Positions 1-64,000 of a DNA stretch of 64,000 nucleotides are shown here, one piece after another. The notes under the pieces are model-generated. The model had not been told where the DNA came from. It was given only the letters and a program-made list of their open reading frames with translations, and did not search any database. Origin of the DNA: an uncultured Bacteroidales bacterium (GTDB lineage: Bacteria > Bacteroidota > Bacteroidia > Bacteroidales > CAYRRV01). Within the stretch, counting starts at the first letter, position 1, and the number at the start of each line of letters is the position of its first letter. The stretch covers positions 155 to 64,154 of the forward strand of contig CAYRRV010000010.1 in the NCBI GenBank assembly GCA_964426725.1. The letters are read 5' to 3'. A program made the position numbers and the translations under genes.

Positions 1-1
1 A

Positions 2-1024
2 GTGGTATATATCGCTGAAAATATTTCCGCGGGAAATTTAAAGGTAAATTTTGACATGTCCCGCAAGATGAAAGGTGTCTACCTTGCCATGTACAAGATG
101 GTACAGAAATTAACTGAAATCATTACCAATATTTCAATGGGGGCCGATAACATCGCCGTGGCAAGCCAACAGATCAGTTCCTCTTCCCAGCAAATGTCTC
201 AGGGAGCTAACGAGGGGGCATCTTCCACGGAAGAAATATCTTCATCAATGGAAGAAATGACCTCCAACATCCAGCAAAATACAGACAATGCCCAACAAAC
301 CGAAAAAATTGCCATGATGGCAAGTGATGGTATTCGCCAGGGGAATGATTCGACTAACAAGTCGGCCGACTCAATGAAGGATATTGCCGAAAAAATTTCA
401 ATTATCAAGGATATCGCTTTTCAAACCAACATTCTCGCGCTGAATGCTGCAGTTGAAGCTGCCCGTGCCGGTGAACATGGCAAGGGATTTGCCGTTGTAG
501 CAGCTGAGGTTCGAAAGCTGGCCGAACGAAGTAAAGTCGCCGCTGAAGAAATTGATGTTGTTTCCAAATCGGGCGTTTCTATCGCGGAAAAAGCCGGGAA
601 AGAGTTACGGGAACTGGTGCCTGAAATAGAAAAGACTGCCAGGCTGGTGCAGGAAATTTCCGCGGCAAGCCTGGAACAAAACTCCGGGGCTGATCAAATC
701 AATAATGCCATACAACAGATCAACACGGTTACCCAGCAAAACGCGGCACTTTCGGAAGAACTGGCTACCAGCGCGGAAGAATTATCTTCGCAGGCCGACC
801 AGTTGAATGAATTAATTCGTTTCTTTAAAATAGATACCGAAAAAGCGAGCCGGGTAGAGCATCGAATAATCGAAACAAAAATGCCCGCTAAAAAGGATAA
901 GGATAAATCTGTAATGAGAAAAACTCTTTCAGCAGATGATAAAAAAAATAACGGTAAAAGTAACGGGGTTCACCTCCACATGTACGAGGGAAAAAAAGAC
1001 GATGGTGAATTCGAGAAAATTTAA
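2..1024 (+). CDS. Methyl-accepting chemotaxis protein, C-terminal part (5' end lies outside the window)
   Basis: Canonical MCP signalling hairpin '[40 protein letters not shown]', flanked by Q/E-rich methylation-helix-like segments. The ORF is open at the window edge. Confidence 0.9.
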
Positions 1025-1185
1025 TGACCGGTCCCTGTATAATTTTGCCATATTATAATGATTTCCGGAATTCTCCGATGATACTTTGAAAATGTGGGGC
1101 ATCAACAAGGGAAATTCAGAATTTAGGCCTCCGTTTACCTGAATTCCTTCCCGCGATTGATGCCCCTCCTTATAACTCCTATATC

Positions 1186-2322
1186 ATGAAGAAAAAAAGA
1201 ATCCTGGTTTTGCTGGAAAATTTTCCTGACGCGGAAAAATTGATTCAATTCCTGACCCCTTCCTATATTGTTTTAAAAATGAACGACAAGACAGAACTGA
1301 TTTCTTCTTTGCTTCGCGGTCAAATCATGGCAATTATTACGAATGAATACTGGGTTAGTCAAAACACCGAAATAACGGATTTTTTATATAATAATCAGGT
1401 TTCATTTTATTGTATTTACCTGCTGCAAAAAAAGGAGGATGGTCACTTTTTCAATTACATCAATAAAAACTTTCATTGCAGGGTATTACTCGATCCTTTT
1501 AAAGAGGATGAGATATTACACTTGCTCGAAAAAATTGGAAAAGAGTCTGACAAGATAAAGGATTACCAGCAATTGCAAGAGAAATTTAAAGACCAATCAA
1601 GAATTTTACAGGATAATAGCGGGTATATTAATCAGTTTTTAATCAATCTTTCTCACGAGATAAGAACGCCTCTCAATGCTATTATGGGATTTGCCACGCT
1701 TTTGCCGGAGAAAACTGATGATACTGAAAAAATGAAAAAATATTGTACTATCATTAATGAAGCAGGTAATAATCTACTTAAACAAATAGATAACCTTCTT
1801 CTGGCCAGTTCTATTGAAACAGGCAGATTCAAACCGCGACTTACACTCTTTGATATTAACGAGCTGATTTTGATGCTTCATAATCATTACAGTACTCGCG
1901 GTACATCAGGCACTATACGTTTTAATGCCACGGGTTTGCAAGGAAAAAATATTAAAATTATTTCCGATAAAAATATCATTCAGATTATTCTTACCCAGTT
2001 TCTGGAAAATGCTTTCAAGTACACGATTTGTGGAACTATAGATATGGGGTATATTAAAGATAGCGATGAAATCCACCTGTTCGTGCGGGATACCGGCCCG
2101 GGTTTACCTGATTATCTGCTGAAAAGAAAGGAATTCGTGCAGTTTTGTCATTTTGGTTTCAACATGCACGGTATGCATTCAGGAATGGGATTGGGACTGG
2201 CTGTTGCGCAAAAACTGGCTAAAATAATGGGAGGCAGCATATGGTTTGAATCTGAAAAAGGCAACGGTACTACCTTTTATTTTTCCATTCCATGGGTGAA
2301 ACCCGGGAACGCGAATGTATGA
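1186..2322 (+). CDS. Sensor histidine kinase with a degenerate N-terminal receiver-like domain
   Basis: HisKA H-box 'LSHEIRTPLNAIMGFATLL'. HATPase_c motifs 'FVRDTGPGL' and 'GMGLGLAVAQKLAKIMGGSIWFESEKGNGTTFYF'. The N-terminus 'KRILVLLEN' resembles a REC fold but lacks the acidic DD pocket. Confidence 0.8.
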   Translation: MKKKRILVLLENFPDAEKLIQFLTPSYIVLKMNDKTELISSLLRGQIMAIITNEYWVSQNTEITDFLYNNQVSFYCIYLLQKKEDGHFFNYINKNFHCRVLLDPFKEDEILHLLEKIGKESDKIKDYQQLQEKFKDQSRILQDNSGYINQFLINLSHEIRTPLNAIMGFATLLPEKTDDTEKMKKYCTIINEAGNNLLKQIDNLLLASSIETGRFKPRLTLFDINELILMLHNHYSTRGTSGTIRFNATGLQGKNIKIISDKNIIQIILTQFLENAFKYTICGTIDMGYIKDSDEIHLFVRDTGPGLPDYLLKRKEFVQFCHFGFNMHGMHSGMGLGLAVAQKLAKIMGGSIWFESEKGNGTTFYFSIPWVKPGNANV

Positions 2323-2338
2323 CTTTGCCGGGGACATG

Positions 2339-3343
2339 TCACGGGTTTTTCCTGTATACCCCGAAAATAAAATCACTATCCTGATCCTTATTTTCCAGGA
2401 ATTGGTCTTCAATACTGAATACCTGGTTTAATATTCCTGCTTTTTCTTCCGTATCGTCTGTAAAATGATGGGCAATATCTTTAAACAGCAGCATGGTTAA
2501 ATCACCTCCAGGGTTTTTCTCTTCAACTACCTGGAATTTTTTTCTCACGGCGGGTAATATATTTTCAGATTCAATTGCTTCCGATGGATCAGAAAATAAC
2601 ATCCTCAAATAGCCGGGACCGTGTACCCTGTTTTTTATCAATCCCGTTTTTACCCTCTTTCTATATTGGGGCGGAATAATTTCCGCGAGTATCCCGTTGA
2701 TGATTTTAATTTTTTCCCGTGAAATTTGAAGGCGATTAGGACCAACATATTCGTTTATTAATAAAAATCCACCCGGCCTTAGTGTTCCATGTACTTTATC
2801 CAAGAGAGAATCAACATTTTTAAAATGATGGAGTGATGAATGAAATAAAACCACATCATAAGTATTTCGGGGGAATTCATACCGGTTAATGTCTGCTGGT
2901 TCAAAAACCATGTTATGCAAACTTTCCCGGATGGCAATATCCCGGGCTTCTTTTAATTTGTTCTCTGAGAAATCGATACATTTTACTTCCCGGAAGCATC
3001 CATGCCGGGCAAAAGCCATCTCGTGGCTTGCAATGCCGCTTCCCAGCGCTAAAAATTTGAGATTATCTTTTTGCTGAAGAAACTTCCTGACAAAATAATC
3101 CTCGTATGAAGTATCAGGATCCCCGGATATTTTGTGATTCCACCTTCTCCTGATGGCTGGAATAATCCAGTAATCTGCAGAAATCTTTGCCCTCTGGTTA
3201 AATGTAGCTTTCGTTCTTTTTCTGGCTGAAAAATTGATCTTCGCAAAAATGAACCCTAAATCCCGTAAATGAATCTCTGTATATATATCAATTATATCAT
3301 CAAAAGTTATCAGCCGCATTCTCGTGTAAATTCTTTTATGCAA
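2339..3343 (-). CDS. Class I SAM-dependent methyltransferase
   Basis: Motif I-like 'FLALGSGIASHE'. Post-I/II motifs 'CIDFSENKL', 'YDVVLFHSSLHHF' and 'LRPGGFLLINEYVGP'. Confidence 0.7.
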   Translation of the reverse strand: MHKRIYTRMRLITFDDIIDIYTEIHLRDLGFIFAKINFSARKRTKATFNQRAKISADYWIIPAIRRRWNHKISGDPDTSYEDYFVRKFLQQKDNLKFLALGSGIASHEMAFARHGCFREVKCIDFSENKLKEARDIAIRESLHNMVFEPADINRYEFPRNTYDVVLFHSSLHHFKNVDSLLDKVHGTLRPGGFLLINEYVGPNRLQISREKIKIINGILAEIIPPQYRKRVKTGLIKNRVHGPGYLRMLFSDPSEAIESENILPAVRKKFQVVEEKNPGGDLTMLLFKDIAHHFTDDTEEKAGILNQVFSIEDQFLENKDQDSDFIFGVYRKNP

Positions 3344-3457
3344 TAATAAAAATGAATATCTTATCCCTGAAATTCAGGAATAAATATAGAGAATATTTCT
3401 AATAATATATTGTTTTTCAATTAATAATCCTTATATTAGTACTGAATATACTCAAGT

Positions 3458-5545
3458 ATGGGTAGTATGGCGAAACCAAAGCCTAAAAAACAAGGGATAA
3501 AAACATTAAACGATATTGACAAACTTCAAAAAAGTATTGAATGGTATGATACTGTTCAAATTAAAAATATTACATATGAATTGATTGAAGAACTCAGGAG
3601 GCTGCTAAAGGAAAATGAAACCCTTGCAGGCAAAATTCATAATTATACCTGTTCAGAAAAAGTCGAGGAATTACAAGACACACCGTTAATATTACAAAGA
3701 TATATTGACCTTTTCAATGCGATACCAGACGCGGTTTTTGTTCATACATTGCACCCCAATGAACCACCAGGGAAATTTATCGAGGTAAACCGTGTTGCCT
3801 GCGAGAGGTTGGGTTACACGAGAGAAGAATTGCTGAATATGTCATATATCAACATCGATGACAAGGATTCTTCCACGGATCTGAAACCAATCATTGAAAA
3901 GATTATCAAAAGAGAACCATGTACTTTCAGGCAGGTACACGTTTCAAAAAATGGAAAAAAAATCCCGGTTGAAATACATGCAAAACCAATTCAGATAGGT
4001 GGTAAACCTGCAACCATATCTATAGTAACTGATATAAGGGATCGGGTAGCTTCAATTGAGAGACAGGAAAAATTACTACATATCATTGAAAGCGCTCCTA
4101 TAGGTATTGCCATGGTCAACAGGGAGGGCGCGCTGGTTGATTGCAATCGCCATTTTGAAAAAATAGTTGGATACACCAGGGAAGTATTGCTGGAATTGTC
4201 CTATAAAAAATTAACTTTCCAGGAAGATCTAAAGCAAGAAATCCCGCTCATTAAAAAGTTATGGAAAAAAGAAATTTCTGATTACCGGATTGAAAAAAGG
4301 TACATTAAAAAAAACGGAGACATTAAATGGGTCGAGGTTTCATGTTCGCTTTTGGAACGTCCCGGGATGAGAACAGAGTATGCTTTTGCTTTCGTGCAGG
4401 ATATTACCGAGCGTGTGAATACCAGGAAAAAACTGGAAGAAAGCGAGAAGAAACTAAAATACGCTGAGAAAATTGCAAAAATAGGGTATTTCGAGATCGA
4501 TATAAAATCCAAAACCTGTAAATGCTCCGATGAGATTTATGAAATATTCGGAATTACACCAGAGGAAGTACTTGATGTACAATCCATGGATAATTTTACA
4601 CGGTTTATTCATGATACAGATAAAGAGAAAGTGATTAACAGTTTCTTTCGAGGTATTCACGCGGCGGAACCGATGCAGTTAAACTTCCGGATTAAACGAA
4701 AAGATAAAAAAACAAGGGTGATCCAGTCGAGAACTGAAGTCATTTTACATGATAATCAGGAACCTGTCTCAGTGTTTGGTACTATCCAGGATATTACCGA
4801 TCAGGAAAAAGCGCGGAGGCTATTACAACAACAGAACCGGAAACTCACCGGGTTAAATGATACCAAGGATAAACTTTTTTCAATTATATCGCATGATTTA
4901 AAGGCCCCGTATAATAATCTACTAGGATTTACAGAGCTTCTATACAGGAAAATCAAGTCAGGCGATCTCGCTAAAATTGAAGAATACGCTTATTACATAA
5001 ACACATCGGCCCGACAGGGTTACGAGTTGTTACAGCGATTGCTTGAATGGTCAGTAACACAAACCGGTAAAATTGAGATTTCCAAGGAAGATATTTTCCC
5101 TTTCAAAATAGTGAATGAAGAAATTGAATCGTTAAAAATAAGTGCTGTTAAAAAGGATATCATCATTCAAAACGAGTTAGATCAGGAACTCACTATTTAC
5201 AGTGATCCTAACGTGTTTAGGATAATTACCCGTAATCTTCTGTCGAACGCGATTAAATTTACCCCTGCCGGCGGGCAAATCGACATATCGGCTGTTCGAA
5301 CACCTGATAAAACATACATTGGCATAAGAGACACTGGAGTTGGCTTGACCGAACAGGAGATTGCCAGGTTGTTTAAATTAAAAAAAACAGATACCAGGGG
5401 TACAGCCGGGGAAAAAGGCACAGGTCTTGGCCTGCTAATTTGTAAAGAATTGGTTGAAAAAGCAGGAGGAAAGATCACGGTAGAGAGTCATAAAGGCCTG
5501 GGTTCTACCTTCATGATAACCTTACCTTCTGAGGGTATAGAATAA
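3458..5545 (+). CDS. Multi-PAS sensor histidine kinase
   Basis: Three PAS-like modules ending 'ISIVTDIRDR', 'AFVQDITERV' and 'GTIQDITDQEKA'. H-box 'FSIISHDLKAPYNNLLGF'. HATPase_c 'IRDTGVGLT' and 'GTGLGLLICKELVEKAGGKITVESHKGLGSTF'. The true start may be the ATG at 3467. Confidence 0.85.
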   Translation: MGSMAKPKPKKQGIKTLNDIDKLQKSIEWYDTVQIKNITYELIEELRRLLKENETLAGKIHNYTCSEKVEELQDTPLILQRYIDLFNAIPDAVFVHTLHPNEPPGKFIEVNRVACERLGYTREELLNMSYINIDDKDSSTDLKPIIEKIIKREPCTFRQVHVSKNGKKIPVEIHAKPIQIGGKPATISIVTDIRDRVASIERQEKLLHIIESAPIGIAMVNREGALVDCNRHFEKIVGYTREVLLELSYKKLTFQEDLKQEIPLIKKLWKKEISDYRIEKRYIKKNGDIKWVEVSCSLLERPGMRTEYAFAFVQDITERVNTRKKLEESEKKLKYAEKIAKIGYFEIDIKSKTCKCSDEIYEIFGITPEEVLDVQSMDNFTRFIHDTDKEKVINSFFRGIHAAEPMQLNFRIKRKDKKTRVIQSRTEVILHDNQEPVSVFGTIQDITDQEKARRLLQQQNRKLTGLNDTKDKLFSIISHDLKAPYNNLLGFTELLYRKIKSGDLAKIEEYAYYINTSARQGYELLQRLLEWSVTQTGKIEISKEDIFPFKIVNEEIESLKISAVKKDIIIQNELDQELTIYSDPNVFRIITRNLLSNAIKFTPAGGQIDISAVRTPDKTYIGIRDTGVGLTEQEIARLFKLKKTDTRGTAGEKGTGLGLLICKELVEKAGGKITVESHKGLGSTFMITLPSEGIE

Positions 5546-5660
5546 TTATGAACGGGATCACTTAACTTTGGCTTGTAATAATTTGAATAAAGTTGAATGA
5601 ATGGTACAATGCTTTTCTTAATTGTAACCATTAACATGCGATTTTTTTGATATTATTTCT

Positions 5661-5668
5661 TATATTTG
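5661..5668 (+). promoter_or_regulatory. Bacteroidota-type -7 promoter box TATATTTG upstream of tRNA-Arg
   Basis: Exact match to TAnnTTTG, ending 10 nt before the mature tRNA 5' end. Confidence 0.45.
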
Positions 5669-5678
5669 CAACCCCAAT

Positions 5679-5752
5679 GGACTTGTAGCTTAATTGGATA
5701 GAGCACCTGACTACGGATCAGGAGGTTGGGGGTTCGAGTCCCTCCAAGTTCA
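5679..5752 (+). tRNA. tRNA-Arg (anticodon ACG)
   Basis: Hand-folded cloverleaf. Acceptor GGACTTG/CAAGTTC (one G-U) with discriminator A. Anticodon stem CCTGA/TCAGG, loop CTACGGA (anticodon ACG). T-arm GGGGG-TTCGAGT-CCCTC. CCA is not encoded. Confidence 0.9.
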
Positions 5753-5859
5753 CGAATCAAGAGTAGTGGCGCGGTACATTTGATATTGCAGAAAAAATGT
5801 CACTAATTTACGACAAATGGCACAGATCAACCGCCATTTCTGCATTGACATGACAGTAG

Positions 5860-5901
5860 AGTGCAAGTAATGAGCAACAGCGAGGTACTTGCACTTTTTT
5901 T
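5860..5901 (+). terminator. Intrinsic terminator about 108 nt downstream of tRNA-Arg
   Basis: Perfect 10-bp stem AGTGCAAGTA (5860-5869) / TACTTGCACT (5886-5895), followed by TTTTTT. Confidence 0.7.
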
Positions 5902-6101
5902 AGTTGTAATTGTTCCGACCAGGGATGTCGGGAGTTATTTTAATTGAAATCAGGAGTCCCCGGCCTTATTGGTCAGCAGCTATTCGATGAATAGGGATTG
6001 GAATTTCCCGGAATCATGTAATGTTGGTAATCAATTGCCCCGGATTCAACCCGGGTATTCGGATCGCGGCCTGGAACAGGAGAATTGCAGGGACAATACA
6101 G

Positions 6102-6554
6102 CTATCTCACTACATTCACGTTCACTGCCACCGGTCCCTTGGGTCCGGGTTCAACCTCGAAATTAACCTTGTTGCCTTCTTCTATGGGTTCATTCAACCT
6201 TCTCACGTGAACAAAAACCTTTTCTTTTGTTTCTGAATCCACGATAAATCCAAATCCTTTTTCATGATTAAAAAATGAAACAGTTCCCTCGCGAATCGGG
6301 TCCAGATCATCATCCTCGCCTTTCTTGGGAATGCTTATTTCAATATCTTCAGCCTTTATTTTTTCTTTTTTACCCGGGTCGGGGGGAGTGGAGGTAATCT
6401 GACCGTTTTCATCCACGTAGGCGATCATGTCATCAAGTCCGGATTTATTTTCGTTTTCTTTTCTTTCCAGTCTCTTTTTCTCTTTTTCTTTCCTCTTTTT
6501 CTCTTTTTTGTTTCTTACTTCTTTCTTGTTAAAAGATTCGTGTGATCTTCCCAT
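6102..6554 (-). CDS. Cold-shock-domain protein with a highly charged K/E-rich N-terminal extension
   Basis: C-terminal CSD 'GTVSFFNHEKGFGFIVDSETKEKVFVHV' (RNP1-like KGFGFI). N-terminal low-complexity stretch 'KKEVRNKKEKKRKEKEKKRLERKENE'. Confidence 0.8.
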   Translation of the reverse strand: MGRSHESFNKKEVRNKKEKKRKEKEKKRLERKENENKSGLDDMIAYVDENGQITSTPPDPGKKEKIKAEDIEISIPKKGEDDDLDPIREGTVSFFNHEKGFGFIVDSETKEKVFVHVRRLNEPIEEGNKVNFEVEPGPKGPVAVNVNVVR

Positions 6555-6591
6555 AAAATAATTGTAGTTTTTCGTGAATACTTTTTTTCTA

Positions 6592-7452
6592 CTAAAATAA
6601 GATATTTTTTCCCTTTAACAGTATTTTTAAACGATTTATTCCGTTGCTCCTGATTTGTCTTATTCTTTCCGAGGACATGTCCATTTTTTGTGCAATATCG
6701 TGCAGCGAATACATTCGGGTTCCCTGTAAACCAAAAGACATGGTTATAATTTCTGCTTCCCTGGGGTTTAATTTTTCCAACGCCCTGGTAATGTCTTTAA
6801 CTAAGGATTCATCTATTAAATTGTCGTCGGGGGGCTTTATATTGCCCGTTTGTACAACATCATATAGGTTAAAATCGCCCTGATCATCACCCGCGAGTGG
6901 TTTGTCAAAAGAAACCTGCCGGCTTTTGATGAAATTGGCTGTTTTTACTTCTTCTGAATTCATATCAAGGTGCAGGGCAATTTCTTCATCAGTGGGCTCT
7001 CTCTCCAGTTTTTGTTCCAGGTATGGTATGGCCCTGGATATTTTGTTCATCGACGATAACCTGTTAAGTGGCAAACGCACGATTCTCGTATTTTCGCTAA
7101 TAGCCTGAATAATTCCCTGCCTGATCCACCACACGGCATAAGAAATAAACTTGAATCCTCTGGTTTCGTCAAATTTTTTAGCAGCTTTTACCAAGCCAAG
7201 GTTTCCCTCGTTTATAAGGTCAGGAAACGATAATCCCTGGTTTTGGTACTGTTTCGCTACAGAAACAACAAAGCGAAGGTTGGCGAGAACAAGGCGTTCC
7301 AGGGCAATCTGATCACCGTTTTTTATTCTTACCGTGAGATCAACTTCTTCTTCGGGGGTAATCATCGGGTATTTATTGATGTCTTGAAAATACCGGTTGA
7401 TTGAAGCTTCCTCTCTTGGAGTAATTTGCTTTGTTATTTTAAGCTGTCGCAT
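6592..7452 (-). CDS. rpoD: Primary RNA polymerase sigma factor (sigma-70 family, short Bacteroidota type)
   Basis: Region 2 'NLRFVVSVAKQYQNQGLSFPDLINEGNLGLVKAAKKFDETRGFKFISYAVWWIRQ', plus regions 3 and 4 ('YSLHDIAQKMDMSSERIRQI'). The 286-aa size is typical of the Bacteroidota housekeeping sigma. Confidence 0.85.
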   Translation of the reverse strand: MRQLKITKQITPREEASINRYFQDINKYPMITPEEEVDLTVRIKNGDQIALERLVLANLRFVVSVAKQYQNQGLSFPDLINEGNLGLVKAAKKFDETRGFKFISYAVWWIRQGIIQAISENTRIVRLPLNRLSSMNKISRAIPYLEQKLEREPTDEEIALHLDMNSEEVKTANFIKSRQVSFDKPLAGDDQGDFNLYDVVQTGNIKPPDDNLIDESLVKDITRALEKLNPREAEIITMSFGLQGTRMYSLHDIAQKMDMSSERIRQIRSNGINRLKILLKGKNILF

Positions 7453-7542
7453 CTAGTGTCATGTCAATAAAAATTGATGGTTGATCTGTGCCTCGTGTCC
7501 TGAATAAAGGAACATCTCTTCTGCAATATCAAATGTGACGCG

Positions 7543-8631
7543 TCACTTGTGGGTTAAAAATGCTATTCTGGCACTTTCAAATTCATTGATTAGTTCCTTG
7601 AATAATTTTTTCACAGATGTTATTTTTTTTATCCTGCTCCCGTTACTCCCGGTAAATGCAAATCCCTTGTCAAGGTTCCCCCTGAAGGCTTCGAGCAAAG
7701 CACTGGCTATGCAATAAGGTGTAGTTTTTGGATTGCATGATTTAATGCAATTATACTTGCAATTGCAGGGTTTTCTTTTACCCTCGGCTGCTTCCAGTAG
7801 AAACTTGTTAAATATCGCCCTGCCGGGCATTCCTACAGGACTTTTAATTATCTGAATATCATCAGGCATTGCCTTAATAAAGGCATCTTTAAATACCGGT
7901 GAGGCATCACACTCATGGGTTGCTATGAATCTTGTGCCCATTTGCACAGCAGAAGCACCCTTATTGAAAATTTCAAAAATATCATTCCCGTTGTAAATTC
8001 CCCCTGCCGCGATTACAGGTATGGTCTTATTGTACTTTTCTTTAATATCTTCAGTAACAGATAAAACATCCGTGAGAAGAATTTCAAGAGAATTATTCAG
8101 CTCCGCTATCCCATCAGGTTTAAAACCAAGGTGTCCTCCTGCTTTAGGCCCTTCTAACACGAGTGCATCAGGCAGGTAATCGTAATTCTGTTTCCACTTG
8201 TTGCATATAATGGAAGCAGCTCTTGCAGACGATATAATTGGAACGAGTTTCGTTTTTATTCCTTTCCCGAGGTATTTCGGTAAATCGAGAGGTAAACCGG
8301 CACCCGAGAAAATTATATCAATTTTTTCCTCTATGGATGTAAGCACCATGTCTGAAAAGTTAGTTAAAACCGACATGATGTTCACGCCAAGAACTCCCCG
8401 CGTTAGCTCGCGGGCTTTTCTTATTTCACATTTTAGTTTTTCAATATTGTTTTTCCTGAAACCGCCGACAGGGTTTTCATCGAGAAAACCTAATCCCACG
8501 GTAGAAATTACCCCTATGCCTCCCATGTTTGCCACGGCTGAAGCAAGTCCTGACAAAGAAATGCCAATACCCATTCCTCCCTGTATGATTGGAATGGGTA
8601 TTGTAAGATCTCCAATATGTAATGGATTCAA
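7543..8631 (-). CDS. NAD(P)H-dependent flavin oxidoreductase (nitronate monooxygenase / FabK-like family)
   Basis: N-terminal 'PIIQGGMGIGISLSGLASAVANMGGIGVIS' and 'EGPKAGGHLG' ... 'PVIAAGGI' FMN-barrel motifs. Has an unusual Cys-rich insert 'KPCNCKYNCIKSCNPKTTPYC'. Confidence 0.7.
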   Translation of the reverse strand: MNPLHIGDLTIPIPIIQGGMGIGISLSGLASAVANMGGIGVISTVGLGFLDENPVGGFRKNNIEKLKCEIRKARELTRGVLGVNIMSVLTNFSDMVLTSIEEKIDIIFSGAGLPLDLPKYLGKGIKTKLVPIISSARAASIICNKWKQNYDYLPDALVLEGPKAGGHLGFKPDGIAELNNSLEILLTDVLSVTEDIKEKYNKTIPVIAAGGIYNGNDIFEIFNKGASAVQMGTRFIATHECDASPVFKDAFIKAMPDDIQIIKSPVGMPGRAIFNKFLLEAAEGKRKPCNCKYNCIKSCNPKTTPYCIASALLEAFRGNLDKGFAFTGSNGSRIKKITSVKKLFKELINEFESARIAFLTHK

Positions 8632-8641
8632 ATTAAACAGA

Positions 8642-8842
8642 TTAATTTATAGATTTTACATTCACGGCCATAAGCCCCTTTTCTCCTTCTTTCGTGTCGA
8701 ATTCAACTTCCTGTTCGGGTTGAAGTCCCGCGTACGCGCTTGTTAGTCCGGTTCGGTGAACAAATATATCTTTACCATTTTCAGATTCAATGAAACCAAA
8801 TCCCTTGGTTTCGTTGTACCATTTTACTTTTCCTTTAGTCAT
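8642..8842 (-). CDS. Cold-shock protein (CspA family, 66 aa)
   Basis: 'GKVKWYNETKGFGFIESENGKDIFVH' carries the RNP1/RNP2 motifs. Typical size. Confidence 0.9.
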   Translation of the reverse strand: MTKGKVKWYNETKGFGFIESENGKDIFVHRTGLTSAYAGLQPEQEVEFDTKEGEKGLMAVNVKSIN

Positions 8843-8853
8843 TTTCTTTAATG

Positions 8854-9105
8854 TTAATTGTTTTCTCTTGATCTGGCTTCATTGACAACCATATCCCTGT
8901 TTTCGTAAACTGTACCGTTCAGGCTTTCAATGGCTTCTTTTGCTTCATTCTCATTTTCCATGATCACGAAACCGAAACCTTTACTTCTGCCACTGTACCT
9001 ATCGGTAATAATTTTTGAAGAATTTACAGACCCGTATTCACCGAATACTTCTTCCAGGTCGTTTTCATTAACCTTGTAATTAAGGTTTCCTACATAAATG
9101 TTCAT
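8854..9105 (-). CDS. RRM-type RNA-binding protein
   Basis: RNP2 'NIYVGNL' and RNP1 'KGFGFVIM'. 83 aa. Sits 11 nt upstream of the csp gene. Confidence 0.85.
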   Translation of the reverse strand: MNIYVGNLNYKVNENDLEEVFGEYGSVNSSKIITDRYSGRSKGFGFVIMENENEAKEAIESLNGTVYENRDMVVNEARSRENN

Positions 9106-9613
9106 TAATAAAATTTTATTGGATTTAAAAAACGAGTCGTGATGGACTAAAACCGGAGGGTGTCAATTCAAAATAACCCAAATTTTCAAATCAGTTAATA
9201 CGCGAAGGTATGTTAATATTTTAAAAGTATCGACATTAATCAGGAATTATTCATAAAAAATAAAGAAAACTGAAATATCCTGGTCTGTTAACCTGCAAAT
9301 AATCTTTTCTTTCGCCTTGCAACTCTGGAGTAAAACTCTTGTCTTTATTGTATTTCGTACCTTTAAAATTGATAAAATCAAAAATGCAATTCAATATATC
9401 ATTATTTTGGCAGATAGCTTTTATGGTCTTTACATTTCAATGTCTCACGATCAGGCATGTTTTTTACTTCATCTTTCGCTGTATTAACTGTGTTTTAAAC
9501 TTTGTGAATAAGCCCGCTATCCTCGTTTTACGTATTTTTTGCTTTAATATGTTAATCACGGTATGGTCTGTTTCAAATTATTTATTATATTTATTCTCTC
9601 AAAACCCTGAGCA

Positions 9614-10789
9614 ATGACAACCAATTTCGCGAGTAGTGTTTCTTTAATAAGCAACAACCCGTTCGAGCGACTTCCAATTCCTCTTAGAAACAAACTTGAA
9701 AATAATCCCGGGGCAATTCTTTTTGATCCACATTGCCATTTTTTTAATAATGATTACGTGCCCGACAAGTATTTTGGCTTACGAATCCCGGTGATTCATA
9801 ATAATAAAATACTGACCTGGCTTAGCAAATGGCTGCATATTATCAATCCATTTAACGATAACGATAAACTGGATCATTACGGCTATTTTATTTCGATGAT
9901 CAAGAACAATTCCATGCGACAGATTGCCGATTATTTTATTAAGATTCATCCTGTTAACTCGGTTTTTTGTCCACTGATGATGGATTTGGAACATGGCATT
10001 GGAGGCAACCCGGTAAAAAGCCTGGACGAACAAATGGATGAAATGAAAGCAATCCGGGACGATTATCCTGCAACTATTCTTCCTTTCATGGCGGTAAATC
10101 CCCTCAACAAACGAATGAAGGAATTGTTTATAAAGGCATTCTCGGATGAATACCGCTTTTTCGGTGTCAAACTTTATCCTTCTCTTGGTTTCATGCCTTC
10201 TCATCCCGACCTGATGGAAATTTACGCGGTTTGCGAAAAAAAGAATATCCCGGTTACCGTCCATTGCGGGGGTGAAGCCGTGGCTACCACCTCAAAAGAG
10301 CTAAATCTTAAATACATGGTGCTGGATGCCAACGGGAACCTGACAGAAGTAGAAAAATTTATAAAAATCAGTAAAAAAAAGGAAAGAGCAGCTTTCTTTA
10401 ATAATCCATCCAATTATGAACCTGTGCTGAGAACCTTTCCCAAGCTCAGGATTAATTTTGCGCATTTCGGCGGTAACAGAGGCTGGGCTGATTATCTCAA
10501 GAACAAGGATAATAACCGGGTAACCCGTATTATCGATTACATGATGCGGTACCCGAATGTTTACGCTGATATTTCATACATGTTCCATGAACAAAAAGTT
10601 TTGATTGCCCTGAAGGAACTTCTTGCCAAAAATTCCCTGGTATATGATCGTACCCTTTATGGTTCAGATTTTTACATGATAACAATCGAGGGCAGATTCA
10701 AGTACCTGCGTGCCAATCTTTATCTTACCCTGGGTAACGAGGTGTACAGGAAAATAGCCGGCGAAAACGTGAGGAATTTTTTATTTTGA
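9614..10789 (+). CDS. Metal-dependent amidohydrolase-fold (TIM-barrel) hydrolase
   Basis: Metal-ligand-like pattern 'DPHCHFF' ... 'VTVHCGG' ... 'NFAHFGG' ... 'LYGSDFYM'. Substrate unknown. Confidence 0.55.
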   Translation: MTTNFASSVSLISNNPFERLPIPLRNKLENNPGAILFDPHCHFFNNDYVPDKYFGLRIPVIHNNKILTWLSKWLHIINPFNDNDKLDHYGYFISMIKNNSMRQIADYFIKIHPVNSVFCPLMMDLEHGIGGNPVKSLDEQMDEMKAIRDDYPATILPFMAVNPLNKRMKELFIKAFSDEYRFFGVKLYPSLGFMPSHPDLMEIYAVCEKKNIPVTVHCGGEAVATTSKELNLKYMVLDANGNLTEVEKFIKISKKKERAAFFNNPSNYEPVLRTFPKLRINFAHFGGNRGWADYLKNKDNNRVTRIIDYMMRYPNVYADISYMFHEQKVLIALKELLAKNSLVYDRTLYGSDFYMITIEGRFKYLRANLYLTLGNEVYRKIAGENVRNFLF

Positions 10790-10882
10790 AACCGTTTTCA
10801 TCCGGTTTCGATCTCCATAATAATCCTTGGAGATAAAGGAGTATTCTATTATTAAGATGGTTTTGAACTTGATATTTCTACC

Positions 10883-10909
10883 AAAAAAAAGGCGACCTCC
10901 GGCCGCCTT
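10883..10909 (-). terminator. Intrinsic terminator after the peroxiredoxin gene
   Basis: Minus strand reads AAGGCGGCCGGAGGTCGCC followed by TTTTTTTT. GC stem with one mismatch. Confidence 0.65.
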
Positions 10910-10917
10910 ATACTTGT

Positions 10918-11640
10918 TTACTTCTTCTTGAGAATTTTCTTGTAAATCTCCTCCTTGTCGATTTCTCTCGTGCAGAAGAACCAATCGTAACACTTTACAT
11001 CTTGATCTTTTCCTTCCATCCGTTCTTTCGCGGTACCGCATGAACCTGCTGGTGGAACTATTACCTCGTCGCCTGGCCGCCAGTCGGCCGGGGTAGCTAC
11101 TTTAAACTCATCAGCAGTTTGCAGTGCAATAAGGACGCGGAGTAATTCATCAAAATTGCGTCCAATGCTAAGCGGGTAATAAATAATGGTTCTGATTATG
11201 CCCTTGGGATCAATAAAGAACACAGCTCTTACAGCTTTTGTCGTGTCTTCACCCGGCTGAATCATGCCATACTTCCGGGCCACGTCCATCTTGATATCCT
11301 CGATTAGGGGAAAAGTAACTTCCACGTCTTTCATTCCCTTGAACTCGATCTTTTCCTTGATGGTGCGTAACCAGGCGATATGACTATATAAACCATCCAC
11401 GGAAAGGCCGACCAGTTTACAATTGGCTTCCTCGAACTTCTCTTCCATGGTGGCAAAGGTCATGAACTCTGATGTACACACGGGGGTGAAATCGGCCGGG
11501 TGACTAAACAGTATTACCCATTGATCCTTGTAGTCGTGCGGGAAATGAATGACTCCCTGCGTGGTTTCTGCAACAAATTCCGGTGCCGGATCTCCAATAC
11601 GCGGCATCGCGTAAGCTTTCGTTTCAACAACTTCTTCCAT
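10918..11640 (-). CDS. Peroxiredoxin (Prx family, with a Cys-containing C-terminal extension)
   Basis: Peroxidatic site 'PADFTPVCTSEF'. C-terminal 'VKCYDWFFC' as seen in archaeal-type Prx. Confidence 0.85.
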   Translation of the reverse strand: MEEVVETKAYAMPRIGDPAPEFVAETTQGVIHFPHDYKDQWVILFSHPADFTPVCTSEFMTFATMEEKFEEANCKLVGLSVDGLYSHIAWLRTIKEKIEFKGMKDVEVTFPLIEDIKMDVARKYGMIQPGEDTTKAVRAVFFIDPKGIIRTIIYYPLSIGRNFDELLRVLIALQTADEFKVATPADWRPGDEVIVPPAGSCGTAKERMEGKDQDVKCYDWFFCTREIDKEEIYKKILKKK

Positions 11641-11839
11641 TTTTATTATAATTTGAATTAAACATTTAAAATACAGTATCTTCTACTCATTAAATAAAAT
11701 GTAAATAAAACATCCCTGTTTTTCTTATCTCATAAGAGGTTCGAAAATTATGTATAAACAAATTATAAATTAAATTGTTCACCGGCAGATTAAAACCTGT
11801 AATCAAATCCCTTTTCCCCTTCACCTTGTCTCTCCCTCT

Positions 11840-12700
11840 CTAATCCATCCTTGGTTTTTTTTCAAGGAATATACTTTCTTTTGATGAACCGGCCGCGTAG
11901 AAATACCCCATACCGTTAGGTTTGATATTGGTTTCAACATTCGCGGGAGGACCATCCCACGGGCTTCCCCGCCATACAGTCTCGAGCATAAGGCCTATAA
12001 TGAAGCTGTAATAACCTCTTGTTATAGTTAGTGATTCAAGCGTTACCAGTACCGAATCGCTTTGCACGTCATTTTCATGGATGAAATAAACCGGGAAATT
12101 TTTTATGTAATTCCCGTCCACGAAAGCATCATCCACGAACATGCTTTCAAAAATGGTGTCATTGTAAAGCTCGTTGTTCATGTAAAGGTTCCACAGGTAA
12201 TAATCGCCACTACCCGCGGGCTCGGGACCATGATATAAGATGTCGTAACCATATCCCATCGCGTTGGTCGTGAAATCAAAATGGTTGTAATTGCCCGACT
12301 GGGTTACGGAATCAACATAAATAACACCGGGCATGGTTTCGGAAGCAGTGAAATGCTGACCATCGCGGGTAACAACATCCAGGGTATAGGTATTACCAGG
12401 AATGCCGTAAACCACGGGGGCTGTTTTGTAAATGCCGGGTTCAGATTCATCCAGTTGAAATACCTGGTCGCCATCAGATATTGTTACCGTTGCTCCTGTT
12501 TCCATATCGCGTGCTTCAAGGGTGAAAAAACTCGTGGTCCACGAGAGAGTAACAGAATGAGACATTGTATCGGAAGTAATACACCCTTCCACGACAAGTT
12601 TCTTTTGCTTTTTGCCCTCGATCTCGATATCCATTTTTTCCTCGCATCCTGTAATGGCAAGGATAAACATTAACCCGAATAAAATGCTGTTTTTGAACAT
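11840..12700 (-). CDS. DUF4249-like lipoprotein partnered with the upstream TonB-dependent receptor
   Basis: Lipobox 'LAITGC'. About 286 aa, lying 12 nt downstream of a CarboxypepD_reg-type TBDR, which is the usual DUF4249 context. The family assignment is from memory. Confidence 0.55.
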   Translation of the reverse strand: MFKNSILFGLMFILAITGCEEKMDIEIEGKKQKKLVVEGCITSDTMSHSVTLSWTTSFFTLEARDMETGATVTISDGDQVFQLDESEPGIYKTAPVVYGIPGNTYTLDVVTRDGQHFTASETMPGVIYVDSVTQSGNYNHFDFTTNAMGYGYDILYHGPEPAGSGDYYLWNLYMNNELYNDTIFESMFVDDAFVDGNYIKNFPVYFIHENDVQSDSVLVTLESLTITRGYYSFIIGLMLETVWRGSPWDGPPANVETNIKPNGMGYFYAAGSSKESIFLEKKPRMD

Positions 12701-12712
12701 GACGCTGTAATT

Positions 12713-15094
12713 TTAAAATTTAATATTAAAAGTAACCGATGGAATAACAGGGAAGAGGTATAGTTTAATTACATCTACTCTTTTGCCCTCTGAATTTTCT
12801 TCTTTCACGTGAGCGGAATTTTTATCCCTGTAATACACGGCAAATGCATTGTGCCTGTTGTACACGTTATAAACGGAGAGATTAAGGTTGCTCTCGAATT
12901 TTTTGAAAGTTTTGAAATGCCAGGTGGCCGATATGTCCATGCGGTGGTAGTCGGTTCCTGGTATTCTTACAGAATTTCTTTCAGAGTATTGTGGTATCCA
13001 CACGTTCCCGTAGTAATACCCGCCTACCGGCACGCTTACAGGGTTAGCCGAGGTGTACACCCAGTTGGTAGCAAAGTGCCACTTGTCGTTTAACTCGTAC
13101 GACACCATGAGCGAAAAATTATGGGGCTTATCGTAAGGAGGGGAGTATTTTTTTCCCTGGTTTACTTCAGGTATCTCCCTGAAAGCCCTTGCCCAGGTAT
13201 AGCTCAACCAGCCGGTAACTGATCCCGTGTTTTTTTTAAGCATGAACTCTGTGCCATAGGCGTGGGTTTCACCAAACCTGAGTTCCCCTTCCAAAAATTG
13301 GTTAGGAACCAGGTAAGCATGATCTTTGAAATCAATGGAATTATACATTTTCTTGTAATACACCTCCACGGATCCCTCCAGGGTGTTATCCAGAAAATTT
13401 CTGAAATACCCCACTGCCAACTGGTCTGCCTTTTGAGGTTTCACGTTAGGGCTGCTCATGAACCACATGTCGAGCGGGAACGATGCGGTCGTATTCGAGG
13501 CCAGGTGCATGTACTGAAAGGTGCGGTTATAGCTTGCCTTCACGGAATTTTTATCATTAATCATGTATCGGATACCCATTCTCGGGGCCAACCCGTGATA
13601 GTTTTGAAAAAAATCGCCTTTTTCGTGCCAGGTGGTATCTGACACCAGGTAATTACCAGTTTCCGGTTCTTTCTGGTAACTGTATATTGTTCCCTCACCC
13701 ACGTTATGAAAAGTAGAGAACCTTAACCCCAGCATGTAAGAAAGTTTATCAGTTATATTATGTTCCAGGCTGGCAAAAACCCCGTTTTCAAGCCCGTAAG
13801 CCTCAGGGTATTCCAGCGCGCTGATAAAACTATCATCTCCCGTGGACTCCGAAACACCTGGTTTCAGCACGTGATAAGTTGATTGAAACCCGAATTTCAA
13901 GTTAATCCCCGGCGTGATGTACCATGTATAATCGTTTTTAATGCTATAATCGATGATATTAGAAACCCACCTGAAACCAACGCTACCTTGCGGAACCCCC
14001 AAATCGTACTTGAAATTGCTGTAAATGAGGGTGGTATTGGAAAACAGGTTGTTGTTGTACACGTGGTTCCATCGTATTGTACCCGTGCTGTTCCCGTAAT
14101 TCATGCTAAACATATCACCAAAACGGTTCACGTCTTTCCCAAAATACCCGGACACAAAAAGACGGTTTTTCTCATCGAACTTGTAGTTGAATTTAGCGTT
14201 CAGGTCGTAAAAGAAGACCTTCGACTTTTGTGCCATGGTATCTTTAGCGAGAGGTAGCATTAAGTCGGCATAGGTTCGCCGGCCCGAGATCATGAAGGAG
14301 GCCTTATTGTTGAAAACAGGTCCGTCTAACGTGAAACGGCTGGAAATAGATCCAATTCCCCCCTCGGCTTTCAGTTTACGGGTATTTCCTTCTTTCATCC
14401 AGACATCAAGCACCGAGGAGAGCCTGCCACCATATTCTGCAGGTATGCCACCCTTGTATAATTCAACATGTTTGAGGGCATCACCGTTAAATACCGAGAA
14501 AAAGCCGAACAAGTGGGAAGGATTATATACAGTTGCACCATCCAGCAGGATCAGGTTTTGATCGACATTACCCCCTCTCACGTAAAAACCACTTGAACCT
14601 TCCACGCTGTTTTGTACGCCAGGCAATAGTTGTATTGATTTTATCACGTCGACCTCACCCATCAAAACAGGAATTTTTTTTATGGTTTTGGTGGTTAGCC
14701 GTTCCGTGCTCATGGTAATTTCACGCACGTTGGCATCTTTTTTTCGGGCGGTGATTTTTACCTCTTCAATTTCTTCGGAAGCAGGAATAAGCCGAATATT
14801 AAGGTTTATATCTTTTTCGTTAAGGGTAATCATTTTCTCGATAGGCTCGTAACCCACGAAAGAGAAATTTACCCGGTACTCTCCAGGCGGCATTCGCAAA
14901 GAGTAATAACCGTATATATTTGTGACTACCCCGGCGGAGAGATTTGGGATATAAATCGCGGCGCCAATGAGCGCTTCACCGTTTTCATCCGTAACATAGC
15001 CGTTAATACTGAATCTCCTGTCTTCAACCCCACGTGCCGGGCTGGTCAGTGTAAAGGCTAACAAAAGCATCAAAATTGTTTTCATTGTTTTCAT
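12713..15094 (-). CDS. TonB-dependent receptor with N-terminal carboxypeptidase-regulatory-like domain
   Basis: 'INGYVTDENGEALIGAAIYI...YRVNFSFVGYE' (CarboxypepD_reg). Plug 'GFYVRGGNVDQNLILLDGATVYN'. Long amphipathic barrel ending in a terminal Phe. Confidence 0.9.
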   Translation of the reverse strand: MKTMKTILMLLLAFTLTSPARGVEDRRFSINGYVTDENGEALIGAAIYIPNLSAGVVTNIYGYYSLRMPPGEYRVNFSFVGYEPIEKMITLNEKDINLNIRLIPASEEIEEVKITARKKDANVREITMSTERLTTKTIKKIPVLMGEVDVIKSIQLLPGVQNSVEGSSGFYVRGGNVDQNLILLDGATVYNPSHLFGFFSVFNGDALKHVELYKGGIPAEYGGRLSSVLDVWMKEGNTRKLKAEGGIGSISSRFTLDGPVFNNKASFMISGRRTYADLMLPLAKDTMAQKSKVFFYDLNAKFNYKFDEKNRLFVSGYFGKDVNRFGDMFSMNYGNSTGTIRWNHVYNNNLFSNTTLIYSNFKYDLGVPQGSVGFRWVSNIIDYSIKNDYTWYITPGINLKFGFQSTYHVLKPGVSESTGDDSFISALEYPEAYGLENGVFASLEHNITDKLSYMLGLRFSTFHNVGEGTIYSYQKEPETGNYLVSDTTWHEKGDFFQNYHGLAPRMGIRYMINDKNSVKASYNRTFQYMHLASNTTASFPLDMWFMSSPNVKPQKADQLAVGYFRNFLDNTLEGSVEVYYKKMYNSIDFKDHAYLVPNQFLEGELRFGETHAYGTEFMLKKNTGSVTGWLSYTWARAFREIPEVNQGKKYSPPYDKPHNFSLMVSYELNDKWHFATNWVYTSANPVSVPVGGYYYGNVWIPQYSERNSVRIPGTDYHRMDISATWHFKTFKKFESNLNLSVYNVYNRHNAFAVYYRDKNSAHVKEENSEGKRVDVIKLYLFPVIPSVTFNIKF

Positions 15095-15126
15095 GTCAGG
15101 TAATAAGTTGAAAATTTAATATATGA

Positions 15127-15134
15127 CAAAAATA
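15127..15134 (-). promoter_or_regulatory. -7 box (TATTTTTG on the minus strand) for the TBDR/DUF4249 unit
   Basis: The plus strand reads CAAAAATA, 33 nt upstream of the ATG at 15094. Confidence 0.4.
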
Positions 15135-15485
15135 GAACGCGGATGAACCCGTAAAAATATCGAATCGGTAAATCAGGTATAATATTCGGTAAAGTGAACC
15201 GCGATTGGGAGTTATTTTTCGTTAGTGAGGATAAGGGGTACCGAATAGCTCGACGCTTTAGCCCGGGGGTATAAAGAAATATCCCGAAATTATTATCCCC
15301 CTTCATCCAGGTAATTCCCGGGTTACAGACCATCTCCCGTCCACCAAGTAACGCGAAGGCTCCCGTCTTCCCACTCGGGATGACAATCAATCACCATTTA
15401 TATCAATAATTATCTTTTCATTTTTTTCATTTCAAACCACGAGATTTTCAAAATCCCGGAATAAATAATTATAAAAACAATCAAA

Positions 15486-16400
15486 ATGAAGACACGGTAT
15501 TTGATTTTTTTGATGTGCATGGTAGCCTCTTCATGGTTTACCGCGGGAGCTCAATTTTCCGGCCATGGTATATTGGAGGATTATTTTGAAAAGGTTAGGA
15601 TCGGGGAGGCGTACAAGTTACCCCCGGTAGGTGATATACCGGTCACGCCCCGTACAATAGAAACGATAATCCCTTACCTGTCAGATACCCTGCCCCGGGT
15701 GCAACTGGAGGGCTGCCGGCTGTTGCATTTGGTATTTCGGGGAGCTGTTGACAGCCTCAACCGGCAAAAGGTTTTAACTCTTTTATGCAAGACAGCCGCT
15801 GGTTTGCCTCCTCCAAAGAGCCGGGTATGTTTAGGGTGGCTGACAGGTTACCGGGCGGGTGATTTTACAAACGAGGCCTGCTATTACCTGGTACAGGTAG
15901 CCCGACAAAAAAACAGCGCGTTTAGCATGGCTGTTAAGCTCGCGGCCTTCGCGGGCAGCACCGAAATACGTTACCTGGCACGAGGTTTTCAACGCGATAC
16001 CATGTTAATGCCCCGCGACCGTTTTGCTGCCAGTTTGGCACTGGCGAGAATGGGGGAGAAGAAAGCCATAAAGAGCATTCTTCAGTGGGTGAGAACGTTG
16101 CCGGTAGGAGATGACCTGGTACATGAAATTGTACCCGGCCTTGTTTACACCCGGCAGCCGGAAATATATGATTTCCTGTACGATATTATTCTCGCTGAAG
16201 AAAAAAACTGTTACTCTGTTAACCCGAACAGCACGGGGAAAATACCCTGCGCGTACGAGGTGATACATTTTCTGGCACCCGGTATAGAAAACTTCCCCGT
16301 CACGGGCGATAACCTTTACACCGAAGCTGTCCTTCGTGAAACAAGAGAATGGATCATGGAAAACAAGAGCCGGGCAATAATAAACCGCAGTACATATTGA
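15486..16400 (+). CDS. Secreted hypothetical protein with HEAT/ARM-like repeats (locus gene A)
   Basis: Signal peptide 'MKTRYLIFLMCMVASSWFTAGAQ'. Helical repeat-like segments such as 'LALARMGEKKAIKSILQWV'. Its stop lies 2 nt before the next ATG. Confidence 0.5.
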   Translation: MKTRYLIFLMCMVASSWFTAGAQFSGHGILEDYFEKVRIGEAYKLPPVGDIPVTPRTIETIIPYLSDTLPRVQLEGCRLLHLVFRGAVDSLNRQKVLTLLCKTAAGLPPPKSRVCLGWLTGYRAGDFTNEACYYLVQVARQKNSAFSMAVKLAAFAGSTEIRYLARGFQRDTMLMPRDRFAASLALARMGEKKAIKSILQWVRTLPVGDDLVHEIVPGLVYTRQPEIYDFLYDIILAEEKNCYSVNPNSTGKIPCAYEVIHFLAPGIENFPVTGDNLYTEAVLRETREWIMENKSRAIINRSTY

Positions 16401-16402
16401 AT

Positions 16403-19400
16403 ATGAGAAAAAATTGTTTGCTGATAATATGTATTTTTTTACACCTCGCGGGTTGGACTGGCGTGGTTCCGGTTCAAGTGAACGAACCGGGATCCGGAAA
16501 CGCCGAATTCGCGTATCCCTTGCTTTCGGCTGGTATTTTTCTGCCGCAGAACCACAAGACCATCGACGAGATAGAAACCCTGTCCAACGAGATTCATGCT
16601 TCGGAAAGATATATTGACAGGTTGGATTCAGGAGCGTTTTTTAATCTTCCGATTGGTTTAACGAGTGGTTCAAACGAAGACCCGGCTTACACGATATTAA
16701 TCAGTAGCATGACCCTTACTCCTGGTGGTGCCTATTTTGATGCTTTCATGATGTTTAAAAATCCGGTTGACGGGAAGCCTGTTGCTTTTGAAGCTCTGAA
16801 TGTTCCTTTTTCATTCAGGGGAGGATTACAGGGAATAGTAAGGATGGAACTGGTAAGTGAGGTTGCTATAAAGGCAACCCGGGAAATAGACATAAAGATT
16901 CTGCCCGGTACCTTTGTTGAATTTGGTTGTGGTGGTTTTCAGCAAATGGGTTTATTTGGAAACTTGTTGTTTGAAAACAGTACCTTTATCAAGGTAGACA
17001 GCAAGGGTAATGACCTGAATGAACCCCTGCAGGCTTTTTTTGAAACCACGGCGAAAAGTTTTTCTGATTTAACCTTTTCACTTTCACTGGATCGATTTAG
17101 ACTAAAGTGTTTACCACATCTATATTTTACCTGCAAGGATCTTACGGCTGATTTTAGTGATAATATGAACCCGCCTGCAATAGTGTTTCCCGATAATTAT
17201 GCCATGACAGTGACCGGAGCTGATGAAATGTGGAAGGGAATTTATATCGGTCAGGCCGCGGTTACCCTTGGAGGACCTTTCAGCCAGGAAGATAAAGAGG
17301 AATTAACATTATCTGCATATAGTCTTTTAATTGATGAAAATGGTTTCACAGGCACATTTGGAGTAGAAAATCTCGCTTCAATGGGAGCGCTTAACATGGA
17401 TGGCTGGCCATTTTCAATTAATGATTTTCAAATCGATTTTATTAATAGCCATATTTCATCAGGCATGTTTAGTGGAAAACTAAATGTTCCATTCTTTGGC
17501 GATGAAAATCAACTTAATTACAAGGCCCTGATATCTTCGGGAGGTGAATACTTTTTTACGGTGAAACCTGAAAATAATCTTCAGTTTCCTGCTTTTGGAA
17601 ATTCTTCACTTGAATTGGCCAATACCTCAGTAATTGAAGTAAGTATTATTGATGATAAATTTATCCCTGAAGCAAATCTGAACGGGCGATTGAATCTGAA
17701 TTGTCCGATTTCTGATGGAGATAAAGGACTGAATTTCAAAGGTATGGCATTTCAGGGAATGCGCCTGGCCACGGTAGAACCCTTAATGACAATTGATTAT
17801 TTAGCCTACTCGGGGGATGAAAAAGGAAAATTTTCTGGATTTCCTATCACGATAAAAAGCCTGGAATTGATAAACCGGGAAGATGATTACGTTTTAAATA
17901 TTCATTCCGTAGTTAATTTCTCCAAATCATCAGAAGAAGGATTTGGTGGAGAATCTTTAATTGGAATTGTCTCTCAAAAGGATAATAACAAATTAAAATA
18001 CAAATCCGCTGAAATTGGAATGATAAAAGTCTCCTTCTCTAAGCCCAAAGCTTTCAGTATTGAAGGAGAAATAGCTTTTGCAAAAGGCGATGCAGTTTAC
18101 GGGAATGGTTTCCGGGGTTATTTACACGCCACATTTACTGAAAGATTTGAAGTAGAAGCCTTAGCTGTTTTTGGAAGTATAAATAACTCACGATATTTCT
18201 TCGTAGATGCAGCATTTATGGCAGATCCGGGGATAAAGGCTGGTCCAATAAATTTTAATGGTTTCATGGGTGGTTTGTATAAACACATGTCACAGAAAGT
18301 TGGTAATAATTCCGGTAGTCAGTCTTTTGGAAAATCATTATCAGGTATTACTTATCTTCCTGATCCAAATATAGGAATAGGAATAAAAGCCGGTGTAAAA
18401 TTTGGTCTTATTTCAAAACAATTAATTGACGCGGATGCATGTTTCGAAATTGTTTTTGAAAAGTCTGGTGGATTAAAACAAATCCTCTTCACCGGGAATG
18501 CCAAGTGCATAACTCCGGAGGTTCCATTTAATGCTTCTCAAGCTACTGATAAGTTATTGAAAATGGTTTCAAAGGGTAGAGAAATAAATGTGCCTGCCGG
18601 GCTTGTTACTGCTACCATCGATTTGGAAATGAACTTTGACAAGGAAGATTTCCATGGAGAACTGGTTACTTATATTAATGTTGGTAGTTTTATACGGGGT
18701 GTAAACCCGGGGGGAATGGCGGGAAAAAGTGTAATTCATTTCGATCATGAAAAATGGTATTTGCATATTGGATCACCCCAATATCCATTGGGTATTGAAT
18801 ATGCCGGGATAATGAGAACAGGAACATACTTCATGGCTGGTCACGATTTACCAACAACGTTGCCAACTAACGAGAAACTTTTGTCTCACATGAGTTTCAG
18901 TGAGGATGATTTTTGTAAACAGAGAAATTCAAATATTCTGGAAGGTGGTAAAGGTTTTGCCTTTGGAACCAATTTTGAGTTATCTACCGGCGATCTTACA
19001 TTTCTAATTTTTTACGGAAGTTTCGAAATTGGTGCCGGTTTTGATATGATGTTGCTCGATTATGGCAGTAAGGCTTATTGCGATGGGTTTTCTCCTCCAG
19101 TTGGAATCAATGGATGGTATGCCGATGGACAGGCTTATGCCTACCTGGCGGGAAAAATCGGATTAACAGCAAAATTATTGGGTAAACAAAAAAAGTTCGA
19201 GATATTGAGCATATCATCAGGTGCACTGCTCAATTTACAGGGCCCGAATCCTTTTTACATGCAAGGTTTCGTGTCAGGCAATTATAACATCTTAAACGGG
19301 ATTATCAGCGGAACATGCAGGTTCAAGGTTGAGGCCGGCGAAAAATGCGAAATCATGACCGGGAACGATGATGTGGAGATGGAAATTATCGGGGATATTA

Positions 19401-20866
19401 CACCTTCAGATCAGGCATCAGATGTTGATGTATTCGCGCTACCACAGGTGGTTTTTAATTTGCCGGTAGAAAAAGAAATTAAATTATCTGAAGGAAATCT
19501 TCCTGGTAAGTACTACAAAATAAAACTGGAGGAGTTTAACATCGTTGGAGGACAAAGCTCATTAAGTGGAAATTACAGGTGGAATGAGAGAAAAGATGTT
19601 CTCGTGCTGGAATTAAATTCTATTTTGCACCCTGAAAATGAATACGAGATAAAAGTTAAAGTATCATTCCAGGAAAAGATAAATGGAGAATGGGTTCCAT
19701 TTAAAGAAGATGGTAAGATTCTCTCCGAAACCAGGAAATTGTCATTCAAAACTGGTAAACTGCCTGGCAAAATTCCTGCCGGGGAAGTTTTGCATAGTTA
19801 CCCGGTGAATCGACAAATGAATTTCTACAAGGATGAATACAAGAATGGATATATTATTTTCAGGAGGGATCTTTCACCCTTTTTTGAACAAATACCTGAC
19901 TACAGGAAGGAAGTGTGGTTAAGTACGGGCAATAGCCGGCCACTTGTAACAAAAATGGATTATATCTCTTCGGAAAATCGATTAGATTTCTCACTGCCGG
20001 AAGGTATAATGTTAAATAAAATATACTCGTGCGAACTCATGAATGTACCGACAAGTGCGGCAAAACGTATTGATCGCAATGTTGAAACTAAAATAGAATC
20101 GCGAAAACTAAATGATTCAACATCGATAGATATCAAGGGAAGCGTTGCAAGCGGTGAAGTCAGGTCTTTAGAGGAGAAATCATTCTTTTCAATAAAATTT
20201 CGGACAAGTATGTATTCATCACTAAAATCTAAAATCGGTGTTACTGAAAAAGAAGTAAGATCTCTATATCGGGTCGCGGAAAATGTATATTTCATGGGGA
20301 TTGTCTTTACCGGCGATGAGATGTTTGATAAATATGAAATTTATGGTTCGGAAAACAGCGAGTCATTGATTAAGGGAATTCCATTACCGCTGGAATCTAA
20401 ATTTTATTCTAAAGAAGTTCACCCGCTACTTTATAAAGTTTATCCATGGGGAAACACTAGTCAATGCATGGATTGGAGGGATCCTGATGAACCTGGGATT
20501 CCCCCGCTGGAAAATATCAAGATATGGCAAACCAACTGTAACAGGGTACTTAAAGATTCCGAGATCAAATCCGGAAGCCCGGAACCGGGGGCAACTTTGG
20601 TAAACTTGGTTTATACCTTGCCATATTTCTGGGCATATGATTACTATGATATGAGAGATTATTTACTCAATTATCCACCCAGTTACATGATGAAACCGGC
20701 AACCGTTGATTTTATTAAAGATAATTTCTGGTTGAGACCTGTTAAAGCAGACAAATACCCGGTTAAAATTGAATATCATTTGCCGGGTAGAGATATCGTA
20801 ACCTCTTCCTTCAAACTTACCTTCAATAATAAACTTAAAACAACATATGAAGACTTTAAAGAATAA
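16403..20866 (+). CDS. Giant (1487 aa) secreted or membrane-anchored hypothetical protein (locus gene B)
   Basis: Start chosen at 'MRKNCLLIICIFLHLAGW', a hydrophobic N-terminus 2 nt after the gene A stop. The track ORF begins at 16349 inside gene A. The frame is uninterrupted over 4.4 kb. I recognise no domain. Confidence 0.7.
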   Translation: MRKNCLLIICIFLHLAGWTGVVPVQVNEPGSGNAEFAYPLLSAGIFLPQNHKTIDEIETLSNEIHASERYIDRLDSGAFFNLPIGLTSGSNEDPAYTILISSMTLTPGGAYFDAFMMFKNPVDGKPVAFEALNVPFSFRGGLQGIVRMELVSEVAIKATREIDIKILPGTFVEFGCGGFQQMGLFGNLLFENSTFIKVDSKGNDLNEPLQAFFETTAKSFSDLTFSLSLDRFRLKCLPHLYFTCKDLTADFSDNMNPPAIVFPDNYAMTVTGADEMWKGIYIGQAAVTLGGPFSQEDKEELTLSAYSLLIDENGFTGTFGVENLASMGALNMDGWPFSINDFQIDFINSHISSGMFSGKLNVPFFGDENQLNYKALISSGGEYFFTVKPENNLQFPAFGNSSLELANTSVIEVSIIDDKFIPEANLNGRLNLNCPISDGDKGLNFKGMAFQGMRLATVEPLMTIDYLAYSGDEKGKFSGFPITIKSLELINREDDYVLNIHSVVNFSKSSEEGFGGESLIGIVSQKDNNKLKYKSAEIGMIKVSFSKPKAFSIEGEIAFAKGDAVYGNGFRGYLHATFTERFEVEALAVFGSINNSRYFFVDAAFMADPGIKAGPINFNGFMGGLYKHMSQKVGNNSGSQSFGKSLSGITYLPDPNIGIGIKAGVKFGLISKQLIDADACFEIVFEKSGGLKQILFTGNAKCITPEVPFNASQATDKLLKMVSKGREINVPAGLVTATIDLEMNFDKEDFHGELVTYINVGSFIRGVNPGGMAGKSVIHFDHEKWYLHIGSPQYPLGIEYAGIMRTGTYFMAGHDLPTTLPTNEKLLSHMSFSEDDFCKQRNSNILEGGKGFAFGTNFELSTGDLTFLIFYGSFEIGAGFDMMLLDYGSKAYCDGFSPPVGINGWYADGQAYAYLAGKIGLTAKLLGKQKKFEILSISSGALLNLQGPNPFYMQGFVSGNYNILNGIISGTCRFKVEAGEKCEIMTGNDDVEMEIIGDITPSDQASDVDVFALPQVVFNLPVEKEIKLSEGNLPGKYYKIKLEEFNIVGGQSSLSGNYRWNERKDVLVLELNSILHPENEYEIKVKVSFQEKINGEWVPFKEDGKILSETRKLSFKTGKLPGKIPAGEVLHSYPVNRQMNFYKDEYKNGYIIFRRDLSPFFEQIPDYRKEVWLSTGNSRPLVTKMDYISSENRLDFSLPEGIMLNKIYSCELMNVPTSAAKRIDRNVETKIESRKLNDSTSIDIKGSVASGEVRSLEEKSFFSIKFRTSMYSSLKSKIGVTEKEVRSLYRVAENVYFMGIVFTGDEMFDKYEIYGSENSESLIKGIPLPLESKFYSKEVHPLLYKVYPWGNTSQCMDWRDPDEPGIPPLENIKIWQTNCNRVLKDSEIKSGSPEPGATLVNLVYTLPYFWAYDYYDMRDYLLNYPPSYMMKPATVDFIKDNFWLRPVKADKYPVKIEYHLPGRDIVTSSFKLTFNNKLKTTYEDFKE

Positions 20867-22895
20867 ATATAGATATTTCATTCTCGCTGTATTCATAGTA
20901 AATTCATTATTTGGGTATCATGCTTATGCTCAACCCGGACGTGAAATAGTAGCTCTTGCTAATCATTTTGGTGACTCTGTTATGATACGGATAGCTCCTG
21001 CCACCATGGAAAGTTGGCAGGAATCAATAAGGAATGGTTTTATAATTGAAAAGTATTCTATTGATAATCATTACCATGAAAAGTTATTTAACCGTATAGA
21101 AATTCAACCATACCCGGTTGAATATTTTATGAATTATACCGGAACTGATTTATATATATCTATGATTGGCGAATTAATATATAATGAAAAACCTGAAGTA
21201 AACTATGATTTAAGTAGTAATCTTGCCAGTATTTTCGATGTTGCACAGAACAAAGAAAACCGTTTCAGCTATAGCCTGCTCTGTGCGGATATTTCATTCA
21301 ACGCGGCCAGGGCTGCCGGATTGGGTTACGTTGATAAAAATGTTGTAAAAGGTCAGAATTACCGGTACAAGATTATCTCAAGAAGCCAAAAATCAAATGC
21401 CGATACATTTCAAGTATACCCGGGAGCAGGTTCAATGCCACTACCAAAACCTGTTCAGCTTAATGCAAATACAGAGAGAAACCTGGTGATACTGAAATGG
21501 TCAAAAAGTTTTATCGAGAACAGGTACGTTTATTATGAAATAGAAAGAAAAGACGGACCTCTTGAACCGTTTCAGAAAATAAACAATCTCCCTTATGTTC
21601 CAATAGAAAATGCAGATATGGATCGAATGCCCTTTTATACTTACGTGGATACATTTAACCGGAATGATGAAGTGGCTTACAGGATAAAAGGAGTTACCTG
21701 CTTTGGAGAACAGGGTCCCTATTCCGATACGGTTCATACAGGGTACGTTTCGAAATTATACGATCTGCCTGTAATTCTAAAAAAAGCTATTGGAATAGAT
21801 ACCTTTTATATTGAATGGCAGTATCCCGAATACCCATCGGGTGATTCCCCGGAAGGATTTATAATTATGCAGTCTGATGTTTATGATGCTGGTTACAATA
21901 TTATTTCTGACAGCTTGAATCCTGAATCAAGAAACTTCCGCGGGAAACTTGGTAACAATTCTTTTTATATCAAGGTGTCGGCTTTCAGGAATGATGCCCG
22001 GGTGTCTTCACAACCGGTTCTGATTCAACCATTTGATACCATTCCGCCGGCAGCTCCCAAAATAGCTTTTGCTGAAATAGATACCAATGGGAATGTAAAT
22101 ATTTCCTGGAATTCTAACCCGGAACCTGATATATATGGATACAGGTTGTACCGGGCCAACGATACCAACGAGGAGTTTTCTCTTTTAACTGCATCACCAG
22201 TAAAAGACACTTTCTACCTGGATATTGTCAATTTAAATACCTTGTCTGAAAATGTCTGTTATAAACTAATGGCTCTTGACAAGAGACAAAATTATTCCAA
22301 ATTTTCGGAGTCTTTCGTGATAAAACGCCCGGACATTATTCCGCCGGCTTCTCCGGTTTTAACAAAAATTCAATCTGATTCATGCTGTAACAGGATTCTC
22401 TGGATAAATAGTTCGAGTAAAGATGTGAAGAAATACATTCTTTATAAATTTGCTGTCACTGACATGGATACTGTCGAAATTGACTTTCATGATACACTGA
22501 CTTGTTACATGGATTGTGAGCTCATGGTTGATGTGCCCACGAAATACGAGTTAGTGGCTGTTGATAAATCCGGTAATCATTCAAATAAATCAAACCCGCT
22601 TACTTTTGTAAATGCAAGTTGTAAACCAGGATTAGAAGTTGATTATCGAGTGTCAAGAAATAAAAGCGAGATAAATCTAACCTGGAAACTCAGGAAAGTG
22701 AGTTATAATAAATTTTTATTGTACAGGAAAAAGGGCGATGGTTCATTTATCTTTCATGCATCTTTAAATGGTGATGCTGAATACTATACAGATAGTAAAG
22801 TTACGCCTAAAACAGATTATCAATATTTGCTAAAGGGGATAGATAAATCTGGTTATTCGCGGATTCTAAATAAATCAGGGAGTATTAATTTCTAA
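20847..22895 (+). CDS. Secreted FN3-like multidomain protein (locus gene C)
   Basis: Signal peptide 'FILAVFIVNSLFGYHAYAQ'. Repeated FN3-like modules: 'IPPAAPKIAFAEIDTNGNVNISWNSNPEPDIYGYRLYRA', 'IPPASPVLTKIQ...ILWINSSSKDVKKYILYKF' and 'INLTWKL...FLLYRKK'. Overlaps the end of gene B by 20 nt. Confidence 0.65.
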   Translation: MKTLKNKYRYFILAVFIVNSLFGYHAYAQPGREIVALANHFGDSVMIRIAPATMESWQESIRNGFIIEKYSIDNHYHEKLFNRIEIQPYPVEYFMNYTGTDLYISMIGELIYNEKPEVNYDLSSNLASIFDVAQNKENRFSYSLLCADISFNAARAAGLGYVDKNVVKGQNYRYKIISRSQKSNADTFQVYPGAGSMPLPKPVQLNANTERNLVILKWSKSFIENRYVYYEIERKDGPLEPFQKINNLPYVPIENADMDRMPFYTYVDTFNRNDEVAYRIKGVTCFGEQGPYSDTVHTGYVSKLYDLPVILKKAIGIDTFYIEWQYPEYPSGDSPEGFIIMQSDVYDAGYNIISDSLNPESRNFRGKLGNNSFYIKVSAFRNDARVSSQPVLIQPFDTIPPAAPKIAFAEIDTNGNVNISWNSNPEPDIYGYRLYRANDTNEEFSLLTASPVKDTFYLDIVNLNTLSENVCYKLMALDKRQNYSKFSESFVIKRPDIIPPASPVLTKIQSDSCCNRILWINSSSKDVKKYILYKFAVTDMDTVEIDFHDTLTCYMDCELMVDVPTKYELVAVDKSGNHSNKSNPLTFVNASCKPGLEVDYRVSRNKSEINLTWKLRKVSYNKFLLYRKKGDGSFIFHASLNGDAEYYTDSKVTPKTDYQYLLKGIDKSGYSRILNKSGSINF

Positions 22896-22907
22896 AATTG
22901 ACAAATC

Positions 22908-25900
22908 ATGCGACGTTTGTTAATCATGCTGTGTTTTACTTTCATTTTTCAAAGTGTTTTTTTGCAGACGATAAGGAAAATAGCTGAATCTAATTATTAT
23001 GTAATTCATGATCATAGATATATTGAGAATCAAACAAGAGGTACTAAAACATTGAATCATTCAGAATATTTGTATTCAAATAAGGTAATAAATGCGGATT
23101 ATGAGGACTGTAAGATACTTAAGGAGAATGAGGACATATATCAGTACTATTGCATGTCAGTACATCCCCTTCTGAAAATAACAAATATTCAGAATCCTAT
23201 TTTAGAGGATGGAGGAATATTAAAAATTGAATTGCATGATGTGGATGAAAATTCTATATTTGATAGTCCTAGTGGAGCAAATGCAAAATATTATAATGCA
23301 CATTTGCAAGTAAATCTTGCCACCAACACCGGTTGGGAGGATCGGGAAAATATTATTTTGTGGCCCGGGATAAGGTCGATTAGGTATTCATCGCTTATAG
23401 GTTCTCACCCGGACTGGTTAGGAAAAGAGTTGAAAATACGGGTAGTGCAGCATCTGGGAGATATCTTATTTGTTGGAGAAGAAAGGCGAATCATGCTCAT
23501 GGAAAAGCTGGACGCGGAAATAACAAACATTGTTCAACCTTGCAATGAAATCCCACCCGGTTTTGATATTGATCTAACAAAAATTCCCGAGAGTGATAGT
23601 CTCGGGGAGAAATACTTTTTAATATCTATAGACAAGTTTACCAAAAGTTATACTGGTTATGATGATACAGTTCATTATAATAATGAAGTTTATTATAATT
23701 ATACCAATTCAACTTGCAATAAAAAATTGCCCATAGGACAAAATACGTTGTCTGTTACAAATAACTTTTGTGATATAGATAATTTTATATCAACAGGAGT
23801 TTACCGTGTAAATGTTAAGTTATTTGCGCTTAATAGAGACTACTTTACCTTAACAAAAAAGTTGTATTTCGAGAGAAAAGATTTTGAAGTAGAGGCATCA
23901 CCAACATACGATAGTGATTATACTTTAATAACAGGCGAAACCCATGGAAAAATTACCATTAAGTTTGTAAATTATGATCCTCCGTTCAAATACTGGACAA
24001 ATCACACGACACTATCAGGAGAGCCTTCTGTAAATGTACCTGATACTTTTCAATCCAACCATAAAAAAATTTTTGCGGATAACATGTTGGAGGGAAAACA
24101 CGTGATTTATGGTCAAACATCAAATGGTTGCGTGGCTAAATCAGAACAGGTTATACTTCAGGGACCGCCTTTGCCAGAAATTATTGTTGATTCAGTGAAG
24201 AATGTTTCTTGCAACATAAAAGACAAAGGAGAACATGATGATGGGATAATAATGTTTCACGAGATTGGTGGTATTCCCCCGTTTTTTTATACATTATACA
24301 GGGAAGGTGTTTCCCTTGATCATATAAATAATGCATCAGGTGCTGTTAAACAATTTGATGTCGAATTGACAAGTGGTAAATATGTTATATCAGGTAGCGA
24401 TTGCACGGGTTATCAATTTATTTCGAATACAATAGTTATTAAAGAACCATTATCCCTATCTCTTGATAATATCGAAAAAAACATGCCCAGTTGTTATGAA
24501 TTTCACGATGGTATGATAAAAGGAGTGATTAGTGGAGGGAACCCAAACTATAATTATTCTCACGATTCAATTAATTGGTCGGGGTCTCCTGCAATATCTA
24601 ACTTGTCTTCAGGAAATTATACATATCATGTTAAAGATAATCAGGGTTGTTATAATTCTTTCCCTGTTTCCTTATCTCAGCCTTCTGAATTGAATTTTCT
24701 TGCCGGACATAACGTTAAAACAACTTGTGAAACAGCTTCAAATGGGGAATATGGATTTAAAATTACTGGTGGAGCGCCTTACCGGGAAGGATATGATATT
24801 TTTTTAAACGGGAAACCCATCAATCAAAGAGTCCGGGATACAATCCTTACAGGATTATCAAGCGGGTATCATACAATCAAAGCTACTGACACCAATAATT
24901 GTCAGGTGCAAAAAGAAATATTTATCGATGTAAGTGAAAACCAAATGGAAATTTTGGAAGATTCGGTATGGGTCAAAAATGTTTCTTGTGCTGAAGTAAA
25001 TAATGGTAAGATACGGGTTAAAATAAAAGAATGTGAAATCCCAAATCCACCCTATACATTCTCGATTGGAATTCAAGGTATGGAAAGGACTGTAAATAAT
25101 GTTTCCGAAACTTTTCATGATTTAGGCGATGACAATTACGAGATATCTGTAACAGATAAGGATGGTTGCAATTCATCCCTGCCCGTGAAAGTAGACGTAA
25201 TCCCGAATCCCGTTCAGGCTCAGGTAGACAAGGTGCTTCCCGCCCGTTGTACTGGTTCTTTAACAGGAGTTGTTAGTGTTACCGGTTCAGATGGCATACC
25301 TTATTCTGATGGATACCAGATTGCCTTGACAGGTAGTGGAGTTGATACAACGCTGGCAAATTATGGTTATTCCTTCAATTACCATATGCTGGGTTCAGGT
25401 CATTACTCGGTGACCTTTGAAGATGCTGATGGTTGCCAGGCAACTGACTCATTTGAGATCAATGAAAATAGTTCCCCAGTATCCATACAACAATTTGGTC
25501 CTGTAGAACATCAGGCCTGTGATGAAATTCAAAATGGCCGTATTTCAGTAAATGCCGCTGTATTGAATAATGATAGTGAATTATCTATCCTGAATCTAAA
25601 TAGCAACATTGTAATCAATAATGATACCGCCAGTTTTGAATATTTAAAAGCGGGAGAGTACACGATAGTTGCCATGGACACCTTTAATTGTCGGGATACA
25701 TTTGTTATAACTGTTGATAATTTGCACATTAAGCCTCAAACTAGTTTGATTGATATGTTCCCGCAGCCCTGCCCCGGGATTAATAAGGGACATTTTCAGG
25801 TTAAAACCAATCATGTCGATTTCTACAAAGGTTTGACTTATACATTAATCCATGGAACCGATTCTGTGGTATATTCAAGTAATGATAGCCTGTATACCTT

Positions 25901-28733
25901 TAGAGATTTAAATTCTGGTTATTACAGGATAATAGTTGAAGAGTACCATGGCTGTAAGGGCCACATTGATATAAATTTATCCATGAATGAAAATCAGGTC
26001 AAGCTTTCAACTCCTGAAATTAAACCTTCTACTTGCATGACTTCGGAAAACGGTGAGGTTTCGATAATTGGTTCCGGCGGGTATCCATTCAAAGAAGGTT
26101 ACCTGTACATACTTTCTGATTATGATAGCCTGACCAGCAATTCTGGCAACTTTAAAGGATTAAATTGCGAGGATATTTATCAAATTAAAATTATCGATTC
26201 CATGGGTTGCCATGAGTCATCCCAGGCTTTTAAAATTCCGGTCGACAGAAATTTTTTACGAATCAAGTCTTTAAATACTATACCAACGAAATGCCCGGGA
26301 GACTCAACCGGTATACTGCAGGTAAAAACCCTGAATGGATTACCTTCAACGAGAGGCTTTAATCTTAGAATTTTCAACCATAAAAAAAGAGAAATTTTAA
26401 GCAGGTTTGTACCTGATAGTTTTAAACTTGATAATCTGAAAGGCGGGAATTATTACCTGTTAATTGAAGACTCGGTACAATGCGGTGTATCAGATCATTT
26501 TTCCATTAGTGAACCCTCACCGGTTGGCATTGATGTTACACACGGCTTTATTCCTGAAAAGGGCGGTAATGATGGCAGCGTTACCGTGAATATAAAAAAT
26601 GGAAACCCTAATTACATCCTGGAGTTTCTGAAAGCAAATGCACCTGAAGATACCCTTTACAGTGGCTATTCAGACTCACTTTTCTTTATGGACCAACTTA
26701 CTGCCGGAATTTATTTAGTAAAGGTGAAAGATGAAAATGGCTGCATCTATAATGGAAAGGAATGGACGACCGAGCTTGTTTCTATTCATGAACCGGAAGA
26801 AGCGTTAAAAGTTCGGGCAGAAAGAATTTTTCAACCAACCTGTAAAGGATACGATGATGGAATGATCCAGCTAAAAGGCAGTGGAGGCTGGGGAGATTCC
26901 TATTTATTTAGCATAGATTCGACCATTTATTCAGCTAATTCTGACTTTAAAAACTTAAAAGCAGGTAAGTATACATTCCATGTGCTGGATACTTCCGGTG
27001 TGCATGGAAGTCAATTAATCGAACTTCCTGAGCCTGACTCATTGACTGTTATCATAGATGAACTTTCTGAACCTAATTGTCATGGATATTCCGATGGTTT
27101 TGCCAAACTTATTATTTCAGGGGGTACCCCGGATTATTATATTTCACATGATTCAATAAACTGGATTCAGGGAGATTCTATTAATGATATCAGGGCTGGT
27201 AATAATAAATTACATGTTAAGGACATGCACGAGTGTTTTACAAGCACGGATTCATTTTATATTACCCAGCCACCCCCGTTATTGATAACAGATAGTGTCA
27301 TTATTAAATCTGCTTGCGGCAAAGCCAATGGAGCCATTGCCATAGAGGTAAGCGGGGGAACTCCCGGTTACATGTATAACTGGTATGGAAAAAATATCAA
27401 TATAAGCCGGGAAGCACGGGTTGATAATATCTCGGCAGGACGTTATAAAGCAGTGGTAAGGGATGGAAAGGGTTGTTATTTATCCCGTGATTTTAATGTT
27501 TCAGATATTTCTGATATTACTTTGGAGGTAGAATGGCTTGATAATGTAACATGTCATGGTAAAAGGGATGGCGCGGCAGAGATAAAATTGTCAGGTGGAT
27601 ACCCTCCTTACAAGTTTTATTTTGATGATAAACAAAGCACAACTTCATTAAGTGGAATACCCGAGGGAGATTACACTTGCATGGTTGTTGATTCGGCTGG
27701 TTGTCAACTATTTGAGAATATCAATATTGGCGGTCCGGCCAAATTGCAAATAACTCCGGAAATAGTTGAACCGTATTGTTTGGGTATTGAGAATGGAAAA
27801 ATTAAGCTGGATGTGACAGGGGGTACCCCACCTTACAATTATTACTGGAATACAGGAATACGGGGCAGGGAAATAAGTTCCCTTCCAAAAGGAAAATACC
27901 TGATTAAAGTAATTGATAATCATGATTGTGAATCTACCCGGGAGATTTTTTTAGATTACCAGCATTCATTACCTGTTTCGTTAAAAGATACTTTTAAGTT
28001 ATGCGAGGGACATGATTTGCTAGTGGAAGCTGGTGACTATTCAACTTATACCTGGTATGATGAAGATTTCAGGAAATTGGGAGAGGAAGACATTCTCCCG
28101 GTAAGTAACCAGGGTAAATACTACCTGGAAGTTACAGATGAAATGAATTGTGAGGCTCTTGATTCCTTCGAAATAAAGATTGTAGATATTGATATTTCAC
28201 CAGAATTTTTAGCCGCGAGTGTTATCAACCTGGGTGATACTTTACTGTTAATTGAAACATCTATTCCGTTTCCCGATTCTGTTTCTTGGAATTTTCGGGC
28301 AGAAACTTACCAGACCGATTTCAACGCTTATTCAAAAATGGTAATTCCTCGTGATACAGGCGAATTATTTGTTGGACTCACGGCCTGGTTGGATGGATGT
28401 GGAGCCAGCACGGCAAAAAAGATCCTTGTAAAAGAAATACTGGATGAAAATAAAAAGAAGTCAACCATAATGAACCTGGTGAAAAAGATAAACCTCTATC
28501 CAAATCCTGTTTCAGATTATATTAATGTTGATGTTCTGCTTTCGGAAACGAGAAGTTTGCATTTACGGTTAGTACACATGCAAACAGGTAGAGAAGTTCG
28601 AAGAATAGAATTTAAAGGAAGTAACCATTATAGTTTTGATATGAACCTGCAAGACATGATGAAAGGATACTACCTTTTTTATTTCGAAATTGGAGATGAA
28701 CGATTCTTCGAGAAAATATTAAAGCATCCATGA
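22908..28733 (+). CDS. SprB-repeat cell-surface protein with T9SS type A C-terminal sorting domain (locus gene D)
   Basis: About 15 repeats of the 'C..(x)..G.I.V...GG.PPY.Y' type, for example 'CHGKRDGAAEIKLSGGYPPYKFYF' and 'CLGIENGKIKLDVTGGTPPYNYYW'. The C-terminus 'LYPNPVSDYINVDV...GYYLFYFEIGDERFFEKILK' resembles a Por_Secre_tail. Confidence 0.8.
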   Translation: MRRLLIMLCFTFIFQSVFLQTIRKIAESNYYVIHDHRYIENQTRGTKTLNHSEYLYSNKVINADYEDCKILKENEDIYQYYCMSVHPLLKITNIQNPILEDGGILKIELHDVDENSIFDSPSGANAKYYNAHLQVNLATNTGWEDRENIILWPGIRSIRYSSLIGSHPDWLGKELKIRVVQHLGDILFVGEERRIMLMEKLDAEITNIVQPCNEIPPGFDIDLTKIPESDSLGEKYFLISIDKFTKSYTGYDDTVHYNNEVYYNYTNSTCNKKLPIGQNTLSVTNNFCDIDNFISTGVYRVNVKLFALNRDYFTLTKKLYFERKDFEVEASPTYDSDYTLITGETHGKITIKFVNYDPPFKYWTNHTTLSGEPSVNVPDTFQSNHKKIFADNMLEGKHVIYGQTSNGCVAKSEQVILQGPPLPEIIVDSVKNVSCNIKDKGEHDDGIIMFHEIGGIPPFFYTLYREGVSLDHINNASGAVKQFDVELTSGKYVISGSDCTGYQFISNTIVIKEPLSLSLDNIEKNMPSCYEFHDGMIKGVISGGNPNYNYSHDSINWSGSPAISNLSSGNYTYHVKDNQGCYNSFPVSLSQPSELNFLAGHNVKTTCETASNGEYGFKITGGAPYREGYDIFLNGKPINQRVRDTILTGLSSGYHTIKATDTNNCQVQKEIFIDVSENQMEILEDSVWVKNVSCAEVNNGKIRVKIKECEIPNPPYTFSIGIQGMERTVNNVSETFHDLGDDNYEISVTDKDGCNSSLPVKVDVIPNPVQAQVDKVLPARCTGSLTGVVSVTGSDGIPYSDGYQIALTGSGVDTTLANYGYSFNYHMLGSGHYSVTFEDADGCQATDSFEINENSSPVSIQQFGPVEHQACDEIQNGRISVNAAVLNNDSELSILNLNSNIVINNDTASFEYLKAGEYTIVAMDTFNCRDTFVITVDNLHIKPQTSLIDMFPQPCPGINKGHFQVKTNHVDFYKGLTYTLIHGTDSVVYSSNDSLYTFRDLNSGYYRIIVEEYHGCKGHIDINLSMNENQVKLSTPEIKPSTCMTSENGEVSIIGSGGYPFKEGYLYILSDYDSLTSNSGNFKGLNCEDIYQIKIIDSMGCHESSQAFKIPVDRNFLRIKSLNTIPTKCPGDSTGILQVKTLNGLPSTRGFNLRIFNHKKREILSRFVPDSFKLDNLKGGNYYLLIEDSVQCGVSDHFSISEPSPVGIDVTHGFIPEKGGNDGSVTVNIKNGNPNYILEFLKANAPEDTLYSGYSDSLFFMDQLTAGIYLVKVKDENGCIYNGKEWTTELVSIHEPEEALKVRAERIFQPTCKGYDDGMIQLKGSGGWGDSYLFSIDSTIYSANSDFKNLKAGKYTFHVLDTSGVHGSQLIELPEPDSLTVIIDELSEPNCHGYSDGFAKLIISGGTPDYYISHDSINWIQGDSINDIRAGNNKLHVKDMHECFTSTDSFYITQPPPLLITDSVIIKSACGKANGAIAIEVSGGTPGYMYNWYGKNINISREARVDNISAGRYKAVVRDGKGCYLSRDFNVSDISDITLEVEWLDNVTCHGKRDGAAEIKLSGGYPPYKFYFDDKQSTTSLSGIPEGDYTCMVVDSAGCQLFENINIGGPAKLQITPEIVEPYCLGIENGKIKLDVTGGTPPYNYYWNTGIRGREISSLPKGKYLIKVIDNHDCESTREIFLDYQHSLPVSLKDTFKLCEGHDLLVEAGDYSTYTWYDEDFRKLGEEDILPVSNQGKYYLEVTDEMNCEALDSFEIKIVDIDISPEFLAASVINLGDTLLLIETSIPFPDSVSWNFRAETYQTDFNAYSKMVIPRDTGELFVGLTAWLDGCGASTAKKILVKEILDENKKKSTIMNLVKKINLYPNPVSDYINVDVLLSETRSLHLRLVHMQTGREVRRIEFKGSNHYSFDMNLQDMMKGYYLFYFEIGDERFFEKILKHP

Positions 28734-28750
28734 TGAAATTTTTAAGTTAG

Positions 28751-30487
28751 ATGATTGTTAAATTTTATTTTATACCCAGGGGCTTATTTTTCCTTTTGTT
28801 TGTATTACAGTTTATTGTGAATTCCATGGCACAAGACTTATCAGACATTAACACTGCAAACCCATTTGTAATTGCCGGTAATGTAAATATGACACAAACG
28901 CTTCGTTATGGAAACGACTATAGCATTGAAAATCCTTATACCAGTATTTATTCAGTTAACCTGAACTGCAAGGTGCTGGGGTGGAGTATTCCTGTTTCAG
29001 GAATATATTCAAATCGGGAATTTAATTATTCACATCCTTTTAACCGATTGTCTTTGAGTCCTTCCTTCAAGTGGATAAAAACCCGGGTCGGGCATACCAG
29101 TATGACTTTTTCTCCCTATACCCTGAGTGGACATTCTTTCACGGGGGGTGGTATAGAATTATCACCACCTGGGAAATTTACAATGAGTGCCATGGCCGGA
29201 CGATTAAAAAAAGCCATGGAAGCAGATACGGTGCATCAAACGGAAAACGCGTTTGCCCGTTGGGGTTACGGGATTAGCGGTGATTTTAATTATAAAAGTG
29301 TAAACCTCGGGGCATCATTTTTTTACGCGAAGGATAATGGTGGATCTGAAATTAATGTTGTAGATAGTTCGCTTGTTAATCCAATGGAAAACCTGGCATC
29401 AAGTTTCCGGTTACAAACCACATTATTCAAAAACCTGACTTTAAAGGGTGAATATGGTATTTCGCTGCTTACGAGTAATATTTACCAGGAAAAATCAGGT
29501 AACCGGTTTCGATTCATGCAAAGAAATCAAAGTTCTGCTGCTCATCATGCATACAAAATTAATTTCACCTACCAGTCGTTGTTGGGAGCTTTTTCTGCAT
29601 CCATGGAACATGTAGACCCCGGTTATAAAACGCTTGGGGCTTACTATTTCGTGAATGATTTCGTGAATTACACCTTGGGGTATGCCGCGGCATTCTTGCA
29701 AAACAAGATCAATCTGTCTTTTACAGGTGGTTTGCAGGAAGATAATCTTTCCAACACACTTTCAACAGGTAACCGGCGAAAGGTAGGCGCTATTTCACTT
29801 GCAATTGTTCCTGTAAAACCTCTAAATCTCCAATTCAACTATTCTGCTTTCAATGATTACACCCATATTGCTGATCCGTTGGAGGAGGTGGGGCGGGTAG
29901 TGCCCTGGATAGAGGAAGATACATTGACTTTTACTCAAGTATCCGAGTCCGCCTCGGCTGGTCTTTCATGGAATATCGAGCAAAAAGAAAATGCCACACA
30001 GTTCCTCTCCCTTAATACCACACTGCAAAAAACCGCTACCGGGCAGCAGGGTAATACCAAAAGCGAGGGGACTGAAATCTTTAACCTTATGGGGGCCTAC
30101 AACCTCTCGTTTACAAAGCAAAAACTATCTCTCTCCGCTACCTTTTCTTTGTCTTGTAACGAATCAGCCGTCCTGAACACTACCTTGTATGGCCCGGGCC
30201 TTTCCCTGCGGCAGCAACTGTTCAGCGGGCTGCTCTCGGTTAATCTTTCCGGTAGTCATCACCAATCACTTCAGCAAAATATTCCCGCCCGCCCGGGTGA
30301 ACCCATTCGCCAAATCAGCTCCATTACCGTACTGCGTGGCGCCGCTTCCCTCAACTTTAAAAAAACTCACCAGCTAACCATTACCCCGGCACTGGCATTT
30401 CGAAAAAAATCAAAAAATACGCGGAATAATGATGGCTCGGTGGTGGTAAGGTACGGTTGTAGGTTCGGGAAAAAAAATGATTATTGA
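28751..30487 (+). CDS. Putative outer-membrane beta-barrel protein (locus gene E)
   Basis: Signal peptide 'FFLLFVLQFIVNSMAQ'. Alternating-hydrophobicity strands throughout ('YGISGDFNYKSVNLGASFFYAKD', 'HAYKINFTYQSLLGAFSASMEH'). I recognise no family. Confidence 0.5.
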   Translation: MIVKFYFIPRGLFFLLFVLQFIVNSMAQDLSDINTANPFVIAGNVNMTQTLRYGNDYSIENPYTSIYSVNLNCKVLGWSIPVSGIYSNREFNYSHPFNRLSLSPSFKWIKTRVGHTSMTFSPYTLSGHSFTGGGIELSPPGKFTMSAMAGRLKKAMEADTVHQTENAFARWGYGISGDFNYKSVNLGASFFYAKDNGGSEINVVDSSLVNPMENLASSFRLQTTLFKNLTLKGEYGISLLTSNIYQEKSGNRFRFMQRNQSSAAHHAYKINFTYQSLLGAFSASMEHVDPGYKTLGAYYFVNDFVNYTLGYAAAFLQNKINLSFTGGLQEDNLSNTLSTGNRRKVGAISLAIVPVKPLNLQFNYSAFNDYTHIADPLEEVGRVVPWIEEDTLTFTQVSESASAGLSWNIEQKENATQFLSLNTTLQKTATGQQGNTKSEGTEIFNLMGAYNLSFTKQKLSLSATFSLSCNESAVLNTTLYGPGLSLRQQLFSGLLSVNLSGSHHQSLQQNIPARPGEPIRQISSITVLRGAASLNFKKTHQLTITPALAFRKKSKNTRNNDGSVVVRYGCRFGKKNDY

Positions 30488-30699
30488 TGGTGATTTGACT
30501 GATAGCGTTTTTGGTTGTCATGGGTCCCGAAATGAATACGATTGGATTGGAAAAGAATAGCTTTGCACAACATCGTGTATAAAGCATTCCTGTTTAGTTG
30601 GTTAATTAAAAAATTTATGGACGGCAGGTTTCATTTTGAGGCGGATAAATATTAAAGAGTTGTAGGGCATTTTACCAAACCATTATCGTATTAAATAAG

Positions 30700-30757
30700 C
30701 TCATATCGTATCGAGTTTTTTGGATATTTATCGAATAATAACGACTCATATCGTATC
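30700..30757. repeat. Perfect 13-bp direct repeat CTCATATCGTATC (30700-30712 and 30745-30757), part of a 4-site ATCG(T/A)A array
   Basis: Read directly. Related sites are CATTATCGTATT (30681-30692) and TATTTATCGAATA (30725-30737). Core spacing is about 20-24 bp. Confidence 0.8.
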
Positions 30758-30775
30758 ATTTTGAAATTTTAATGA

Positions 30776-30783
30776 TATATTTG
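30776..30783 (+). promoter_or_regulatory. -7 box TATATTTG only 4 nt before the fic ATG (implies a leaderless or near-leaderless mRNA)
   Basis: Exact TAnnTTTG match. The ATG is at 30788. Confidence 0.4.
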
Positions 30784-30787
30784 CAGA

Positions 30788-31828
30788 ATGGAAAATAAAG
30801 TATATACATTCACACTTAATATTGACTGGGAATTAATCCGATTAATTAGTCAAATAGACCGTTTTGATGCTTCATGGACTACAATTGAGAATAAAGAAAG
30901 CCAGAGTTTGAAGCAACTAAAATCTATTGCAACAGTTCGTAGTGTTGGTGCTTCAACAAGGATTGAAGGCTCAAAAATGTCTGATGAGGAAGTCGAAATA
31001 TTATTGAAAGAAATTGACATTACCAAAATTGTAGACAGAGATTCTCAAGAAGTTGTTGGTTACTTTGAGACTTTGGATTTAATTTCAGAATCGTATAAGG
31101 ATATTGCAATTTCAGAAAGCAGTTTAAAAAACTTACATAATATTTTACTTAAATACAGCAAAAAAGACGAGTGGCATAAAGGAAATTACAAACAACACAG
31201 CAATGCGGTAGAAGCCAAAATGCCTGATGGAACACGACAGATAATATTTCAAACAACTGAAGCAGGATTTCCGACTGAGGACTCAATGAGAGCATTGATA
31301 GATTGGTACATAAATGACAATGAAACACATCCACTAGTGAAATGTGCATTATTTGCTTACGAATTTATTAGCATTCATCCATTTCAGGATGGAAACGGAC
31401 GATTGAGCAGACTACTTTCGACTTTACTATTGTTAAAACATGGTTACAAGTGGATTCAGTACGTGAGTTTTGAACATGAAATTGAAAGCAGAAAGACTGA
31501 ATACTACCGGGTTTTAAGAAGTTGTCAAGCACAAAGACCAAATGAAGATATTACGGAATGGATTCGCTTTTTCTTTAATGCATTGGGAAATATTCAAAAA
31601 CAGTTAATGATAAAACTAGCAAGTAAAGGAGTAGAAACAAGATTATCTCCACGAGAAAAGTCTATTTTGACTTTTATAGAAAACAATGCTGGATGTAAAT
31701 CAGGTGATATTGCAAAGAGATTAGGGATTCCGAATCCAACCGTCAAAAGGATTTTAAAAGAATTAATTGAGAAAAACTTGATAGAAAAATTCGGTGCTGG
31801 ACCAGGAACTAATTATTCGATTAAATAG
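30788..31828 (+). CDS. Fic family protein (class II, N-terminal inhibitory helix) with C-terminal winged-helix domain
   Basis: Fic motif 'HPFQDGNGRLSR' (31376-31411). Inhibitory motif 'STRIEG' = [ST]xxxE[GN]. C-terminal wHTH 'KSGDIAKRLGIPNPTVKRILKELIEKNLIEK'. Confidence 0.9.
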   Translation: MENKVYTFTLNIDWELIRLISQIDRFDASWTTIENKESQSLKQLKSIATVRSVGASTRIEGSKMSDEEVEILLKEIDITKIVDRDSQEVVGYFETLDLISESYKDIAISESSLKNLHNILLKYSKKDEWHKGNYKQHSNAVEAKMPDGTRQIIFQTTEAGFPTEDSMRALIDWYINDNETHPLVKCALFAYEFISIHPFQDGNGRLSRLLSTLLLLKHGYKWIQYVSFEHEIESRKTEYYRVLRSCQAQRPNEDITEWIRFFFNALGNIQKQLMIKLASKGVETRLSPREKSILTFIENNAGCKSGDIAKRLGIPNPTVKRILKELIEKNLIEKFGAGPGTNYSIK

Positions 31829-32127
31829 AAAAAAATATGTTTTTTATTTTAAATAGAATACTTTTTTGAAAGTAGTTTAGGGTATTTTAATACTTGATGA
31901 TAATTATGGCAACCCCGGCGTAAGAGGATGAGGGCCTGAGATGATGGCTGTCCGCTGCATAATGCCGGCAAAAACCTGCCAGTGTTTGGCAGGCTGGCCC
32001 GGGTTATTAAGGATAATCATTTGATATTTATTCAATCAATAGCAACAGTCAACATTTTTTTTTAAATTTCGTATTAAACCATTATACTATAATCAGGTCA
32101 AAAAGAAAAAACAAAAAAAGACAAAAG

Positions 32128-32547
32128 ATGAGTAGAAAAATTTTCGCGATGGTATCTGTTCTGCTGGTTTGGGGAATGGTATCATCATTCACGACAAGAA
32201 ACGATTTGAATTACATGCAACCTGGTAAATGGGAAAGAATCGGTTCCCGCAAGGTGAATTTTGCCCTCGACAGGGATGTGATTCATGTAGGGCTGAAAGA
32301 AGGAGGCTTTAAAAAGCTAAAAATTGTTGTCACTGGTGGCGCGATCAACATGCATAAAATGGTAGTGCAATACGGGGATGGATCAAAGGACGAGATTCCC
32401 TTGCGCCATAATTTTACAAGAGCCAGTAACTCCCGGATTATCGATTTGGAAGGTCGCAAAAGAGTGATCCGGGATATCACCTTCTGGTACGATACCAAAG
32501 CCAGATCAAGACGAAGAGCTACCGTGCATGTTTACGCGCGGCATTAG
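32128..32547 (+). CDS. Small secreted hypothetical protein (possibly DUF2541-like)
   Basis: N-terminal hydrophobic signal 'IFAMVSVLLVWGMVSS'. All-beta-looking 139-aa body. The family guess is from memory only. Confidence 0.4.
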   Translation: MSRKIFAMVSVLLVWGMVSSFTTRNDLNYMQPGKWERIGSRKVNFALDRDVIHVGLKEGGFKKLKIVVTGGAINMHKMVVQYGDGSKDEIPLRHNFTRASNSRIIDLEGRKRVIRDITFWYDTKARSRRRATVHVYARH

Positions 32548-32566
32548 TTAATGTCTGTCAATACAG

Positions 32567-32816
32567 TTGGTTATGTGGACTTTTTTCGAGCGCCTCGGGA
32601 ACCGGGGCGTGATTCTCGGTAACTGGAAACTGGTAAGCTACAAGGAACAACCCTGGGAACTATATGACCTCAAAACCGACAGGGGAGAAACAATGAACCT
32701 GGCAGATGAATCTCCCGGAATAAAAGCGGAACTGGAACAATTGTATTTCAATCTGGGCAGATCGTATCAATGTGCTGCCAAGAGCAGTGGTAAAAGAAGC
32801 AATACCCTATGATTAG
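32567..32816 (+). pseudogene. Sulfatase C-terminal remnant (last ~80 codons only, with a frameshift)
   Basis: 'GNWKLVSYKEQPWELYDLKTDRGETMNLADESPGIKAELEQL' is the conserved sulfatase tail. The expected 'W..RINVLP' ending appears in another frame (tgg gca gat cgt atc aat gtg ctg cca ... tag at 32814-32816). No N-terminal catalytic part lies upstream. Confidence 0.75.
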
Positions 32817-33052
32817 TGAGGTAGGTCGGCACCGACAGTTATTGGCCCGACCTCGTGACCCCGGTCGGGAGTGATTTATTGTTATTTGTAGTTATTTTTC
32901 CGACTTCTTTGCCAGCACCCAGCAACACGCGCTACTCTGTATCTCAGCGCGGACGATTTTCGTGCTTCTTCGCGCCTCAGGGAGTGCCAGGCCAAGGCCA
33001 ACTTTTCGGCCATCTCCCTGTTATATAATATAGAACCTAAAACACGCGCGTT

Positions 33053-34429
33053 ATGAAAACATTATATACCTTCATTTTTGCTTCCTTTCTGTTTTCGTCT
33101 ATACAGGCACAAACCTTTATTGGTGATACAGAAGTTGAAACCCGAAACGTGGTTACCAATCTCACTGTTCCCTGGGAAATTATGTGGGGGCCGGATAATT
33201 ATATCTGGTTCACGGAAAGAACGGGGAAGGTGTCAAGAGTAAATCCGGAAACAGGTGATCTTTTTCAGTTGCTTGATATTTCAGCAGCACATAATTTTAG
33301 CGAGGGTGGTTTGCTTGGAATGGCACTGCATCCCGGTTTTGATAGCAATCCTCAAGTTTTCCTGGTATACTCCTACCAGTCAGATGGTGGAGGTATTGAA
33401 GAAAGATTGGTACGTTACACGTACGATGGTACAGCGCTTGTTTCACCTGAAATCCTTATTGATAATATTGAAGGCGCTGCCAATCATAATGGATCAAGAC
33501 TGGTAATCGACCCGGCTGATAACACCCTTTACATGACTACAGGGGATGCCACGAACCAGGATTTGCCTCAGGATTTAAGTTCCCTGAATGGAAAAATCCT
33601 ACGGCTAAACCTGGATGGTACGGTACCGGAAGATAATCCTTTCAGGGATAGTTACGTCTGGACGTCGGGACACCGCAACCCGCAGGGACTCGTGCTCTCA
33701 CCCAATGGCTACCTTTACAGTTCTGAACACGGACCATCTACAGACGATGAAATCAACCTTATTGAAAAAGGAAAAAATTATGGATGGCCCACTGTGAAAG
33801 GATTTTGCGATATGCAGAATGAAAAGGACTTTTGTGCTGACTCCAATGTTGTTGAGCCACTGTTTGCCTGGACACCCACCATTGCAACTGCAGGACTCGA
33901 CTTTTATACCCATGATGCTATCCCGGAATGGCAGGGAAAACTTTTATTAGTCACTTTAAAAGAAAGCGATCTGCGCTCGTTTACCCTCGGCAATAATGGT
34001 CGTTCTATAACCGGGGAAGATATTTGGTTTAACGGTGAATATGGCCGATTGCGGGATTTATGTATTTCACCCGACGGCAGGGTATTTATCGCCACCAGCA
34101 CTCGCGATGGGAGAGGAGATCCCGGGCCTGAAGATGACCGGATTATTGAAATAAAAGCAGTATCCGCGAACCAGGTTACAACAGTAAACCAGCAAAAAAA
34201 CTGGAATGTCTTTCCTAACCCGGTTACCGGAAATGTAATCAATATCATATCTCCCGGGAATAGTGAATATGATATTGTTGTTTACAATAGTACCGGGATG
34301 AAAATATCTGAATTCCCGGGACTTGCAGGAAAATCAAATCAAATTACCGCTCCCGAGCAAAGTGGAATGTATATCCTTGAATTAATATCGGTAGAATACA
34401 CGGTGAGAAAGAAAGTTACGCGGTTTTAG
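33053..34429 (+). CDS. PQQ-dependent sugar (glucose/sorbosone) dehydrogenase with T9SS type A C-terminal domain
   Basis: 'GLLGMALHPGF', 'HNGSRLVIDP...LYMTTGD', 'GHRNPQGL' and 'EHGPSTDDEINLIEKGKNYGWP'. C-terminus 'WNVFPNPVTGNVINIIS...GMYILELIS'. Confidence 0.85.
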   Translation: MKTLYTFIFASFLFSSIQAQTFIGDTEVETRNVVTNLTVPWEIMWGPDNYIWFTERTGKVSRVNPETGDLFQLLDISAAHNFSEGGLLGMALHPGFDSNPQVFLVYSYQSDGGGIEERLVRYTYDGTALVSPEILIDNIEGAANHNGSRLVIDPADNTLYMTTGDATNQDLPQDLSSLNGKILRLNLDGTVPEDNPFRDSYVWTSGHRNPQGLVLSPNGYLYSSEHGPSTDDEINLIEKGKNYGWPTVKGFCDMQNEKDFCADSNVVEPLFAWTPTIATAGLDFYTHDAIPEWQGKLLLVTLKESDLRSFTLGNNGRSITGEDIWFNGEYGRLRDLCISPDGRVFIATSTRDGRGDPGPEDDRIIEIKAVSANQVTTVNQQKNWNVFPNPVTGNVINIISPGNSEYDIVVYNSTGMKISEFPGLAGKSNQITAPEQSGMYILELISVEYTVRKKVTRF

Positions 34430-34551
34430 ACGTGACTGATTTTTCTACCTGTCAGGTACTTGCTGAAAACCAGTTAGGTCTTTTCGGTAAGTAAAAAGGT
34501 ATTTTATATCATTTTTCTTATCTTTAAAATAATTTAATTATAAAGATAGCC

Positions 34552-35040
34552 ATGTACGAAACCGGTAAAATCATCATAAAACCCACGCTCATTGAAGATA
34601 TTCCCACTATTATGCAATTCGAGGAGAAGAATTCTGAATTCGTGGGCCGGTATAGCCACGAGCGTCATCTGCAGGTTATTCACGATGAAAATGAAGTTCA
34701 TTTTTCTATTTTTGATAAATCTGATAATAAACTGGTAGGGCATCTTATTTTCGCCGGACTTATGGAGCCAAACCAAACGATTGAATTCAGAAGACTTACC
34801 ATCATCAGGAAAGGAAAAGGATTAGGCCGCGACGCGGTGAAACTGGTAAAGGAAATAGGATTTCAGGCTTTTGGAGCACACAGGATATGGCTCGACGTGT
34901 TCGAGGATAATCACCGGGCCATCTCGATATACGAGTCAGAAGGTTTTGTCAGGGAAGGGTTACTGAGAGAAAAAGTGAAACAAGGTAACAAGAGACGTTC
35001 CATGTGGATAATGTCTATATTGAAACATGAATGGAAATAA
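34552..35040 (+). CDS. GNAT family N-acetyltransferase
   Basis: Acetyl-CoA motif A region 'IIRKGKGLGRDAVKLV'. About 160 aa, RimJ/RimL-like layout. Confidence 0.8.
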   Translation: MYETGKIIIKPTLIEDIPTIMQFEEKNSEFVGRYSHERHLQVIHDENEVHFSIFDKSDNKLVGHLIFAGLMEPNQTIEFRRLTIIRKGKGLGRDAVKLVKEIGFQAFGAHRIWLDVFEDNHRAISIYESEGFVREGLLREKVKQGNKRRSMWIMSILKHEWK

Positions 35041-35055
35041 TACCAAAGACCATAA

Positions 35056-35244
35056 TCAACCATTGGGCGAGTGGTCGATTCCTTTTTCCCTGAGGGCTTG
35101 AAGGTTTGTGCCGAGGTAATAATACAGGGTACTCGTGGGTGAAGATTCTGCTTTCCCGGTGATAAATGCAGAGATATCGTTCCCGTTAATAGTTCTGTTT
35201 TCCGGTACGTGGGAACCGGCAATGCTATTAATAACATCTTGCAA
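35056..35244 (-). pseudogene. Second sulfatase remnant (internal C-terminal-domain fragment)
   Basis: 'DVINSIAGSHVPENRTINGNDISAFITGKAESSPTSTLYYYLGTNLQALREKG' matches the 'D..PT...aG...P....DG.sl.p.l.G......lyy......a.r.g' region of sulfatases. No catalytic N-terminus: the PorP gene stop is 47 nt upstream. Confidence 0.6.
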
Positions 35245-35291
35245 TAAAATTCCTGCAAGATATAAATATTAGAAGTAAAAATGAATATTTT

Positions 35292-36296
35292 CTAAAAATC
35301 CGGGCAGGGAACGATTCGCGGTTTTCTTTTTACCTTCAGTTTAAAACTGTAAGTAAAGGACAATTCATGAGCCCCGCCGGTAGACCCGGTTAGCCTGGAT
35401 ATGGTCAGATCATATGAATACCCGATACTCATGTTTTCAATCTTGTAACCGGCTAATAATACAATGGCATCCTGATTAAACTTGGGCTTAACAAGAGGGA
35501 TTCCCCTGTACCAGACACCCAACACGAGGGGTTTCTTGTAAAGATAAGTGCCCAGGTCGAATTGGTTGTATTCACCCTGTTGCTTGTACATGAAGGCAAT
35601 TTGCAGGCTCGCGTCGTATGGCCGGTATAGTCTTCCTTTCCGGATAATTTTAGTGCCCCCGAAAAAAGAGTACTTGATGGGAACGTACCCGTGTTCCTGT
35701 CGTTTTGTTTCTACATTGTAAAGTGACTGGCTTGGTGTCATCAGGTGATCAACGGCGAATCCAACCCAGAACTTATCTGAATACCCCATCACGGATGATG
35801 AAAAATCAACACTTTTCCGGCTTTCCAGCGGAATAAATTCTGCCGAGTAGGGGGAATTCCCAATTACTGATATTTGGTCGTGCCAAAGGAGTTTTTCCTG
35901 ATCGATGGAACGCTCACTGTAAAAAGCATGAATCCCGGGCCTGATATGCCAGTAATCAGAAATTTTAAAATCGAAGGAGTATTGTAAACCCAGGTTGGTA
36001 AGTGCCAGATTTCCACTACCGGCCTCATCTTTTAAAGCAAAAAATCCAAGACCACTGTTAAAAGCTTCAAAATAGTGGTCAAACGAGAAGGAATAGGTGT
36101 CAAATGCTCCCGGGATCTCCGGCCATTGCTTGCGGTAATTCATGCCTACCCGCGTATCTTCCACCAGTCCGGCAAAAGAAGGCGCCAGGTACAGGGGATT
36201 GGAAAAAAACTGCGAGAACTGCGGATCCTGTCCTGTTACCCTGACAGGAATTATCAGCATACCAAAAACAATTAATATGAAACTTTTCCTTATCAT
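35292..36296 (-). CDS. PorP/SprF family type IX secretion system membrane protein
   Basis: 'QDPQFSQFFSNPLYLAPSFAG' N-terminal signature and '...PCPDF' C-terminus. Lies immediately downstream of a type-B-CTD protein, the usual pairing. Confidence 0.85.
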   Translation of the reverse strand: MIRKSFILIVFGMLIIPVRVTGQDPQFSQFFSNPLYLAPSFAGLVEDTRVGMNYRKQWPEIPGAFDTYSFSFDHYFEAFNSGLGFFALKDEAGSGNLALTNLGLQYSFDFKISDYWHIRPGIHAFYSERSIDQEKLLWHDQISVIGNSPYSAEFIPLESRKSVDFSSSVMGYSDKFWVGFAVDHLMTPSQSLYNVETKRQEHGYVPIKYSFFGGTKIIRKGRLYRPYDASLQIAFMYKQQGEYNQFDLGTYLYKKPLVLGVWYRGIPLVKPKFNQDAIVLLAGYKIENMSIGYSYDLTISRLTGSTGGAHELSFTYSFKLKVKRKPRIVPCPDF

Positions 36297-36374
36297 TCAA
36301 ATATTCATCTATTCACAACTTATTCACAACTTAAATACTACCTAATAACCACCCAATCATTACCTGTTTCCAAA

Positions 36375-39300
36375 CTAATACAACAATGTAACATCACCCG
36401 TTTTCACGAACTGGTGCCCATCGGTATATTTACCTATTACCTTCCAAACATACACGTCCTGCTTGGCGGGTTGGCCATTATAGGTTCCATCCCATCCTTC
36501 ATCAGGATCAAAACTTTCGAATAATAAATCTCCCCACCGGTTAAAAATCATCAGGTGGTATTCCATTACATTATCCAGTAACCCGGGGTAAAATACCCGG
36601 TTTTCCTCGATCCCAGAAACCGGACTGAAAACGTTCGGGAAGGCGATTTTACCGCTGGGTTTCACTGCCACGGCATTTTCCATCTCGTATAAATCAAAAC
36701 ATCCTTTGTTTGTCCATACCTGCAGGGTAACAGAATAAACGCCCTCTTCCTTGTACTCGTGTTTGGGCGACATTTCCGTTGAGGTGTTTCCATCCCCGAA
36801 ATCCCACAAGTAAATATCTCCATTATCCGACAGGTTAAAGAAATGCACTTTCTCATCGTTAAGGTAGACAATCTTTGGCGCGATGTCGAAAAAGGCGTTG
36901 GGCAACACGTATACCTCGTTAACCTGGCTTTTGGAATCCGCACCACCCGGTCCGAATACCGTGAGTTTTATCTTGTACTTGCCCGATTCATAATAGGTAT
37001 AGGTAGGGTTCGGCTTATTGGAAACACTACCGTCACCAAATTCCCACAGACAAGATGTGGAGTACAACGATTTATTTTCAAAATTGACAGTGAGCGGCAT
37101 GCATCCCGGTCCCACGCTATCGAAAACAGCAACCGGCGGGTGGGGTACAATACTTACCGATTTGATCACGCTGTCCGTGCAGTTCTCGTTGGACACGTAC
37201 AACCGGATCGTGTAATTGCCGAGGTCATCGTATGAATGAGCGCCGGGATGAGCGTCATTAATAATAGTTCCGTCACCCAAATCCCACTTGTAATCCCATT
37301 TGCCTGGTTCTGTCGTGTTGGTGATATTAATCGTGGTTTCCGGGTACATTTGCTCCCTGGGATTTGCCTCGAAACCAGCGGTGGGAGAAGGATGTATCAA
37401 CATATCAGCATAACTGGTGTCTCTGCAGTTAAAAGCCGTGGTCGTAATCAACTTAACCCTGTAGATTGTATCCTCTTCTGTCGTGTTAGTATACTGGTGC
37501 AAAGAATTAAAACCTGTGGTCACCCGCTCGCCGTCACCAAAATCCCAGTCGTAATATAAACCACCGGGGGTAGCGCTCAATGTTACCCAGGCGGGATCGC
37601 ATGCTTCTTCAGGGTATAATGAAATATCTGTATTGGGGTTCGGGTATACAGTTACATAACCAACTGTTTCGTCAACACAGCCAAAGGTGTCTGTAACCTG
37701 TAGTTTTACCTCGAAATAGCGGATAGAGGTTCCGGTATTATTAAAATCATGTACAGGATTTTCTTCTTCACTCGAGGTTCCGTCATTAAAATTCCAGCTA
37801 TAATGCAGTGCATCTTCCGAGTTATTCGTGAAAGATGCTTTGACCGGACTGCACGATGGTTCCGCGTCGGTCGTGAAACGGGCTTTAGGGCTGCTTGTTT
37901 TGATAGTCACTGAATCCATGTTGGTACAGCCCCTGCTATCCACGACATGATAATTCAGGGGGAATATCTCCTTGTCATGTGCCTGAAAAACAGGACTCCG
38001 GGAGGTGACATCTGAAAGTGGTCTCGTGTTACCGGTCCAGTAATGTAAAGGGTAATCGCCTGAACCTCCTGAAACCATCGTTGGGATGGAAAATAGTGTA
38101 CCGCCGCAAAGAACCGTGTCGTCTGTCAGAATTTTTGCTGATGGGTTCGGATACACTTCCACTTGTATTGTATCTATAACCGAGTAACCATTGATATCTG
38201 TTATCTTCACGAACAGGCTATAATTACCTGGCATACGCGTGTCGAAATCGGGATTGGAAATTTTCGTGCTCGATAAATAAAATGTATCCCCGGTCCAGTG
38301 GAATGTATAAGCCGGTGTTCCACCCGACGGGGTGGCTGTCAGTCTGAGTGGTTCATACCTGCAGGTCTTATATTCACCGGTATTCAAATCAATATCAATG
38401 ATGTCTTCTTTTACCAAAATATTTTTGGTTTGTTCAATTCCCGGGCAACCATTAGCAGCAGTTTCCTGTACAGCAATAGTATAATAACCGGTGTAGGGAA
38501 ATTCCAGTATGGCAATGTTTTTGGAAGTTAATATGGTATTTACTGAATCAGGAATATTCCACGTGTAAGTTGAACCTGAATGTGAATCGACCGAGTAAAC
38601 CAGGTTGGTTTGCCCTTTTCCTGCTATTTCAGGCCCCGTGATAGGAGAAGTAGACGGTAAATCCTTAATGGTAACAAGGGTTTGGGTTCGTTCTCCTTCA
38701 CAACCCGTGGAATCATTATACCCCCCAACATAGAGGTAAGTTGTTGTACCAAAGAAATGATCCAGATCTTCCATGTTTGCAAAATGAGTACCCCCGGTAA
38801 CCTGATGATACCAGCGATTTGTCGTGGCATGTGTGGGCAGTGAAGCATCAACTAAAACATTCCCTTCCCCGCATCTGTCAGCATCGGGAACAACTGGTTT
38901 TTCAGGGACAGGGTGAATAACAGCCGATATATCGTTTACACTACTTTCGCATCCGGTTGTATCGTTGAAAGATGACGCCTTGTAATGAGTGGTTGTATCA
39001 ATGACCGGGGTTGTATAAACGTTTGACGTGGCCAGGATGTTAATTCCTGTATAATCATACCACCTTGTAGTTGTAGCGTTATTACCAGGCGTTGACGACA
39101 GGGTTATGTTTCCCAGACCGCACCTCTCACCGGTTGTTATAGCGGGAGGATCGGGTACGGGGTAAACGATGGCTCTTACTTCATTCCGGTTACTCTCGCA
39201 TTGGGTAAATTCATTGTATGATGAATAGTAATAACTCGTTGTCGTGCTTATAACAGGAGAGTTAAGGGTATCCCCGGTGTGTATAGGAGTGAGCGCGGTT

Positions 39301-42143
39301 GGACTGGAATACCACCTGGTGGTAGTTCCATGAGCGCCTGCTTGTGAAGTGAACTGGAAGGTTTCGCTCCCGCAACTTGTTTTATCGTTAGAAAGAGGAA
39401 GACCGGGTATAGGATTTATTGTAATATTCAGGGGTACTCTCGGACTTTCACATGTGCTGGTATCATTGTATGACGAGACATAGTATGTAGTTGAAGATGA
39501 AATGCCGGTAACAGGGTATGTAATTCCCTCGTGTACAGGTGTTGCTGATGTCATGGAAGTGTACCAGCGATTGATTGTTCCACCCTTTCCCATGTCGGCT
39601 TGTAATGTTATGTCACTGGTTCCACATAGTGAGGTGTCGTGAGCCAGGGGTTGTTCGGGTTGCACCCTGAAATTGATTTCAACAGTGTCGGTATGTTGTG
39701 GTTGATTGCTGCATGAGCCGCTTTCTATCGTCCATTTGAGAAGATAAATACCCTCGTCACCCTGGTTAATACTGACTGAGGCAGATGGATCCTGAGCAGT
39801 AGGGGAAAAATACAAGGTGCCTGGTCCTGTTAACTTTTGCCAGGAACCTTTTGCATAGGAGGGAAGTTCTGCAGACAAGGAAGCAGAAAGACCGCATATA
39901 TCACTGCCAGGTCCTGCATCGGCAGGTGGCGGGTCTTTACCCAGGTCAATTATAACAGTGTCCTGGCTGGTACAGGTACCGTTCACGGCTACCCATGCCA
40001 GTATATACTGCCCCTCGTTTCCGTTGCTAACGGATAAAACAGCATTTTCATCCAGTGCAGAGGGTGTAAAAGTTGGAGGATTTTCCGTCGGCTGACTCAC
40101 GATTTCCCAGTGAGCATTCCCGCGAGCAGGAATGGATGCATCCATGGGCAACGATTGCAACGTGTTGCACAATGCCTGGTCTGTTCCGGCATTGATAATT
40201 CCTGGTGATTGATATCTTGAAATGGTAACTGTATCCGTGGTTGAAGGGCAAATGCCTAACTGACTGGTCACCGTCCATGTAATTTGTGTTTCTCCCCAGT
40301 CGATATTTTTAATGGTAGTTCCCGGATCAGTGGTGTCGTTAAAAGTACCATTCCCGCTGGTAACACTCCATGATCCTGAACCATTATGATCGGGTGATTG
40401 TGCCGAGAGAACTATCTCTGAAGTATCACAAACCTCCCGATCGGGTCCCGCGTTTGCCGGAGATGGCTGTAAATCGCGAATTATGGCAATCGTGTCCGTA
40501 GTTTCAGGGCATCCTCCATGTTCGCTTGAAACTGTCCATGCAAACCTGTTATTACCTTGCGCAAGTCCGGTTACAACGGACACCGGATCACCGGGTGAGG
40601 AAATAATACCACTTCCCTGGATGATTGTCCATGTTCCTTTACCGTTATGGTTAGGTGCTGTTGCATTTAAGGTGGCAATACCTGTCTGGCATACAGTTAA
40701 ATCAAACCCGGCAAATGCAGGATCGGGTTGAATATCGCGGTAAACAATTACATCATCTGAAGAAATACACGGTCCGTTCACCGTGTTCCAGGTGAATATA
40801 TTTGCACCAGCGTCGAGATTGGTGACAAGTGTATTGGGATTCGCGGTATCGGCAATGGTAGCAGTACCCGTGGTAGTCCAGTATCCTGATCCAATCACGG
40901 GAGAGTTGGCATAAAGGTTTATCGATGAAGTACAAATGCTCGTGTCTTTTCCTGCATCTGCCGGATCCGGTTGATCGTGAACTGTGGCACCGGTTTTACT
41001 GATATCACTTACACACCGCCCGGATGAATCGGTGAGCCAGAAAGAATATTTGCCGCTTACACTATTATTTATATTTGAAGGAGGAGAAGTAAGATCAAAA
41101 TTGGTTCCTTCATATAAAAGGTTTGTAAGGAGAGAATCACCGTACCATTTTACATTCTGTCCGGTAGCAGAAAGAGTAAGTGGATCGCCCGTGCAAAATT
41201 CCCCGGGAGATACAATAACCGGTGTTGGTGTTTCATCAATTTTGATAAGACCCACGGTACTTATCGGTGGGAAATCCCCGTCTACAGGATCGGAAGGAGG
41301 AATACCATCCACCACGTTGGTATCGTAAGGATTACAAATATTCCAGTTTCGCAGGGTAATTTCAAAAATGTCACCATTAACACCGCCGGGTGGTGCAAAA
41401 ATGGGAAATGCAACGCTAATTGGACCATTTACGGGCATTTTAAGTCGTTGTACGGGACCCTCGTATGTGGTAAGTGCATTGCCGTCACCGTCAGTCATAT
41501 CAATCGTGGCATGAGAAATGTCATCGTAAACCTGAACATTGGGAATCCTTGTACCGGGAGTCGTTTGAGTGCCGTATATAAACTGTACCCACCGGTGATA
41601 TACGTTGGGCCTGTCGGGTTCAACATTTGGATTACAATTGAACTCCGAATCATCCCTGAAAAGAACATGAACAGAGTCTCCTTCACAAAAATAGGCTATA
41701 TCAGGATCGGTACTGATTTGCCCGCCATTTTCATTGTCGCGAGCCCACGAGATGAAAGTTTGTTCCTGACGGCTGCTTGAACATACCTTCCCGTTAAAAA
41801 CAAGGAAGGATTCAGCGGTATAGGAGCATGTATTCCCTGGTGGATAAATATGTGATTCACTTGCCGTGAAAATTTTTCCGGTTCCGTTTGGTATTGCCGG
41901 AACCGTCGTGGTTGCACCGGTTCCATCATTCCAAACATACAGTATCTCCACGGTGCTGTCGGGAGAAACCGGGTAAAGGAAGGAGTAATTAACATCCATT
42001 GTCAGTGTAACCGGTGCACATGGCCTGTCTGTTGCCTGGTCACTTCCGTTGTCGCCAATCAGGTTGCACTGGCCATGAACCATTATTGGCATTACTGTGA
42101 AAATTATTCCCAGAAAAGAAAATATATGTAACCTTGTTTTCAC
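36375..42143 (-). CDS. Giant (1922 aa) adhesin-like protein with Ig-like and PKD modules and a T9SS type B (gliding-motility-associated) C-terminal domain
   Basis: Five 'DAG.D...C...L.A......G.W' modules (about 39660-40970). Four ~82-aa 'C....L.......RWY......TTYY.....C.S.R' modules (about 38660-39650). Several PKD domains ('F.N.S......W.FGDG..S....P.H.Y'). C-terminus 'FPNVFSP...MIFNRWGDLLFES...WDGTYNGQPAKQDVYVWKV'. Confidence 0.85.
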   Translation of the reverse strand: MKTRLHIFSFLGIIFTVMPIMVHGQCNLIGDNGSDQATDRPCAPVTLTMDVNYSFLYPVSPDSTVEILYVWNDGTGATTTVPAIPNGTGKIFTASESHIYPPGNTCSYTAESFLVFNGKVCSSSRQEQTFISWARDNENGGQISTDPDIAYFCEGDSVHVLFRDDSEFNCNPNVEPDRPNVYHRWVQFIYGTQTTPGTRIPNVQVYDDISHATIDMTDGDGNALTTYEGPVQRLKMPVNGPISVAFPIFAPPGGVNGDIFEITLRNWNICNPYDTNVVDGIPPSDPVDGDFPPISTVGLIKIDETPTPVIVSPGEFCTGDPLTLSATGQNVKWYGDSLLTNLLYEGTNFDLTSPPSNINNSVSGKYSFWLTDSSGRCVSDISKTGATVHDQPDPADAGKDTSICTSSINLYANSPVIGSGYWTTTGTATIADTANPNTLVTNLDAGANIFTWNTVNGPCISSDDVIVYRDIQPDPAFAGFDLTVCQTGIATLNATAPNHNGKGTWTIIQGSGIISSPGDPVSVVTGLAQGNNRFAWTVSSEHGGCPETTDTIAIIRDLQPSPANAGPDREVCDTSEIVLSAQSPDHNGSGSWSVTSGNGTFNDTTDPGTTIKNIDWGETQITWTVTSQLGICPSTTDTVTISRYQSPGIINAGTDQALCNTLQSLPMDASIPARGNAHWEIVSQPTENPPTFTPSALDENAVLSVSNGNEGQYILAWVAVNGTCTSQDTVIIDLGKDPPPADAGPGSDICGLSASLSAELPSYAKGSWQKLTGPGTLYFSPTAQDPSASVSINQGDEGIYLLKWTIESGSCSNQPQHTDTVEINFRVQPEQPLAHDTSLCGTSDITLQADMGKGGTINRWYTSMTSATPVHEGITYPVTGISSSTTYYVSSYNDTSTCESPRVPLNITINPIPGLPLSNDKTSCGSETFQFTSQAGAHGTTTRWYSSPTALTPIHTGDTLNSPVISTTTSYYYSSYNEFTQCESNRNEVRAIVYPVPDPPAITTGERCGLGNITLSSTPGNNATTTRWYDYTGINILATSNVYTTPVIDTTTHYKASSFNDTTGCESSVNDISAVIHPVPEKPVVPDADRCGEGNVLVDASLPTHATTNRWYHQVTGGTHFANMEDLDHFFGTTTYLYVGGYNDSTGCEGERTQTLVTIKDLPSTSPITGPEIAGKGQTNLVYSVDSHSGSTYTWNIPDSVNTILTSKNIAILEFPYTGYYTIAVQETAANGCPGIEQTKNILVKEDIIDIDLNTGEYKTCRYEPLRLTATPSGGTPAYTFHWTGDTFYLSSTKISNPDFDTRMPGNYSLFVKITDINGYSVIDTIQVEVYPNPSAKILTDDTVLCGGTLFSIPTMVSGGSGDYPLHYWTGNTRPLSDVTSRSPVFQAHDKEIFPLNYHVVDSRGCTNMDSVTIKTSSPKARFTTDAEPSCSPVKASFTNNSEDALHYSWNFNDGTSSEEENPVHDFNNTGTSIRYFEVKLQVTDTFGCVDETVGYVTVYPNPNTDISLYPEEACDPAWVTLSATPGGLYYDWDFGDGERVTTGFNSLHQYTNTTEEDTIYRVKLITTTAFNCRDTSYADMLIHPSPTAGFEANPREQMYPETTINITNTTEPGKWDYKWDLGDGTIINDAHPGAHSYDDLGNYTIRLYVSNENCTDSVIKSVSIVPHPPVAVFDSVGPGCMPLTVNFENKSLYSTSCLWEFGDGSVSNKPNPTYTYYESGKYKIKLTVFGPGGADSKSQVNEVYVLPNAFFDIAPKIVYLNDEKVHFFNLSDNGDIYLWDFGDGNTSTEMSPKHEYKEEGVYSVTLQVWTNKGCFDLYEMENAVAVKPSGKIAFPNVFSPVSGIEENRVFYPGLLDNVMEYHLMIFNRWGDLLFESFDPDEGWDGTYNGQPAKQDVYVWKVIGKYTDGHQFVKTGDVTLLY

Positions 42144-42281
42144 GTTACTGATTCCAATCAGGTTTAACTTAAACGATCATGATAAACAACAAGTTTACCG
42201 TATCAATTTTATTGATGTCTACGTGAAAGATTATCAAGGGTTTACAAATTAGATGTTTAATTTTATCTAATTGTAATTTAT

Positions 42282-44210
42282 TTACTCGTTCAGGTTGATA
42301 TTAATAAAAGAGTACTGGTAATCGATGGGAATAAATTCCGTGTATTCTTCAACTTTTGCATTATCGAGGCATGCATCAATGATTCTTTGACCTACCATTG
42401 ATAAAGAGGGTTTTCTGAATTTTTGCAGTTCTTTTCTGAAAAATTCCTGTAAAATATCAGCGCCGGCGTCATACCCATCTTCACCAACGTCAACCTGCCT
42501 GTAAACTCTCAGGAACCGGGAAGGTATTTTTGAACCCTCGATTGTCAGGTAATTGAGTTCGTAACCAAGCAGCGGACAGCGAGCGGGTTGGTACTGGTCT
42601 TTTTTTAGCTTGGCGCTACCGCGTCTCGTGAGGTATTCTCTCATGAGAAGCTGTGGTTTAAAGCCGACCTTCCAATTACCAATATGCTGATTGGGAACAA
42701 GAGTGTATCTTACCCTGGGCGTGTTGACGATTTGTTCGAGCAGGAGGTTGGCATGGTTAATTTCCTTTCCGGTGGCAAATGGCCAGTATGATCCCACGCC
42801 CTCGCTTTGCATACCTCCCGAACTTACAATACTCGGATTCGCGTGTCCCCTGGGGGATACCAATCGCCACAACCATGCCAGGGCGGGTGGTAATATATGA
42901 AACAGTCCAATAATGCCGTAAGTTGGGTTTTCCCTCGTGCAGGGCGGGGTTCTCACGCCAAAACTTCTCACATCAACGGTAACGGGATTGTTCAATACAC
43001 CCGGAACAATATCTCTTGGTACAATTACTCTTGGGTTAGGACATTTTTTCCCGGGCTCATCTTCAATATGATCCCATACAAGTGCTGTACAGCCCGGCTT
43101 GCTTTCAATATTCAGGAAAAGAAGTGATTTTTCTGGTTTGATGGTCATTTTTTCCAAAAACGGGTCATCCCCGTAATCTTTTATTCCATCTACCCTGATA
43201 AACCAGGCATTTTCAGCATCAAGAATGGTGAGTTTCCCGTTGCTTTTTTGCAGTGACGGATGACATAGGGCCATGTCGTCGGTAACCGGGTTAAACTTGC
43301 AGAACATGGGCAATGAAATTGTTCTTTTCTCACCATCACTCAGGTTTTCACCAATAAGAACCATTCCCTCTGGTTCCCTGACTATATGTTGCAACATCTC
43401 GCTTTTTCCACCCCCACTGGCACCCTCGTGCATGTAGGTTGTCATGTTGTCATACGGGCTTATTACCTGAACGGTTGAACAATGCGTGGTGACCCACCCT
43501 TCATTTTCTCCCTGTGAAAGCAATACCCCGTATAAACCTTTTTTCGCACTCGGACCCGGGTAGAGGTTATAGGAGTACATTTCGTGAACCTCGTCTGTTC
43601 TGTAGTGCACAACAATTTGTTTCCCGTCAAAATGCGTATGACGGAAAGGAGGTGCAACATAAATCACGGACTGTATAAGGAAATCATCAGGTAATTTATC
43701 AACATCCTGTATAGATTGTAACATGGATAATCCCATGGCAAAAAACGCGGCATTAGCGGGTGCGATGGCAATACCACCGGAGCCAATATTATCTCGTCCG
43801 GCAAAATAGAAGAAACAGGCCAAATCCTGTTGTTTCATCCAATCTAACGTTTCCGTTTTGAGCTCCCTGAACTCGTACCCAAATCTGTCTTTGAATTTTT
43901 CTTTATCAGTGGGCAGGTTATCCGCGATTACCATGGTGTTAGGATCCCTCCTGCGCATGTAAGGTTCAGTATAATTGGCAGATATGCCATTGGTTACCTT
44001 GTGAACTATGACTTCAGTGTAGGGTCCTTTACCTGGTATATCATATGATACTTCAAAATATTCTTTTCCCTCTCCACCCGTTGAGGCATAGGCCAATTCT
44101 TCGTGATCGCAAAAAATAGTGCAGCTTTTTGCATTCGACAGGACATCAAGAATTTCCTCGTTCAACAGGTTTAATATTTTTTGAGGTAGTTTATTGAAAT
44201 CTTTCATCAA
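42282..44210 (-). CDS. Uncharacterised P-loop protein (DUF4914-like; HPr-kinase/PEPCK-like Walker A)
   Basis: 'MHEGASGGGKSEM' (DNA about 43399-43428), followed by 'VTDDMA' resembling the GxSGxGKSE ... DD pattern of HprK. The ~640-aa size matches what I recall being filed as DUF4914. Confidence 0.5.
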   Translation of the reverse strand: MMKDFNKLPQKILNLLNEEILDVLSNAKSCTIFCDHEELAYASTGGEGKEYFEVSYDIPGKGPYTEVIVHKVTNGISANYTEPYMRRRDPNTMVIADNLPTDKEKFKDRFGYEFRELKTETLDWMKQQDLACFFYFAGRDNIGSGGIAIAPANAAFFAMGLSMLQSIQDVDKLPDDFLIQSVIYVAPPFRHTHFDGKQIVVHYRTDEVHEMYSYNLYPGPSAKKGLYGVLLSQGENEGWVTTHCSTVQVISPYDNMTTYMHEGASGGGKSEMLQHIVREPEGMVLIGENLSDGEKRTISLPMFCKFNPVTDDMALCHPSLQKSNGKLTILDAENAWFIRVDGIKDYGDDPFLEKMTIKPEKSLLFLNIESKPGCTALVWDHIEDEPGKKCPNPRVIVPRDIVPGVLNNPVTVDVRSFGVRTPPCTRENPTYGIIGLFHILPPALAWLWRLVSPRGHANPSIVSSGGMQSEGVGSYWPFATGKEINHANLLLEQIVNTPRVRYTLVPNQHIGNWKVGFKPQLLMREYLTRRGSAKLKKDQYQPARCPLLGYELNYLTIEGSKIPSRFLRVYRQVDVGEDGYDAGADILQEFFRKELQKFRKPSLSMVGQRIIDACLDNAKVEEYTEFIPIDYQYSFININLNE

Positions 44211-44677
44211 AATGAATTTTATTATAAAATTAAAAAAATCATCGCGAATATAAACAGATCAGATGACAATAAGTAATATTTATCAATTTGATTATTTCAT
44301 TTATTAAAAATCGCGAAATAGACTGCATGCTTATTTTTCTGATCTACTATCTATTAAAACAATTAATGGAATGTATTGATTAAGATTTTAAATTCTTTAC
44401 ATTTGTAGAAAATGCAAACGGATTATTCACAAATAATGTATATTTATGCAAATATTCTCAGACTAAACGCTGGCGATGGTAACACGATGGCATCTGAGCA
44501 TAACAAATGTCGTTTTAATTTAGTTTTTCCTTTTAGCAACGAAAGAGCCTGAGATATGTTAAAAAATCAGTAATACAAGTAAATAGGAAAAATACTTGTA
44601 GCGAAAACGGTAACGTTTTCAGGGTATTTTAATGTTAATTTTACGTTAAAAAACCTTTTAGGTATGTTTTTTTTACT

Positions 44678-44685
44678 TATATTTG
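44678..44685 (+). promoter_or_regulatory. -7 box TATATTTG upstream of the HNH endonuclease gene
   Basis: Exact TAnnTTTG match, 43 nt upstream of the ATG at 44728. Confidence 0.4.
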
Positions 44686-44727
44686 ACGGTATCAAGGTAA
44701 GTGGGCTAATTCCTAAACTATATACAT

Positions 44728-45291
44728 ATGACACGAGGATACTGGAATGAAGAATGGGTCGACATTGACTTTTCCAGGTATTATTTTAAGATTACCAGCC
44801 GGTATCAAATTTCCAATTATGGCAGGATTAAAAGTTTCGCCGCGGGGAAAGTCAAGGGTAAAATTCTGAAAAATTGCTACGTGAGGGGGTATGCTTCCAT
44901 GGTATTTCGCGACGTGGAAAGAAAATCGAAAACTTTCTACATTCACAAGATAGTGGCCGAACATTTTATCCCGAATTACGATCCGCTCAAAACATTTGTT
45001 ATTCATCTCGATTATAACAAGAAAAATAATTTCGTCGCGAATTTGCAATGGGCCACCAGGAGAGAAAAAGAACTACATCAAATTAAAGGACCAAATTTTT
45101 ATATTCCTCGTGGAATGGTAACCAATTCAAAACTTACCGAGTCGCAGGTAAAGCTCATAAAAAGAAAATTATTCGATCCCAACAGGAAAACAAAACTCAA
45201 GATTCTTGCCCGGCAATTCGGGATTTCATTGATGCAATTGCACAGGATCAAAACTGGCCAAAACTGGGGAAACGTGGAAGCTGATAATTAG
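44728..45291 (+). CDS. Free-standing NUMOD4/HNH_3-type homing-endonuclease-like protein
   Basis: 'WVDIDFSRYYFKITSRYQISNYGRIKSF' (NUMOD4-like). 'HKIVAEHFIPNYDPLKTFVIHLDYNKKNNFVANLQWATRREK' (HNH_3-like H..N..N). C-terminal HTH-like 'ILARQFGISLMQLHRIKTGQNW'. Confidence 0.75.
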   Translation: MTRGYWNEEWVDIDFSRYYFKITSRYQISNYGRIKSFAAGKVKGKILKNCYVRGYASMVFRDVERKSKTFYIHKIVAEHFIPNYDPLKTFVIHLDYNKKNNFVANLQWATRREKELHQIKGPNFYIPRGMVTNSKLTESQVKLIKRKLFDPNRKTKLKILARQFGISLMQLHRIKTGQNWGNVEADN

Positions 45292-45325
45292 TGTCTGTCC
45301 ATAAACAAAAGTGTTTGTTCCATAT

Positions 45326-46177
45326 TCAGGATGAAGTCTCTCTTTGCCGTATTCCTTCAAATATTACTATCGCTGCTGATACAGATACATTTAAAGAATC
45401 ATTTTTTCCTTTCATGGGGATAATCACCAGTTGGTCAGAGTTTGCTTTCCATGTTTCTGACAAACCGGTTGCTTCTGTTCCCATTACTATAGCCGTGGGG
45501 ATATTATAATTTACTTTGTGATATGGTCGGGTACCCTCGAGATGAGTAGAAACAATTTGAATTTGATTTTTCTTTAGCCATGAAACGGCCTCTGATGAAT
45601 TACAGGTGATTACATGCCTCGTGAAAACACAGCCAAGGCTTGCCCGAATCACGTTGGGGTTATAAACATCTGCACGCGGGTTGCTAATAATCACTGCATC
45701 CATATCGGCCGCGTCAGCCGTGCGGACAAGTGCTCCAAGATTACCAGGTTTTTCAATGGATTCAGCAACCAGGATAAAAGGATTCTGGCTTAGTTCAATG
45801 TGATCCAATTCCTGTTTCTTTTCCCGGTAAATTCCTATTATTCCCTCCGTGCTTCCCCTGTATGCAAGCTTGTTATAAACAGGAATGCTTACTTGGTGTA
45901 CCGGGAATCTCCGGATTAGCCTGGAAAGTAATTGATTCCCTGGTTGATGTTCAAAAATACCAGGACAAATATAATATTCAATTGATTTAAATTGGTTTTC
46001 CAGGGCGTGCTGGTTTTCTTTTATTCCCTCGACAATTATAATTTCTTCTTTCTTTCTCCTGGAGTCTTTCTTTAAACCTACAAGATATTTAACGCGGTTA
46101 TTTTGCAGACTTTTAATAATCTCGGGCACGCGTACTGAATTATTGTACCATGTAAATATTGACCGCGGAATTACCAA
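45326..46177 (-). CDS. TrmH/SpoU family RNA 2'-O-methyltransferase
   Basis: SpoU motifs 'EKPGNLGALVRTADAA', 'IVMGTEATGLS' and 'IPMKGKNDSLNVSVSAAIVIFE'. The start is uncertain, because the ORF overlaps the upstream gene by 38 nt. Confidence 0.8.
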   Translation of the reverse strand: MVIPRSIFTWYNNSVRVPEIIKSLQNNRVKYLVGLKKDSRRKKEEIIIVEGIKENQHALENQFKSIEYYICPGIFEHQPGNQLLSRLIRRFPVHQVSIPVYNKLAYRGSTEGIIGIYREKKQELDHIELSQNPFILVAESIEKPGNLGALVRTADAADMDAVIISNPRADVYNPNVIRASLGCVFTRHVITCNSSEAVSWLKKNQIQIVSTHLEGTRPYHKVNYNIPTAIVMGTEATGLSETWKANSDQLVIIPMKGKNDSLNVSVSAAIVIFEGIRQRETSS

Positions 46178-46541
46178 GCTGATTATCCTTAAACTTTAGG
46201 ATTATATCGTAAAACCCGGTTTTATTACATTGAAAGGCGAATTGATCAAAATATTTATCACCTAGGCTGTTGGTTCCCACGAGTTTTGAACCATCATATA
46301 TTTCTACTACCGCTTTTCCCCTGGCCCCTCCAATCGCATTCATTATTTTGTACTTGTATATGGTTCCCTTGTTGAACTGCAGTGTCAGAAAAAACTCGTT
46401 CTCGTAATCATTGGAACTGATGCTGGTAAGCTCAAAATCTATTTTCCTGATAAAAACTTCCTTTTGAGCCATTAACGATGGCATGAAGAGAAGGAGCGAC
46501 AGCAATAGGGTTATCAATGTTCTGAATACTTTCCTGCTCAT
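46140..46541 (-). CDS. Small secreted hypothetical protein
   Basis: Signal peptide 'MSRKVFRTLITLLLSLLLFMPSLMAQ' (start chosen at the internal Met; the track ORF extends to 46577). I recognise no domain. Confidence 0.45.
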   Translation of the reverse strand: MSRKVFRTLITLLLSLLLFMPSLMAQKEVFIRKIDFELTSISSNDYENEFFLTLQFNKGTIYKYKIMNAIGGARGKAVVEIYDGSKLVGTNSLGDKYFDQFAFQCNKTGFYDIILKFKDNQLGNSAVNIYMVQ

Positions 46542-47013
46542 TACCCGATTTTTTATAAAATTAATAAAATCATTCAAATATTTGATTTTATTCTACAAAT
46601 ATATAAATATCAAATTATATATTCGCCCACTGCAAAAAAACTTTTCAACCATTCTGGCAATTGAAGCCTAATTTTAAGCGGAATTTCTCAATTTTTGGGA
46701 AGTTGAAAATCTATTTTTTAATTGAAAACAGTCAATAATGATTAATTTTCAGAATAAAATAACATTTGTTCCATGTAATTACCTGGATAGATAATTTTTA
46801 AATCTGTTATCTTTCCATTTTCTTTGACGGGAACGAGAAGGGGGAATAATGTTCATCATTTTTTTACTGTGTTTTGCTCGATGCGAGTATATGAGAATTC
46901 ATTCATTTCACAATATTTAAAAACGCTAAAAATAACTTTAGGGTTGCAATTATTTTTATGAGATTTGGAGAATATTTATTATATTGCATTAAGCCAGGTT
47001 AAAAGCTAAAAAG

Positions 47014-49137
47014 ATGAGGAAATTTTTGTTATTGGTGTTTATTTTTTACGGGCAGATGCAAATAATATATTGTCAGGAAGATACGCTTCACCTGGAACAA
47101 TTAATGGGGCTTTCAATTGAAGAATTAATGGATTTGAAAGTTATTTCAGCCTCCCGGCAGGAAGAACCTGTCACTGAGGTTCCTGTACCGGTCACCATTA
47201 TAACAGAAGAAATGATTAAGGCCTGTGGCTCTCTTAATCTTAAAGATATATTAATCACTTATGTTCCCGGGCTCACCAATGTTGAAGATGCTGATGATCC
47301 CAATATTGCCATGCGGGGCGTGTATGGCTCGAACCAGTCCAAAATTCTCATGTTAATTAACGGGCACCGGATGAATATCCGGATTGTTAACTCATGTTTC
47401 CCGGAGTGGAGTAATTCATTGGATAAAATAAAAAGAATTGAGGTTTTAAGAGGTCCGGCTTCTTCATTATACGGGAATGTTGCTTTAACCGGCGTAATAA
47501 ACATTATCACGAAAAACGGGAGTGATGTAAATGGCATGGAAGTGAGAGGAGGAATCGGTTCCCACCAGCAGTATAATCTCTCACTGCTTTACGGGAAAAA
47601 ATTTTCTGAAACCCAGGATATCGCCATGTGGTACAATTTTTACAAGGCTGGAGGAGAAAAATTCAGCGTGAAGGCTGAAAATGATTATTCTCCTGTTCCA
47701 AAGGACGGAAATGTAATTGTTGGAGCTGTTACGGACATACCCGCCTTTGACGTGGGCATGCAGTTTAATTCGGGTAAACTATCCATCCTGGGTAATTATC
47801 GTGCTTCAAGCACCCTGCTGCCATACTCGAGCACGGGTTTAGGAGGTGAAATTTATAATTATCAGGATTACCGTACATATGACGGGCTGGGACCGGGTAC
47901 AACCATTCAGTCCTCACATATTGATATAAAAAGAAAGCTGCCCGTGATACAAGATTTTGAAAGTATTGTTAATATATATTTTGATAATGACGTGCTTATC
48001 AGTAATCATGTAGTGAATCCTGCACCTTCAGTAAAAAAGTGCTTTATACTTGATGAAAAAGACATCGCCGGTGGATTTCAGTTTTATACTTCCAAGAATT
48101 TGAATCTGTTTACCAAGCCTGCCGCGATTATCGTTGGTACCCAGGTAGAACTAATGCGGGTATATGATAGCTATACAGTTGAAGGCGATAGTGGTGAACT
48201 GGAATATACTACCGATTCAAGGGAAGAACCTTTTCTGGATAAAGGTTCGGAACAAAGTTATTCCTTGTTTGGGCAATTTAAATATAATTTAACAAAAAAA
48301 ATCATTTTAAATATAGGTTCGCGTTATGATTACAAAACCAGGATCAAGGGAAAGGCGGTTATGGATTTAAGTCCCAGGTTTGCCTTTATTTATCATCCCG
48401 AAGATTGGTATAACCTGAAATTGTCATATTCCAAATCATTCGTGGATGCTCCTTATTTTTACCGGTATAACAACCTGGAAGATTTTCGGGGTTCCGAAGA
48501 CCTGGAACCAGAGTATTTACATTCATTTCAGGTTACCTCTTACCTAGCGCCAGAGAAATTTAGTTTCAGTTATACGCTGAATTGTTTTTATAATAACCTG
48601 ATAGATGTTATTTACAGGGTTCAGAATAATGAAAATACAAACCGTCATTATATCAATGCCGGAAGATTGGAGTCCGTGGGAATCGAAAATGAATTGTCAT
48701 ACTTTCAGGATTGGGGCAGAATTTATTCAAATTTAACCTGGCAGTATGCTATTGATGCCTCTGGTTATGGAGTAAGGGATGGAAGAATATTTGATGTTCC
48801 TTCTTTAACCGCCAATCTTGTAGTGGATATCAAGCCTTTTTATAAGAGGAATAAGCTCCTGAATGTGAATTTGTCTTCCAGTTATACCGGGGCACAGCTA
48901 TCACCGATTGATTCATACAAGGGAGGATTATTATATATTTCACCTGATCATGAGGTCGGGGCTACAGTTCTATTTAATGCCGGGATCAGGCTGGGAGAAT
49001 TACAGGGATTCTCTTTCGACGGGCAGATTCGTAACATTCTTAACACGACCTATTACCAGGGTGGAACAACCACGATTCCATACCTGCAAAAGGGCAGGTG
49101 GCTAATGCTCCGGGTTGGTTACAGGATTAATGACTAA
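47014..49137 (+). CDS. TonB-dependent receptor (plug + barrel), of the type associated with YfiR/DUF4154 sensors
   Basis: 'LSIEELMDLKVISASRQEEPVTEVPVPVTIITEEMIKACGSLNLKDILITYVPG' and 'IEVLRGPASSLYGNVALTGVINIITK', followed by a long barrel. Confidence 0.85.
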   Translation: MRKFLLLVFIFYGQMQIIYCQEDTLHLEQLMGLSIEELMDLKVISASRQEEPVTEVPVPVTIITEEMIKACGSLNLKDILITYVPGLTNVEDADDPNIAMRGVYGSNQSKILMLINGHRMNIRIVNSCFPEWSNSLDKIKRIEVLRGPASSLYGNVALTGVINIITKNGSDVNGMEVRGGIGSHQQYNLSLLYGKKFSETQDIAMWYNFYKAGGEKFSVKAENDYSPVPKDGNVIVGAVTDIPAFDVGMQFNSGKLSILGNYRASSTLLPYSSTGLGGEIYNYQDYRTYDGLGPGTTIQSSHIDIKRKLPVIQDFESIVNIYFDNDVLISNHVVNPAPSVKKCFILDEKDIAGGFQFYTSKNLNLFTKPAAIIVGTQVELMRVYDSYTVEGDSGELEYTTDSREEPFLDKGSEQSYSLFGQFKYNLTKKIILNIGSRYDYKTRIKGKAVMDLSPRFAFIYHPEDWYNLKLSYSKSFVDAPYFYRYNNLEDFRGSEDLEPEYLHSFQVTSYLAPEKFSFSYTLNCFYNNLIDVIYRVQNNENTNRHYINAGRLESVGIENELSYFQDWGRIYSNLTWQYAIDASGYGVRDGRIFDVPSLTANLVVDIKPFYKRNKLLNVNLSSSYTGAQLSPIDSYKGGLLYISPDHEVGATVLFNAGIRLGELQGFSFDGQIRNILNTTYYQGGTTTIPYLQKGRWLMLRVGYRIND

Positions 49138-49212
49138 ATTATTATAAGGTTGTTACCCGTGCATCTGTTAAAATCTGTTTCCCGGTGTACCTGATTTATG
49201 GATCGGCTTCTA

Positions 49213-51642
49213 TTAAGGAAGCAGGAACCTGCCTAATTGATCCATTAATTTATCGAATTCAATCGGTTTTGAAAGGTACGCGTCGCAACCCGCGGCCAGG
49301 ATTTCTTTCTTTTCACTACTCATCGCATAAGCTGTTTGAGCGATTACCGGGATGCTTTTTGATTTTTTTATTTTTCTCGTTGCCTCGATTCCACTGATTC
49401 CCGGCAATTTTATATCCATGAGAATTATATCATACCCGTTTTTCAATGCTTTTTCCACGGCTTCATTTCCATCAATTGCACGGTCTGTTTTTATTCCGGT
49501 TTTTTTTAGTAATTCAAGAAGCAGAAAATAATTGGTGTCTTCATCCTCGGCAATCAACAAATGAAACTTACTGAAATTAGGATATATCCCGGGAAGTTTT
49601 TTTTCTTCATCAGCTTCTATCTCTTCATTTTTAAAATAATAACCGGGTATTTCAAGATAAAAAACTGAGCCCTTGCCAGGCGTACTCTTGTACCATAGAT
49701 TTCCCCCCATTAGTTGCGACAGGTTTTTACTTATGCTCAGTCCAAGTCCAACACCTCTTTTCAGTTTGGTCTTGTCTTCTTCAATTTTAGTAAACCTGTT
49801 GAATATGTACTCCTTGTTTTTATCATCAATACCAGGTCCTGTATCTTCTACATAAAAACGGATTGTATTATTTTCCAATAATTCATACCCGAGAGTAATG
49901 CTTCCCTCATCCGTGTATTTTACCGCGTTATCCATCAGGTTTGTAATGATTTGCTTCAATCTGGCCGGATCAGTATGCAGGTAAGGATCTTGAGCCTGGG
50001 TGGGTTTGTAGATGAGTTTAATATTATTTTTATTCAAAGATATCAGTTGACTCCTGTAATGCAGGTTTAATTCACCGGTAAGTTCTTTCACGGCTAATTC
50101 AGATTTCATGAGATTGATTTGACCCGATTCGATGAGAGATATATCCAGGATATCATCAATGAGATGCAATAACGTGCTTGTTCCGTTTGTAATATGCTTG
50201 TAATACTGTTTCTTTTTATTATTCGGTATTTCATCTGAAGTAATCAGGGATGAAAATCCAATGATGGCATTCATCGGGGTACGTATCTCGTGTGACATGT
50301 TGGCCAGGAAAGAGGATTTAAGTCGACTGGATTCTTCTGCTTTTAATTTTGCTTTTTCTAAATCGGCGGTTCGTTCTTTTACAAGTAATTCCAAATTGTC
50401 TTTGATATCTTCCAATTGCCTGTTCTTGGTAGCTATTTCTATATTCTGTGCCTGAACCTGATCATGTTTCTTCTTGATCTCTTCTTTCTGATGATTGATT
50501 TTTTCTTTTTGTTCTTCAATGGCCTCGTTTTTATGCTCCAGTTCAATATTGGCTTTTCTTTTCACATTAAACAAACTGTAAATAAAAAAGATAACAATGA
50601 GAAAAAGACCTGCTATACCCAGGGAAAGGTAAAGAATTGCTTTTTGTTTATTAATCTGGGTCATTTGTTCTTCAAGAATAGCTTCCTGTTCATTGATCTT
50701 TTTCTCATGCGAGAAAAGCTGATTTTCTCTTGAAAAGATGAGACTGTCATAATTATCTATCAGGGCTTCTTTTTTATCCAACTCCGATATTTTTGATTGG
50801 AGCAGGTAATCCTTTAACCGGATATTTTGATCCAACAGTTGGATTTTATCCTCCTGCGCGTCTATTTTTACTATTTGTGAATCAAGGAAAGCTTCTTGTT
50901 GGTCAAGTTCCCTGATTTGCCTGGCGATAATATCATTTTGTTTCCCGATAAGCAACTTTTGATTGGCAATCTCCGCTTTTCTTTTAGTGATAGATTGATT
51001 GAGTTCACCAATTTTTCTCTCATGGTCACGGATTTCATCCCTTAACTCCAAAACTATTTGATGAGATTCGATGAGTTGTTCCTCGGCTTTACGGTATAGT
51101 TGTTGAATATCCATGATGTTTCCACCAAGAAGCAACAATTTGGAAGAGATGGTTAAACCTTCCGAGTTAATACGTGCTTTATTGATCTCGAATGATAATT
51201 TGGCATTCGTTTTATTGGGAGTAATAAGATTTATCATGGTAAGGTGCGGCGCTTTCATGTTTTGGGTGACAAGCAACGTGACCTTTCCCTTGATTCTCTC
51301 GCTGATGCGTTCCATGTAAAAATTGAACTTTTCATCAACAAAAATCATTTGGCAGGGAGGAATTTCCTCGGGACTGTTAGTGTGGAGTACATTTATGGGT
51401 TTGCCCTGGTGTGCCATACTATTGGCAATAAATTGCATCCTTTTTACCAATGCTGTATCATGACCGACTATACAAATTGAAAACGTGTTAAATTCATCTT
51501 CATTCGACCAGTATATATTTTTCGAGAAGTTGTAAAGATAAACAGCCTTTAGATCCGTATCCTTTGTTGATTGCCCACGCGTTTTTCCGGCTAACAATAA
51601 AAAAATAAGTATTATACATATTATATGGACACGTGCGAACAT
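49213..51642 (-). CDS. Hybrid sensor histidine kinase/response regulator with N-terminal YfiR-like (DUF4154) periplasmic domain and a long coiled coil
   Basis: 'LKAVYLYNFSKNIYW' (DUF4154-like). A ~150-aa heptad-rich Q/E/K segment. TM 'LSLGIAGLFLIVIFFIY'. H-box 'MSHEIRTPMNAIIGF'. HATPase 'VEDTGPGI...GVGLGLSISKNLSQLMGGNLWYKSTPGKGSVFY'. REC 'LLIAEDEDTN...DIILMDIKLPGISG'. Confidence 0.85.
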   Translation of the reverse strand: MFARVHIICIILIFLLLAGKTRGQSTKDTDLKAVYLYNFSKNIYWSNEDEFNTFSICIVGHDTALVKRMQFIANSMAHQGKPINVLHTNSPEEIPPCQMIFVDEKFNFYMERISERIKGKVTLLVTQNMKAPHLTMINLITPNKTNAKLSFEINKARINSEGLTISSKLLLLGGNIMDIQQLYRKAEEQLIESHQIVLELRDEIRDHERKIGELNQSITKRKAEIANQKLLIGKQNDIIARQIRELDQQEAFLDSQIVKIDAQEDKIQLLDQNIRLKDYLLQSKISELDKKEALIDNYDSLIFSRENQLFSHEKKINEQEAILEEQMTQINKQKAILYLSLGIAGLFLIVIFFIYSLFNVKRKANIELEHKNEAIEEQKEKINHQKEEIKKKHDQVQAQNIEIATKNRQLEDIKDNLELLVKERTADLEKAKLKAEESSRLKSSFLANMSHEIRTPMNAIIGFSSLITSDEIPNNKKKQYYKHITNGTSTLLHLIDDILDISLIESGQINLMKSELAVKELTGELNLHYRSQLISLNKNNIKLIYKPTQAQDPYLHTDPARLKQIITNLMDNAVKYTDEGSITLGYELLENNTIRFYVEDTGPGIDDKNKEYIFNRFTKIEEDKTKLKRGVGLGLSISKNLSQLMGGNLWYKSTPGKGSVFYLEIPGYYFKNEEIEADEEKKLPGIYPNFSKFHLLIAEDEDTNYFLLLELLKKTGIKTDRAIDGNEAVEKALKNGYDIILMDIKLPGISGIEATRKIKKSKSIPVIAQTAYAMSSEKKEILAAGCDAYLSKPIEFDKLMDQLGRFLLP

Positions 51643-51833
51643 TCTGTTTAAATCCCCTGTTATTGTATGTTTATCCTATTCTTACGTCAAAACTATTTAC
51701 ATGGTTCCCGAAAAACAAGTATTCTTTAAACGTTTTTTAACCGAATAATATTTTAATTTTGATATTAAGTGCTGATAAGAAAACGCGCTATTTATAAATA
51801 TCGATTGGTTTTTTATGGTTACAATCGTTTAAT

Positions 51834-52700
51834 ATGCAAATTGTTATGGAGGGAATTGGATATCTAAATGATAAGTTCATTTCTGTTGAACAAGCCCTGA
51901 TTCCTGTTTACGACAGGGGAATGATTTTCGGGGATGGCATTTATGAGGTGATCCGGTGGTACGGGGAAGATTTTTTCAAGGCAAATGAGCATTTTGCCCG
52001 AATGAAGATAAGCGCTGAAGCCATCGGTTTAAAAATTCCTCATGTTGGCTTGTTAAAGGAAATAGCATCGAAACTTGCTCGGATGAATAAAATGCAGGGA
52101 AGAGAGGCCAGGCTCTATATACAAATTACGCGTGGTGTCGCCCGGCGTACGCATCATTATCCGGATCCCCCAGTTAAGCCTACTCTTTTCATGGATATTT
52201 CACCCTTTAAGCCTTTTGTCCGGCTATTGAACAATGGTGCAGAAGCTATTTTGCACGAGGATATCCGCTGGCAAAGATGTGATATCAAAACCACTGCACT
52301 GCTCCCCAATACGATGGTCATGCAGAAAGCTAAGAAATCAGGTGCATACGAGGCTGTTTTTCATGATGGTAAATTAATTACAGAGGGTACACACACTAAT
52401 ATTTTTGCTATTAAAAATGGAATGATAAGCACACCACCACGCTCGAACAAAATACTGGCCGGGATTACGCGAGGGCTGGTACTTGAATTTTGCAAAAAAA
52501 GTAACTATCTTGCCCGGGAAAGAAATATTATGGTCGATGAATTATTGGATGCCGATGAAGTATTTCTCACCGGAACGGCAACTGAAATAACCCCGGTGGT
52601 TAAAATAGATGGAAATATTATCGGTACAGGCAGGCCGGGAGTGGTGACCCGATCGTTACTAAATATTTTGAATGAAGAAACCAGGAAATGTAAATTTTGA
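51834..52700 (+). CDS. Class IV aminotransferase (D-amino-acid / branched-chain aminotransferase family)
   Basis: 'GDGIYEVIRWY', 'IQITRG', 'EGTHTNIFAIKNG', 'ILAGITR' and 'DEVFLTGTATEITPV'. Confidence 0.8.
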   Translation: MQIVMEGIGYLNDKFISVEQALIPVYDRGMIFGDGIYEVIRWYGEDFFKANEHFARMKISAEAIGLKIPHVGLLKEIASKLARMNKMQGREARLYIQITRGVARRTHHYPDPPVKPTLFMDISPFKPFVRLLNNGAEAILHEDIRWQRCDIKTTALLPNTMVMQKAKKSGAYEAVFHDGKLITEGTHTNIFAIKNGMISTPPRSNKILAGITRGLVLEFCKKSNYLARERNIMVDELLDADEVFLTGTATEITPVVKIDGNIIGTGRPGVVTRSLLNILNEETRKCKF

Positions 52701-52770
52701 CGAAATAAGATTTATAAAGGCCAGGTTGGTTAAACAAATAATCGGTTCAACAGTTAAACAATAAAAAAAC

Positions 52771-53712
52771 ATGTTTTTTAAAAACGCTTTCAGGGGGAAA
52801 AATGATATCTGGAGATACGTTCTCACGGTATTTCTCTCATTTTTGGCCGGTCAGGCTCTTGGTGCAATCCCTTACATATACGTGATCGGGCGTGCTATTA
52901 CCAGAACCGGTAATGCCGAGGCATTCGAAAATGTAACCGATTTTGAAGCACTGGGAATCTCTTCAACGATTGGCCTCATTTTGGTTGTAGTTCCATTTAT
53001 GACAGGATTAATTGGGCTTTACATCGGGGTTAAATATATTCATAAAAAGAAAATGAAGGATTTACTGACAGCCACCCCGCGATTCCGATTTGGGAGAATG
53101 TTTTTTGCCGGTTTCACCTGGATGTTGTTACTTGCCATTTTTCACACCTTTCATCTAATAACTGAACCCGAAAATTACACGTTTTCATTTGACAGCGCTC
53201 AATTTTTCTACCTTTTTTTGGTAGCGTTCATGTTTTTACCTTTTCAGACAACGTATGAGGAAATATTTTTCCGGGGTTACCTGATGCAGGGAATTGGTGT
53301 TGCTACAAGAAACAGGTGGTTGCCCGTGGTATTGACCTCCCTTTTTTTTGGCTCCTTGCATTTTCTGAACCCGGAGGTAAATGAATTCGGTTTCTGGATT
53401 ACCATGCCCCAGTATATAGGGTGGGGTTTTTTTCTCGGGATTATCGTTATTCTGGACGATGGATTGGAAATCGCTATTGGTACTCATGCCGCGAATAACA
53501 TCTTTCTTTCACTTTTCGTGACGCATAAAAGTGCGGCTCTTCAGACCAATGCTCTATTCGAAATTAATGAGTTAAATGCACTGAGAGATATGGCTGAGTT
53601 TTTCGTGTCGGTTATAATTTTTATCACTGTTTTGCAATTAGTGTACCGGTGGAAAACCTGGGACAAGATTTTTTCACCTTTACGTAGGCCGGCGAGGGAA
53701 CCATCCGAATAA
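52771..53712 (+). CDS. CPBP family intramembrane glutamic endopeptidase (CAAX protease/Abi family)
   Basis: Motifs 'EEIFFRGYL', 'FGSLHF' and 'HAANN' in a polytopic membrane protein. Confidence 0.8.
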   Translation: MFFKNAFRGKNDIWRYVLTVFLSFLAGQALGAIPYIYVIGRAITRTGNAEAFENVTDFEALGISSTIGLILVVVPFMTGLIGLYIGVKYIHKKKMKDLLTATPRFRFGRMFFAGFTWMLLLAIFHTFHLITEPENYTFSFDSAQFFYLFLVAFMFLPFQTTYEEIFFRGYLMQGIGVATRNRWLPVVLTSLFFGSLHFLNPEVNEFGFWITMPQYIGWGFFLGIIVILDDGLEIAIGTHAANNIFLSLFVTHKSAALQTNALFEINELNALRDMAEFFVSVIIFITVLQLVYRWKTWDKIFSPLRRPAREPSE

Positions 53713-53752
53713 AAATTACAGTATTCGAAATTGGAAGTAAAGATTTTTTTTT

Positions 53753-53760
53753 TATATTTG
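53753..53760 (+). promoter_or_regulatory. -7 box TATATTTG for the trp leader transcript
   Basis: Exact TAnnTTTG match, 17 nt before the leader ATG. Confidence 0.5.
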
Positions 53761-53777
53761 TTGCAAAACAAATAAGA

Positions 53778-53849
53778 ATGGCATTAAATACTATCAATAG
53801 AGTCAACTGTTCATGGTGGTGGTGGCACGAAAAGAACTACCGGTTGTAA
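53778..53849 (+). CDS. Trp leader peptide MALNTINRVNCSWWWWHEKNYRL (four consecutive TGG codons at 53814-53825)
   Basis: Read directly: atg gca tta aat act atc aat aga gtc aac tgt tca tgg tgg tgg tgg cac gaa aag aac tac cgg ttg taa. Lies between a -7 box and an intrinsic terminator, upstream of trpB2. Confidence 0.8.
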   Translation: MALNTINRVNCSWWWWHEKNYRL

Positions 53850-53893
53850 ACAGCTTGATTCGCTTGATAGCAGGAATATAAAATTAAAATGCA

Positions 53894-53927
53894 GGGGCAG
53901 GTTGTTTACGACCTGCCCCTTTTGTTT
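53894..53927 (+). terminator. Attenuator terminator upstream of trpB2
   Basis: GGGGCAGGT (53894-53902) / ACCTGCCCC (53911-53919), 8-nt loop, followed by TTTTGTTT. Ends 23 nt before the trpB2 ATG. Confidence 0.8.
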
Positions 53928-53949
53928 AACCCTTAACATTTTATAAATT

Positions 53950-55311
53950 ATGAGTAAGACCCGTAAAATTTTTCTGAACGAGAAGGAGATGCCAACGAAC
54001 TGGTACAATATCGTGGCAGATATGCCCAATAAGCCATTACCTCCTTTACATCCTGGAACCAAAAAGCCTGTAGGACCTGAAGATTTAGCGCCACTTTTCC
54101 CCATGGCATTAATCAAGCAGGAAGTGGCAACTGAAAAATTCATTGAAATTCCGGAAGAAGTAATGGATTTTTATAAAATATGGCGACCATCCCCTTTGAT
54201 AAGGGCATATAACCTTGAAAAATTCCTGGATACACCCGCTAAAATTTACTACAAAAATGAAGGAGTGAGTCCAGCCGGGTCTCATAAACCCAATACTGCA
54301 GTACCACAGGCTTATTATAACGCGAAAGAAGGTGTAAAGAAAATTACTACTGAAACAGGTGCAGGTCAGTGGGGAAGTGCATTAAGCATGGCCACGCAAC
54401 ATTTTGGTATAGAACTGCAGGTGTTTATGGTAAAAGTAAGTTACTACCAGAAACCTTACCGCAAGTCGATGATGAATACCTGGAATGCCACTGTTGTTCC
54501 ATCACCCAGCGAACTAACGGATTCCGGGCGCAAAATTCTCGCGGAAAATCCGGATTCTCCCGGAAGCTTGGGTATTGCCATATCTGAAGCCGTGGAAATG
54601 GCCGCGAAAAACGAGGATACGAAATACTCCCTGGGAAGCGTGCTCAATCATGTATTATTGCATCAAACCATTATCGGGGAAGAGGCCTTGAAACAACTAG
54701 AGATGACAGGTGATTTTCCCGATATAGTCATAGGTTGCTTTGGAGGAGGGTCTAATTTTTCCGGTATCAGTTTCCCCTTTTTAAGGCATAAACTGACGAA
54801 TGGTAAAGATATGAAAGTTATTGCTGTAGAACCTGCCTCTTGTCCTAAATTAACGCGCGGAGAATTCCAGTATGATTTCGGCGACACGGTTGGTTTAACC
54901 CCGTTAATTGCCATGTACACGCTTGGTCATAATTTCGTTCCCGCGAAAATTCATGCAGGGGGGTTGCGTTATCATGGTGCCGGGGCGATAGTATCTCAAT
55001 TGCTGAAAGACAAAATTATCGAAGCACAGTCAATCTTGCAGCTCGAATCATTTGAAGCAGGAGTTACCTTTGCCAGAACTGAAGGAATTATTCCCGCCCC
55101 GGAAACCAGTCACGCGATTGCTTCTGTTATCAGGGAAGCAAAAAAAGCCAAAGAAGAAGGTAAGTCGAAGACCATTCTCTTTAACTTCTCCGGTCATGGT
55201 CTGGTTGATATGGCTGCTTATGATCAATACTTTTCAGGGGCATTGGAAAATCACGCGATTTCAGAGGAAGACATTAAAAAAAGTCTTGCCCAACTGGAAA
55301 AAATCATTTGA
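53950..55311 (+). CDS. trpB: TrpB-like PLP-dependent enzyme (tryptophan synthase beta chain, TrpB2 type)
   Basis: The long N-terminus '[29 protein letters not shown]' is typical of TrpB2. PLP lysine region '[15 protein letters not shown]'. '[11 protein letters not shown]'. 453 aa. Confidence 0.85.
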
Positions 55312-55323
55312 GTATTTTCATTT

Positions 55324-55367
55324 CAAAAAAAATAACCGGTTCAATGTTACGAACCGGTTATTTTTTG
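55324..55367. terminator. Bidirectional intrinsic terminator between trpB2 and amt
   Basis: 12-bp stem AATAACCGGTTC (55331-55342) / GAACCGGTTATT (55351-55362), flanked by an A-run and a T-run. Confidence 0.75.
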
Positions 55368-55370
55368 CTT

Positions 55371-55399
55371 ATAAAAAGCCGCTCCCCGGGACGGGAGCG
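55371..55399 (-). terminator. Intrinsic terminator directly after amt
   Basis: Minus strand reads CGCTCCC-GTCCCG-GGGAGCG followed by GCTTTTTAT. Stem at 55380-55386 / 55393-55399. Confidence 0.6.
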
Positions 55400-55431
55400 A
55401 CCTGACTATAGGTGTTTAGGGTTAGGGAAAC

Positions 55432-56739
55432 TTAGTTATACGCGCTTTCTCCATGTTCGTATACATCCAATCCTTCTTCTTCAATTCTCCTGCTCACTCT
55501 TAAGCCATTCGTGGCTTTCAGTATTTTGAAAAGAATGAATCCGGTAATGAGTGCCCATGCACCAATAGATACTACACCAACTGCCTGTATACCGAGCTGT
55601 TTTAAACCTCCACCATAAAACAGACCGGTTTCAGTCGCGAATAATCCTACCAGTAAGGTTCCGAGCGCTCCACAGACACCATGTACCGAGATAGCACCCA
55701 CGGGATCGTCTACTTTCAATATTTTATCTATAAATTCAACGCTAAAGGGTAGGATGAATCCTGCCATAATTCCTATTGCTACAGCACCAGCAGGACTTAC
55801 AGCAGCACAACCGGCTGTAATTGCCACCAATCCGGCAAGGGCGCCGTTAAGTGAAATGGAAAGAGAAGGACGCTTGTATCTTGCCCATGACACGAGCATG
55901 GCCGTTACAGCACCGGCACCCGCGGCAAGGTTCGTGGTAAGTGCAATTTTACCAATAGCAATGGTACTGGTTCCGGTCGCTGCAAGCTCCGAACCCGGGT
56001 TAAAGCCAAACCATCCGAACCAAAGTATAAACACGCCCAGTGCACCCAGGGCTAAGTTATGACCCAGCACTGCTTTCACCGTTCCGTTGGGGCCATATTT
56101 GCCTAAGCGGGCGCCAAGTGTGGCAGAACCTGCCAGACCAACCCATCCTCCTACCGAATGGACGATAGTTGAACCGGCAAAATCAATGAATCCCCATTCT
56201 TCAATGGCCTCACCCGCTTCATTATAAAGAGTGCCGAGCGTGGATAACCAACCACCGCCCCAGTGCCAGAATCCTGAAATGGGATAAATAATTACAGTGA
56301 TTACAATGCTAAATACAATATACGCGTTAAATTTGGTTCTCTCGGCCATGGCTCCCGAGACGATAGTGGCAGCAGTAGCCGCGAAAACTGTCTGGAACAT
56401 CAGGTCCGTGTAATTGGCATAATCACCAAATCCTTCATCATTAAAAGCAAAGTTGTCCAGCGGATTTCCCATGAACCCACCCAGCCACGCGCTTCCATAC
56501 ATGATTGAATAGCCAATGAGCCAGTAGGTAAGACCACCTATTGAGAAGTCCATCAGGTTTTTCATGAGGATATTCGCCGTGTTTTTCTGACGGGTGAAAC
56601 CTGCTTCCACGAGAGCAAATCCAGGCTGCATGAACATCACCATGAAGGTGGCCAGCAACAGCCATATGTTATTGATGGAGATATCGAGTCCCACGGTGGC
56701 TTCAGCCACTTCAGGTACAGTTGTTAAAGCTTCTTCCAT
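55432..56739 (-). CDS. amt: Ammonium transporter (Amt family)
   Basis: 'MQPGFALVEAGFTRQKN' and 'DFAGSTIVHSVGGWVGLAG', with 11-TM-like hydrophobicity. Downstream of P-II. Confidence 0.9.
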   Translation of the reverse strand: MEEALTTVPEVAEATVGLDISINNIWLLLATFMVMFMQPGFALVEAGFTRQKNTANILMKNLMDFSIGGLTYWLIGYSIMYGSAWLGGFMGNPLDNFAFNDEGFGDYANYTDLMFQTVFAATAATIVSGAMAERTKFNAYIVFSIVITVIIYPISGFWHWGGGWLSTLGTLYNEAGEAIEEWGFIDFAGSTIVHSVGGWVGLAGSATLGARLGKYGPNGTVKAVLGHNLALGALGVFILWFGWFGFNPGSELAATGTSTIAIGKIALTTNLAAGAGAVTAMLVSWARYKRPSLSISLNGALAGLVAITAGCAAVSPAGAVAIGIMAGFILPFSVEFIDKILKVDDPVGAISVHGVCGALGTLLVGLFATETGLFYGGGLKQLGIQAVGVVSIGAWALITGFILFKILKATNGLRVSRRIEEEGLDVYEHGESAYN

Positions 56740-56774
56740 GATTTTTTACTTTTTTAGTGTTCCTGTTAAATTAT

Positions 56775-57128
56775 TTACTCCTGACCCGGCAGGTATAAGG
56801 ATTTATCTCCCTGTTCACCTGTTCTTATCCTGAATGCATCCTGAATTTCGGAAATAAAGATTTTTCCATCCCCGATTTCCCCGGTTTTTGCTGAAGTGAG
56901 AATAGCGTTTACCGCCGGTTCAACAAATTTGTCCCGGCAATACATTGAGATAAGTATCCTTTCTATTGTACTGGTATCGTAAACGATTCCACGGTAGGCT
57001 CTTCCTTCACGCGCCTGACCAACACCGCGAACTTCCCAGAAAGAAAAGAACTCGATACCCGCCTCGTGAAGTGCTTCCTGCACCTCATCGAACTTTGACT
57101 TGCGGATGATTGCTTCAATTTTTTTCAT
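56775..57128 (-). CDS. glnK: P-II family nitrogen regulatory protein (GlnK-like)
   Basis: 'MKKIEAIIRKSKFDEVQEAL' and 'GDGKIFISEIQDAFRIRTGE'. An alternative ATG lies 6 nt upstream (57134). Confidence 0.85.
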   Translation of the reverse strand: MKKIEAIIRKSKFDEVQEALHEAGIEFFSFWEVRGVGQAREGRAYRGIVYDTSTIERILISMYCRDKFVEPAVNAILTSAKTGEIGDGKIFISEIQDAFRIRTGEQGDKSLYLPGQE

Positions 57129-57169
57129 TCCCATGATACATGTATTTTAAATAATAAATACTTTTTATG

Positions 57170-57850
57170 TTAAAGAGAGAACCCTACTACCACGTAAAAT
57201 TGTTCCTTGTCCGGATTGAGTATTACAGCCCCGCTAACAGGGAGTGAAAAGCTGTCTGATACCTTTATTTCTTTGCTTGTACCTATACCCACGTTACACA
57301 AGTTGAATTCGCCATCAGATGTGTGCCATCCGTCTCCACCGCCTACAAATAAATCAATATTCGTGAAACTGTAACCGAGCTCGAAATACATGTCACCCCC
57401 GGCAGATGCGGCACCTCCTGCCTCGTTCAGCACGTAGTTACCAGCCAGCGAGAGGCCTGAGATTTCATAGCCCAGGTTTAATTCCAATGCATGTGCACCG
57501 GTTTCTTTTGAATAGTCGAAATACATGAGGCCGGGATAATAGTAATCGGTAATCCCGATGCTCAATCCAAAATCGAAACTGTAAGACGCGTAAAGATCGG
57601 CTTCAGCACCCTCGGATGAAGTAAAACAAAATGATCCCCATGAACCCAGCGTGAAATTGCCGGCACTGAATTCAACAAATGGCTGAATCGCCGGACCAAC
57701 ACCGAATTTTGTACCTCTCCAAACATAATTACTGTATACATCTGCACCAACACTGAATGGCGAGGATACTTCTTCTGCTTCCTGAGCAAAAACCACACTA
57801 TTAACTCCCATCAGGGTAGTTAAAATTAAGATTGCAAGCGTTTTTTTCAT
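57170..57850 (-). CDS. TorF-family putative outer-membrane porin
   Basis: Signal peptide, then 'VYSNYVWRGTKFGVGPAIQPFVEFSAGNFTLGSWGS' and 'EADLYASYSF...GITDYYYPG', which fit the TorF/Gcw_chp pattern as I recall it. First gene of the glnK-amt unit. Confidence 0.55.
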   Translation of the reverse strand: MKKTLAILILTTLMGVNSVVFAQEAEEVSSPFSVGADVYSNYVWRGTKFGVGPAIQPFVEFSAGNFTLGSWGSFCFTSSEGAEADLYASYSFDFGLSIGITDYYYPGLMYFDYSKETGAHALELNLGYEISGLSLAGNYVLNEAGGAASAGGDMYFELGYSFTNIDLFVGGGDGWHTSDGEFNLCNVGIGTSKEIKVSDSFSLPVSGAVILNPDKEQFYVVVGFSL

Positions 57851-57894
57851 GATAAATTGATTTAGGGTTACTAATAATTATTACATTCACGCCA

Positions 57895-57902
57895 CAAATA
57901 TA
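57895..57902 (-). promoter_or_regulatory. -7 box (TATATTTG on the minus strand) for the porin-glnK-amt unit
   Basis: The plus strand reads CAAATATA, 45 nt upstream of the ATG at 57850. Confidence 0.4.
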
Positions 57903-58005
57903 TAAATAAATTTTAATAACCCTAAAAAAACAGGGGTAAAAATGAAAAAAAATATAAAAAAGTAATTAATAGATAATAATTATAGGGGGGTATATTAAAA
58001 AAAGA

Positions 58006-58042
58006 TAAAAACAATAAAAAAGCCGTGTTGATTTTACACGGC
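58006..58042 (-). terminator. Intrinsic terminator after the lipocalin gene
   Basis: Stem AGCCGTGT (58020-58027) / ACACGGCT (58035-58042). The minus strand continues TTTTTATTGTTTTT. Confidence 0.65.
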
Positions 58043-58138
58043 TTTTAATTTTTAATAAGCAAATATGTGGTGAAGCGTCATTTTGCAGAAATATTGTCTT
58101 TTACTTGGGGTACGTGGCGGAAATCAACTGCTATTTAA

Positions 58139-58669
58139 TCATTGAGATAACACGGGGCAGTCTTGCTTTGTTTTTTTCAAATTAGTAAGGTCAAACCCTC
58201 TTTCTTGAAGGGTGCTTGTTATTTTTTTATACTTTTCATTTTCCATTTGTTTATTCCTGGATAAAATCCACAGGTATTTTCTTGATGGGTCTGATACAAC
58301 AGCCCATGAATAGTCACTGGCAAGATCAACAATCCAGTAATTTCCCCTGAAAGGCCAGAAAAACTGGACCTTGAGTTTTGAATTATTGCTATTTTTCACT
58401 GGAAAAGCCTTTCCGGTTATATCTTTCACTTTTCCATCTTTCGTGCTTACACATCTGTTATATACTTTTATGTAATCTTTACCCGTGAGTGTATATTCAG
58501 CGGAAGTACATTTGCAATTTTTCTGGAACCTGGCAGGTATAGTGGCAATTTCATACCATTTTCCCGCGTATTTTTCGATGTTCACCTGGTTTACTGTTTC
58601 CGGGGGTGAAATATGACGGTTACATGAGAAGAGCATAATCATTAATACAGGTATATAAATTTTAAACAT
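58139..58669 (-). CDS. blc: Bacterial lipocalin (Blc-like outer-membrane lipoprotein)
   Basis: Own lipoprotein signal 'MFKIYIPVLMIMLFSC'. Lipocalin motif 'YAGKWYEIATIPARFQ'. 'YWIVDLASDYSWAVVSDPSRKYLWILSR'. Start set at the internal ATG (58669) of the 246-aa track ORF. Confidence 0.8.
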   Translation of the reverse strand: MFKIYIPVLMIMLFSCNRHISPPETVNQVNIEKYAGKWYEIATIPARFQKNCKCTSAEYTLTGKDYIKVYNRCVSTKDGKVKDITGKAFPVKNSNNSKLKVQFFWPFRGNYWIVDLASDYSWAVVSDPSRKYLWILSRNKQMENEKYKKITSTLQERGFDLTNLKKTKQDCPVLSQ

Positions 58670-58879
58670 ATCCGCTCGCATCACCCCCATGCTTACTACA
58701 GGGAGTTTTAATCCTGTTTTTCCAAGGGCGCGATAAATAATCTTGTCTGGTTTCATAAAGGATGGAAGGTAAGACCGGGCCTCATTATTCAATAAAACAG
58801 GTGTGGCAGCCAATCCTGCAAAACCTGCCGTATTTAGTTTTAAGAAATTTCTACGTTTTATATTTTTTCCTCTCTTCAT
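58670..58879 (-). pseudogene. Stub of a Tat-signal aldo/keto reductase (first ~70 codons only), in frame with blc
   Basis: Twin-arginine signal 'IKRRNFLKLNTAGFAGLAA', then the AKR N-terminus 'IIYRALGKTGLKLPVVSMG'. The rest of the AKR barrel is absent. Confidence 0.6.
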
Positions 58880-58959
58880 GGCATTTGATTTTTATAGCTA
58901 AGCTATGCATTTTTTTCTGAAATGCCATATGTTTACACCATGCTGTGCAACGCGGGATA

Positions 58960-61428
58960 TTAAAAATCCGCGTCTTCCATGTTCATTCCTCCACCCCCTT
59001 CGCCATTCGTGCCTTTTTCCCGGTTTTTGTAATTGTTTATCTTATAGCTAAGCGTGAGCATAACGATTTGTGATTCACGGGTAAAAATAATGTCATTTCG
59101 GAAACCGGGTCCTGAAGTGTTGAATGAATAACGCATGGATCCAAAAATATTGCGTACCTGCAGGGTTGCCGAGAGAGTCCGTTTAAGAAAGTCCTGGCGG
59201 AAAGCAGCATTCATTCCCCAGAAACCATCCCTCTCGCCCTGGGCAGTTACAGTAGGGCCGAAATAGAAACCGTTTACCTGGAATCTCGTTGTTGGGCTTA
59301 ACCTTGCCGTGGTATTTAACCGCATGTCCCAATTGAAGCTTTCTTTCACCGTTTCCTGATCGGTAACCGCACCTTCCAGCTTGTAGTAATAGCCATTTCC
59401 TGTTAAGTTCACGCGAAGCCATTTCAGGGGTTCGATATTTAACATTAACTCGCTGCCAAGAGCATGATCACGGTCAAGATTTTCATACTTGTGAATGGTA
59501 ATATTGGTATCGGGCACTTGCTCGAGAATCCTGGTTATCTTGTTATTGGTAAGACGGTAATACGTTTCAAAAGAGATGAAATTCATCCCTGATTTCTTGT
59601 GATAACCCAATTCATAGGAGTCTATATATTCCGGTTCTAAATCAGGGTTTCCTTCCCTGATGTTATACCGGTTCATGTAAGTGGTGAAAGGTTCCAGGTA
59701 ATATCCCCGGGGCCTTTCGATTCTTCTTGAATAACTTGCCAGTACCTGATGATCATTTTGGAATTTTTTTGACAAATGGATGGTCGGGAAATAGTCCAGG
59801 CGATTGATCACGAATTCTTTAGCAGAGCGGGTATCTGAAAGTCGCCGGTCCGTGTATTCTGTTCTCAATCCCAACTGGTAATCAAAAAACGACATGGACT
59901 GGGAAAAGGTAAAATATCCCGCCTGTATATTCCTGTTGAATTTCATGGAACTGGAATAGTTCTCGTTATTGATGTACTCTCGCGTTTCCGGGTCAAATTC
60001 CTCGAAAAGAAACCCCTCGTTATCCGAGTCAATCCTGGATTGATATCCTGCTTCCAGTTTGCCATTATCAAAGGGACGTGTATAGTCTGCTTTTATTCTT
60101 ACCTGGTAACCATCCCCGACTTCGTTAGTACGTATTTGTGTTATAGGCAACTCATCGATTTTATTCCACTGTTCATCGGTTAAATATTCCCATTCCTGCT
60201 CTTCGTCACCTCCATTATTGGTATTATAATAGAGTAAGCCCGTGATTTCATGGCCTTCTTCATTGAACTTCTGATTGTAATTCATGTTCAAACTATAATA
60301 ATCTCTGGAACGCAGTGATTGGTCTTCTGTAAAAAAGTATAAATTAGTTGTTGAAGGAGTGGTGAACTCGTGCATATTGCCTGAACTTGCCCGGCCACCT
60401 TTATATTGTCCCACGTCACCCGAAAGGGTTAATGTAATCATATCATTAATATAATAATCGAAACCTCCTTTCAATACTTTTCCCTGCCGGGTGAAAACTC
60501 GTTCCATTTCGGTTTGAACAAAAGTGGTGGTGTCATTATTAAAAATTTGCCGGGTGCCTTCCATGTTCCCGTGATAATTCATTTCATTGATATCGGCACC
60601 CACGTATGCATTGAATTTACTAGTCTTGTAGTTCAGCAGGAAATCTCCCGAGTACTTGTCGCGTACCCCTGCCGTTGCATTCACGATACCGCTGATTCCA
60701 CCGCCCCTGTTTTTTTTCAGCACGATATTGATAATACCGGCCATGCCATCCGGGTCGTATTTAGCGGAAGGATTGGTAATAATTTCGATATTTTTAATGG
60801 TACTTGCCGGAATTTGTTGCAATGCATCGCTTCCTTCCAGCACGGTGGGCTTACCGTCAATTAAAACCGTGAAATTGCCACTTCCCCGCAGGGTCACATT
60901 TCCTTCTATATCTACATTAACAGATGGTGTATTCTCGAGCACATCTATTGCAGAACCCCCGGCGGCCGTCAATTCCTGTCCCACGTTCACAACTTTCCGG
61001 TCGATCTTGTATTCTATCCGGGCCTGGTCTGCCACGACTTCAACACCTTCAATGTTGGTAGCAGCCTGGTTGAGTTTCATTTGTCCAAGTTGTATGTTGG
61101 GATTTTGAGAAGAAACATTTAGATTCTTGTAGATTTTATCGTAACCAATAAAATTGATGGTCATGTAATATCTCCCGGGTCTAATCTTATTAATGGCAAA
61201 ACTTCCATCGGGGCCGGTTATCGTTCCCGTTACAAGTGATGAATCTGCTTTCCTGTAGATGGCAACATTCGCGTATTCTACAGGTTGACCAGTTTCGCTG
61301 TCAATTACAGTTCCCTCTACCTTGCCTTTTGCCATGGCCGGTGTTCTTTTATCCTGGTTATTTGATTCCTGCCCATGAATAATATGAAAAATGGTAATGA
61401 TCCCGCAAAAAATTAATAACTTCTTCAT
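58960..61428 (-). CDS. TonB-dependent receptor / outer-membrane beta-barrel family protein with carboxypeptidase-regulatory-like domain
   Basis: 'VEGTVIDSETGQPVEYANVAIY...YYMTINFIGYD'. Plug 'NVTLRGSGNFTVLIDGKP'. Barrel ending in Phe. Start set at the ATG 'MKKLLIF' (61428); the track ORF starts 6 nt earlier at a TTG. Confidence 0.85.
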   Translation of the reverse strand: MKKLLIFCGIITIFHIIHGQESNNQDKRTPAMAKGKVEGTVIDSETGQPVEYANVAIYRKADSSLVTGTITGPDGSFAINKIRPGRYYMTINFIGYDKIYKNLNVSSQNPNIQLGQMKLNQAATNIEGVEVVADQARIEYKIDRKVVNVGQELTAAGGSAIDVLENTPSVNVDIEGNVTLRGSGNFTVLIDGKPTVLEGSDALQQIPASTIKNIEIITNPSAKYDPDGMAGIINIVLKKNRGGGISGIVNATAGVRDKYSGDFLLNYKTSKFNAYVGADINEMNYHGNMEGTRQIFNNDTTTFVQTEMERVFTRQGKVLKGGFDYYINDMITLTLSGDVGQYKGGRASSGNMHEFTTPSTTNLYFFTEDQSLRSRDYYSLNMNYNQKFNEEGHEITGLLYYNTNNGGDEEQEWEYLTDEQWNKIDELPITQIRTNEVGDGYQVRIKADYTRPFDNGKLEAGYQSRIDSDNEGFLFEEFDPETREYINNENYSSSMKFNRNIQAGYFTFSQSMSFFDYQLGLRTEYTDRRLSDTRSAKEFVINRLDYFPTIHLSKKFQNDHQVLASYSRRIERPRGYYLEPFTTYMNRYNIREGNPDLEPEYIDSYELGYHKKSGMNFISFETYYRLTNNKITRILEQVPDTNITIHKYENLDRDHALGSELMLNIEPLKWLRVNLTGNGYYYKLEGAVTDQETVKESFNWDMRLNTTARLSPTTRFQVNGFYFGPTVTAQGERDGFWGMNAAFRQDFLKRTLSATLQVRNIFGSMRYSFNTSGPGFRNDIIFTRESQIVMLTLSYKINNYKNREKGTNGEGGGGMNMEDADF

Positions 61429-61430
61429 GT

Positions 61431-61460
61431 TCAATCTATTTCAATCTATCCTCAATCTAT
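61431..61460. repeat. Three tandem copies of TCAATCTAT (ATAGATTGA on the minus strand) abutting the TBDR start codon
   Basis: Copies at 61431-61439, 61441-61449 and 61452-61460 (period 10 and 11 nt). The last copy on the minus strand ends 2 nt before the ATG. Confidence 0.85.
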
Positions 61461-61582
61461 TTCACTTTATGTTTTTTTGTCAAACACATAACTATATATA
61501 AACTAATGGAAACTAAAAAGGTTTAACGGGGAATTTAAAAAATAATTGTAAAAAGTAATCATCGAATTATTAACTACTTTAA

Positions 61583-61900
61583 TTCAAAAAGAGAGAAACA
61601 CTAAATGTATTGTTGTTGTATGCTGAAGTTGAATTCCTTCTGGGTAATACTACCGGACCAGGACTCGATGCCCTTAACGAAGTTAGGTTAAGAGTTGATA
61701 TGCCCACGATTGATGCGCTTTCTGTTGAGGCGATTAAGCACGAGAGAGATATTGAGCTGGCATATGAGTTTTCACGTTGATTTGACCTGGTGCGTTGGAG
61801 CTTTGATCCGGAATGTGATATCAATTTTGATGAAATAGAATGGGGAATCGATGCTGAAAATTCGGTGAATCCTTGCCTTTATGCTCAGTGCTTGTGTTAA
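61583..61900 (+). pseudogene. SusD/RagB family C-terminal remnant with an in-frame TGA replacing a conserved Trp
   Basis: The translation 'LLLYAEVEFLLGNTTGPGLDALNEVRLRVDMPTIDALSVEAIKHERDIELAYEFSR*FDLVRW' matches the SusD tail 'AE......N.VR.RA.LP......I..ER..ELA.E..RWFDL.RW'. The stop is at 61778-61780. About 400 N-terminal codons are missing. Confidence 0.75.
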
Positions 61901-61935
61901 GGAAGAGCCTCAGGATACTTCTGCTTCATTCACTA

Positions 61936-62112
61936 CTAATATTCCCTTATTTCACCCTTGTTCATCATGGTCGGGGTGATGAGAATCACATCTTTTTCCA
62001 ACTTCCAGGCAAGGTTTCCCCCGTAGCCTGTTACGTACATCTTGTCTGCTAAATGGTGACAAACCTTTAGAAATGATTTAGTCTCTTTTCGATATTTATC
62101 CAGTAAGGTCAT
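61936..62112 (-). pseudogene. Class II aldolase/adducin-family gene truncated after 58 codons
   Basis: The minus-strand translation 'MTLLDKYRKETKSFLKVCHHLADKMYVTGYGGNLAWKLEKDVILITPTMMNKGEIREY*' matches the N-terminus 'G.GGN.S.....-..ILITP'. Full-length proteins in this family are about 200 aa or longer. Starts 11 nt after the dehydrogenase stop. Confidence 0.65.
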
Positions 62113-62123
62113 GTTATGTAATT

Positions 62124-63161
62124 TTAATCAAAGTCGATCATTGCTTTCATTACCCCATCCTGGTAGTTGCTAACCAAATCGAAAGCTTCTTTTGTCTGTT
62201 CAAAAGAAAAGCGGTGGGTAATCATAGGCTTGATGTCGACCTCCCCACTGGCAATCATTTCCAATGCTTCATCTACCGATTCATTTTGTCTTCTCACGTT
62301 TGTAATGGTAATTTCTTTATGGCGCAGCTTGTCGACACTAAACGACCACCGGTCAAACTCTGGAATACCAATAATCATTAATTTACCACCTGGTTTCAGT
62401 AAATCAACAGCCTGATCAACGGCATCCTGTTGCCCGCATGCTTCAAAAACTACATCGAGCATTCCGGGTTCGATACCGGTAATGTCTTTTACAATATCCT
62501 GTTTATCCGGATTACCAGTCCAAGTGGCCCCGGTTTTTTTTGCAAGTGCCAAACGGTCCTCGATTTTATCGGTCACGTATATTCTGGATGCTCCCCTGGC
62601 CAACGCTGGTAAGAGAACACTCATGCCAATCGGTCCGAAACCAAGTATTCCTATTTTTGCATCTTTCATGGATACAGATTGATTTACAGCATACACCCCG
62701 ATTGAAAGAGGTTCGGAAATGGCTGCATCATCCAGTGTTAACCTGTCATCAATAGGAAAACAACTTGTATCGGGCATTACAATGTATTCTTTTAAACATC
62801 CCTCGGCCTGAGCAGGGCATCCTAAGAACCTGAGGTTCCTGCAGGTATGTGGTCTTCCGGCGAGGCACTGGTCGCACTCCCAACATGGCATGGCGGGGTC
62901 TATCGCGATCCGGTCTCCGGGCTTCACATTTGTAACGGACGCGCCTGTTTCCGCGACTATTCCTGCTGCTTCGTGTCCAACAGGGAATGGATATTGCACG
63001 ATCTGACTTCCTATTTTCCCGGTAGTGTAATAATGCACGTCCGACCCGCAGACACCAATCGTGGAGAGCTTAATTTTAACATCATTATCATGTACTACCA
63101 TTGGTTCCGGGATTTCTTTCATTTCCATCTTCCTGATCCCGGTTAACATCATTGCTTTCAT
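62124..63161 (-). CDS. Zinc-dependent medium-chain dehydrogenase (sorbitol / L-iditol / threonine dehydrogenase-like)
   Basis: 'GVCGSDVHYY', 'GHEAAGIV', structural-Zn Cys cluster 'CWECDQCLAGRPHTC', and Rossmann 'ILGFGPIG'. Confidence 0.85.
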   Translation of the reverse strand: MKAMMLTGIRKMEMKEIPEPMVVHDNDVKIKLSTIGVCGSDVHYYTTGKIGSQIVQYPFPVGHEAAGIVAETGASVTNVKPGDRIAIDPAMPCWECDQCLAGRPHTCRNLRFLGCPAQAEGCLKEYIVMPDTSCFPIDDRLTLDDAAISEPLSIGVYAVNQSVSMKDAKIGILGFGPIGMSVLLPALARGASRIYVTDKIEDRLALAKKTGATWTGNPDKQDIVKDITGIEPGMLDVVFEACGQQDAVDQAVDLLKPGGKLMIIGIPEFDRWSFSVDKLRHKEITITNVRRQNESVDEALEMIASGEVDIKPMITHRFSFEQTKEAFDLVSNYQDGVMKAMIDFD

Positions 63162-63184
63162 ATCGAAAAAGTTAATAATTAATG

Positions 63185-63192
63185 CAAAAATA
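63185..63192 (-). promoter_or_regulatory. -7 box (TATTTTTG on the minus strand) for the dehydrogenase operon
   Basis: The plus strand reads CAAAAATA, 24 nt upstream of the ATG at 63161. Confidence 0.4.
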
Positions 63193-63250
63193 TAATATCA
63201 AATCAATAATACCATCCTGTGGTGTCCTGTTGTTACAACAAAAGTTTGCT

Positions 63251-63258
63251 ATTTTTGT
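63251..63258 (+). promoter_or_regulatory. -7 box TATTTTTG for the divergent GntR gene
   Basis: Exact TAnnTTTG match, 17 nt before the ATG at 63276. Confidence 0.4.
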
Positions 63259-63275
63259 GCAAACAAATTGTCGAA

Positions 63276-63530
63276 ATGCACCCAGATGAACTCATAAACG
63301 ATAAATCCAGCACCCCCAAGTACATGCAGGTATTGCAATTAATTATATCAGATATTGAATCGGGTATATACAGGCAGGGAGAAAAGATACCCTCTATTAA
63401 TGAGACCAGCGAGGAGTACCTGATTGCAAAGGATACAGTAGAGAAAGCTTATCGTGAATTGCGAACGAGGGGTATCATTAAACCTGTGAAGGGTAAAGGA
63501 TATTTCGTTGAAAATACCCGTGCATTATAA
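63276..63530 (+). CDS. Short GntR-family winged-helix transcriptional regulator
   Basis: 'PKYMQVLQLIISDIESGIYRQGEKIPSINETSEEYLIAKDTVEKAYRELRTRGIIKPVKGKGYFV'. ATG start preferred over the track's GTG at 63219. Confidence 0.75.
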   Translation: MHPDELINDKSSTPKYMQVLQLIISDIESGIYRQGEKIPSINETSEEYLIAKDTVEKAYRELRTRGIIKPVKGKGYFVENTRAL

Positions 63531-63558
63531 CACGGGTATGTCTGTTTAACATGATTGT

Positions 63559-64000
63559 ATGAAGAAAAAATACATCGCCAATATACAAAAGAAGGTTATC
63601 AAAACGATAGCCCGTTTGCAATTGATTGAAAAATATGATGTTGTATTAATAGGGGTTTCTGGTGGAAAGGATTCCATGGTGTTGTTGGATATTCTTGGAA
63701 GAAAAAAGGTCTTGTTTCCATTTCAATTCACGCTGAAAGCAATACATGTTGAAACTGATTTGGATTTGTATAAAATGGATGTGGATTTTATAGCACGGTT
63801 GTGTAATGAATTGGATGTAGAATTTATCAAGGAACAAATTTCATTTTCACCGGATAATTCAGGTGAAAAATCCACGTGTTTTTTATGTAGCTGGAACAGA
63901 CGTAAGAAACTTTTTGATATGACCCGGGAACTGAAGTGCAATAAGCTCGCGATGGGACATCACATGAATGATGCGGTAGAAACACTGTTGATGAACATGA
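63559..64000 (+). CDS. PP-loop ATPase, TtcA/TilS-like tRNA-modifying enzyme (3' end outside the window)
   Basis: My own translation gives 'MKKKYIANIQKKVIKTIARLQLIEKYDVVLIGVSGGKDSMVLLD...CFLCSWNRRK...LAMGHHMNDAVETLLMNM'. It has the SGGKDS PP-loop plus CxxC and GHH.DD..ET motifs. Absent from the ORF track because it runs off the end. Confidence 0.8.
   Translation, partial: MKKKYIANIQKKVIKTIARLQLIEKYDVVLIGVSGGKDSMVLLDILGRKKVLFPFQFTLKAIHVETDLDLYKMDVDFIARLCNELDVEFIKEQISFSPDNSGEKSTCFLCSWNRRKKLFDMTRELKCNKLAMGHHMNDAVETLLMNM

Follow-up and report, generated by a model that had tools for sequence, protein, structure and literature searches.

Genes A to E, which lie at 15486-30487 of the 64-kb stretch of DNA analysed here (the window), form, as judged by orthology, a toxin-less A-B-C-D-E version of a gene module that accompanies TANFOR polymorphic toxins in other Bacteroidota. 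Gene order kept over large distances supports the view that A to E are a conserved, co-inherited surface or envelope system. The reading that we favor, with a confidence slightly better than even, is that a T9SS-exported fibre (D) would stand on a dedicated envelope platform of B, C and E and serve cell contact, and that this platform would deliver toxins in other genomes. Membership of the conserved module is the strongest evidence for such a platform.

A compact unit of five genes for secreted proteins

ORF calls on the window placed five ORFs tightly together on the forward strand (Table 1), with a 2-nt gap between A and B, a 20-nt overlap of B and C, a 12-nt gap between C and D and a 17-nt gap between D and E. 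An earlier note made from the sequence had given the same positions, strand and spacings. The longest ORF that contains B begins at 16349. A scan for terminator-like sites gave 15, with 14.1 expected from shuffled sequence, so that none inside the unit rises above chance; this agrees with the note's remark that no internal terminators are visible. The N-termini of all five proteins, read from the sequence, begin with a basic residue that leads into a hydrophobic stretch and are signal-peptide-like, as had been claimed.

A TonB-dependent receptor gene adjoins the locus and is divergent from A. Other T9SS parts and cargo in the window are a PorP/SprF gene and two further sorting-domain proteins; a canonical pair of type B sorting domain and PorP/SprF lies at 35292-42143. 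The T9SS core genes are absent from the window, and the presence of a T9SS in the host genome is suggested by the PorP/SprF gene together with the two other sorting-domain proteins. A phage or defence-system origin of A to E was rejected, since a PHROGs search returned weak Ig/FN3-type matches only and a PADLOC search returned no matches.

Table 1. Coordinates of the A-E locus and of the parts of D (window numbering)
Feature	Coordinates	Strand	Length	Description
Upstream intergenic region	15095..15485	+	390-nt gap	Presumed promoter of the A-E unit, from layout
A	15486..16400	+	304 aa	Signal-peptide-bearing HEAT-repeat protein; accessory component
B	16403..20866	+	1487 aa	Predicted secreted all-beta protein
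C	20847..22895	+	682 aa	Secreted; conserved N-terminal domain of ~200 aa, then ~5 FN3 domains
D	22908..28733	+	1941 aa	~16 SprB repeats and type A T9SS sorting domain
D, N-terminal head	22908..24167	+	~420 aa	Variable, not conserved between loci
D, repeat body	24105..28007	+		~16 SprB-type repeats of ~87 aa, each with a Cys pair
D, C-terminal sorting domain	28494..28718	+		Type A T9SS sorting domain, residues 1863-1937
E	28751..30487	+	578 aa	Predicted outer-membrane beta-barrel, ~24-26 strands, plugless, without POTRA

Conservation of the module across Bacteroidota

Synteny was counted in 80 fetched loci carrying relatives of B. The sole recurrent neighbour families of B were C (69 loci), D (64), E (36), a sixth family that we call G (35) and A (19). 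Adjacent pairs were B-C in 68 loci, C-D in 58, E-G in 22 (E directly upstream of G), A-B in 13, E-B in 8 and D-E in 6; C was nearly always directly 3' of B, and A was usually directly upstream of it. This gene order is conserved across Bacteroidota classes at ~25-45% protein identity. A chance juxtaposition, which the earlier note would have read from an absence of conserved synteny, is contradicted by the recurrence of the same order across the phylum. In very distant loci the B-C-E trio is kept and D gives way to an NHL propeller or to a fibre-type protein with Peptidase_S74. One protein (P0134) joins SprB repeats to the N-terminal side of the B core. B stands without its partners in at least one long contig (L001).

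The B family itself is large. A full HMMER scan gave 3361 cluster representatives (clusters at 50% identity), and a degenerate-pattern genome scan found relatives in at least 589 GTDB species genomes. Tractable carriers of the module include Ohtaekwangia koreensis DSM 25262, Chitinophaga, Tenacibaculum and Flavobacterium bizetiae. The apparent rarity of B in a word-indexed search, which returned 13-17 relatives, was therefore dismissed as a sensitivity artefact.

Link to TANFOR polymorphic toxins

TANFOR is a published class of Bacteroidetes polymorphic toxins (Jana, Salomon & Bosis 2020, PMC7073777). Around TANFOR genes that study found an enrichment of SprB, Por_Secre_tail and Fn3 domains, and it proposed that the toxins are exported by the T9SS itself. 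The sixth family, G, was recognized as TANFOR toxin by TIGR02542 (E 2.5e-11); its C-termini are an Endonuclea_NS_2 nuclease or TNT, and a conserved 230-237-aa gene lies downstream. In the locus from Ohtaekwangia koreensis (L025) the G protein is the published TANFOR toxin WP_079685666.1, and the gene order is E-G(WP_079685666.1)-230aa-A-B-C-D. This toxin is flanked by full-length orthologues of window A, B, C, D and E, at 27-33% identity.

The N-terminal module of TANFOR toxins (TANFOR-N) was also found fused to the B core (P0149, P0158, P0254, P0280, P0140 and P0245; E 1e-39 to 1e-129), and the B proteins at two loci, L004 and L006, carry the same fusion. The middle of G had no homology to the B core. 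Both TANFOR toxins and B carry Sec signals and have no sorting domain.

The published neighbourhood of TANFOR genes has its counterparts in the window, with D as the SprB and Por_Secre_tail substrate, C as the Fn3 protein and A to E as orthologues of toxin-flanking genes. Unlike TANFOR loci, the window has neither a TANFOR toxin nor its immunity gene: no TANFOR gene was detected in the 64 kb by tblastn with 7 G proteins or by an HMM of 31 G N-termini, and the TANFOR-N HMM had no match at E <= 10 in the six-frame translation. The window locus would thus be tied to toxins by orthology only. The earlier note had proposed an undescribed apparatus, and this held in part. The TANFOR neighbourhood with its SprB, Por_Secre_tail and Fn3 enrichment was published in 2020, but that account (PMC7073777) makes no mention of the HEAT protein, the B family or the E barrel, nor of the fixed order and the fusions. 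The later literature searched likewise describes neither of the families B and E, nor the A-B-C-D-E/E-G-B-C-D module, nor any of the domain fusions.

Properties of the five proteins

The Pfam HEAT_2 match of A is faint. A profile of 21 A orthologues matched HEAT proteins (alphaRep at 1e-13, PP2A-A at 4e-8), and the two Cys residues C242 and C255 are invariant. The C profile matched FN3 arrays over positions ~215-690, among them titin (6e-22) and PTPRD. The descriptions of A as HEAT-like and of C as FN3-like, made from the sequence alone, were both sound.

B consists of an N-module (residues ~80-450), a conserved core that extends to residue ~1000 and a C-terminal region of ~490 aa. It had no match in Pfam, NCBIfam or PDB sequences, and PDB sequence searches with B, with the B core profile and with the B C-terminus found nothing. 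The B-family profile aligned residues 271-812 to a DUF6603-containing protein with an hhalign probability of 99.4%, yet a Pfam search of B gave no direct match to DUF6603 (PF20248) and reached no Pfam threshold. By these profile comparisons the B core is a remote relative of DUF6603 and not a scored member. A literature search on DUF6603 returned no paper that mentions it. The earlier note's statement that B matches nothing nameable therefore stands for the Pfam, NCBIfam and PDB searches, but not for the core with its remote relationship. An AF2 model of residues 30-1200 has ~60 beta-strands (pLDDT 76) and a low global confidence (pTM 0.45). Foldseek searches with it (PDB, BFVD) were uninformative, with TM <= 0.14 and generic beta-meander matches to LptD, SlpA, ApoB, ushers and phage tail fibres. 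Neither a lipobox nor a T9SS sorting domain was found in B, and lipoprotein anchoring was rejected for the family, in which a lipobox-like string occurs in 7/74 N-termini at inconsistent positions.

D matched Pfam SprB (PF13573) at 1.3e-34, and its Cys pairs recur every ~87 aa, about 16 times. The sorting domain passed both curated cut-offs, with 31.4 bits for PF18962 (Por_Secre_tail; cut-off 27) and 25.7 bits for TIGR04183 (cut-off 23). The SprB-type repeats (~15 in the earlier note) and the type A sorting domain were both recovered. The repeat body is conserved in 67 locus proteins and the type A sorting domain is kept at the C-termini of D orthologues. The head had a relative in only 1/80 loci (phmmer) and no match among PDB sequences. 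An N-terminal signal-peptide-like stretch and a C-terminal Por_Secre_tail above cut-off mark D as T9SS type A cargo. In other species proteins with type A sorting domains are often simply shed or become bound to LPS and have no anchor of their own, which speaks against the platform reading given below.

The AF2 model of E (pLDDT 83, pTM 0.71) is a plugless beta-barrel with ~25 long strands, in agreement with the outer-membrane barrel suspected from strand periodicity. E had no match in Pfam or NCBIfam, and neither E nor its profile matched PDB sequences. Foldseek searches with the model returned generic large barrels only. The best structural matches were MtrB (TMq 0.50), the FimD usher (0.44-0.46) and LptD, a fold-level likeness at 7-11% identity to barrels whose width would let a folded polypeptide sit inside or pass through. 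In contrast to usher and MtrB systems, E has no usher plug or usher N- or C-terminal domains and is accompanied by no chaperone gene and no cytochromes; Pfam searches for a chaperone-usher pathway at the A-E locus found no usher or PapD-like chaperone. More than 667 homologues of E were found, none annotated beyond 'porin family'. The E family is wider than the module and also occurs 3' of other T9SS adhesin genes (L008, L009).

Comparison with known systems

Like the window locus, the sprCDBF genes of Flavobacterium johnsoniae belong to a T9SS-bearing bacterium and bring together a SprB-repeat protein, an outer-membrane barrel and large accessory proteins as a co-transcribed set. True F. johnsoniae-type sprC and sprD were located in metagenome contigs with the help of a primer sequence from PMC9870892; this sequence had no matches in 91 loci. 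SprC recovered in L094 has 489 aa with Ig_7 and CHU_C (a type B sorting domain), and SprD (L094:4595-9208) has 1537 aa with an N-terminal PorP_SprF domain (PF11751, 5e-43) and a long tail. The identification of B as SprD was rejected (BLASTP E 0.63, hhalign probability 0.1%), as was that of C as SprC (BLASTP E 2.8). The SprC/SprD orthology that the earlier note had named as a possible refutation was thus not found. CHU_C was not detected in A, B or C, nor PF11751 in B, C or E. SprB has ~6500 aa and a type B sorting domain, and SprB-type adhesins use the type B sorting domain with a cognate PorP/SprF. D, in contrast, has ~1900 aa and carries type A (TIGR04183) rather than type B (CHU_C/TIGR04131), and E has no PorP/SprF signature. 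The accessory genes and the sorting-signal type do differ from sprCDBF, as had been pointed out.

A second likeness is to CDI and two-partner secretion (cdiB-cdiA-cdiI). Loci related to the window share the order of barrel gene, giant toxin with variable C-terminus and small gene, and their toxin has a conserved N-terminal module. However, E has no POTRA/Omp85 signature and ~24-26 strands rather than 16, and none of FhaC, BamA and CdiB was among its best 50 Foldseek matches. The passengers of the related loci carry TANFOR/FN3 modules and not a TPS domain with a beta-helix, and the extra B-C-D genes have no counterpart in CDI. The window itself is toxin-less: no TPS domain, beta-helix passenger or variable C-terminal toxin was found in A to E, the toxin/small-gene pairs being confined to related loci.

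Alternative readings

A gliding-motility adhesin paralogous to the SprB system, with D driven along the cell surface and with B, C and E in place of SprC, SprD and SprF, would suit the SprB repeats of D, the layout of giant accessory protein, adhesin and barrel, and the T9SS-bearing source genome. We consider it quite improbable. B and C are not homologous to SprD and SprC, and E lacks the PorP/SprF domain, through which SprF-type barrels are connected with the GldK/GldJ track (PMC12635249). The sorting domain of D is of type A, the type B and PorP/SprF pair of the window sits elsewhere, and an association with polymorphic toxins would be unexpected for a motility adhesin. The earlier note had left the choice between an adhesin, a motility-track and a contact-dependent system. 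Because the module is linked to polymorphic toxins, the contact-dependent option is now favored and the motility adhesin is disfavored. To our knowledge, the T9SS is the only export route so far proposed for TANFOR toxins. It is conceivable, if rather unlikely, that E is the translocon of a separate outer-membrane route for the sorting-domain-less TANFOR toxins and for B and C, with the TANFOR N-module as targeting signal, analogous to the TPS domain, and with D merely a co-regulated T9SS adhesin and not a structural partner. Such a route would be in keeping with the E-G-small gene order of 22 loci, which mirrors cdiB-cdiA-cdiI, with the Sec signals of toxins and B and their lack of a sorting domain, with the width, plugless form and usher-, MtrB- and LptD-like size of E, and with the presence of the TANFOR-N module on two unrelated passengers, the toxins and the B core. 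However, window B has no TANFOR-N module and yet E is kept, and E bears no signature of POTRA, Omp85 or an usher. Moreover B-C has no neighbour more constant than D (58/80 loci) and SprB repeats are joined to the B core in P0134, which argues for D as part of the assembly.

The FN3, Ig-like and SprB-repeat content, common in glycan- and surface-binding proteins, the variable head of D and the adjoining TonB-dependent receptor would also fit a surface complex that binds or harvests polymers or particles, unrelated to antagonism, for example an adhesin for nutrient acquisition or for a biofilm matrix, together with a pore for uptake or export across the outer membrane. This is highly improbable: Pfam and NCBIfam searches found no catalytic or carbohydrate-binding domain in A to E, the receptor gene is divergent and is no conserved neighbour of B elsewhere, and the sole recurrent extra neighbour is a toxin family. 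That A to E are functionally unrelated and merely side by side is scarcely credible, given that gene order is kept across Bacteroidota classes at such low identity and that gene fusions exist.

A model for the proposed platform

In the platform reading, all five proteins would cross the inner membrane by Sec, as their signal-peptide-like N-termini suggest. The T9SS would then export D by means of its type A sorting domain, and the ~16 SprB repeats would form a stalk with the variable N-terminal head as the distal binding tip; this export and orientation of D follow established knowledge of the T9SS. E, from its modelled fold, may be the anchor or conduit for partners that have no sorting domain. 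B may hold the stalk as its base close to the cell, with the FN3 rod C as connector or spacer, roles suggested by the invariant B-C-D order and by the natural fusions of SprB repeats to the B core. A could be a periplasmic HEAT scaffold or chaperone.

In many other genomes the gene directly after E encodes a TANFOR toxin, and a small gene, putatively for immunity, comes next. Because E directly precedes the toxin and TANFOR-N also occurs joined to the B core, these toxins are probably displayed or delivered on contact by the same platform, and the module is a candidate apparatus for the display or delivery of TANFOR toxins. With no toxin within 64 kb, the apparatus of the window would be limited to contact or adhesion, or would work with toxins whose genes lie in other parts of the genome. 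A more far-reaching version, possible but tentative, is that B, C and E (with A) are an unrecognised Bacteroidota envelope machine that bears a T9SS-delivered SprB-repeat fibre and serves contact-dependent toxin delivery. Here the E barrel would export or anchor sorting-domain-less passengers by recognition of the TANFOR N-module or the B core, the machine would be non-homologous to T5b/CDI, T6SS and T9SS, and the window would hold a toxin-less 'chassis' variant.

Synteny and fusions are indirect evidence for a putative physical complex of B, C, D and E. Against the platform, the same B-C-D-E synteny would arise from shared regulation of surface proteins that act independently, B stands alone in L001, the E family extends beyond the module, and the B model is of low global confidence and had no informative structural neighbour. 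No recognisable signal for crossing the outer membrane was found in B and C, so both could be purely periplasmic.

Significance

The analysis assigns a genomic context to two large unannotated families, B (3361 clusters) and E (more than 667 matches). TANFOR toxins share a fixed set of partners, namely an upstream plugless barrel, the giant B protein, the FN3 rod and the T9SS fibre, and with this set the question of TANFOR export becomes addressable in culture, for instance in Ohtaekwangia koreensis DSM 25262. Should the platform reading be wrong, the module would still be among the more widespread uncharacterised surface operons of Bacteroidota. If it is true, T9SS-bearing bacteria would have in this module a novel means of making contact weapons or adhesins.

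A five-gene unit that recurs across Bacteroidota

The A-E gene set is real and conserved. All five ORFs lie on one strand at exactly the coordinates called in the earlier note (see table), with spacings of 2 nt (A/B), −20 nt (B/C), 12 nt (C/D) and 17 nt (D/E), and the signal-peptide-like N-termini claimed there were read from the sequence in five of five. Terminator-like sites were not in excess across the region (15, compared with 14.1 in shuffled sequence), consistent with the proposed lack of internal terminators. Upstream of A lies a divergent TonB-dependent receptor gene with a DUF4249 partner, and 300 nt beyond E comes a Fic-HTH gene with a TAnnTTTG-type, −7-like motif (tatatttg) in front of it. 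The position of this motif just before the Fic start makes that gene look like a separate transcription unit, and the receptor and Fic genes together delimit the A-E unit as described. The same Fic gene was also found 3' of E on an independent contig (L095).

Coordinates of the A-E genes and of other features discussed in the text
Feature	Position	Strand	Remark
A	15486-16400	+	ORF call
B	16403-20866	+	ORF call
C	20847-22895	+	ORF call
D	22908-28733	+	ORF call
E	28751-30487	+	ORF call
Fic/DOC protein, C-terminal winged-helix (MarR-like) domain	30788-31828	+	directly 3' of E
GSDH (glucose/sorbosone dehydrogenase) protein	33053-34429	+	
PorP/SprF barrel gene	35292-36296	-	second of type B pair
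PKD/Ig_7 protein, 1921 aa, CHU_C sorting domain	36375-42143	-	first of type B pair

The apparent rarity of B (13-17 matches in a word-indexed protein search) reflected the sensitivity limit of that search. When one genome per GTDB species was scanned with a degenerate pattern, at least 589 genomes proved to carry a B relative, with carriers in Flavobacterium, Tenacibaculum, Aquimarina, Chitinophaga, Ohtaekwangia, Fulvivirga, Labilibaculum, Prevotellaceae and one Chlorobiota MAG. In a full HMMER scan, 3361 of 1.84 billion cluster representatives matched the family at E ≤ 1e-3.

ORFs were then called in 80 fetched loci with 10-kb flanks and clustered all against all. C was found near B in 69 loci, a D-type SprB-repeat protein in 64, E in at least 36, a family of TANFOR-type toxins (G) in at least 35 and A in 19; the E and G counts are lower bounds because the flanks were limited to 10 kb. 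No further family recurred near B in more than 6 of the 80 loci. Same-strand adjacencies were most frequent for BC (68) and CD (58), followed by EG (22), AB (13), EB (8) and DE (6). The window order A-B-C-D-E was also seen in L016, L030 and L036, and B-C-D-E in L015; the gene order, whose conservation the earlier note had left to be checked, recurs across the phylum. Very distant loci retain the B-C-E trio with the fourth gene swapped, for an NHL propeller in L004 (10308-13613) and for a Peptidase_S74 fibre-type gene (tail-fibre chaperone type) in L006 (6297-10004). Both of these loci are Saprospiraceae-type, and a Y_Y_Y histidine kinase and a LuxR-type response regulator adjoin. In five Flavobacterium loci (L077, L078, L081, L084 and L085) B-C is followed not by one giant gene but by three to five tandem D-family genes, mostly of ~390-570 aa. 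A full-length B homologue with 30% identity (L001:10001-14386, on a 903-kb contig) stands alone, its 10-kb surroundings free of C, D and E, and thus B is not always part of a cluster.

Domain content of the five proteins

Profile, Pfam and model searches upheld the anatomy first proposed for A, C, D and E. By itself A gave only a faint HEAT_2 match in Pfam, whereas a profile of 21 orthologues, among which two Cys are invariant, matched the HEAT proteins alphaRep (1e-13) and PP2A-A (4e-8) in the PDB. Profile searches resolved C into a conserved N-terminal domain of ~200 aa and about five FN3 domains. The ~420-aa head of D shows no conservation between loci; it is followed by ~16 SprB-type repeats, recognisable by Cys pairs at regular spacing, then by an Ig_7-like domain and finally by a T9SS sorting domain of type A that scores above both curated cut-offs. 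D residues 651-711 (24858-25040) also gave a weak, sub-threshold match to NF041249 (Francisella-type T6SS TssI/VgrG; 21.5 bits, cut-off 100; E 1.9e-4), probably an artefact of the repeats.

E has more than 667 homologues and no match among Pfam or PDB sequences. Its AlphaFold model, of good confidence (pLDDT 83, pTM 0.71), is a barrel of ~25 long strands with no plug, and its best structural neighbours by Foldseek were MtrB (TMq 0.50), the FimD usher, SlpA, TonB-dependent transporters and SprA. Homologues also occur 3' of other T9SS adhesin genes (L008, L009). The family falls into two size classes, ~575 aa and ~790-820 aa. The 822-aa homologue of L076 matches window E only over residues 19-543, so the extra residues there are C-terminal. 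In Aquimarina algicola (L010:1-9831), Toxin-deaminase, Imm3 and SUKH cassettes (orphan toxin/immunity genes) lie directly 5' of a 791-aa E homologue.

B matched nothing in Pfam, NCBIfam or PDB sequences, carries no T9SS sorting domain and is not a lipoprotein. Its AlphaFold model (residues 30-1200; pLDDT 76, pTM 0.45) is built almost entirely of long beta-hairpins, with ~60 strands in an uncertain global arrangement, and retrieved only generic beta-meander proteins (TM 0.14 or below) by Foldseek from the PDB and a viral library. The family profile aligned over B residues 271-812 with a DUF6603-bearing protein (hhalign probability 99.4%); no mention of DUF6603 was found in the literature searched. 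In the giant proteins P0140 (5511 aa), P0245 (3698 aa) and P0256 (4237 aa), B's first module (about residues 80-450) occurs five to seven times with a period of ~670 aa, a pattern that favours a modular soluble or surface architecture over a single membrane barrel. A remote, DUF6603-bearing relative (P0138, 2084 aa) belongs to another same-strand cluster (L011:1-15127). Proteins of 1259 and 815 aa are encoded upstream of it, and a 374-aa protein, an RCC1-repeat protein and a PQQ_2-propeller protein downstream; the larger of the two upstream proteins matches the C (FN3) profile (3e-17).

Comparison with the spr gliding operon

A true sprD was located by scanning metagenome contigs for a primer within the first 57 bp of F. 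johnsoniae sprD, as printed in PMC9870892. In the resulting locus (L094), a 489-aa SprC (Ig_7 plus CHU_C type B sorting domain) precedes a 1537-aa SprD (4595-9208), and sprB follows. This SprD has an N-terminal PorP_SprF domain (residues 37-299, 5e-43) and a long low-complexity/coiled tail, and ends ...GKMAIVKVEN; the second primer matches with one mismatch. B showed no homology to SprD (BLASTP E 0.63, hhalign probability 0.1%), nor C to SprC (BLASTP E 2.8). Unlike the sprC-sprD-sprB-sprF products, window E lacks a PorP/SprF signature and the sorting domain of D is type A, not type B. The likeness is confined to layout, in agreement with the earlier judgement that this is not an spr operon.

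The window also holds an internal contrast to the D/E pair, a canonical T9SS type B pair at 35292-42143 on the minus strand. The GSDH protein, whose Por_Secre_tail match (26.0 bits) falls slightly short of the gathering score of 27 bits, is likely a second T9SS type A cargo.

Association with TANFOR toxins

G proteins are 1700-2220 aa long. Their N-terminal 460-900 aa, with one FN3 domain, are conserved, and their C-termini diverge, with Endonuclea_NS_2 in L062, L025 and L052 and a TNT-like domain in L063. Nuclease-bearing G genes are followed by a conserved 230-237-aa gene. The N-terminus gives a match (E 2.5e-11) to the TANFOR domain TIGR02542 that stays under the trusted cut-off. TANFOR proteins were defined as a Bacteroidetes polymorphic toxin class by Jana, Salomon and Bosis (2020; PMC7073777), who found SprB, Fn3, PKD and Por_Secre_tail domains enriched near their genes and speculated that the T9SS exports them; no later paper that advances the mechanism was found in the literature searched. 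Their Supplemental Data list WP_079685666.1 of Ohtaekwangia koreensis DSM 25262 (NZ_FUZU01000001.1:1267080-1273301), which is the G gene of L025. The order there is E, G, 230-aa gene, A, B, C, D, and all five window proteins align full-length with their L025 counterparts (27-33% identity). Because of these alignments and the listed toxin, the window cluster is orthologous to the published TANFOR neighbourhood. The window itself carries a toxin-less form, since tblastn with seven G proteins and a search with an HMM built from 31 G N-termini both found no match in the 64 kb, even at E ≤ 10.

Fusions also join these families. A TANFOR-type N-module precedes the B core in P0149, P0158, P0254, P0280, P0140 and P0245 (phmmer E 1e-39 to 1e-129) and likewise in the B proteins of L004 and L006, and SprB repeats form the N-terminal third of P0134 (Haliscomenobacter, 3111 aa), with the B core after them. 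The middle of G has no homology to B. The earlier proposal of an undescribed apparatus stands in part: the module itself, families B and E, the position of E next to TANFOR genes and the fusions were not found described in the literature searched, but since A-E forms the neighbourhood of genes for an already published toxin class, it is not entirely new.

A model for A-E

We lean towards A-E being a fibre and envelope platform, for contact or adhesion here and for TANFOR display or delivery in toxin-bearing genomes. The main rival casts E as a translocon dedicated to TANFOR-type passengers, with D only co-regulated. It draws on the E-G-small gene order, which recalls cdiB-cdiA-cdiI; E, however, lacks any Omp85/POTRA features, and we consider this rival improbable. 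That A-E constitutes a distinct delivery or secretion apparatus is possible but doubtful. A motility system, to which the spr-like layout might point, is a still weaker candidate, a polymer-binding system is weaker again, and chance juxtaposition of genes whose order recurs across the phylum is very improbable.

In the fibre-platform model, D would be exported by the T9SS to form a stalk with a variable distal head and B would be its cell-proximal base, consistent with the N-terminal repeats of the SprB::B fusion and the C-terminal sorting domain of D. C may act as a connector and A as a periplasmic scaffold, and E would sit in the outer membrane as anchor or conduit for those partners that carry a Sec signal and lack a sorting domain. 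Toxin-bearing genomes would use the platform for contact-dependent display or delivery of TANFOR toxins; the form in the window may act in contact or adhesion alone, or may serve toxins encoded elsewhere.

Follow-up and report, generated by a model that had tools for sequence, protein, structure and literature searches.

Upstream of a stand-alone trpB2 gene in a 64,000-nucleotide stretch of DNA from an uncultured Bacteroidales bacterium (hereafter the window) is a leader that most likely represents a ribosome-mediated leader-peptide attenuator of the E. coli trpL type, through which expression of trpB2 would be made dependent on tryptophan; from the sequence features and modelled folds described below we place the probability of this reading at about 85%. 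The leader contains a short ORF with a run of Trp codons, an intrinsic terminator located between this ORF and trpB2, and an antiterminator that cannot coexist with the terminator and for which covariation provides support. The Trp and stop codons are spaced such that a ribosome stalled on the former would free the antiterminator segment, while a ribosome terminating at the latter would mask it. A preliminary description of the region had proposed an attenuator of this kind, and the promoter box, the 23-codon ORF with four TGG codons and the terminator with its U-tract upstream of the trpB2 ATG that it listed are all present at the positions it gave (Table 1).

Table 1. Features of the trpB2 leader and the adjoining genes, in coordinates of the window.
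Feature	Coordinates	Strand	Basis or remark
D-amino-acid transaminase-like gene	51834-52700	same strand as trpB2	upstream
CPBP/Rce1-like gene	52771-53712	same strand as trpB2	adjoining upstream
Bacteroidota sigma-AB type -7 promoter box, TATATTTG	53753-53760	+	sequence read; consensus TAnnTTTG
Leader ORF, MALNTINRVNCSWWWWHEKNYRL and stop (23 codons + stop)	53778-53849	+	sequence read
Segment 1, 5' strand of predicted 1:2 hairpin	53791-53823	+	MFE folds
Segment 1, outer stems	53791-53797 and 53800-53811	+	
Segment 1, inner stem (Trp codons)	53815-53823	+	
Proposed sensor, TGG x4 (four consecutive Trp codons)	53814-53825	+	
Leader stop codon TAA	53847-53849		inside segment 2
Segment 2 core, GGTTGTAAACAGCTTG	53842-53857	+	pairs with segment 1 or with segment 3 (antiterminator)
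Segment 3, CAGGTTGTTTACGACC	53898-53913	+	antiterminator partner of segment 2
Intrinsic terminator, stem-loop (53893-53920) and TTTTGTTT tract	53893-53927	+	-22.8 kcal/mol
trpB2, TrpB-like PLP-dependent enzyme, 453 aa (regulated gene)	53950-55311	+	profile matches
amt	55432-56739	opposite to trpB2	
glnK/P-II	56775-57134	opposite to trpB2	
Porin-like gene		opposite to trpB2	downstream

The product of the 453-codon regulated gene is, judged by its profile matches, a full-length TrpB2 (TIGR01415, NF009057, COG1350 type). It scores 740 bits against NF009057 (cut-off 366), aligning over positions 3-440 of the 441 in the model, and 649 bits against TIGR01415 (cut-off 519), whereas its score with TIGR00263, the model for canonical trpB, is no higher than 142 bits (cut-off 392). 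The best homologues, which are 80-83% identical, are found in Bacteroidales and Bacteroidota MAGs. In the window trpB2 is monocistronic and is followed by the convergent amt gene, and, trpB2 aside, the genes across positions 47014-61434 have no tie to tryptophan. When the ORFs of Bacteroides and Dysgonomonas trp operons were used as tblastn queries against the 64-kb window, trpB2 alone was matched, in agreement with the earlier remark that no trpE is found nearby; the verified queries were TrpB1, TrpE, TrpG, TrpD and TrpC, with trpA and trpF outside this verified set. Depletion of tryptophan in TrpB2 itself was considered and ruled out, as Trp accounts for 4 of its 453 residues (0.9%) compared with 1.0% in 11 other ORFs of the window. 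The window also codes for type IX secretion cargo proteins, which, like the TrpB2 homologues, agree with an origin in Bacteroidales/Bacteroidota.

The TATATTTG box, situated 17 nt upstream of the leader ATG, corresponds to TAnnTTTG, the -7 consensus of the Bacteroidota primary sigma factor (PMC7366714). Four of the 23 leader codons specify Trp and all four are consecutive, so that the leader peptide is enriched in the end-product amino acid; this is the one TGG x4 run in the 64-kb window, for which the chance expectation is 0.01. The last Trp codon lies 17 nt from the start of segment 2. The terminator, AGGGGCAGGTTG-TTTA-CGACCTGCCCCT, has a 12-bp stem and a TTTA loop followed by TTTTGTTT, and ends 22 nt before the trpB2 ATG; segment 3 is made up of the 3' part of its 5' arm, the loop and the start of its 3' arm. 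To our knowledge, mRNAs of Bacteroidota are without Shine-Dalgarno sites, and translation of the leader is therefore not readable from its sequence. The leader ATG is located in A-rich RNA that is predicted to be unpaired, which fits Shine-Dalgarno-independent initiation.

Segments 2 and 3 had been described as complementary at 13 of 16 positions; these are 13 Watson-Crick pairs, to which three G-U pairs are added, bringing the total to 16 of 16. The 2:3 duplex has a predicted stability of -18.1 kcal/mol (z = -3.66), which is matched by none of 200 dinucleotide shuffles, and the fold of the whole leader has a z of -4.85. In the MFE fold the Trp codons are enclosed by a large hairpin (53791-~53870; -28.6 kcal/mol, with z = -4.24 for this part of the leader), the 3' strand of which shares positions with the antiterminator segment. 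This predicted hairpin corresponds to the classic 1:2 structure of attenuators and was absent from the preliminary description. The 2:3 hairpin and the terminator are predicted to be of about equal stability (-24.8 and -22.8 kcal/mol, respectively).

In leaders folded with a masking ribosome, the full-length transcript at equilibrium almost always keeps the terminator, even when the ribosome is stalled. Since the equilibrium fold always favours the terminator, the switch must depend on kinetic, co-transcriptional folding; and since equilibrium folding cannot separate the two states, it was replaced by folding of the nascent RNA and by comparison of duplexes with shuffled sequences. For the former, RNA reaching from the presumed transcription start to the last base of the terminator loop was folded with the ribosome at several positions, using a crude model of its footprint. 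In the nascent fold with no ribosome, the 1:2 hairpin forms and segment 3 is left free, so that the terminator is predicted to follow. A ribosome A site placed on either of the first two Trp codons leads to the antiterminator, by pairing of segments 2 and 3, and when it is placed on the stop codon segment 2 is masked and the terminator is again predicted to follow. The constrained folding that had been suggested as a check on the model therefore returns the predicted states at the stop codon and at the first two Trp codons. At the third and fourth Trp codons the outcome is ambiguous, as the outer 1:2 stem forms again and is marginally favoured (-14.6 kcal/mol, against -12.7 kcal/mol for the antiterminator at the first two codons); this is a weak point of the crude footprint model.

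In the proposed mechanism, transcription would start a few bases past the TATATTTG box, and the 1:2 hairpin around the Trp codons would be the first to form in the nascent leader. A ribosome translating the 23-codon ORF, presumably in step with the transcribing polymerase, would then open this hairpin. Where charged tRNA-Trp is scarce, the ribosome would stall at WWWW and hold segment 1, leaving segment 2 free to pair with segment 3 once the latter has been made; the terminator would not form and transcription would read through into trpB2. Where Trp is plentiful, the ribosome would reach the TAA codon and mask segment 2, allowing formation of the terminator hairpin and its U-tract, and transcription would end ~25 nt before trpB2. 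If the leader is not translated, the 1:2 hairpin would sequester segment 2 and the terminator would form, making the default state off. The two-state scheme advanced earlier withstood each test applied to it here, is supported by conservation, by compensatory changes in both helices and by the masked folds, and needs to be extended by a third structure, the 1:2 hairpin.

Leaders at other trpB2 loci were compared using a set of 84, which comprised 80 species-level loci from a one-genome-per-species scan (TrpB2 identity 65-80%) and 4 closer relatives obtained by exact-protein look-up. A simple screen for short ORFs containing WW, WWW or WWWW at most 350 nt upstream of trpB2 returned ~30 loci, with hosts that include Alistipes, other Rikenellaceae, Odoribacter, Lentimicrobiaceae, Draconibacterium, Melioribacteraceae and further Bacteroidales. 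Interrupted Trp runs were detected by inspection, namely WLW and WCW in the nearest clade of the window, WRW in Paludibacter and Tannerella, and WLWWRW in relatives with 82-83% TrpB2 identity. In these closest relatives the leader reads MRKFTGIVKGNWLWWRWCN... and carries the same GTAAACA / GTTGTTTAC pair as the window. Conservation of the leader peptides is limited to the Trp run. A TAnnTTTG box is located at most 60 nt upstream of the leader ATG, mostly at a distance of 16-22 nt, in all 35 of the loci at which a Trp-rich leader ORF and a strong terminator were both detected by script, compared with a background rate of 3.5%.

A covariance model (R1) was constructed from trpB2 leaders only, with the terminator included. 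At E < 1e-5 it has hits just upstream of trpB2, in coding-strand orientation, at 39 of the 84 loci. Eight of these 39 loci were outside the training set, and the window contains a single copy of the element. The conservation of the leader ORF and its TGG run upstream of trpB2 orthologues, on which the attenuator proposal had been made to depend, is borne out by these matches, with about half of the orthologues being without a leader. The genes upstream of the leader vary between loci while the leader remains with trpB2. Most relatives are predicted to have a hairpin around the Trp run; however, a shuffle survey of this 1:2 hairpin in 23 leaders gave z-scores ranging from +0.8 to -5.7, and its conservation is therefore treated as partial.

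Among the loci inspected, no leader was detected at those of Parabacteroides, Coprobacter, Barnesiella and Desulfobacterota, nor at one locus (L203) despite its 81% TrpB2 identity. At three loci (L002, L004 and L005) trpB2 is located directly behind a gltD-like gene, and in Dysgonomonas (L031) it lies within an operon, trpB1-trpE-trpG-trpB2, the leader of which is beyond the locus examined. Some of the leaders that were found are organized differently. In a subgroup of four (L006, L010, L011 and L015) the terminator is a different one and the 2:3 duplex is not significant (z 0 to -1.4). The Melioribacteraceae leader, which ends in ...WW(W)LSC and a stop codon, forms a hairpin across its stop codon and lacks a U-tract. 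In several relatives the leader stop codon is 20-40 nt downstream of segment 2, so that masking of this segment by a ribosome at the stop codon would not be universal.

Pairing and covariation were scored in an alignment of 32 leaders (A1) extending from the Trp run to the U-tract. For the terminator, in which 11 pairs were scored, 94.3% of cells are paired, against 37-62% in slid controls; there are 70 cells with double changes, 10 of the 11 pairs covary, and none of 500 shuffles reaches this result. For the antiterminator (53846-53857 with 53898-53909; 12 pairs) the share of paired cells is 85.8%, compared with 36-52% for the slid controls, with 23 double-change cells and again no shuffle out of 500 reaching the result. 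As the scored structure was taken from the window sequence, the paired percentages are somewhat inflated; the gap to the slid controls is large despite this. The central eight antiterminator pairs hold in at least 84% of the 32 sequences, and five of them hold in all. Compensation is seen, for example, in Odoribacter (GUAAUAAACA with UGUUUAUUAC), in some Alistipes (GAACAAUG with CAUUGUUC) and in a Lentimicrobiaceae MAG (CCGCCGUAA with UUACGGCG). A test that needs no alignment took, for each of 35 leaders, the best duplex of the leader downstream of the Trp run with the 5' half of the terminator; its median z was -2.5, and in 25 of these at most 10 of 200 shuffles did as well.

Sequence conservation in the alignment is found at both the sensor and the antiterminator. 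The TGG codon at window positions 53823-53825 is invariant in all 32 sequences, and in the middle 8 nt of the antiterminator helix TGTT does not vary and CA hardly varies. The core GUAAACAA / UUGUUUAC is thus conserved in sequence as well as in pairing, as would be expected where each segment has two pairing partners to satisfy; actinobacterial attenuators show the same (PMC1262725).

A Bacteroid-trp leader (RF01692) has been described by Weinberg et al. (2010), with 'trpB and trpE genes' as its targets and a leader-peptide attenuator in Bacteroidota as a prediction only (PMC2864571); in the literature searched we found no demonstrated leader-peptide attenuator in Bacteroidota. The preliminary description had named this family correctly and proposed a search with its Rfam model; the search with RF01692 gave no match to the window at the gathering score (49 bits) and none at E ≤ 10 in 53650-54050. 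At 40 other trpB2 loci, too, RF01692 had no match at the gathering score, and Rfam scans returned no other cis-regulatory family. The negative result is considered real because leaders of Bacteroides trp operons, obtained as positive controls by an exact-pattern metagenome scan, score 100-112 bits with the same model. In the reverse test, R1 matches six Bacteroides operon leaders with 39.8-51.1 bits (E 5e-7 to 1e-9), a score that is partly generic in that it reflects the Trp run and terminator, and the alignment covers UGGUGGUGGCGC, GUCGUAA and the terminator AAAGAGCCUGU...ACAGGCUCUUUU. These matches indicate that the trpB2 leaders and the Bacteroid-trp leaders are related.

The two groups share their phylum and promoter type, a short ORF with at least two UGG codons that are often followed by CGC or CAC, and an A-rich spacer leading to a G+C-rich terminator that begins ...AGAGCCUGU. 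A hairpin enclosing the UGG run is present both in the seed SS_cons of RF01692, as a 'loosely conserved hairpin', and in the prediction for the window. The window leader also agrees with the verbal description of RF01692, having at least two UGG codons in an ORF that precedes a TrpB-family gene in Bacteroidota. However, the Bacteroides RF01692 seeds examined precede trpB1, the first gene of the operon, whereas the window leader precedes a stand-alone trpB2, and the trpB2 leaders, unlike RF01692, have their own conserved antiterminator core, GUAAACAA / UUGUUUAC. The models also differ in extent, as RF01692 ends at the first bases of the terminator, which R1 includes. From these comparisons of sequence we conclude that the trpB2 leaders are divergent relatives of Bacteroid-trp, of the same kind and mechanism, which fall outside the curated model and precede a different gene.

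The pairing data alone could also be accommodated by a terminator/antiterminator switch read by a protein or a small RNA rather than by a translating ribosome, the ORF being incidental and the UGG-rich stretch or the GUAAACAA / UUGUUUAC core providing the binding site. The invariant and nearly invariant bases in the centre of the antiterminator would suit such a ligand, and both translation of Bacteroidota leaders and its coupling to transcription are putative, the more so where Shine-Dalgarno sites are missing as a guide to translation. Nevertheless, we consider a switch of this type improbable. The Trp codons are always in frame with the ATG and the stop codon while the rest of the peptide varies, and the interrupted runs (WLW, WRW, WCW and WLWWRW) hold their TGG codons in frame as well, for which an RNA-binding motif has no need; conserved sequence is, moreover, expected of segments with two pairing partners (PMC1262725). 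A TRAP-regulated leader was excluded, since only three (G/U)AG triplets are found in the leader, none of them in series, compared with the 9-11 repeats spaced by 2-3 nt of TRAP targets, and a T-box leader was excluded by the finding of no T-box or other cis-regulatory Rfam match at E ≤ 10.

The position of the hairpin behind a gene on the same strand (52771-53712), with no other strong terminator before trpB2, would be compatible with it serving as the terminator of that gene or as a constitutive partial terminator, in which case the WWWW ORF would have arisen by chance and trpB2 would be expressed by read-through or from a downstream promoter. This is very improbable. The hairpin is located 180 nt past the stop codon of the upstream gene, with the conserved promoter box and the leader ORF in between, and the 22 nt between the U-tract and the trpB2 ATG leave no room for a promoter. 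A TGG x4 run would be expected 0.01 times per window, and the antiterminator covaries. Because relatives keep the leader with trpB2 while the upstream genes differ, a hairpin acting merely as an upstream-gene terminator is excluded. A further possibility, which would be an addition to the ribosome-mediated attenuator and not an alternative to it, is that the terminated leader RNA of ~150 nt or the 23-aa peptide also acts in trans. High Trp would make the attenuated transcript abundant, and rnTrpL and peTrpL of Sinorhizobium meliloti provide a reported precedent (PMC7298713), but the peptide is not conserved outside the Trp run and the window holds one copy of the element, and a trans-acting role is accordingly considered quite unlikely.

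For two decades there has been debate over the physiological role of stand-alone TrpB2 proteins ('outside the operon' type), with indole salvage, O-phosphoserine-dependent Trp synthase activity, serine deamination and other functions all having been proposed. No selective function of TrpB2 was identified by Merkl (2007; PMC1854888), and a demonstration of indole salvage in one archaeon is attributed to Hiyama (2014) where that work is cited in PMC11085991. The leader-peptide attenuator proposed here bears on this question, as a Trp-codon attenuator with covariation support is located directly before trpB2 in roughly 40% of the nearest species-level orthologues. It would constitute regulatory evidence that, in many Bacteroidales, TrpB2 is made when charged tRNA-Trp is short, and its conservation points to TrpB2 serving Trp supply in these bacteria. 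A Trp attenuator is also a functionally logical fit to a regulated gene that encodes a TrpB paralogue. The indole or serine salvage suggested in the preliminary description would be one possible role. A broader proposal is put forward only tentatively and is on balance doubtful, namely that the trpB2 leaders constitute a distinct, widespread and unannotated branch in which TrpB2, induced by Trp starvation, provides anaerobic Bacteroidales with a dedicated one-step route to Trp from environmental indole together with serine or O-phosphoserine. If this were true, trpB2 might be the sole trp gene in some genomes, the hosts of which would be conditional 'indole prototrophs'.

We found no published description of a trpB2 leader in Bacteroidota in the open-access literature. 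The element is very probably a well-known kind of switch on a gene not catalogued for it, in a leader that is currently unannotated, and a specialist in attenuation would not be surprised by its presence before trpB2. It would nevertheless indicate that a trp gene detached from the operon can keep its own attenuator, contrary to what has been expected for dispersed trp genes (PMC2395257). As RF01692 misses the trpB2 branch, a model similar to R1 that includes the terminator would improve annotation of Bacteroidales and of metagenomes from gut and sediment.

Predicted leader-peptide attenuators have also been reported from Actinobacteria, with double or triple UGG codons, and that of Corynebacterium diphtheriae is located upstream of trpB2A (Seliverstov et al., 2005; PMC1262725). 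The actinobacterial attenuators and the window have in common that complementary triples are conserved in both the antiterminator and the terminator, and a gene called trpB2 is among the regulated genes in both, the correspondence being one of name (PMC1262725). The actinobacterial attenuators differ in belonging to another phylum and in their GC-rich helices, and there the second trpB is co-transcribed with trpA (PMC1262725), whereas trpB2 of the window is monocistronic.

A mechanistic parallel is provided by trpL of E. coli and Salmonella (Yanofsky), although the two leaders have no sequence similarity. The window leader has four Trp codons in place of two, is without a Shine-Dalgarno site, and depends on a different sigma factor and promoter, and the target of control would be a single trpB paralogue instead of trpEDCBA. 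Common to both is the four-segment logic (1:2, 2:3 and 3:4), with tandem Trp codons in segment 1 and a stop codon placed so that the terminating ribosome covers segment 2. In both, an untranslated leader leads to termination by default, as is predicted for the window, and the window switch would need the same kind of kinetic decision that operates in E. coli trpL.

The trpB2 gene is surrounded by nitrogen-assimilation genes in the nearest clade, represented by the window and the trpB2 loci L001-L005, L007, L008 and L203 from other genomes. A gltD-like gene lies upstream of trpB2 in seven of these loci, and a convergent amt-glnK block is found downstream in the window (55432-57850 region), L007, L008 and L203, followed in the window and L007 by a porin-like gene. 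The leader is absent from L002, L004 and L005, where gltD and trpB2 are separated by a gap of about 67-157 nt. The location of trpB2 among nitrogen-assimilation genes may reflect mere synteny or a functional link.

Directly 3′ of the terminator stem of the window leader (53920-53932) is the sequence TTTTGTTTAACC, which is shared with trpB2 loci L006, L010, L011, L201 and L205; its conservation in several leaders exceeds what a U-tract would require. An ORF overlapping the four Trp codons in another frame (see table) is considered spurious because the TGG-reading frame is the one kept in relatives. At three other trpB2 loci the element looks decayed or rearranged. An insertion of ∼230 nt separates the terminator from trpB2 in L009 (2638-3000), a -7 box is followed immediately by a GTTGTTCAC-type terminator without a Trp ORF in L014 (2889-2968), and the terminator is present and the Trp ORF absent in L040 (2854-2961).

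Elsewhere in the window, the SprB-repeat protein is flanked by three large ORFs lacking Pfam matches, and this region (16349-30487) may represent a cluster of gliding or adhesin genes that includes uncharacterised partners. The DUF4914 gene adjoins the gene for the PKD / Ig_7 / CHU_C type IX secretion cargo protein.

Features of the window, with coordinates and, where recorded, strand
Feature	Size	Position	Strand	Remarks
ORF	1505 aa	16349-20866		no Pfam match at E <= 1e-5
ORF	682 aa	20847-22895		no Pfam match at E <= 1e-5
SprB-repeat protein	1941 aa	22908-28733		type IX secretion sorting domain
ORF	578 aa	28751-30487		no Pfam match at E <= 1e-5
PKD / Ig_7 / CHU_C type IX secretion cargo protein	1922 aa	36375-42143	-	
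DUF4914 protein	642 aa	42282-44210	-	968 bits, full family length
Overlapping ORF	22 codons	53813-53881	+	other frame; TGG run read as GTG (Val)

In Dysgonomonas capnocytophagoides (L031, 1-4350), trpB2 belongs to a biosynthetic operon with the gene order trpB1-trpE-trpG-trpB2; since it lies inside this operon, both TrpB types are co-transcribed. The operon preceded by a Bacteroides-type trp leader on a human-gut metagenome contig (L097, 3166-9891) consists of trpB1-trpE-trpG-trpD-trpC, with a convergent glyA beyond it. Neither trpF nor trpA was found among the ORFs scanned on this contig, and a 219-aa ORF after trpC had no match.

A trpB2 leader of different build was detected outside the Bacteroidota, in the Ignavibacteriales / Melioribacteraceae loci L017 (about 31-127), L018 and L026. 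Here the leader ORF is 32-34 codons long and ends in ...WW(W)LSC*, and in L017 its stop codon is spanned by a hairpin. A strong U-tract terminator was seen in none of the three, and control of trpB2 in these loci may be translational, or at least of a kind other than the classic attenuator.
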